Under the pieces are notes generated by a model. The model saw nothing but the letters and a program-made list of their open reading frames with translations. It was not told the origin of the DNA and ran no database searches. A stretch of DNA of 20,000 bases from an uncultured virus (IMG/VR IMGVR_UViG_3300033571_018919) (taxonomy: Duplodnaviria > Heunggongvirae > Uroviricota > Caudoviricetes). Each line of letters opens with the position of its first letter. The stretch's first letter is position 1. Both the position numbers and the translations under genes were made by a program. Positions 1 through 20,000 of the stretch are shown here, piece after piece. The stretch spans positions 107,169 to 127,168 of the IMG/VR virus record IMGVR_UViG_3300033571_018919, one strand, 5' to 3'.

Positions 1-431
1 ATTATAGTATTTTTTGATTGCATGTAGTAGGATTTATCTTCGATCATTAATAATTGACCATAAGCCGGATCATGTATAAAACAAGTATATCTAACAAGTT
101 TTCCTAATTTATTATATTCACTTAAATTGTCATCAACGTCTTGGTGCCATGGTGCATTTTTTCCCGGTCTTAGACAGCTTATCCAAGAACGGATAGGCTT
201 ACAATTTACAATTTGTGAAAATTTATTTTCAACCTCTTTATTGTAATGTAAATTTGGATAATAATTTATCCACTCAACTTGCACCGATGTATATTTTGCA
301 GATTCCCATAAAGTAGATATTTCATTAAATTCTCCCTTTTCGTTTTTATAAAAATCTAAACCAATCGTTCTTACCTCTCCTTGCATTTGAGATATTTCCA
401 AAACTACATCGTCCCAAAAACTGTCATTCAT
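1..431 (-). CDS. 2OG-Fe(II) oxygenase, Asp/Asn beta-hydroxylase-like (3' end runs off the window)
   Basis: Manually translated from ATG at 431: MNDSFWDDVVLEISQMQGEV...RSWISCLRPGKNAPWHQDVDD...VRYTCFIHDPAYGQLLMIED...; HxD motif in typical cupin context; start overlaps the stop of the upstream radical SAM gene; not in the ORF track because it is open at the edge. Confidence 0.75.
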   Translation of the reverse strand, partial: MNDSFWDDVVLEISQMQGEVRTIGLDFYKNEKGEFNEISTLWESAKYTSVQVEWINYYPNLHYNKEVENKFSQIVNCKPIRSWISCLRPGKNAPWHQDVDDNLSEYNKLGKLVRYTCFIHDPAYGQLLMIEDKSYYMQSKNTI

Positions 432-2427
432 CTTTTTTTCCTGCTCTCGACATTTGAAACAATTTCATTTTAATTCTCTCATTTGTGTCTTTTCTAAATG
501 TTGCAAAATTTCTATACATACTGGATTTGTTTTTCCATTCGACATCAATAGCTTTTGTAACTAAACTTACGGTTTCTAATTTAGGTAATATTTTTTTGTT
601 ACCTTCTTCTTCCCATATGTCCCAACGATATTTGTTATCCCAAATGAGTTCTTCAGGCACTGCAAATGTACTATTTTTACAGTAAAGTAAGCAATCCTCA
701 AGTAAATCATCTATTATTTCAACAAACTCACATCTTAAAGATTCATATATTTCATCACGATTAGTACACCACAGCCAAGCATAAGAAGCATAAACAGTCC
801 AAGTTCCTTTAATCGGTCCTATTTCAAATTGCCTCCATGACTTATTCCAAAACTTACCTTCAGCTATAGGGGTAAGGTATTCATCATAAATTGGCTTATA
901 AAAATTATCAACCTTAGATAGTGCGGTGAAGATTTTTTTGAAAACAACGTCTAACGGAACTTCTTTAATATGAAATAGTATGTCAATAAATGGAGTAAGC
1001 ATTGCCATATTCATTAATACTAAGTTCATGTCATTCATAAAAAACATTTCTTTCCAATCTTCAACAGAGTAGGAATAACAACTGATTGGAATATGAAGTG
1101 TATTTTCTTTGGGAAAGTTTTTTGATCTATACAATTGTAAGGCGTTTGATTCATTGTCATTTAGTAAAGACATTGATTCATCTATTGCGATTGGTGCTAA
1201 TTTCATATCAAATTTAGCTAAGTAATCGGGATTACCTATAGGTGCATCAGGTAAAACATATAATGGGACATGATGAGTATGAGGTTTAATACTATTCATG
1301 AGTGAATATTCTATGGCTGTTTCTTGATAGAATGTTTCTACTTTCATACCAGGCAAACCTAAAATAAGTTCAACAATCACATCAATGTCATATTTTTCAA
1401 TTAAATATTTTGCTAGGCTTACATTTTCTTCAGGTGTAACATCTGTTCTTTCGATATTTTCTAATATCTTTTCATCAATTGTTTGTAGACTTATTTGATA
1501 TAATGTTACAAGACCTGATTGAATCAAAGGTTCTAATACTGCTTGCCTTTTGGCAGATTTAGTTTTCGCTAATCCGGTTATACCTACGAATTTCATATAA
1601 TCATTTTGTTGAGCCAGTAAATTTGCAATATCGGGATCTCTTTTTAAGATACCAAAGTTTGCATCAGTAAGCCAAACAGTATGAACATTTAACTCTCTAA
1701 AGAAAGAAATATCATCAACAAGACTTTCCATTTCTTTTACAATAACTTTAGTGTTTGTGCCTCCTCCCCATTCACAATAGGTACATTTATACATACAACC
1801 CCTATTTGTTTCGTACATAGCACCTAAAATTTTGTTTTTACTTTTAGCATATTCTGCAATTTTTCTAGCATGATCAATGTTTGCTCTTATAATATCTGGT
1901 GGATATTTAAACTCTCTTTTGTCTCCTTCCGGACCGTAGCCTTTTCTTGAATAACTACCTCTTACCTTAAGCCAATTGATTTCGTTTTCTACTAACATAT
2001 CTAACATGTCAGTTATAAAAAATTCACCGTATTCAACTGGTCTAGAAACAACATCAAAATAGGGATGATTTTTAAACCATAAAAAAGGTTGAGTGTAGGT
2101 TGTGTGTTGGTGAGGACCGCCTAGCGATAAAATTGCATTTGGCTTACGTTCTTTAATTGCGTTAGCAACTACCTTTACTATTTCCCAATTCCACATGTAA
2201 CTACTAAATAAGTAAACATCAGCATCTTTACTTACGGCATCATCAACAATGTCATCTACCGAATATTGTTCATAGTCTGTAACAGGTGGTATCCATTCCC
2301 ATTGTTCAACGTGTTTTCCATTTAATTCATAATATCTTTTAAATTCATACCACATGAGTGGCAAATACACATGACTCATTTGCCATGTATTATAATGAAA
2401 AATAAATATTTTTTTCTTGTTATCCAT
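424..2427 (-). CDS. Cobalamin (B12)-binding radical SAM protein (class B methyltransferase-like)
   Basis: 667 aa; N-terminal B12-binding-like region (SSYMWN...LGGPH), ETNRGCMYKCTYCEWG CxxxCxxC motif, DANFG and LILGLPG motifs. Confidence 0.85.
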   Translation of the reverse strand: MDNKKKIFIFHYNTWQMSHVYLPLMWYEFKRYYELNGKHVEQWEWIPPVTDYEQYSVDDIVDDAVSKDADVYLFSSYMWNWEIVKVVANAIKERKPNAILSLGGPHQHTTYTQPFLWFKNHPYFDVVSRPVEYGEFFITDMLDMLVENEINWLKVRGSYSRKGYGPEGDKREFKYPPDIIRANIDHARKIAEYAKSKNKILGAMYETNRGCMYKCTYCEWGGGTNTKVIVKEMESLVDDISFFRELNVHTVWLTDANFGILKRDPDIANLLAQQNDYMKFVGITGLAKTKSAKRQAVLEPLIQSGLVTLYQISLQTIDEKILENIERTDVTPEENVSLAKYLIEKYDIDVIVELILGLPGMKVETFYQETAIEYSLMNSIKPHTHHVPLYVLPDAPIGNPDYLAKFDMKLAPIAIDESMSLLNDNESNALQLYRSKNFPKENTLHIPISCYSYSVEDWKEMFFMNDMNLVLMNMAMLTPFIDILFHIKEVPLDVVFKKIFTALSKVDNFYKPIYDEYLTPIAEGKFWNKSWRQFEIGPIKGTWTVYASYAWLWCTNRDEIYESLRCEFVEIIDDLLEDCLLYCKNSTFAVPEELIWDNKYRWDIWEEEGNKKILPKLETVSLVTKAIDVEWKNKSSMYRNFATFRKDTNERIKMKLFQMSRAGKKDE

Positions 2428-3079
2428 ATATCTTTTTGTGTATGTCTGTTAAATTAATTGGCCATTTTCCAAAATGTGTCAATCCTGATTTAAACAATAA
2501 CTCTACATTTACTTTACTTTCAATTGTCGCTTTGCTAAATCTGTCAGTATCAAATCCTATGATACTTTTTACATTTTCAAGTTCTACAAATGGGTTTTCT
2601 TTTTCAACGGTAGCATAAAAATCTATACAATGCATTTGACCATTAGTATCATAATAATGACTATGAGGATAAATCGTTGCTTTTAAATATCCTAAATTTA
2701 CTTGATCGTAAATTATTGTACTTATATCTTCGTACCAATTTTCGTTTAAATTTTTATGTTTAAAAATTAAATCATTGCAGGTATTACCATACCATTTTAT
2801 GAAAATTTTATTATCTTTAATATCTAATACTTCGGGTGCATATGGTTTTGATTCAAAAATTTTTAAATATTTACACTCACGTTCAAACATAAATTCAATA
2901 TGATTTTTATCATAACACAATCTTACCTGTTTAGATTGATATTCATTTGGGTAAGAAAAATTCATGCAAAAAACATTGCCCTCAGGATTAATTCTGGGTT
3001 CATAACACATTTGAGTTGTTGTTAGCTCACCAGTGGACTCATGAGTTTTATAATATAAATTCCAGTTTTCTAAATCCAT
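2420..3079 (-). CDS. Protein-kinase-like-fold protein (degenerate; APH/RIO-like)
   Basis: 219 aa; FERECKYL (alphaC Glu), YAPEVLD, and HCIDFY (DFG-like); canonical HxD catalytic loop not evident. Confidence 0.4.
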   Translation of the reverse strand: MDLENWNLYYKTHESTGELTTTQMCYEPRINPEGNVFCMNFSYPNEYQSKQVRLCYDKNHIEFMFERECKYLKIFESKPYAPEVLDIKDNKIFIKWYGNTCNDLIFKHKNLNENWYEDISTIIYDQVNLGYLKATIYPHSHYYDTNGQMHCIDFYATVEKENPFVELENVKSIIGFDTDRFSKATIESKVNVELLFKSGLTHFGKWPINLTDIHKKIYG

Positions 3080-3083
3080 CTGG

Positions 3084-3100
3084 TATTTATCGTGTAAATA
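3084..3100. promoter_or_regulatory. Back-to-back T4-type late promoter motifs (TAAATA on both strands)
   Basis: ATAAATA on - strand (3084-3090), 4 nt before ATG 3079; GTAAATA on + strand (3094-3100), 10 nt before ATG 3111. Confidence 0.6.
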
Positions 3101-3110
3101 GCTCTTAGAT

Positions 3111-4505
3111 ATGAAAGATAAAATTCAAAATTACATTAAACTAGTAGAAGAAAAAACAGGAACACCCACATTTTGCGCACTACCTTGGATACACTTAGCA
3201 ACTAGGCCTAACGGCGACGCAAGACTTTGCTGTGTAACGAACGCAAGCGGAGCCACAACCGGTGACCACACGGTTGGGCTTGTGAAAAAAGAAAATGGCA
3301 AGCCGGCTAATTTTGGAAAAGATTCTTTATTAGACGCATTTAATAATGATTATATGCGTAGTGTTAGAACAACTATGCTAGCAGGTAATATTCCAGCCAG
3401 TTGCACAAAATGCTTTGAAGAAGAAGAAAACGGCGTAGTAAGTAAAAGGTTATGGGAACTGTATGAATGGAATAGGGACGGGTTAGATTTCAATCAATTA
3501 ATTAGAGATACGATGGAAGATGGCACTGTACCTCCAATTATAAGGTATATGGATTTACGTTTAGGGCACACATGCAATTTAAAATGTGTAATGTGTAGTC
3601 CACATGATTCTAGTCGTTGGCTTCAAGATTATGACAAAGTAATGAATCGTACTACAAGTCAAGTTGTTAAGTTTCAATTAAACTTTGATGCCGAATCATT
3701 TAACAATGTTTGGTACGAAAAGCCTACATTTTGGGATGAAGTGTTTGAACAGATACCAAACATAACACAATTATATTTCGCAGGTGGCGAACCGCTGATG
3801 ATTAAAGAACATCGTAAATTTTTAGATGAAATAGTTAAGCGTGGTTATGCAAAAAACATTAGTTTACGATATAACAGTAACGGAATATTTGTTAATGAAG
3901 ATATTATAAACGTTTGGAAAGAGTTTAAACAAGTTAGATATGCTTTTAGTTTAGATGCTATTTTTGATAGAAATCATTATATTCGATATCCGGCTAATTG
4001 GGACGAAATTGAAAGTAGTTTGCGTCTAATGGATAATACACCTGAACATATTCATTGTGCGATTGCATGTGCTGTACAAGCACTTAACATTAAACACATA
4101 GTAGAATTTGCTAAATGGAAAATAAGCCAAAATTTTAAAAAAATCAATAAATTTAAATTAGATGAATATGAAACTGGTGGTGGAATAATTAACTTGCACT
4201 TATTGTACATCCCTACATTTTTGAGTGCTAGAATTTTACCAAAAGAGGATAAGTTAGAAATTAGAAAACTTATTTTAGATTTTAAACAATGGCTATGGAA
4301 AAATTACACACAGGATGATAATTTTTGGCACATTAATCCATATGGTTGGAAAAGATGGGAAGCTATTTTAAAATTCGTTGAAGCAGAAGATCATTCTCAT
4401 TTATTAGATGACTTTAAAGAATATATTAAAAATTTAGACGCTGTAAGAAATTTAAATTCTAGTCAAATTTTTCCTGAGCTTTCGCATTTATTTGATCAAG
4501 TATAA
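3111..4505 (+). CDS. Radical SAM protein with N-terminal Twitch/SPASM-like domain
   Basis: 464 aa; N-terminal CALPW...NGDARLCC...CTKC, then GHTCNLKCVMC and FAGGEP. Confidence 0.9.
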   Translation: MKDKIQNYIKLVEEKTGTPTFCALPWIHLATRPNGDARLCCVTNASGATTGDHTVGLVKKENGKPANFGKDSLLDAFNNDYMRSVRTTMLAGNIPASCTKCFEEEENGVVSKRLWELYEWNRDGLDFNQLIRDTMEDGTVPPIIRYMDLRLGHTCNLKCVMCSPHDSSRWLQDYDKVMNRTTSQVVKFQLNFDAESFNNVWYEKPTFWDEVFEQIPNITQLYFAGGEPLMIKEHRKFLDEIVKRGYAKNISLRYNSNGIFVNEDIINVWKEFKQVRYAFSLDAIFDRNHYIRYPANWDEIESSLRLMDNTPEHIHCAIACAVQALNIKHIVEFAKWKISQNFKKINKFKLDEYETGGGIINLHLLYIPTFLSARILPKEDKLEIRKLILDFKQWLWKNYTQDDNFWHINPYGWKRWEAILKFVEAEDHSHLLDDFKEYIKNLDAVRNLNSSQIFPELSHLFDQV

Positions 4506-5235
4506 CCTTCGCAAATTTTCTATGCCAATTAGGACTAGGACTAGCACCGTCTCTAGCCGTGTCATTGCCAACAGTTTTCTCATCAGTTGAATCCATATAC
4601 AAATTATACGGTACTGTATATAAGTCTACGTTATACACTTGACGGACTAACTCTACCATATGTGTATTTTTGTCTCTATTGTACTTGCAAGATGTTTTAT
4701 CAATGCCAAAAAAATACCCATCATACGGTGGTTTTGAATATGCAGTAACTGCCTCATGATGGTGGTCTAAGAACACTTCTCTACGCACATCTTGTGGCCA
4801 CATAATAATAACACTTAGTTTTTTACATTTTGGTAAAAAATATGGTACTGTGCAAGATACCATTCTAGCAATTGTATCTGGTGCAGCTTTAGCAATTGCT
4901 AAATTAAGTATTCTTATATTTGGCAAACTGCGTTCGATGACTCTAAGAAATATATCACGATCGGCTATTCCTGTTCCAGCTGTGGAACTATTCCCAAACC
5001 CCAAAAATAATTCATCATATTGATGATATGATTCTTCAAATTCTTTTTCTCTATAACCTAAAGAGTTTACAGTGTAAACAATATCATCACTATCAAATCT
5101 TGCATTTTTAGGATTATCAGGGCTCTCAGGAAATAGATTGCTTGCCCATTTAAATGTAGTGCCCGCTACTTTTTCCATAGGACTGGCTGCGATCCATGCG
5201 GGAGGAATATGAGGATAAAAATATTTATTAGCCAT
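4459..5235 (-). CDS. SGNH/GDSL hydrolase-like protein
   Basis: 258 aa; NSLGYR, FGNSSTAGTG (block I-like), ILNLAIAKA, C-terminal ARDGASPSPNWH. Confidence 0.55.
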   Translation of the reverse strand: MANKYFYPHIPPAWIAASPMEKVAGTTFKWASNLFPESPDNPKNARFDSDDIVYTVNSLGYREKEFEESYHQYDELFLGFGNSSTAGTGIADRDIFLRVIERSLPNIRILNLAIAKAAPDTIARMVSCTVPYFLPKCKKLSVIIMWPQDVRREVFLDHHHEAVTAYSKPPYDGYFFGIDKTSCKYNRDKNTHMVELVRQVYNVDLYTVPYNLYMDSTDEKTVGNDTARDGASPSPNWHRKFAKVILDQINAKAQEKFD

Positions 5236-6136
5236 TTTTTACCTTTGTTAATGGAATGTCAGACGCACAAGTACAAAAATCCCTAGTGCAAATTATAGGG
5301 TCTATGGGTAATTTAAAATCATCTTTGTATATATTTCCTAAACTACCTCCAACTCTACACGTAGCACGATGCACTTCACCGTCCCAGTTAATCATCAAAC
5401 TTTCTAAACCTGCGTTACAGCTCCAACCCTTATATTTATTAAAGTGTTTTTTAATAATATCATTGGCGTGCATTTTAATATTGTCATCAATAATACTATT
5501 GGGTTCAACAGTAGCATCTTTACTTAATATCCAATCTAAATCATTTTGATCGTAGCGCATATCATCAAATATATTATGATCATCATTTGTCCAACGAATT
5601 CTACGAATCGTGTACGGTACGTTGTAAACCTCTAACCTTTGAGTTGCGATTCTAACTTCTTTCATTTTATCAGGATGAGCCATAATATTAATCATACAAG
5701 GTTTGCGCATGCCTGGCTCTACATCACTTGCTGCGTAACGTAATATTGTGTCTAATACTCTTTTCCAGTCTTTTTCAAAATGCAGACTAAACACAATATG
5801 ATTTACTGGCAATCTAAAATAATAAATCGGACTTCTTGTTCCATTAGTTGTTACATTTATCCATTTAATGTCTTTGTGAACGCAATATTGAACCAATTCT
5901 TCAAAATCAGGATGTACTGTAGGTTCTCCGCCTGTAAAACTAAGTCGTATAGGCTTACCCAATATTACTAGTTTGTCTACCGTTGCCTTTAGTACCTCTA
6001 TGTCAGTGTGCGGGCTATTATTGTCATGTATACTACTAGGACAATAACTACAATCATAGTTACAACGTTTACCTAAGTTCCATTCAACCTTAATGCTGTC
6101 TTGATGATGCCAACGACTTGTTATTTTTTGCATCAT
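5228..6136 (-). CDS. Radical SAM protein with C-terminal Twitch domain
   Basis: 302 aa; CNYDCSYC, FTGGEP, TTNG; C-terminal CNAG...RATC...CTRDFCTC. Confidence 0.9.
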   Translation of the reverse strand: MMQKITSRWHHQDSIKVEWNLGKRCNYDCSYCPSSIHDNNSPHTDIEVLKATVDKLVILGKPIRLSFTGGEPTVHPDFEELVQYCVHKDIKWINVTTNGTRSPIYYFRLPVNHIVFSLHFEKDWKRVLDTILRYAASDVEPGMRKPCMINIMAHPDKMKEVRIATQRLEVYNVPYTIRRIRWTNDDHNIFDDMRYDQNDLDWILSKDATVEPNSIIDDNIKMHANDIIKKHFNKYKGWSCNAGLESLMINWDGEVHRATCRVGGSLGNIYKDDFKLPIDPIICTRDFCTCASDIPLTKVKNG

Positions 6137-7053
6137 AATATTGATCTTATTTGAGCATGGTCAATCGACATTTCGTGATATTTATTGTCATTATAAAACT
6201 TTAAATTTTTGACAGTTACATTATCACCTAAGATATCTTTATTCCACATCAATTTGCATAGATGATTTGGTATATACCAATCTCCAACATTATTGTGGTA
6301 ATCTAAAAGAGTTTGATCAATTATTAATTTACCTAATACATATCTACCTAATGATAGTTTGTTTAAGTCATGCAATGGGATATTAAATTTGCACTGTTTT
6401 GCCCACCGGTAAAAGAAAATTTCACTAGCCTTTGGAAAATTATATTCGGGTTTAAAAAATAACAAAGTTTCTGAACTAATTGTATTTTGGGCTGCTAACT
6501 CTGTATAATCATCATCGTCCGTAGACAAGTCTAACCAATCTTTGCCTAAAGTGCCGTAACCTAAAATTAAATCGCCCCACTTATTATTAGATTCTAGCCA
6601 TATTTTATATTCTTCTTTTATGGGTATGTATTGTTCACTATTTGCAGAATAGAATACTATATTCGAATTGTATTCAGAATATTTACTGTTAATCTTATTT
6701 TCTAAAACATGTATTAATTTATTCAATGTAGATAATGTATCGTCATTGGATTCGTTAGTTAATTTGACTAGTAAACTATGCGTTTTATTTAAATCAGTTT
6801 TGGTAAAATTTTTAGGAATCTCTTTAATATTAATTGTTGTACAGATGTCATTTGCTAATCTTAATACCTTGTCAGTTGGCGTATTCATTTGAATACCTGT
6901 ATTATATTCACTAGTTTCTAATTGTATCTGTTGCCATATATGCTGTACAGGATTATCAATGAGTTGATAATTCAATTTTAGATCACCTACACGACAACTT
7001 ATAGTTATTTCTAAGGTGTTGTAACCTTCTATATTTTGAAAAATCTCTTTCAT
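6133..7053 (-). CDS. Hypothetical protein
   Basis: 306-aa ORF with 4-nt start/stop overlaps with both neighbours; no recognised motif. Confidence 0.75.
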   Translation of the reverse strand: MKEIFQNIEGYNTLEITISCRVGDLKLNYQLIDNPVQHIWQQIQLETSEYNTGIQMNTPTDKVLRLANDICTTINIKEIPKNFTKTDLNKTHSLLVKLTNESNDDTLSTLNKLIHVLENKINSKYSEYNSNIVFYSANSEQYIPIKEEYKIWLESNNKWGDLILGYGTLGKDWLDLSTDDDDYTELAAQNTISSETLLFFKPEYNFPKASEIFFYRWAKQCKFNIPLHDLNKLSLGRYVLGKLIIDQTLLDYHNNVGDWYIPNHLCKLMWNKDILGDNVTVKNLKFYNDNKYHEMSIDHAQIRSIL

Positions 7054-8312
7054 ATGTAATCCTTAAATTCCGGAGTCACCTCTAAAAAACTCTGTTTTCT
7101 AGTATTATCCAATCGCATATTGAAATTAATTGTATCTACCCAAAGATGGCTCTCATCTTTTGCTGTTAGAAAGTTCAAAACGCCATTTATTTGATTTAAT
7201 GTCAACTCATATAACATCGGGTGTTTTTTAACCATTTTAAAATCTTGCAGTCTTTCAGATACAAGTTTAAGTTTAGAACTAGCAATGTTTTTTAATTGCT
7301 CAGGTAATACTTGTATACTTAAACAATTTGGATATCTAACCATATTAGTATAGAAAACAATTTCTAACTCATCTAAGAAATACTCAATCATTTCGTCTAA
7401 TATTAATATGTTAGATATTTGAACAGCTACAGCTCCTACTATTCGATTAATATTAGTAATACTTTGAACTTCTTTAATATTCTTAATTAATATATCCCAC
7501 TCAGCATTACCTCGAATGTATTCATAAGAATCTTTCATGCCATCTATACTGACATTTAATGCAACGCTTTTAAAATAAGGCCAATATTCATATATATTAC
7601 GATTTCCCTTACCTAACATTGTTAAATTTGTGGCGTATTTAATTTCAATTTGATGTCCATATGGTTTGAGCATATTTAATATGCGATAATGCTGCGGATC
7701 CATCAAAGGTTCACCTCCTGCAAACTCTACTCGCCTAAAGTATGGTAAATTTTTTTCTAAGCTAGACCACCAATTGGGATTGTCTTCAAATTTATCTAAT
7801 AGCGGCTTGTTTTCTAAATTATGATCTTCCACTAATTGATATATAACTTTACCGGATTCTTTATAAAAGTCTTTAATTTCTGCCCAGTCATTCCAGCTAG
7901 TGCTATCGCCGGGATGACACATCCTGCATTTTAAATTACATAGATTATTCAGCTTTAATTCCATAGTAGGAATTTTAAAAGGCATGGTCATTGTCGGATG
8001 AAGATCATCAAATGCATTTGGGTAAAGTTTTATACGGGCTTCTGGTATCTCACCCTTAATATGTCGTTGACGTAAACTTTCTACACCTTGGTCTTCTAAG
8101 CTGAAGCAAGGTTCGCATTCTGGTGGACGTTCTCCGGACAAAACTTGAGAACGTATTCTTCTCATCGTATGGTTATTCCATATTTCTTCTAAAGTATTAT
8201 CCTGTATATTACCAATTGGATGACTGCGGCAACACACTTGTATGGCGCCATCTTCTCTTGTTGCTAATCCGGTAAAAGGATGCATACAAAATGTTTTACT
8301 ATTACATTGCAT
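7050..8312 (-). CDS. Radical SAM protein with N-terminal Twitch/SPASM-like domain
   Basis: 420 aa; CMHPF...DGAIQVCC...CEPC, then CNLKCRMC and FAGGEP; paralogue of 3111-4505. Confidence 0.9.
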   Translation of the reverse strand: MQCNSKTFCMHPFTGLATREDGAIQVCCRSHPIGNIQDNTLEEIWNNHTMRRIRSQVLSGERPPECEPCFSLEDQGVESLRQRHIKGEIPEARIKLYPNAFDDLHPTMTMPFKIPTMELKLNNLCNLKCRMCHPGDSTSWNDWAEIKDFYKESGKVIYQLVEDHNLENKPLLDKFEDNPNWWSSLEKNLPYFRRVEFAGGEPLMDPQHYRILNMLKPYGHQIEIKYATNLTMLGKGNRNIYEYWPYFKSVALNVSIDGMKDSYEYIRGNAEWDILIKNIKEVQSITNINRIVGAVAVQISNILILDEMIEYFLDELEIVFYTNMVRYPNCLSIQVLPEQLKNIASSKLKLVSERLQDFKMVKKHPMLYELTLNQINGVLNFLTAKDESHLWVDTINFNMRLDNTRKQSFLEVTPEFKDYI

Positions 8313-9036
8313 TACTTATAGCCCAATTTCTTTCTTTACACCAAAAACATATATCACATGTAGGTACATGTTGATTAGGTATGTATGTTTCATAAGTTAT
8401 CCCTTCAAATTCACCCTCGCAACTTCTTGTTATAGAAAATAAGTCTAATAAGTTTCTTTTTCTATATTGTTGAATTACCCAATGTTTCTCAATAAATCTA
8501 AATGGGTGTATGGCATATACATTCATGTGCTTCATTAAACGCAGGTGTTGATTAAATTCAGTAGGATCAATATCTCTTTCTTTCATCCCATCAAAGTTTT
8601 TATTTTTTGGATTTCTCGTAACACCATTATAGTAAGCACTAATTTTATTGTGATAACAAACATATTCACTATACGCACGTATTTGAATATTATCTCCGCT
8701 TACTTTTTTACCATATTCGTCCATAAGCACAGGACCAGTTGCACCATATTCAATATCCGGTGCAATAAAATTTACGTGTCTAGTCCATTCGAACGTTGGA
8801 AACTTCTTTGTTAAGTATTCATATACATTTTTTGAATCATATTCTTGCCATGGTCTAGTTTTCCACATACGAATATGACTTATGATATGAATTTTCAGAT
8901 TAGGGTTTTCATTTACTGCAAGTGAACATAATAGATATGCTAATAGCGCCGAATCGGCACCACCACTTAAACTGACAGCGATACTAGGCCATTCTTTATC
9001 ATAGGGTATGTTAACGCCGTCTATGTTATATTCCAT
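8302..9036 (-). CDS. QueC-like PP-loop ATPase (7-cyano-7-deazaguanine synthase-like fold)
   Basis: 244 aa; SLSGGADS PP-loop; C-terminal TRSC...CDICFWCKER Zn-binding motif. Confidence 0.75.
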   Translation of the reverse strand: MEYNIDGVNIPYDKEWPSIAVSLSGGADSALLAYLLCSLAVNENPNLKIHIISHIRMWKTRPWQEYDSKNVYEYLTKKFPTFEWTRHVNFIAPDIEYGATGPVLMDEYGKKVSGDNIQIRAYSEYVCYHNKISAYYNGVTRNPKNKNFDGMKERDIDPTEFNQHLRLMKHMNVYAIHPFRFIEKHWVIQQYRKRNLLDLFSITRSCEGEFEGITYETYIPNQHVPTCDICFWCKERNWAISNAM

Positions 9037-9880
9037 TTTCTTCTAAATAACGAATTAAAGGTGAAACACCGACTGGCATGCCATTTTTTAATGCTAAATA
9101 AATGCTTTTTGTTTCAGTTAAATTAAAGTCCTTGCAAATTGTCTTATATCTATGTTCATGAGTATTCCAAAGGTAATCAGGTACTAGCTCATCTAAAAAA
9201 TATGAACCAATCATTACTAATGCCTTATTATTCATATGGAAATCGTTCATTATTGTAATACTATCGCTATCTTCATTTGACCATCGTAAACCTATTCTGT
9301 TCCAACCTAACCCTAATCCTTTACTTAAACTAATACCCACCGATTTAATATTTGGGTGATTAAAATCAAATTCTATGTCAGTACATGTTGTAACCCATGC
9401 TCCGTCGATATGTACATCAATTTTTTTCTCTGCACACTCACTGAGTATATCCTGCATATTATTATGTATAGATCCTATTTGTGGAAATGGCATAGCGATA
9501 ATTAAAGGCACACCATGTATTAAATTTTTTGGGGTAACAAGGTATGATAAGTTTAATCTACTGTGGTATCTGTAGTCATCAACTAGTGTTTGTACCCGAT
9601 GGTGCATATAAATGTTATCGATAAATTGAGTGCATCCGTTAATAATATCTATACGGTTAAATTTTTTCAATCCATATAACGAATTACGTTTAGATTCTGA
9701 TAACCAATTTACAAATCGAAACTTAAATCTATTATAAACCTCATTACTAATGTCTTTGTCCAAACATCCATGCAACACTTGTTGTATTAGAGTGTCAATT
9801 TTTTTATCTGTAAGTGGTTGTGGTCTTTCTATTTCTAAATACTTACTATCATAATCGGGTGCAATTTTAATTCTATCCAC
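9026..9880 (-). CDS. PLP-dependent enzyme (fold type I, aminotransferase-like)
   Basis: 284 aa, GTG start; VHIDGAW (PLP Asp) and SLSKGLGLGWNRIG (Schiff-base Lys followed by RxG). Confidence 0.7.
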   Translation of the reverse strand: MDRIKIAPDYDSKYLEIERPQPLTDKKIDTLIQQVLHGCLDKDISNEVYNRFKFRFVNWLSESKRNSLYGLKKFNRIDIINGCTQFIDNIYMHHRVQTLVDDYRYHSRLNLSYLVTPKNLIHGVPLIIAMPFPQIGSIHNNMQDILSECAEKKIDVHIDGAWVTTCTDIEFDFNHPNIKSVGISLSKGLGLGWNRIGLRWSNEDSDSITIMNDFHMNNKALVMIGSYFLDELVPDYLWNTHEHRYKTICKDFNLTETKSIYLALKNGMPVGVSPLIRYLEENGI

Positions 9881-9884
9881 TGAC

Positions 9885-9899
9885 TATTTACTATAAATA
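9885..9899. promoter_or_regulatory. Back-to-back T4-type late promoter motifs
   Basis: Exact TATAAATA at 9892-9899 (+), 4 nt before ATG 9904; TAAATA on - strand at 9885-9890, 4 nt before GTG 9880. Confidence 0.7.
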
Positions 9900-9903
9900 T
9901 TTC

Positions 9904-10572
9904 ATGCTTTCAAAATTGACTCTTTCTGTAGACGTAGATAGTTTAGTAAAACAAGTTAGTGAACTTAATTTTGGTAAAAGTTTATCCATTAATTATACCA
10001 CAGGAAAATTACTTAATGGTCCTTATCTAACGAAACCCGAATTTCTAAATACTCCTTTAGGAAATATTTTACAATCTATTGAAAATGTAGGTGAAGCTAG
10101 ATTATTAAAACTAGAAAGTGGAGAATCTTATACTGCACATTCTGACCCAGATGATAGAATACATGTTCCTATCATAACCAATCTATATTCTTATATTATG
10201 GATTTGGACAACAATAAAATGTATCATTTGCCTGCTGATGGATCAGTGTGGTATATGGACACAAGTGTTACACATGTGGCAGCAAACTTTGGAGGTAGAA
10301 CTAGAATACATTTAAACATTCGAGTGCTACTTCCTAAATTTAAATCCCCTGGCTACAAATTAACTGTTACAGGAGGCGATTATGATTGGAAACAGGAAGC
10401 ATATTTTACCTTAATGACTTTTTTTAATAAATCTATTAAAGAAAGAATTATTACAGGATTTGAAAAGGTAAACGAAAGAGAAGTTTTATTAAATTGTGAT
10501 CCAATCGTGCTTAATCCTTACATAAAAAAATTAGAAGATAAAGGGTTTAGTATATCTTTAAGCGCCACATAA
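9904..10572 (+). CDS. 2OG-Fe(II) oxygenase, Asp/Asn beta-hydroxylase-like, with C-terminal extension
   Basis: 222 aa; YTAHSDPDDRIHVPI (HxD), distal His in THVAANFG, RIHL. Confidence 0.8.
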   Translation: MLSKLTLSVDVDSLVKQVSELNFGKSLSINYTTGKLLNGPYLTKPEFLNTPLGNILQSIENVGEARLLKLESGESYTAHSDPDDRIHVPIITNLYSYIMDLDNNKMYHLPADGSVWYMDTSVTHVAANFGGRTRIHLNIRVLLPKFKSPGYKLTVTGGDYDWKQEAYFTLMTFFNKSIKERIITGFEKVNEREVLLNCDPIVLNPYIKKLEDKGFSISLSAT

Positions 10573-11622
10573 ATGACTTTCTACAATTCTGATTTAAAAA
10601 TTTTAGATATTGAGCCATCTTCTTTTTGTAATGCAAAATGTCCTCAATGCATGAGAGAATCACAAAATGGTTCCTATGATTTTTTTAATCAAGTGAATTT
10701 AACTGATACTTTTTTTGAGATTTTTTTTCCTAAACAAGTAGTAATAAATTTAGAAATAGTTTCATTTAGTGGAAATGTGGGGGAACCTACAATGAATAAA
10801 CATTTGATTGATATTATCAGGTGGTTTAGAAAACAAAACCCTAAAATTTATGTAGAAGTATACACGAACGGCAGCGTACAGAAACCAAAGTTTTGGAGCG
10901 AATTAGGAGAAGTTATTGGACATAATGGTAATGTGATATTTGCCATCGATGGACTAGAGGATACTAATCATATATACCGTATTGGAGTTAAATGGAACCT
11001 GCTAATGCAAAATGCAAAAGCATATATAGAATCTGGAGCGAAGGCAACATGGCAGTTTATACCTTTTCTACACAACGAGCATCAAGTTGAGTTAGCTAAA
11101 CAATTAAGTGCAGAAATGGGATTCGATAAATTTAAAATTAAAATATCACATAGAGATTTATTAAATCAACAGCAAAATGAAAAAACTAGAGTCTATCCAC
11201 CAAAAAATCCTATGTATACACATAGCGGAAATAAACTAGATTTTACTAATCTTGATGTTACTGAAAACTATTTAAATAGTCTAGATATTAAATGTTATGC
11301 CATAGAAAATAGTAACTTATATATTTCTGCTGAAGGTTTAGTGTTCCCTTGTTGTCACACGGCTAGCATTATACTTTTAGATGATAATATGGTACCTGAA
11401 CCGTATAGTTGGATTAGGAAAACAAAAAGTCAATTTAATCTTAATGAAATTAATTTACATAACAATACTCTAGAACAAATTTTAAAATCAGTTACCTTTA
11501 ATGAAATTAAAGAGTCATGGAACAAAGACATTAGCGTAGGAAAAAATGCAATATGTGCAGCGATTTGCGGCAAATGTAAAAATAACAAAAGTCTTATAGA
11601 AAATCTATTGCACCATGAATAA
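10573..11622 (+). CDS. Radical SAM protein with C-terminal Twitch domain
   Basis: 349 aa; CNAKCPQC, GNVGEP, TNG; C-terminal C...EGLVFPCC...CAAICG. Confidence 0.9.
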   Translation: MTFYNSDLKILDIEPSSFCNAKCPQCMRESQNGSYDFFNQVNLTDTFFEIFFPKQVVINLEIVSFSGNVGEPTMNKHLIDIIRWFRKQNPKIYVEVYTNGSVQKPKFWSELGEVIGHNGNVIFAIDGLEDTNHIYRIGVKWNLLMQNAKAYIESGAKATWQFIPFLHNEHQVELAKQLSAEMGFDKFKIKISHRDLLNQQQNEKTRVYPPKNPMYTHSGNKLDFTNLDVTENYLNSLDIKCYAIENSNLYISAEGLVFPCCHTASIILLDDNMVPEPYSWIRKTKSQFNLNEINLHNNTLEQILKSVTFNEIKESWNKDISVGKNAICAAICGKCKNNKSLIENLLHHE

Positions 11623-12553
11623 ACTAATAAAAATAGAAATAGCTAATCCTAATGCATTGCGTATTAATTTTGTAATGACACGTAGTTGCACCTACGAATG
11701 TAGATATTGTCCGGATGATCTACATTACGGTACACATAGAGATATAAACTTAAATGATTTAAAACTGTTTCTTAGTAGATTTACGGATAGAAATACGGCC
11801 GTTCAATTGACAGGTGGTGAATGCACTACTCATCCACAATTTGAGGAAGTTATAAAATTAATTAAAGACTTTAATTATAATGTACTAGTGGATTCTAACA
11901 GTGTTAGGACATTGCGCTTCTACGATGAAGTAAAACATTTAGTAGATAATTGGTGCATAACATTACATCCTAGTCAACATAAATTAGATTTAGAAAAATT
12001 AAAATTATTATCACAACATTCTTTTCTAGTGATTTATGTTATGATGGATCCTAATTATTGGGAGATATCATTAGACTGGTTTGATCAAATATCAAAATTA
12101 AAAGATTTAAAAGTAACACCAATCCGAGTTATGAACAATTGGGGAGGTGCAAATTTTCACGCTAATTACAGTGACGAACAATTAGAGTATTTGTCAAAGG
12201 CAGAATCTAAATGGCTTTTTACTGTTGAACGAGAAACAGAATTAAGAAAAACTCACATGTGGTTAGCGGATACAGAATCTATAGCAACAGACACTACTGG
12301 AAACAGGGTTACACTAGATCCATTTAAAATGATACGCACAGGCACAAACAATTTTTATGGTTGGCAGTGTAAAGCCGGTAATGAATCAATATGCATATTT
12401 GATGACGGCAAAGCCATATGGGCAAATTGTGGGATTAAAAAATTTAACCATTACTTAGAGTTGACTCCTGAAATAATGGCTGAACCACTGAAATGTAATT
12501 TTTTAGCTTGTTCATGTGCTACTGATATTCGAGCCTCTAAGTCAAAGAATTAG
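11615..12553 (+). CDS. Radical SAM protein with C-terminal Twitch domain
   Basis: 312 aa; CTYECRYC, LTGGE; C-terminal CKAG...ANC...CNFLACSC. Confidence 0.9.
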   Translation: MNKLIKIEIANPNALRINFVMTRSCTYECRYCPDDLHYGTHRDINLNDLKLFLSRFTDRNTAVQLTGGECTTHPQFEEVIKLIKDFNYNVLVDSNSVRTLRFYDEVKHLVDNWCITLHPSQHKLDLEKLKLLSQHSFLVIYVMMDPNYWEISLDWFDQISKLKDLKVTPIRVMNNWGGANFHANYSDEQLEYLSKAESKWLFTVERETELRKTHMWLADTESIATDTTGNRVTLDPFKMIRTGTNNFYGWQCKAGNESICIFDDGKAIWANCGIKKFNHYLELTPEIMAEPLKCNFLACSCATDIRASKSKN

Positions 12554-13622
12554 TTTCTATCCACTGATCATTGGGTTGACTTATATCTACATTTTTAAAT
12601 TCACCGCATACTCTGGCACAGGTAATTAATTTTTCTTCATTCCATTTTTTGTGCCAAATATTTTGCCAAATTTCAGAATCAATCACATTTTTTATTCCGT
12701 TTAGTGCATTAAGTTTTTCTACACCACCAAAATCTTCAATTAGTTTAGTGTATTGATTTTTTATATCTTCGCTTACATTATGATTGATATATTCAGGATC
12801 ATAGTATGTATAGGGTATGGAACTTACCCAACAACAAGGAAGTATGGTTTTGTATGCGTCAATGTAGATTTCTTTAAGATTTAAAACATGGCAGTTAATT
12901 TTTGCCTCAGCTATAAGTTGTTTATAAGAATTAATTACCTCTTTTGGCATAAACTTAATAGTAGTTTCAGTTGGGGGTTCAATTGTATGTGTATAGTTTC
13001 CTTCTTTATCTACAACATCGTATTTTGGTTCTACTAAAAAGCGTGAACTATTTTTTACAACAAATTTTGAGAAACCTAAACTTTTGGCTACTACCCTACA
13101 TTCTTCTGTTTGATGCTCATTGTGTTTAAATTTTATAAATGTCCATTCGGCGATTCCCCCTGCATCAATAAAAGCTTTTGCATTTTTTATTACAGTATTG
13201 TAATTAGTGCCTATCCTATATAATGAATGCGTATCAACTAATCCGTCAAGTGCGAAATGAACACAGTGATCTACAGGAAGTGCCTTAGCTAAATCTATCC
13301 ACCATGACGGCTTTCTAGCTCCGCCATTGGTGTGTATGGCAATTCGTACATTTGGATTCACATGTTTGATGTACACACACATTTCTATTAGGTCATCATG
13401 CAGCATAGGATCACCAAAATTGCCGCAAAAATATATACATCGGACTAAGTTTAAAATTTCAGGAGAGATGATCTTTTTAAACTCAATTAGTGTCCACTGA
13501 GTTAATTTTAAATATGGATTAGGCAACCCACCGTGATGATTTCTGGCACACATGGGGCACCTTGCCTGACAATTATTAGTTAGCTCTATGTGAATAGATT
13601 TTAATTCATTAAATTTAAACAT
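12537..13622 (-). CDS. Radical SAM protein with C-terminal Twitch domain
   Basis: 361 aa; CQARCPMC, GNFGDP, HTNG; C-terminal C...LPCC...CARVCG; paralogue of 10573-11622. Confidence 0.9.
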   Translation of the reverse strand: MFKFNELKSIHIELTNNCQARCPMCARNHHGGLPNPYLKLTQWTLIEFKKIISPEILNLVRCIYFCGNFGDPMLHDDLIEMCVYIKHVNPNVRIAIHTNGGARKPSWWIDLAKALPVDHCVHFALDGLVDTHSLYRIGTNYNTVIKNAKAFIDAGGIAEWTFIKFKHNEHQTEECRVVAKSLGFSKFVVKNSSRFLVEPKYDVVDKEGNYTHTIEPPTETTIKFMPKEVINSYKQLIAEAKINCHVLNLKEIYIDAYKTILPCCWVSSIPYTYYDPEYINHNVSEDIKNQYTKLIEDFGGVEKLNALNGIKNVIDSEIWQNIWHKKWNEEKLITCARVCGEFKNVDISQPNDQWIETNSLT

Positions 13623-14235
13623 TCGCCTTTCCTATAATCATGTATCTGTCATACAATGGCAATTCAAGTTTTTTTGCATTATAAACATGTAGTTTGCATT
13701 GATCTATAAAATGAGTTAAACTATTGGCAATTCGTATGTGTTCATCAATTTTGTAATTATTACTTTGTACTACAATCAAACTATTGTGCGGTAAACAAGT
13801 TAACCATGTATCATATTGTTCTTGTGTAATGTGTTCACAACTAGTGTTGATAATAATATCTGCATTACTGTGAATTGCACACATATCCGATGTAATTGCT
13901 GTAAATCTTCCTTGCATTTCTTCTTTTTTATTCATAGTTCTAGCTATTTCTTCACAACTAGGATCTATATCGATGGTACGAATATACTTAATAGAAATTT
14001 TACTTTGAAAAAGAAAACTAGCAAGAGTGCCGACCCACCCGCCGTGTATGTCAATACTGACAGGAAAATTTAAACTTTTATCTTGTTCTGAACTGATAAA
14101 ACTTTCTAAAGTTTCAATTAACCACTCTTTGCTTTGTATCTGTCCTCGCCAAAAGGCGTCTAGTGTACGTTTGGGGTCTTTGCTCTCACGAATGGCACAC
14201 ATCCAATAATGCAAGTGTTCAGTGTCTATATTCAT
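13615..14235 (-). CDS. Class I SAM-dependent methyltransferase-like protein
   Basis: IHGGWVG glycine-rich motif I, IRTIDID motif II, IINTSCEH; ATG at 14235 preferred over the TTG at 14241. Confidence 0.7.
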   Translation of the reverse strand: MNIDTEHLHYWMCAIRESKDPKRTLDAFWRGQIQSKEWLIETLESFISSEQDKSLNFPVSIDIHGGWVGTLASFLFQSKISIKYIRTIDIDPSCEEIARTMNKKEEMQGRFTAITSDMCAIHSNADIIINTSCEHITQEQYDTWLTCLPHNSLIVVQSNNYKIDEHIRIANSLTHFIDQCKLHVYNAKKLELPLYDRYMIIGKANV

Positions 14236-14241
14236 GTTCAA

Positions 14242-15255
14242 CTATTCTGTTAACTTGCATTTTGGTATTTTGCTATCTGCCGAACTCACACAGCTAGGGG
14301 TTATACACTTTTTTGGCGAGCCAAATAATTTAAAACCATCAGTTAATGTTCCTAATGGTTGGTCGTGGCAACTATAACTTCTTTTAATTTCATCTCCCCG
14401 TATTATAACACTTTGATACCCTGAATTGCAATACCAACCTTTAAAATTATTAAAACCAAAAGAATTAAATCTTTCTGCTTGGTCAAACAAGTACTCATTG
14501 TTGTCTTGGTCATACAAGCTTATTTGATATATTTCTTGCTCCTTTGCCTTTTGGGGGAACCCATTTTGCATTATTGCAATCATTTCGTTTGTGTATCCAT
14601 CTACAATTGCACTGGCGGTGTCGTTACTCTGTGGCTTTAGTGTGACATTGATTCCTTTATCATGAAATCTATTACACCTATCATACAACTCATAAAATTG
14701 ATCTGGTACCATAACTTGATTAATGGTTACGTGAACATTTTCTCCCATTAAGAATAAACATTTTTCTGCAAATTCATTTTCATTCGCAAACTCACTATGA
14801 TAACTTGCAGTAATTGATTTGCGTTGAAATAGTTCAGTAGACATGCACCAATTTCCCCACCATTTTTTGCTTGGACTTAAATTAGTAGTCATGTGTATAC
14901 TTTGGTATGGGGTGATACCATCTTCAAGGTATTTTAATAAAGATAATAAATGTTTATAAGCAGTTGGTTCTCCGCCACTAAAGGACCAATGAAATTTATT
15001 AAATCTATTTTGCCTTGCTTGAGTTTTTATTGAATCTATTGTTTGAATGTATTTTTGAAAATCCGAATAGTCAGGCGTTTGGCTATTAGCATAAGGCCAA
15101 CAATAGCTGCACTTATAATTACAGAACCTACCAAGAATCCAACTAATATTAAAGACATCATCTTTTATTAAAGTTTGTTGACCAAATTTTACTATTTTCT
15201 CAAATGGAATTTTTGTAAAATCGATCATACTGTTCTTTGAGCCAGTCGTAGTCAT
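14242..15255 (-). CDS. Radical SAM protein with C-terminal Twitch-like domain
   Basis: CNYKCSYC, FSGGEP; C-terminal CNSG...YSC...CITPSCVS; true start may be the ATG at 15228 (MIDFTKIPF). Confidence 0.9.
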   Translation of the reverse strand: MTTTGSKNSMIDFTKIPFEKIVKFGQQTLIKDDVFNISWILGRFCNYKCSYCWPYANSQTPDYSDFQKYIQTIDSIKTQARQNRFNKFHWSFSGGEPTAYKHLLSLLKYLEDGITPYQSIHMTTNLSPSKKWWGNWCMSTELFQRKSITASYHSEFANENEFAEKCLFLMGENVHVTINQVMVPDQFYELYDRCNRFHDKGINVTLKPQSNDTASAIVDGYTNEMIAIMQNGFPQKAKEQEIYQISLYDQDNNEYLFDQAERFNSFGFNNFKGWYCNSGYQSVIIRGDEIKRSYSCHDQPLGTLTDGFKLFGSPKKCITPSCVSSADSKIPKCKLTE

Positions 15256-16801
15256 TTATCCTTTTTAATACTTCTGTATCATTCTTGTTAGCCATCGCAA
15301 ATTCTTTGCCTGCAATAGCTCCGTCAATTGCAAATTCGCCGTACTTCTTATCTTTGCCTACTGTACACCAAACGTTTAATCTGTCGTTAGTTTCAATTGA
15401 GTTTTGTCTATCAATTATTTGACTTGCTAACTTTACGCATTCTCTAAATGCACTTCGCCATGTATTGAATGGATCCGTATTAAAATTAGTATAATTACTT
15501 AGTTTAATTACAGGTTCGTATAAATTACTTATACTTGTAGTCATATCAGGTTTATTAGTTTGCATATGTAACGTGTAGAATCTGGGTAATAGCTTTACAC
15601 CACCGTACCCATATATTAACCCATTAATTGGATTAACGCTGCGCCAAACTCTAACTTTGGCTTGTTCATAAAAAGGTACACTAAAATCAAAAGAAAAATC
15701 ATCAACTAATGATGCATCGGCATCTACTACCCAAAAATAATCTGTTTTTGCAATCTTAGCAGCAGCAATGTGTGCTTGATGTATCCCTGCTATGCCGTCA
15801 ATTCTTTTTGCTTTTGGATATTTTTTAAGTACTAGTTCAAAATTTTTTTCAGCGTTTGGTTCACCGTAGCTTATGAATATTACGTCAAATTCACCTGGGT
15901 ATTTGTATTTTATAAATGTTTCAGGACTTCTTCTGCTTACAGGAATTTCTTCTTTGTATTCTTTGCTAGCATTTGGTTGAAATACATCTACAATTCTTCC
16001 ATCATTTGTTATAGAACTTAACGATCTACCTAATCGATTACATTCAAACAATATATCATCTTTATATAATTCATACTGAGCTTCAAATAGGTTATCTAAA
16101 TGTTCAAAATCTTTGATATCCCCTATATTAAAATTTTGTTTTGACAATGCGATATATGCTGCCTGCCTGGCGCCCAATATAGCCCAAACTCCATTTTCAA
16201 CGTCTGTGCCTAAATGCATCCATCTCCAAAGTCTTTCATAATTTCTCCAGTTGATTTCTGAAATTTCTTTTACGAATATATCATTTTCCATACATAGTTT
16301 GATGCCTTCCCTAAACCCACTTCTCCAAGCTTGCTTTGGACTTGAATTTATGTTTACATCACTTAAACTACGATTTAATTGTAGATAATTTTTAAAATCA
16401 AAATCAACACTATTAGGATTGGAGCTGTTTTCATGGGTACGCATAGTTTTCAGTTTTTCTACTGGCCAAACTTTGATACCACCGTTACCATACGTATTTC
16501 CATTAATGTTGTTTTTACCACTAAAGCTTATTACACTGTCGGATACGTTTACGGTATCGACTAGATTCAGTTCAATTTGCAATAAATTATCGTGTACGTA
16601 GTTATCACCATCAACAATAATAACGTGACTATGATTTTCAACAAGATTTGCAACAGCTTTGTGTGCAGTGTCGCTTCCCTTTATATTGTCAACACGCAGT
16701 GCATTTGGACAAATTTCTAGTAAGCGTAAGTAATTGGCTTCTTTGTTTTCCTCTTGATAACTTAGAAAAACGACTGGATAATTTTGAATTTTGAATAGCA
16801 T
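15200..16801 (-). CDS. Tandem-duplicated GT-A (GT2-like) glycosyltransferase-like protein
   Basis: 533 aa; two homologous halves, each with FxSYxE, a DxD motif (IIVDGDN / WVVDADA), NGxxYGxGGxK and WRSxFRExxKL. Confidence 0.65.
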   Translation of the reverse strand: MLFKIQNYPVVFLSYQEENKEANYLRLLEICPNALRVDNIKGSDTAHKAVANLVENHSHVIIVDGDNYVHDNLLQIELNLVDTVNVSDSVISFSGKNNINGNTYGNGGIKVWPVEKLKTMRTHENSSNPNSVDFDFKNYLQLNRSLSDVNINSSPKQAWRSGFREGIKLCMENDIFVKEISEINWRNYERLWRWMHLGTDVENGVWAILGARQAAYIALSKQNFNIGDIKDFEHLDNLFEAQYELYKDDILFECNRLGRSLSSITNDGRIVDVFQPNASKEYKEEIPVSRRSPETFIKYKYPGEFDVIFISYGEPNAEKNFELVLKKYPKAKRIDGIAGIHQAHIAAAKIAKTDYFWVVDADASLVDDFSFDFSVPFYEQAKVRVWRSVNPINGLIYGYGGVKLLPRFYTLHMQTNKPDMTTSISNLYEPVIKLSNYTNFNTDPFNTWRSAFRECVKLASQIIDRQNSIETNDRLNVWCTVGKDKKYGEFAIDGAIAGKEFAMANKNDTEVLKRINDYDWLKEQYDRFYKNSI

Positions 16802-16806
16802 GACAA

Positions 16807-16813
16807 TATTTAT
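16807..16813 (-). promoter_or_regulatory. T4-type late promoter motif for the glycosyltransferase operon
   Basis: ATAAATA on - strand, 5 nt upstream of ATG 16801. Confidence 0.55.
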
Positions 16814-16837
16814 TAGAAAAAACGGGCAAATAAGTAT

Positions 16838-16866
16838 TTGACTATATAGATATCTTATTGTACAAT
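16838..16866 (+). promoter_or_regulatory. Sigma70-type promoter upstream of the leader ORF / tRNA array
   Basis: TTGACT-17 nt-TACAAT. Confidence 0.65.
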
Positions 16867-16923
16867 GTGTACATTGAAAATGCGTAAAAAAGCTAGATAA
16901 TTTAAGCTTTTATTATGCCAGGA

Positions 16924-16930
16924 CTAAATA
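16924..16930 (+). promoter_or_regulatory. T4-type late promoter motif for the leader ORF
   Basis: CTAAATA 8 nt upstream of ATG 16939. Confidence 0.5.
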
Positions 16931-16938
16931 ACTTTACT

Positions 16939-17079
16939 ATGATGAACTTTACTTGTAAAAATACGATGCTGCATGAAGGGCTATGGTCAGTTTTAGCCAT
17001 AGAGTCTTTTGCGCCTGTATATCCAACAAGTATCCGTGGCACAAATGATAATCAAAGCGGCTACCGGGGAACGGAATAA
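16939..17079 (+). CDS. 46-aa putative leader (attenuator) peptide MMNFTCKNTMLHEGLWSVLAIESFAPVYPTSIRGTNDNQSGYRGTE
   Basis: Manually translated ORF between promoter motifs and an intrinsic terminator; contains all 20 amino acids and 37 distinct codons. Confidence 0.6.
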   Translation: MMNFTCKNTMLHEGLWSVLAIESFAPVYPTSIRGTNDNQSGYRGTE

Positions 17080-17106
17080 ACAAGTAACATTATAAAAGTT
17101 TATACG

Positions 17107-17139
17107 AACCCTGGAAATTTAAAATCTCCAGGGTTTTTT
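17107..17139 (+). terminator. Rho-independent terminator (candidate attenuator)
   Basis: AACCCTGGA / TCCAGGGTT 9-bp stem followed by a T-tract. Confidence 0.85.
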
Positions 17140-17158
17140 GTTGCAGGAATACAACACT

Positions 17159-17317
17159 ATGATTGACAAAATAACAGAAAATGATATAAAATTCGGTTCG
17201 CTTGATAACAAAAAGTGGTATGAAGAACATGTGTTATCAAAAGAACAACTAGATTTGTTAATAAAAAACAAATTTGATAGGTATAAAAATTATCAAATAG
17301 ACAAGGTTGATTGCTAA
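17159..17317 (+). CDS. 52-aa hypothetical protein (MIDKITENDIKFGSLDNKKWYEEHVLSKEQLDLLIKNKFDRYKNYQIDKVDC)
   Basis: Manual translation; AGGA RBS-like sequence ~10 nt upstream. Confidence 0.45.
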   Translation: MIDKITENDIKFGSLDNKKWYEEHVLSKEQLDLLIKNKFDRYKNYQIDKVDC

Positions 17318-17327
17318 TTTTTATACA

Positions 17328-17574
17328 AGTGTTTAGAGAGAACGAGGCTCTTAGGTTCACTATAAAAAATCTTTAACGGGCGGACAGTATACATGAAGTA
17401 TATGGCGAAAACATATATAGTAAGACTACTGGTTGGAACGTCGATTCTAACATAATGCGAGATAACTCGCATTATTCTAAAGCATACTCAGTGATATAGG
17501 GTACAGTCGGGATGCCGTAATGGATCCTTTTAGATGAGCGGTTCAACTCCGTTAATAGTATGTTTCAGAATAAT
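17328..17574 (+). ncRNA. Putative structured non-coding RNA with tRNA-like T-arm
   Basis: Consecutive hairpins (17328-17361, 17385-17431, 17432-17451, 17452-17475) and an 18-bp stem 17471-17488/17557-17574 enclosing AGCGG-TTCAACT-CCGTT. Confidence 0.45.
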
Positions 17575-17583
17575 AATTACAAT

Positions 17584-17659
17584 TGGGGATTCGCCAAGTT
17601 GGTAAGGCACCGGATTTTGATTCCGGCATTCGGTGGTTCGAGTCCATCATCCCCAGCCA
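17584..17659 (+). tRNA. tRNA-Gln(TTG)
   Basis: Cloverleaf; anticodon arm CCGGA-TTTTGAT-TCCGG; GGTTCGAGTCC; encoded CCA. Confidence 0.95.
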
Positions 17660-17661
17660 TT

Positions 17662-17738
17662 GCCCCAATAACTCAGTGGACTAGAGTACTGTGCTACGAA
17701 CGCAGGAGTCGGAGGTTCGAATCCTTCTTGGGGTACCA
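17662..17738 (+). tRNA. tRNA-Arg(ACG)
   Basis: Anticodon arm CTGTG-CTACGAA-CGCAG; GGTTCGAATCC; CCA. Confidence 0.95.
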
Positions 17739-17744
17739 TTCTTG

Positions 17745-17773
17745 TTGACTAAATACGTTTGCTTGTTTAATAT
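17745..17773 (+). promoter_or_regulatory. Putative promoter of pqqA
   Basis: TTGACT-17 nt-TAATAT, with an overlapping CTAAATA late-type motif at 17749-17755. Confidence 0.5.
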
Positions 17774-17798
17774 GAGCGTTCTTATACAGGAGGTAAAC

Positions 17799-17870
17799 AT
17801 GTGGACTAAACCTACAGCACAGGATATGCGTTTTGGTTTTGAAATCACTATGTATATTGCAAATCGCTAA
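17799..17870 (+). CDS. pqqA: Pyrroloquinoline quinone precursor peptide PqqA (MWTKPTAQDMRFGFEITMYIANR)
   Basis: 23-aa ORF matching the PqqA consensus (W-x-x-P...R-x-G-x-E-x-T-x-Y; ExxxY core); AGGAGG RBS at 17788-17793; terminator downstream. Confidence 0.93.
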   Translation: MWTKPTAQDMRFGFEITMYIANR

Positions 17871-17888
17871 TATACAACATTGATGGGC

Positions 17889-17915
17889 AAAAAGGTAGCT
17901 ATGCTACCTTTTTTT
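17889..17915 (+). terminator. Rho-independent terminator after pqqA
   Basis: AAAAAGGTAGC-TAT-GCTACCTTTTTTT. Confidence 0.8.
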
Positions 17916-17917
17916 AC

Positions 17918-17993
17918 GGTAGAGTAGCATAGCGGCTAATGCGCCACCTTCATACGGTGTTTATCGTCAGTTCGAGTCTGACCTCTACTACCA
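17918..17993 (+). tRNA. tRNA with CAT anticodon (elongator Met or Ile2/lysidine)
   Basis: Acceptor GGTAGAG/CTCTACT, anticodon loop TTCATAC, TTCGAGT T-loop, CCA; lacks initiator GGG/CCC anticodon stem. Confidence 0.88.
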
Positions 17994-18007
17994 ATAAAGG
18001 AAATATT

Positions 18008-18160
18008 ATGCCAATGTATGAAACTACTGTTAGAACGCCGAGCGGCGAAGAAAAGAAAAGAATTTATGCGGATACACCGCAAGAGGCTAAAAAACTTTTT
18101 GAACAATTGTATGGTGGGCCTAGAGCAGTTCCATATATACCAAAAATAGTACCAAGTTAG
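18008..18160 (+). CDS. 50-aa hypothetical protein (MPMYETTVRTPSGEEKKRIYADTPQEAKKLFEQLYGGPRAVPYIPKIVPS)
   Basis: AAAGGA RBS just upstream of ATG 18008; fills the gap between two tRNAs; the track's longer start (17939) lies inside a tRNA. Confidence 0.7.
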   Translation: MPMYETTVRTPSGEEKKRIYADTPQEAKKLFEQLYGGPRAVPYIPKIVPS

Positions 18161-18233
18161 GGGGATTAGTTAAATGGGATAACAACGGCTTTGCAAGCCG
18201 TGATTAACAGTTCGATTCTGTTATCCTCCACCA
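18160..18233 (+). tRNA. tRNA-Ala(TGC)
   Basis: Anticodon arm ACGGC-TTTGCAA-GCCGT; G3:U70 Ala identity pair; CCA. Confidence 0.93.
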
Positions 18234-18244
18234 AAACATTCAAT

Positions 18245-18321
18245 GGTGATGGTAGCTCAGTTGGTAGAGTCCCGGATTGTGATTCCGGTCGTCGTGGGTT
18301 CGAGCCCCATCCTTCACCCCA
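18245..18321 (+). tRNA. tRNA-His(GTG)
   Basis: Anticodon arm CCGGA-TTGTGAT-TCCGG; encoded G-1:C73; CCA. Confidence 0.95.
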
Positions 18322-18324
18322 AAT

Positions 18325-18402
18325 ACCCTGATGGCGAAATTGGTAGACGCACCAGTTTAAGGTACTGGATTGTTGAGAGTTCGAGTCTCTCTCAGGGCAC
18401 CA
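18325..18402 (+). tRNA. tRNA-Leu(AAG), short variable loop
   Basis: Leu-type D arm GGCGAAATTGGTAGACGC; anticodon arm CCAGT-TTAAGGT-ACTGG; A1:C72 mismatch; CCA. Confidence 0.8.
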
Positions 18403-18404
18403 AT

Positions 18405-18480
18405 GCCGTTCAAGCTAACCAAGTGGAAGCGTCTGTCTGAAGAACAGAATGGCCTGGAGCGTTACCAGGGGTCGGCACCA
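18405..18480 (+). tRNA. Atypical tRNA-Phe(GAA)
   Basis: Anticodon arm TCTGT-CTGAAGA-ACAGA; T-stem CCTGG/CCAGG with non-canonical loop AGCGTTA; ACCA end. Confidence 0.75.
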
Positions 18481-18484
18481 ATTT

Positions 18485-18513
18485 TTGACAAATATTAAAT
18501 TATTTGTTATACT
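18485..18513 (+). promoter_or_regulatory. Sigma70-type promoter (extended -10)
   Basis: TTGACA-17 nt-TATACT with TGn; ends 4 nt before tRNA-Arg(CCG). Confidence 0.75.
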
Positions 18514-18517
18514 TGAT

Positions 18518-18592
18518 GAGTCCTTAGTCTAATGGATAAGATACTGCATTCCGATTGCATTGATGCAGGTTCGATTCCTGCAGGACTTACCA
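18518..18592 (+). tRNA. tRNA-Arg(CCG)
   Basis: Acceptor GAGTCCT/AGGACTT; anticodon loop TTCCGAT; D-loop GGATA (A20 Arg determinant); CCA. Confidence 0.88.
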
Positions 18593-18624
18593 AAAGTAAA
18601 TACTATTTTATATAGGAGATTAAA

Positions 18625-19185
18625 ATGTCTGTCTTAGCTTTGGATATCACAGGAATCCCTAGACAATGGGTTTCAAACGATATTGCAATCACTTACCATG
18701 CAAAAGAGATGGTAGCATGGAGTATTGGTGAAATTGTTGCACGTTATCGTGGTGGCATTCAAAATAATGGCAAAATGAGTTATCTTGAAACTCCTAGTAT
18801 TATTGCCATTAAAGGACATGGTTTTGATCCTAGCAAACATGGCAAAGTTGCACTTACTAATAAAACATTGTTTGGGCGTGACCGTCATGTATGTGCATAC
18901 TGCGGCGGACATTTTTCGAATTCAAACAACTTAAGTCGTGACCATATTTTACCTAAAAGCAGAGGTGGTGCAAACAATTGGATGAATGTGGTTACTGCAT
19001 GTACTCCATGCAATAACAAGAAAGACAACAAAACATTGAAAGAGGCACGAATGGAATTGCTTTATGTTCCCTATGAGCCAAATTTCTTTGAAGCAATGAT
19101 TTTGCAAAATAGAAATATTCTCGCTGATCAAATGGAATACTTAATGACAGGTGTACCAAAACATAGCAGAATTTTGTTATCATAA
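18625..19185 (+). CDS. HNH endonuclease (McrA/HNH_5-like)
   Basis: RDRHVCAYCG, SRDHILPKSRGG, NVVTACTPCNNKK; AGGAG RBS. Confidence 0.9.
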   Translation: MSVLALDITGIPRQWVSNDIAITYHAKEMVAWSIGEIVARYRGGIQNNGKMSYLETPSIIAIKGHGFDPSKHGKVALTNKTLFGRDRHVCAYCGGHFSNSNNLSRDHILPKSRGGANNWMNVVTACTPCNNKKDNKTLKEARMELLYVPYEPNFFEAMILQNRNILADQMEYLMTGVPKHSRILLS

Positions 19186-19193
19186 TAAAAACA

Positions 19194-19222
19194 TTGACAT
19201 AAAATGTTTTGTGTGATATGAT
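19194..19222 (+). promoter_or_regulatory. Sigma70-type promoter (extended -10)
   Basis: TTGACA-17 nt-TATGAT with TGn. Confidence 0.75.
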
Positions 19223-19241
19223 TGCGTTTAAATAGTTTTAT

Positions 19242-19316
19242 GCTGGCGTGGCTCAACGGTAGAGCAACGGATTTGTAATCCGTAGGTTGAGGGTTCGATT
19301 CCTTTCGCCAGCACCA
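19242..19316 (+). tRNA. tRNA-Thr(TGT)
   Basis: Anticodon arm ACGGA-TTTGTAA-TCCGT; CCA. Confidence 0.95.
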
Positions 19317-19322
19317 TTTTAT

Positions 19323-19398
19323 TGTCTAGTAGCTCAGTCGGTAGAGCAGGTGACTGTTAATCACCCTGTCGTAGGTTCGATCCCTACCTAGACAGCCA
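19323..19398 (+). tRNA. tRNA-Asn(GTT)
   Basis: Anticodon arm GGTGA-CTGTTAA-TCACC; G73; CCA. Confidence 0.95.
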
Positions 19399-19422
19399 AA
19401 CTTCTTGTATTATAGGTATATT

Positions 19423-19617
19423 ATGTTAGTTACTGAAGCACAAGGTTACAAACTTTTCTGTGAAACACAAAAAATTGATTTCCCGCCGGACACCTATTAT
19501 GTTCGTATTTTTACCAAATATGAATTTGCTAAGAACTCTGATGCGGAGCAAACTAAGATTGAACTTTTTCTAACTAAAAGTGAATTAGACAATCTTAGAC
19601 AAATGCTTACTGTCTAA
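19423..19617 (+). CDS. 64-aa hypothetical protein
   Basis: ATG at 19423 preceded by AGGT; fills the gap between tRNA-Asn and tRNA-Arg. Confidence 0.6.
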   Translation: MLVTEAQGYKLFCETQKIDFPPDTYYVRIFTKYEFAKNSDAEQTKIELFLTKSELDNLRQMLTV

Positions 19618-19624
19618 TTAATTT

Positions 19625-19699
19625 CTGGCGTTCGTATAAGGGATAATACTACAGACTTCTAATCTGTAAATCCAGGTTCGAGTCCTGGACGCCGGACCA
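19625..19699 (+). tRNA. tRNA-Arg(TCT)
   Basis: Anticodon arm ACAGA-CTTCTAA-TCTGT; GGTTCGAGTCC; CCA. Confidence 0.92.
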
Positions 19700-19728
19700 A
19701 ATTATCAAACTAGCAACAAAAATAATTG

Positions 19729-19757
19729 TTGACGATAAATCCTATTTGATGTATAAT
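19729..19757 (+). promoter_or_regulatory. Sigma70-type promoter
   Basis: TTGACG-17 nt-TATAAT. Confidence 0.75.
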
Positions 19758-19774
19758 TCTTTTTATCGTAGTTA

Positions 19775-19788
19775 ATATCTTTAACAAT
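19775..19788 (+). promoter_or_regulatory. boxA-like antitermination element
   Basis: ATATCTTTAACAAT resembles rrn boxA (TGCTCTTTAACA), located between a promoter and tRNA-Glu. Confidence 0.45.
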
Positions 19789-19802
19789 TTAATAACATTT
19801 AG

Positions 19803-19878
19803 GCACCCATCGTCTAGAGGCCTAGGACATTGCCCTTTCAAGGCAGTAACACGGGTTCGAATCCCGTTGGGTGTACCA
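19803..19878 (+). tRNA. tRNA-Glu(TTC)
   Basis: Anticodon arm TTGCC-CTTTCAA-GGCAG; GGTTCGAATCC; CCA. Confidence 0.95.
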
Positions 19879-19938
19879 GTTAATGGTATAACTAACTGTG
19901 ATACAAGCACAATATGCTTGGTAGATTATACCATACTT

Positions 19939-20000
19939 GCCCACTTAGCTCATTCGGTTAGAGCATCGTCTTGATAAGGCGGGGGTGCTTGGTTCGATTC
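19939..20000 (+). tRNA. tRNA-Ile(GAT), truncated by window end
   Basis: D arm GCTC/GAGC, anticodon arm TCGTC-TTGATAA-GGCGG, GGTTCGATTC at the edge. Confidence 0.88.

Follow-up and report, generated by a model that had tools for sequence, protein, structure and literature searches.

The presence of tRNA genes in phages is commonly attributed to codon usage, to the decay of tRNAs of the host or to evasion of defences that cleave tRNAs; the regulation of these genes has, to our knowledge, been little studied, and no attenuator for phage tRNA genes was found in the published literature. The locus described here raises the question of whether a short leader ORF and the terminator behind it, lying 5' of a tRNA array in an uncultured giant phage from a lake, could couple the transcription of downstream genes to translation. 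In trp-type attenuators, the position of the ribosome selects between a terminator and an exclusive antiterminator whose 5' strand falls at the end of the leader ORF. An initial annotation of the window (the whole stretch of 20,000 nt analysed here) had proposed a device of this geometry, in which an ORF of unusually diverse codons would sense tRNA integrity. We followed this proposal through the window and through relatives of the element in viral contigs.

The leader unit in the window

The initial annotation had placed the ORF, the terminator and an alternative hairpin by coordinate, and all of these positions were verified on the sequence, as was a promoter at the head of the unit (P1; Table 1), from whose position the transcript is expected to start near 16873. 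In relatives, a -10-like hexamer stands at the same distance as in P1, approximately 60 nt 5' of the TAAATA motif. A second promoter motif, which had been read at 16924-16930, turned out to be part of the conserved motif AGGACTAAATA; this motif occurs once in the 127-kb contig and, given that single occurrence, was rejected as a general phage promoter. AGGACTAAATA may serve as a Shine-Dalgarno sequence at a distance or as a standby site; no Shine-Dalgarno sequence was found at the usual spacing before the leader ORF, here called pepA, and 50 of the 84 long ORFs of the same phage are also without one. The site of the 5'-UTR hairpin is occupied in relatives by different stems at the same place, as judged by eye.

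Table 1. Features of the leader unit and of the region behind it, in window coordinates
Feature	Position	Strand	Basis or remark
Promoter P1, sigma-70 type, TTGACT-17-TACAAT	16838..16866	+	10/12 matches
5'-UTR hairpin	16882..16918	+	Present in both the minimum-energy and the centroid fold of 16873-17145
Conserved single-stranded 5'-UTR motif AGGACTAAATA	16920..16930	+	Unpaired in fold, kept in relatives
Leader ORF pepA	16939..17079	+	46 codons and TAA; stop codon 17077-17079
Mid-ORF hairpin CTATGG / CCATAG, then U run 17007-17010	16981..17010	+	Flagged terminator-like
Antiterminator 5' strand (CCGGGG box, CG, ATAAAC), stop codon included	17064..17081	+	Fold
Spacer after stop codon, can pair with start-codon region 16929-16957	17079..17101	+	Minimum-energy fold
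Antiterminator 3' strand	17098..17114	+	17109-17114 is also the terminator 5' arm
Intrinsic terminator, 9 + 2 bp stem then six U	17107..17139	+	-15.2 kcal/mol; stem 17107-17115 with 17127-17135, six T ending at 17139
pepB, conserved 52-aa protein	17159..17317	+	ORF, relatives
Promoter P2, TTGACA-18-TAAAAT	17163..17192	+	Conserved at nucleotide level whatever the pepB frame
Structured element, pepB to first tRNA: AACGAG-loop hairpin, ACGGGCGGAC motif	17328..17583	+	Conserved
Start of tRNA array, with 11 complete tRNAs and a twelfth truncated at the end of the window	17584..20000	+	

In its 46 positions, the window copy of pepA uses 37 distinct codons and encodes every one of the 20 amino acids; both counts had been made before and were reproduced, and the figure of 32-33 distinct codons then given for uniform codon use agrees with our own arithmetic (32.5). 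The hairpin in the middle of the ORF, with the U run behind it, may be a pause signal for RNA polymerase. Three pairs of this hairpin are retained with covariation by RNAalifold in 38 relatives, and the Phe codon inside the U run shows no variation in 20 relatives.

The alternative hairpin had been said to sequester the 5' arm of the terminator. Exactly the pairs claimed, namely CCGGGG 17064-17069 with CCCUGG 17109-17114, CG 17072-17073 with CG 17105-17106 and AUAAAC 17076-17081 with GUUUAU 17098-17103, make up the fold of lowest energy for 17040-17120 (-14.4 kcal/mol); of 200 shuffled sequences, 2 folded equally well. Two properties of the window copy weigh against an attenuator: its antiterminator is among the weakest of the family, with a duplex energy of -13.6 kcal/mol that was matched by 6 of 200 shuffles, and it is slightly weaker than the terminator of the same copy. 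The start-codon region, in addition, can pair with the spacer after the stop codon at -15.1 kcal/mol, a value that none of 200 shuffles reached; this pairing is significant in 19 of the 67 listed copies, all of them members of subfamily 1, to which the window belongs, and is absent from subfamily 2.

Relatives and coding constraint

Two DNA patterns scanned in viral contigs matched at least 117 and at least 119 stretches, from which at least 154 copies of the module were extracted, at least 98 of them unique; the copies come from uncultured phage contigs. No record of a cultured phage matched the window region or a typical relative at the DNA level, and tblastn with the peptide returned a single match at chance level (E = 1). 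The 5' motif was also seen on two MAG contigs labelled Hyphomonadaceae and Neisseriaceae, which may be mis-binned phage contigs. Contigs of relatives from two RNA libraries cover 16896-17067 and 17179/17203-17378/82; none of them spans 17082-17165, where the terminator lies, and such contigs cannot show RNA ends, so that the gap carries no weight either way.

The pepA frame is open in all 98 unique copies among the matches listed, at a length of 39-59 aa; one copy (L107), which has a 70-aa frame owing to a deletion joining the leader to the downstream RNA, was excluded from all peptide counts. Gaps in the pepA alignments are multiples of three. A motif of four residues, SIRG, is unchanged in 67 of the 93 unique ORFs among the matches listed, and its codons vary synonymously (AGT/AGC, ATT/ATC, CGC/CGT and GGN). 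An open frame, in-phase indels and synonymous variation at conserved residues show that pepA is under coding constraint.

The same observations bear on the idea that the unit functions in trans as a structured small RNA, with a reading frame that is incidental or secondary. The whole leader unit folds better than shuffled sequences (z = -3.46; 1 of 200 shuffles as good), nucleotide-level constraints lie within the ORF (mid-ORF hairpin, U run and box), and the unit has a promoter and a terminator of its own. A frame kept open throughout, gaps in threes, synonymous changes at conserved residues and a composition signal that is found at the peptide level only (see below) are, however, hard to bring in line with a trans-acting RNA; nor did Rfam return a match to the unit, since only tRNAs scored above the gathering score in window positions 16000-20000 and in eight relatives. 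We consider this explanation very improbable.

Competing folds across the family

The two folds on which the attenuator reading depends were followed through the 67 non-redundant listed copies. Their terminators have energies of -12.4 to -23.7 kcal/mol; in some copies the hairpin is followed by a poor U tract (UUUCC). In 67 of 67, a duplex was found between the 3' region of the ORF and the 5' arm of the terminator, the best one per copy ranging from -12.8 to -28.2 kcal/mol, in a search that covered the last 45-60 nt of the ORF and the spacer.

For subfamily 2, a plain MAFFT alignment was sufficient for RNAalifold to recover the antiterminator, with pairing in 92.8% of its cells; sliding the partner lowers this share to 28-61%, and one pair reads UA in 19 sequences, CG in 4 and UG in 2. 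For subfamily 1, an unfitted (truncated) MAFFT alignment gave no consensus pairs by RNAalifold, because a one-base difference in the linker between sub-groups puts the columns out of register; per-sequence duplexes and a covariance-model alignment (A6) were therefore used instead. In the 41 rows of A6, which include one reverse-strand match of L260, 94.1% of the antiterminator cells pair, a value to be read with the bias of such an alignment towards the structure on which it was built. Both sides have changed in 9 of the 13 pairs, and none of 500 shuffles reaches any of five measures. On the same alignment, 96.8% of the terminator cells pair, and covariation is present there as well. The terminator and the antiterminator share columns 74-80 of A6; these are two mutually exclusive structures, each of them conserved and covarying. 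The initial annotation had suggested looking in relatives for such a pair, and they do keep terminator and antiterminator, with compensatory changes. The nucleotides of the competing strand are held irrespective of the peptide: CCCGGGG is read in two frames across copies, and one frameshifted copy keeps the same nucleotides.

It had further been proposed that a ribosome reaching the stop codon disrupts the antiterminator, and this part of the proposal suits one subfamily better than the other. In the window subfamily, the antiterminator 5' strand takes in the last codons and the stop codon, and a ribosome at the stop codon would, judging from this geometry, cover that strand. In subfamily 2, the ORF extends 12-21 nt (in one copy -1) beyond the end of the paired box strand, and about 10-14 codons beyond its start, so that most of the box strand would be left uncovered by a ribosome that terminates; this does not readily suit the proposal, and the geometry, perhaps also the direction of the response, may differ in this subfamily.

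Amino-acid and codon composition

Of the 85 unique peptides among the matches listed, 78 contain the full set of 20 amino acids, and each of the other 7 is without exactly one. The chance of finding all 20 at these peptide lengths is 0.3-4.5%; in the phage's own long ORFs approximately 1-2% of 46-codon windows contain all of them, and of the control protein pepB, taken from the same loci, 0 of 44 do. Homologues had been named beforehand as the place where the diversity of the window copy might fail. It was kept there as all-20 composition: among the listed representatives, it is found in 22 of 26 at less than 60% identity, in 13 of 16 at less than 50% and in 8 of 9 lineages at less than 40%, where a column-permutation null gives 3.7, 1.7 and 1.4, respectively, and where none of 5,000 permutations reached the observed count. 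These counts support, on the level of sequence, a conservation of the presence of all 20 amino acids through sequence turnover.

How the set is kept can be followed in the rare residues. Among the listed peptides, Cys occupies 10 other positions and is lost twice (P = 0.0018), and His occupies 7 other positions and is never lost (P = 0.0099), while relocation of Trp taken alone is not significant (4 other positions, no loss, P = 0.14) and Fisher's test across ten amino acids yields only P = 0.038. As read from these peptides, single Cys, His and Trp residues relocate and do not vanish. No single amino acid is enriched, the mean copy numbers per peptide being 1.0-4.9; Ala averages 3.4 per approximately 49 residues against a proteome frequency of 0.069 and is not enriched either. 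The set is complete before the antiterminator strand in 67 of 67 listed copies; completeness ahead of the box is not significant per sequence, where the mean share of shuffles at least as early is 0.21.

At the level of codons, 46-codon windows of the phage's own long ORFs contain 26.1 ± 2.9 distinct codons, and none of 20,000 reached 37; redrawing the synonymous codons of the window peptide gave 30.5 ± 2.0 distinct codons (P = 0.0006). Across the family, 36.6 distinct codons were observed against 31.4 expected from the codon usage of this phage only, with P ≤ 0.05 in 69 of the 85 listed peptides. The extra diversity accompanies G/C-ending codons, which are also favoured by RNA stems, and the codon-level excess could come from G/C-rich stems. 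Of the 'pan-codon' sensing that the initial annotation had proposed, the amino-acid content is supported and the excess of codons may have another origin.

The SIRG motif opens another reading of the leader, in which a specific nascent-peptide arrest at this site responds to a small molecule or factor (compare TnaC, SpeFL and SecM) and the all-20 composition is secondary. Its invariance in most of the listed ORFs despite synonymous codons would fit, as would its position about 8-10 codons before the antiterminator strand, since arrest there leaves the strand free; the region may also loosely resemble the SecM arrest motif. Arrest at SIRG, however, explains neither why Cys, His and Trp relocate nor the permutation result; divergent members in which the motif is absent or altered, such as L078, L057 and L181, still have the switch as well as the complete amino-acid set, and no tool matched a known arrest motif. 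In our judgement this is decidedly unlikely to be the function of the leader. A pure codon sampler, for its part, does not explain conserved peptide motifs of the SIRG type, which suggests a further role of the peptide alongside the sampling.

Genes and promoters behind the terminator

The element had been described as lying directly upstream of the tRNA array. The first tRNA begins at 17584, 445 nt past the terminator, and the interval holds pepB, a second promoter (P2), which is consensus-like and of sigma-70 type, and a structured element. The pepB protein was modelled as two helices (mean pLDDT 78), with no Pfam family and no Atlas neighbour found for it; the structured element had no Rfam match. 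A promoter of the form TT[GT]AC[AG]-N16-18-TAnnnT is found within 110 nt past the terminator in 55 of the 74 listed relatives. Three further consensus-like promoters lie inside the array, at 18485, 19194 and 19729, each with 11/12 matches.

A same-strand tRNA follows approximately 275-750 nt 3' in 50 of the 61 listed copies with enough flank, and the link between the module and tRNA arrays that the initial annotation had seen in one genome holds in the family. The accompanying claim that the switch controls the array does not stand as sole control: with P2 and the three internal promoters, the array cannot depend on read-through alone. What the switch would gate directly is pepB and read-through, not the whole array, and, judging from the promoters, the tRNA genes could for the most part be transcribed without it. 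The regular company of tRNA arrays was also the reason to set aside another candidate, a RiPP precursor for the seven radical-SAM genes upstream, as tRNAs are near only 4 of 31 loci with homologues of the neighbouring gene for a 533-aa protein. That protein has 34% identity to a protein of Ralstonia phage RsoM2USA, in which no tRNA array was found beside the homologue.

The arrangement of pepB bears on whether pepA is simply a stand-alone gene for a small protein, in which the peptide matters, the pairing tunes mRNA stability or translation, and the terminator insulates P2. Peptide-level conservation with synonymous changes points that way, together with an own promoter and a strong terminator, a separate conserved promoter directly behind the unit, and a full-length fold that pairs the start codon with the post-stop spacer in the manner of a closed, stable RNA. 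A stand-alone gene nevertheless leaves unexplained why a strand competing with the terminator is kept across reading frames and why compensatory changes occur in it, and the rare residues of the peptide relocate where structural positions would be fixed. Moreover, the pepB start codon lies 5' of the -35 box of P2, so that pepB can be translated only from read-through transcripts. No homologue was found to have a name or a Pfam family. We consider a stand-alone gene unlikely.

An identical phage contig (G001) carries 27 tRNAs covering 19 amino acids, and this supply could itself be the input of the same mechanism, with read-through high at the start of infection and then shut off, by negative feedback, as soon as phage tRNAs allow ribosomes to pass the leader fast; the switch would then not be a detector of host damage. 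The array serves all but one of the 20 amino acids of the leader, 31 of the 37 leader codons could, by our reckoning, be read by the 27 phage tRNAs under standard wobble rules, and the module, in one copy per genome record, always heads the array. On the other hand, the leader prefers G/C-ending codons while the phage genes and the mostly U34 tRNAs favour A-ending ones, tRNA-Phe was not found among the 27 tRNAs of G001 although Phe is in the leader, and P2 and the internal promoters bypass any such feedback. That the phage's own supply is what the switch answers to seems to us improbable.

Proposed mechanism

On this evidence, the element is probably a translation-coupled transcription attenuator that samples every amino acid. 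Within this reading, we infer that the ORF is translated, in which direction the switch responds and which physiological signal is relevant. The host RNA polymerase would start at P1 and produce a leader of approximately 270 nt carrying the 46-codon ORF, whose last codons and stop codon make up the 5' strand of the antiterminator, with the 5' arm of the terminator as its partner. A ribosome moving at normal speed, at or near the stop codon, would cover this strand, so that the terminator folds and the transcript ends at about 17139. A ribosome lagging or stalled at any upstream codon would let the antiterminator form first, and transcription would read through into pepB and would next cover the structured RNA and a first block of tRNA genes, on top of the output of P2. 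Since all 20 amino acids lie upstream of the antiterminator strand, a response to shortage or damage of any aminoacyl-tRNA would be expected, and the switch would gauge general decoding capacity, not one amino acid. Candidate signals are the loss of host tRNAs, an anticodon-nuclease defence, starvation and the phage's own tRNA supply.

A further-reaching account can be offered tentatively, as a possibility that falls short of probable. In a clade of giant freshwater phages, a selected 'pangram' leader would audit the entire aminoacyl-tRNA pool of the infected cell in a single short round of translation, and the loss of any tRNA, its cleavage by a defensive anticodon nuclease or its uncharging would open the switch to pepB as a small effector and to additional transcription of the phage's own near-complete set of tRNAs; this would be a circuit of counter-defence and self-repair for translation and the first known attenuator of tRNA genes.

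If the attenuator reading is true, leaving out any one of the 20 amino acids should open the switch, and a leader deprived of a codon that it has in single copy should lose its response to the corresponding amino acid but to no other. Classical attenuation would then be extended from the feedback of a single pathway to a decoding sensor of the whole pool, the circumstances in which phages need tRNAs of their own would become directly accessible, and the leader could serve as a compact and portable reporter part for translation stress.

Comparison with known systems

With the trpL, hisL, pheL, thrL, leuL and ilv leaders, the phage element has in common a short ORF, an intrinsic terminator, an exclusive antiterminator and a possible pause hairpin. 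Unlike these enterobacterial leaders, it has no run of a single amino acid, every amino acid being present, mostly one to five times; it is a phage element with a longer ORF, of 39-59 codons, and in place of biosynthetic enzymes it has, downstream, the gene for a small protein, then a structured RNA and tRNA genes.

Attenuators may also give rise to products that act on their own, as described in the accessible parts of the reports on the attenuator-derived rnTrpL RNA and peTrpL peptide of Sinorhizobium meliloti, which have functions of their own (PMC6614838, PMC7298713). A trans function like these is a candidate explanation for the conserved peptide motifs and the closed fold found here. The uORF toiL, located upstream of topAI-yjhQ in E. 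coli, is regulatory and, in the accessible text, reports ribosome stalling from many causes and not from one amino acid (PMC12121999), which is the behaviour that the phage leader would share.

The initial annotation knew of no description of a general sensor of this kind; the principle has in fact been published for the whiB7 uORF attenuator of mycobacteria, which senses general translation stress (bioRxiv 10.1101/2023.06.02.543512). In the accessible part of that preprint, the composition of the uORF decides which amino-acid shortages are sensed: removal of the Trp codons reduces the response to that amino acid, and removal of the His codons abolishes it. The whiB7 uORF is enriched in alanine and variable in composition there, and that of M. 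tuberculosis is without several amino acids (same preprint). As far as this account goes, both systems combine a compositionally diverse uORF with a terminator and an antiterminator; in the phage family, unlike whiB7, Ala is not enriched and completeness itself is conserved, and the target is a set of phage genes at a tRNA array, whereas that of whiB7 is a bacterial transcription factor. By analogy, then, the phage leader would resemble the whiB7 attenuator in its working and is not a member of the whiB7 type.

Genomic setting of the leader

The window forms the terminal 20 kb of a 127-kb virus contig (35% G+C), and an identical stretch is contained in a 221-kb IMG/VR contig, G001, whose completeness by CheckV is 61%, which points to a giant phage. 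Parts of it also occur in DNA sequencing runs, most of which are metagenomes of lake water. The initial annotation had proposed that a leader ORF rich in different codons, followed by an intrinsic terminator, attenuates transcription of a tRNA array; its coordinates and pairings all proved correct on the sequence. However, the stretch 16924-16930, which had been read as a promoter motif, is instead part of a conserved, unique UTR motif and its promoter role is unsupported, and the array, taken to follow directly, lies 445 nt away. Upstream, seven radical-SAM genes lie on both strands within 12 kb (3111-15255), followed by a gene for a 533-aa protein (15200-16801) with weak glycosyltransferase-like matches.

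Features of the leader region and the start of the tRNA array
Feature	Position	Strand	Remark
Promoter P1, TTGACT-17-TACAAT	16838-16866	+	sequence motif
5'-UTR hairpin	16882-16918	+	predicted fold
Conserved unpaired 5'-UTR motif AGGACTAAATA	16920-16930	+	
Leader ORF, 46 codons	16939-17079	+	
Intrinsic terminator	17107-17139	+	
pepB, 52-aa ORF	17159-17317	+	
Promoter P2, near-consensus	17163-17192	+	
Conserved non-coding, structured element	about 17328-17583	+	between pepB and first tRNA
First tRNA	17584 (start)	+	

A family of related leaders

The neighbouring 533-aa gene was used as an entry to relatives and gave 31 loci; in four of these tRNAs lie on the same side, and these loci show the same module as the window. 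For further copies we used two DNA patterns, one from the downstream non-coding element and one from the 5' UTR, both of which leave the peptide free apart from its initial codon and the next base. The patterns match at least 117 and at least 119 stretches of viral contigs, and the 267 loci among the matches listed yielded 154 module copies, 98 of them unique. A model search found one copy in each of the genome records G000 and G001, and none was found in cultured phages at blastn sensitivity. The copies fall into two subfamilies: subfamily 1 is window-like, with short peptides and the CCGGGG-type box (part of the 5' strand of the antiterminator) within the last codons, while in subfamily 2 the peptides are longer and their C termini read GSFIEGAGYA or a similar sequence.

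Coding and RNA-level constraints on the leader ORF

The frame is open in all 98 unique copies and encodes 39-59 aa; a 70-aa copy with a deletion (locus L107) was excluded from later counts. Gaps within the aligned ORF are multiples of three, the third codon position is the most variable (in 20 sequences, entropy is 0.95 at position 1, 0.85 at position 2 and 1.12 at position 3), and an SIRG motif is constant in 67 of 93 unique ORFs despite varying codons. The box CCCGGGG is fixed at the nucleotide level, since two different reading frames use it, and one relative has retained its bases although the ORF end is frameshifted. The open frame, the gaps in threes, the third-position variation and the motif kept with varying codons argue that the leader ORF is coding, and the positions fixed as nucleotides across frames that RNA-level constraints are superimposed.

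The terminator and antiterminator are conserved

The alternative hairpin that the initial annotation had drawn is recovered by folding 17040-17120, which gives exactly the proposed pairs (-14.4 kcal/mol, equalled by 2 of 200 shuffles). In 67 non-redundant copies, we searched the final 45-60 nt of the ORF and the spacer for duplexes with the 5' arm of the terminator. The best duplex lies between -12.8 and -22.5 kcal/mol in the 38 copies of subfamily 1 and between -19.1 and -28.2 kcal/mol in the 29 copies of subfamily 2. The terminators of these copies span -12.4 to -23.7 kcal/mol. In most copies 0-3 of 200 shuffles equalled the best duplex; that of the window is itself weak (-13.6 kcal/mol, 6 of 200 shuffles as good).

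Checked for covariation among the relatives, terminator and antiterminator pairs are both conserved, with compensatory changes. For subfamily 2, transcripts truncated ahead of the 3' arm were aligned with plain MAFFT, and RNAalifold recovers the antiterminator from this alignment. Pairing is possible in 92.8% of its cells, compared with 28-61% for shifted partners, and one pair occurs as UA (19), CG (4) and UG (2). The plain alignment of subfamily 1 gave no consensus pairs because a one-base linker difference shifts columns out of register, and a covariance model was therefore built from 18 in-register sequences and 40 sources were realigned. In this model-fitted alignment, which is biased towards the model, 94.1% of antiterminator cells pair, with two-sided changes in 9 of 13 pairs, and no value of the five measures was reached by any of 500 shuffles; in the same alignment 96.8% of terminator cells pair. 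Terminator and antiterminator are thus conserved and, as predicted structures, mutually exclusive, because columns 74-80 are used by both.

A mid-ORF hairpin is also conserved in the full-length alignment; an invariant U run comes directly after it, and the two may act as a pause signal. Pairing between the start-codon region and the spacer 3' of the stop codon is possible in subfamily 1 only. In the window this duplex has an energy of -15.1 kcal/mol, which none of 200 shuffles attains, and overall the pairing is significant in 19 of the 67 copies.

The leader peptide contains all 20 amino acids

All 20 amino acids are present in 78 of 85 unique peptides, and each of the other seven is without exactly one (Val in three, Asp in two, Cys in two). 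Of random windows from this proteome, 0.3% are complete when 39 aa long and 4.5% when 58 aa long. Complete peptides make up 22 of 26 representatives that share less than 60% pairwise identity, 13 of 16 that share less than 50% and 8 of 9 that share less than 40%. When residues were permuted within alignment columns, so that the make-up of each column was retained, 18.1 ± 3.4 of 85, 3.7 of 26, 1.7 of 16 and 1.4 of 9 were expected, and the observed counts were never reached. Where Cys has lost its usual position it was relocated in 10 groups against 2 losses (P = 0.0018), and His in 7 against 0 (P = 0.0099); for Trp, 4 groups against 0 losses was not significant (P = 0.14). pepB, which is similar in size, served as a control: in contrast, none of its 44 copies from these loci is complete, and they average 17.1 kinds of amino acid. 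In all 67 leader copies examined the set is complete 5' of the antiterminator strand, by a median of 3.3 codons; for individual sequences, such early completion is not significant.

At the codon level, a recount confirmed 37 distinct codons and all 20 amino acids in the leader ORF of the window. Windows of 46 codons from the phage's own long ORFs contain 26.1 ± 2.9 distinct codons (0 of 20,000 reach 37), and when the window's own peptide is re-encoded with randomly drawn synonymous codons, it has 30.5 ± 2.0 (P = 0.0006). Across the family, 36.6 distinct codons are observed and 31.4 expected from the peptides (P ≤ 0.05 in 69 of 85), with this phage's codon usage applied to all relatives; the excess accompanies G/C-ending codons. 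Amino-acid completeness is therefore firm across the sequences compared, whereas codon-level diversity, for which the initial annotation had proposed a test in relatives, is ambiguous, because the null uses the codon usage of one phage and RNA stems also favour G/C-ending codons.

Genes and promoters downstream of the terminator

A same-strand tRNA lies within about 275-750 nt 3' of the module in 50 of the 61 copies having at least 700 nt of flank. P2 has the consensus TTGACA-17-TAGAAT and is present behind the terminator in 55 of 74 copies. Three promoters with 11/12 consensus matches lie inside the array (18485-18513, 19194-19222 and 19729-19757; two with an extended -10 TG), so that the array appears to be transcribed in several blocks. 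The pepB start codon is located inside the P2 spacer or 5' of the P2 -35 box; it is thus absent from P2 transcripts, and pepB would be translatable only from RNA that passes the terminator. The switch had been proposed to control the array: the arrangement of these signals argues for direct gating of pepB, but not for sole control of the array, since P2 and the three array promoters follow the terminator, and the switch would at most add to transcription of the first tRNA block.

In the window, the pepB ribosome-binding region and start codon overlap P2 within 17140-17200 (-35 box, ATG, then -10 box), and relatives without pepB (e.g. locus L152) have an inverted repeat around the P2 -35 box, which suggests that read-through transcription and P2 firing interact. 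pepB has no Pfam family and no Atlas neighbour, and its predicted model consists of two helices (mean pLDDT 78). In some relatives (L107 and DNA contigs of sequencing runs X1 and X2), the terminator or leader is fused to the downstream conserved RNA, skipping pepB and P2; the joints connect 17139 with 17378 or with 17418.

From the element between pepB and the first tRNA, 51 non-redundant copies were extracted. It contains an AACGAG-loop hairpin whose stem differs among relatives, the motif ACGGGCGGAC and additional stems in which some changes appear compensatory; it has no match in Rfam, and may be a leader of the array that undergoes processing, or else a new non-coding RNA. Contigs of relatives in two metatranscriptome libraries of one study, which may contain DNA, cover 16896-17067 and 17179/17203-17378/82; none spans the terminator, and contigs cannot show RNA ends.

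The array in G001 comprises 27 tRNAs in 7 kb covering 19 amino acids; tRNA-Phe was not found among them, whereas the leader always carries Phe. Three of its tRNAs have the anticodon CAT (locus L268, G001 180000-189000). The part of the array that lies in the window includes a tRNA-Leu with the uncommon anticodon AAG (18325-18402), an HNH endonuclease gene (18625-19185) and, between tRNAs, two small ORFs, one encoding 73 aa (17939-18160) and the other 70 aa (19405-19617), neither of which matches a family.

Discussion

On this comparative evidence the leader family is real, conserved and unusual, and it most likely acts by classical ribosome-mediated attenuation. On a subfamily 1 leader, a ribosome that has reached the stop codon would mask the 5' strand of the antiterminator and the terminator would form; a ribosome held anywhere upstream would leave this strand free to pair with the emerging terminator arm, and transcription would continue. 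Because the codons upstream of the antiterminator strand represent every amino acid, the switch should open when any one charged tRNA is scarce. Three features fit simple attenuation poorly: the box of subfamily 2 lies well upstream of the stop codon, peptide motifs are conserved, and U tracts are short in some copies.

In a full-text literature search, neither an attenuator nor a leader peptide was found for phage tRNA genes. In mechanism the element comes nearest to the trp/his-type leader attenuators, with which it shares a short leader ORF, an intrinsic terminator and a competing antiterminator, although their leaders are enriched for one amino acid and that of the phage is not. In function, the nearest precedent is the whiB7 uORF attenuator (bioRxiv 10.1101/2023.06.02.543512). 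According to that preprint, efficient uORF translation leads to a rho-independent terminator and stalling to an antiterminator; Trp-less variants respond much less to Trp starvation, and His-less variants give no response to His starvation. As described there, alanine is specifically enriched in the whiB7 uORF, whereas the phage leader is not Ala-rich and retains completeness itself. The phage leader would thus be a known kind of regulator, in which the sensing logic and the setting are new.

Follow-up and report, generated by a model that had tools for sequence, protein, structure and literature searches.

A phage gene for the PQQ precursor peptide

Why would a phage carry pqqA, the gene of the PQQ precursor peptide, apart from the enzymes that turn the peptide into PQQ? 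The question arises from the stretch analyzed here (the window; 20,000 nucleotides), which forms the end of a 127,168-bp linear viral record that is ~25% complete. The contig encodes portal, head protease, major head protein, SbcC/D and RNR, and its capsid is 64-68% identical to those of 284-470-kb cultured jumbo phages (e.g., Vibrio 2.275.O and Pseudomonas PA5oct); it is a fragment of a T4-related jumbo phage. pqqA is therefore a host-type metabolic gene within a bona fide viral genome, on one contiguous record with portal, protease, capsid and RNR, and the viral context assumed by an earlier reading of the sequence alone (the sequence-only reading) is upheld over the cellular contig considered there as an alternative. 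The features of the locus are as follows:

17662..17738, + strand: tRNA-Arg(ACG), upstream neighbor of pqqA (ARAGORN)
17745..17773, + strand: candidate sigma-70-like promoter TTGACT-17-TAATAT, weak (9/12 match)
17749..17755, + strand: candidate T4-type late promoter CTAAATA (resembles the phage's late-promoter motif)
17788..17793, + strand: Shine-Dalgarno AGGAGG, 5 nt before the ATG (from the sequence)
17799..17870, + strand: pqqA, 23-aa PQQ precursor peptide with the motif E15-x-x-x-Y19 (PF08042 and TIGR02107, both over cut-off)
17889..17915, + strand: intrinsic-terminator-like hairpin with U-run (-13.2 kcal/mol, z -2.86)
17918..17993, + strand: tRNA with CAT anticodon (called Met), downstream neighbor of pqqA (ARAGORN)

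The 23-codon ORF (17799-17870, +) encodes the peptide MWTKPTAQDMRFGFEITMYIANR, which scored 39.4 bits against Pfam PF08042 (E 5.6e-10; cut-off 21.1) and 39.5 bits against TIGR02107 (E 3.3e-10; cut-off 20), so the ORF is not a chance one; PHROGs returned no family for the 23-aa peptide at E 1e-5. The peptide has the 22-25 residues of a PqqA and an intact Glu-x-x-x-Tyr (E15/Y19), and its translation start is served by AGGAGG. Thus the assignment made in the sequence-only reading passed the HMM check suggested with it, and the ExxxY motif, ribosome-binding site (RBS) and terminator described there are all present. The terminator is an 11-bp hairpin (17889-17913) whose 3' arm ends in a run of seven T (17909-17915), and its stability was equalled in 4 of 200 shuffles; it was missed by a consensus terminator scan, probably owing to pairing between the A-run and the T-run. 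Its GGTAGC/GCTACC stem recurs after pqqA in six related viral loci (L189, L164, L145, L235, L199 and L139). Only one PqqA match was found on the contig.

A promoter-like sequence had also been noted for the cassette. The sequence TTGACT-17-TAATAT does exist, but it is a weak candidate only, since it matches at 9/12 positions and is one of 23 sigma-70-like sites, against 11.5 expected from shuffles; the closest relatives do not show it in this form. It overlaps CTAAATA, which like ATAAATA is a candidate T4-type late promoter by the T4 late consensus. Of the 86 contig ORFs, 16 have ATAAATA in the 100 nt ahead of them, although the contig has just 30 such sites, and five have CTAAATA there (23 sites), which makes the late promoter an equally good candidate. 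TAAATA is similarly placed in the closest relatives, and upstream of pqqA in same-subtype loci it is mildly enriched (10/93 vs 4.7 shuffled); a late-promoter rule for viral pqqA in general is unsupported by this count and by a second one (6/86 vs 7.1). Before many contig ORFs, ATAAATA is only ~10 nt ahead of the start codon, so that the transcripts would be nearly leaderless. By eye, many viral pqqA genes also have a short inverted repeat in their 5' leader, immediately ahead of the RBS, which may form a stabilizing 5' hairpin (window 17757-17781; L189, L164, L145, L139, L154 and L169).

Cellular contamination or misassembly would account for one GenBank "phage" match, an Acinetobacter pqqABCDE operon, yet for the present locus its probability is close to nil: the contig has hallmark phage genes, the codons are AT-rich, the locus has a syntenic relative (L189), and the start of pqqA is spanned by contigs of two runs. 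The contig of a possible source run covers 17603-17974 with zero differences and spans the cassette, and over 17541-17852 a contig of another lake-water run shows 6 differences and 1 gap. The long stretch 16850-17574 of the window contains no ORF of 70 aa and no ARAGORN tRNA, is ~70% identical to the matching region of L189 and could hold a structured RNA; substitutions in the lake-water contigs cluster at 17499-17535.

The cassette stands apart from pqqB-E

PqqE and PqqD cross-link the Glu and Tyr of PqqA, and PqqB and PqqC complete PQQ, as described in PMC9851590 and PMC7936290. On the 127-kb contig, tblastn found no PqqB or PqqC, and neither PqqD nor a PQQ alcohol dehydrogenase was found; the best PqqE score was 29.4 bits against a cut-off of 381, from the core motif only. 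Thus the stand-alone state that had been noted for the window extends to the contig, which lacks a complete biosynthetic cluster (pqqB, pqqC, pqqD and pqqE); the contig being ~25% complete, other pqq genes could sit on the missing part. Matches to PqqB-E were likewise zero in two partly overlapping sets of at least 120 and at least 119 viral loci (flanks of 0.3-5 kb). Among the matches listed for bacteria, pqqB was beside pqqA in 70 of 80 long loci and all four of pqqB-E were present in 62. We also examined 42 whole viral records bearing pqqA, mostly the longest carriers: PqqD was found in none, PqqE over the cut-off in none, and 28 wholly lacked a PqqE-like match, while a PQQ dehydrogenase was present in one of the 42 and in none of the six near-complete ones.

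These results bear on whether PqqA could be acted on by the radical SAM cluster of the phage itself, which would yield PQQ or another modified peptide without the host. Eight radical SAM genes do lie in the window, within 18 kb upstream of pqqA, and such a link is implied in PMC7678222. On the other hand, the PqqE score and the lack of PqqD on the contig, the 28 of 42 records without any PqqE-like match, and the presence of pqqA in 35-44-kb cultured phages too make this explanation highly improbable. As PqqE itself, the phage enzymes are ruled out by the PqqE score and by two of them being N-terminal-twitch enzymes (NF033640).

The radical SAM genes form a dense cluster (window 424-16801) that continues upstream in the contig, includes one B12-dependent member and also holds an Asp/Asn hydroxylase-like gene and a possible glycosyltransferase. 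Elsewhere in the genome an IscU gene (G000:C1:91101-91979, L396), 77-85% identical to Burkholderiales IscU, adjoins an IscA-like gene; it may supply Fe-S clusters to the radical SAM cluster.

One 72-kb viral record (G356, the record of L058) has, at L418:7990-16790, a full PQQ alcohol dehydrogenase (607.9 bits; cut-off 480) next to pqqA, as well as formate dehydrogenase alpha (884.8 bits; cut-off 666), a quinoprotein-associated SoxYZ-like carrier, a CsgG-like gene and tRNAs. Viral by its IMG/VR listing, this stretch appears to be a small methylotrophy gene set, and as such it would extend the supply logic proposed below for pqqA.

Viral pqqA appears to be under selection

Among the matches listed, W2, P5, A7 and R11, which are outside the search pattern, were invariant in all 89 distinct viral genes of the EITMYIANR subtype, and codons 2-11 of these genes had a pS of 0.42 versus a pN of 0.17. 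GC3 was 0.31 in viral pqqA versus 0.67 in 86 bacterial genes, and 0.18 in the present copy. An RBS-like word preceded 173 of the 179 distinct viral pqqA genes among the matches listed (a count without shuffle control), and a terminator-like hairpin followed 75 of them, versus 0.0 in shuffles. Judged by these sequence comparisons, viral pqqA is maintained by selection. Carriers of the EITMYIANR subtype fall into two distant phage groups, with capsids 78-93% and 32-37% identical to the present one (15 of 41 records matched).

Could pqqA nevertheless be a neutral hitchhiker, i.e. a small host gene caught in a recombination-prone tRNA array, from which the phage gains nothing? Its place among the tRNAs varies between close relatives, and the tRNA arrays here also contain an HNH gene and small ORFs, as such an origin would allow. 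We disfavor this explanation as improbable, for four reasons: i) residues are invariant despite varied codons; ii) GC3 is phage-like; iii) RBS and terminator are kept; iv) pqqA occurs in both phage groups, mostly away from tRNAs. The array around the present copy comprises 11 tRNAs, and the insertion between tRNA-Arg and the CAT tRNA is as the sequence-only reading had it, but it does not define the gene: among the matches listed, a tRNA lay within 500 nt of pqqA in 12 of 80 long same-subtype viral loci and anywhere in the locus in 29, so viral pqqA is not a "tRNA-array gene" by rule. In close relatives the cassette retains its hairpin and occupies other points of the array. The array also holds a conserved 50-aa ORF of no known family (18008-18160) and the HNH endonuclease gene (18625-19185), both common to related phages.

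Spread of viral pqqA and earlier reports

IMG/VR was scanned with two DNA patterns, one broad and one for EITMYIANR only, whose counts are lower bounds and samples. The broad pattern matched at least 120 stretches, with 57 distinct peptides among the matches listed, of which nine of 120 were of the EITMYIANR type; the EITMYIANR-only pattern matched at least 119 viral contigs, and the exact peptide MWTKPTAQDMRFGFEITMYIANR was in 8 of 119 loci among the matches listed. From the common order of the contigs that both scans list, the number of pqqA-bearing contigs in IMG/VR may be roughly extrapolated to more than 1,500.

A tblastn search of 50,697 GenBank phage records gave 12 matches: nine records of six cultured Methylophilales/Methylophilaceae phages (Melnitz, Venkman, MEP301, MEP401, MEP402 and P19250A), one spring-water podovirus and two Acinetobacter records. 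Of the latter, "Acinetobacter phage MD-2021a" (L007, CAKLQF020000010.1) is bacterial chromosome with a pqqABCDE operon, and on the basis of this one both were dropped as cellular. No feature is annotated under the pqqA match in five of the nine cultured-phage records, and the feature annotated there in a Melnitz record, as in the podovirus, lies on the other strand. MEP431-434, HIM624-A, pHIMB624-A, Venkman EXVC038S, MG-MTP1 and RSA-MFP1, all in the NCBI taxonomy, were not among the matches, though the collection may not include them; that every cultured Methylophilaceae phage has pqqA is thus not borne out.

Viral pqqA is already published, and the concept itself is in print. The check on earlier reports that had been advised led to PMC7678222 (Coutinho et al. 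2020), where PqqA is described in the T4-like Lake Baikal population VP_266 and a role as auxiliary metabolic gene (AMG) is proposed. The same paper states that P19250A lacks these genes, which for pqqA is contradicted by the match in P19250A. PMC13188868 lists a single viral pqqA, whose 2.5-kb contig has no supported host. Word searches of the accessible text of the papers on Melnitz, MEP401/402 and MEP301 met no mention of a phage pqqA, and a literature search outside subscription journals and preprint supplements found no paper on host-matched pqqA subtypes or on pqqA in cultured phages.

The peptide subtype points to a host outside Methylophilaceae

The phage PqqA ends in EITMYIANR, and its type is thus not that of the cultured Methylophilaceae phages, whose tail is EVTMYVMNK-like, as in a 1.3-Mb genome with three copies; multi-copy genomes with this latter tail are presumably Methylophilaceae. 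EITMYIANR was absent from seven multi-copy VMNK/VCNR genomes. In GTDB genomes the pattern DMRFGFEITMYIANR had at least 120 matches, and the 80 titled ones listed were mainly from Comamonadaceae, Limnobacter and Rhodocyclaceae, with some lacking a family assignment and none from Methylophilaceae; the betaproteobacterial source suspected earlier from the tail is thus supported. Among the matches listed, the Ala7 variant, which is fixed in the viral set, numbered 46 (26 Comamonadaceae, 8 Rhodocyclaceae and 12 other or unassigned), and all 14 Limnobacter copies had Phe7 and none Ala7. In a sample of 301 Burkholderiales genomes (denominators include the unpublished genome G028), 79 had pqqA and seven the EITMYIANR tail, each of the seven with one pqqA match. 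PQQ alcohol dehydrogenase was over the cut-off in 28 of 37 genomes with this tail.

Other markers gave less resolution. The phage tRNAs had best matches of ~85-93% that were much alike across all 46 test genomes, and they carried no host signal there or in a comparison with other phages; the best IscU matches were in Limnobacter and two other genomes rather than Comamonadaceae (77-85% across Burkholderiales, in a comparison of ingroup genomes only), and neither marker separated the Burkholderiales families. Moreover, a jumbo phage with 79% capsid identity has the intermediate peptide ...EITMYVMNR, so peptide types can drift inside phage lineages. The host order is likely Burkholderiales, and by the peptide the host is probably a non-Methylophilaceae member of it; a freshwater host from Comamonadaceae or Rhodocyclaceae rather than Methylophilaceae, an assignment that rests on a 23-aa peptide, has a chance of about one half or a little better. 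A third viral PqqA type, RLGFE(I/V)TMYFK.. (L011, L018, L044, L052, L060 and L380), matches a 2.1-Mb Burkholderiales genome and suggests a further host group.

On a wider proposal we are evenly divided: phages would have acquired pqqA repeatedly, each time from another Burkholderiales lineage, and retained the host peptide type, which would make the 23-mer a host barcode; the present phage would infect abundant freshwater Comamonadaceae/Rhodocyclaceae (Rhodoferax, Limnohabitans, Polaromonas); viral PQQ boosting would extend far past the methylotroph specialists; and supply of a RiPP precursor only would be a widespread hidden class of auxiliary genes.

A proposed role in precursor supply

The reading that we prefer, and hold to be quite probable as a whole, is that of a host-derived pqqA cassette with which the phage would top up the consumable PQQ precursor for PqqB-E of a Burkholderiales host; expression, gain in flux, benefit to the phage and host family are the parts of it that we infer. 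The gene, long resident in phage genomes, would have been retained as a small self-contained cassette, and would act in four steps: i) during infection the phage would produce additional PqqA; ii) host PqqD/PqqE would cross-link its Glu15 and Tyr19; iii) host PqqB/PqqC would complete PQQ; iv) PQQ would go to the PQQ-dependent alcohol/methanol dehydrogenases in the host periplasm and thereby support the energy supply of the host. As PqqA is consumed with each PQQ while the enzymes are reused, 72 bp would buy a limiting consumable, and as the seven sampled Burkholderiales genomes with the EITMYIANR tail have one pqqA match each, a phage copy would double the dose.

Reports on bacteria point both ways. 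Orphan pqqA copies were highly expressed at the peak of PQQ synthesis in a producer strain, according to PMC9851590, and overexpression of pqqAB is reported to raise PQQ by 29% (PMC7936290). In the same report, however, the whole operon gave eightfold PQQ and pqqB was ranked above pqqA, so pqqA need not be limiting.

A real PqqA might alternatively be selected for a non-energy role, with PQQ acting as redox buffer or radical scavenger, or with the peptide itself engaging host PqqD/PqqE as a decoy. The conservation data fit this equally, the phage carries IscU and an IscA-like gene besides its many Fe-S radical SAM enzymes, and PMC11118758 ties a PqqA family to co-expression with defense systems in marine bacteria. 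We nevertheless consider such a role unlikely: the intact ExxxY and the 20 of 22 residues as in bacterial PqqA lead one to expect normal processing, a decoy would be expected to lose its reactive residues, and pqqA beside PQQ alcohol dehydrogenase and formate dehydrogenase in G356 points to catabolic flux.

If precursor supply holds, a 72-bp gene missed by gene callers would enable many phages of aquatic habitats to keep up alcohol/methanol oxidation in the cells they infect. Since pqqA is unannotated in cultured phage-host pairs, including P19250A, the idea is directly testable. The EITMYIANR subtype, which suggests hosts outside Methylophilaceae, would be a cheap marker for host prediction; with the concept in print, the remaining value of the present copy is its host-type signal and a ready test in cultured phages.

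Comparison with known systems

The nearest published counterpart is Baikal VP_266, which, compared by its description in PMC7678222, is likewise a freshwater T4-like phage (35% GC) with pqqA proposed as an AMG. Its sister VP_139 is described with radical SAM genes, RNR and cytidylyltransferase, gene kinds seen or suggested here as well. VP_266 differs in its predicted host, Methylophilaceae, and in the methanol dehydrogenase reported for it, whereas the present peptide matches other Burkholderiales and the fragment has no PQQ dehydrogenase. The cultured Methylophilaceae phages share a stand-alone pqqA of 23-24 codons with RBS (in Melnitz ~10 nt ahead of tRNA-Leu), but they are other phage types with other hosts, and their PqqA is 65-77% identical to the present one with an EVTMY(V/I)(M/L) tail.

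Among bacteria, the PqqA of a Rhodoferax MAG (L267) is identical to the phage peptide at 20 of 22 residues, including the last 15. Comamonadaceae/Rhodocyclaceae PqqA mostly heads pqqABCDE, while the viral gene stands by itself, is AT-rich and carries a terminator of its own. The orphan pqqA copies of methylotrophs described in PMC9851590 are chromosomal and the present copy is viral; yet, as in the phage, the precursor gene lies apart from the enzymes, which fits the dosage of a consumable peptide.
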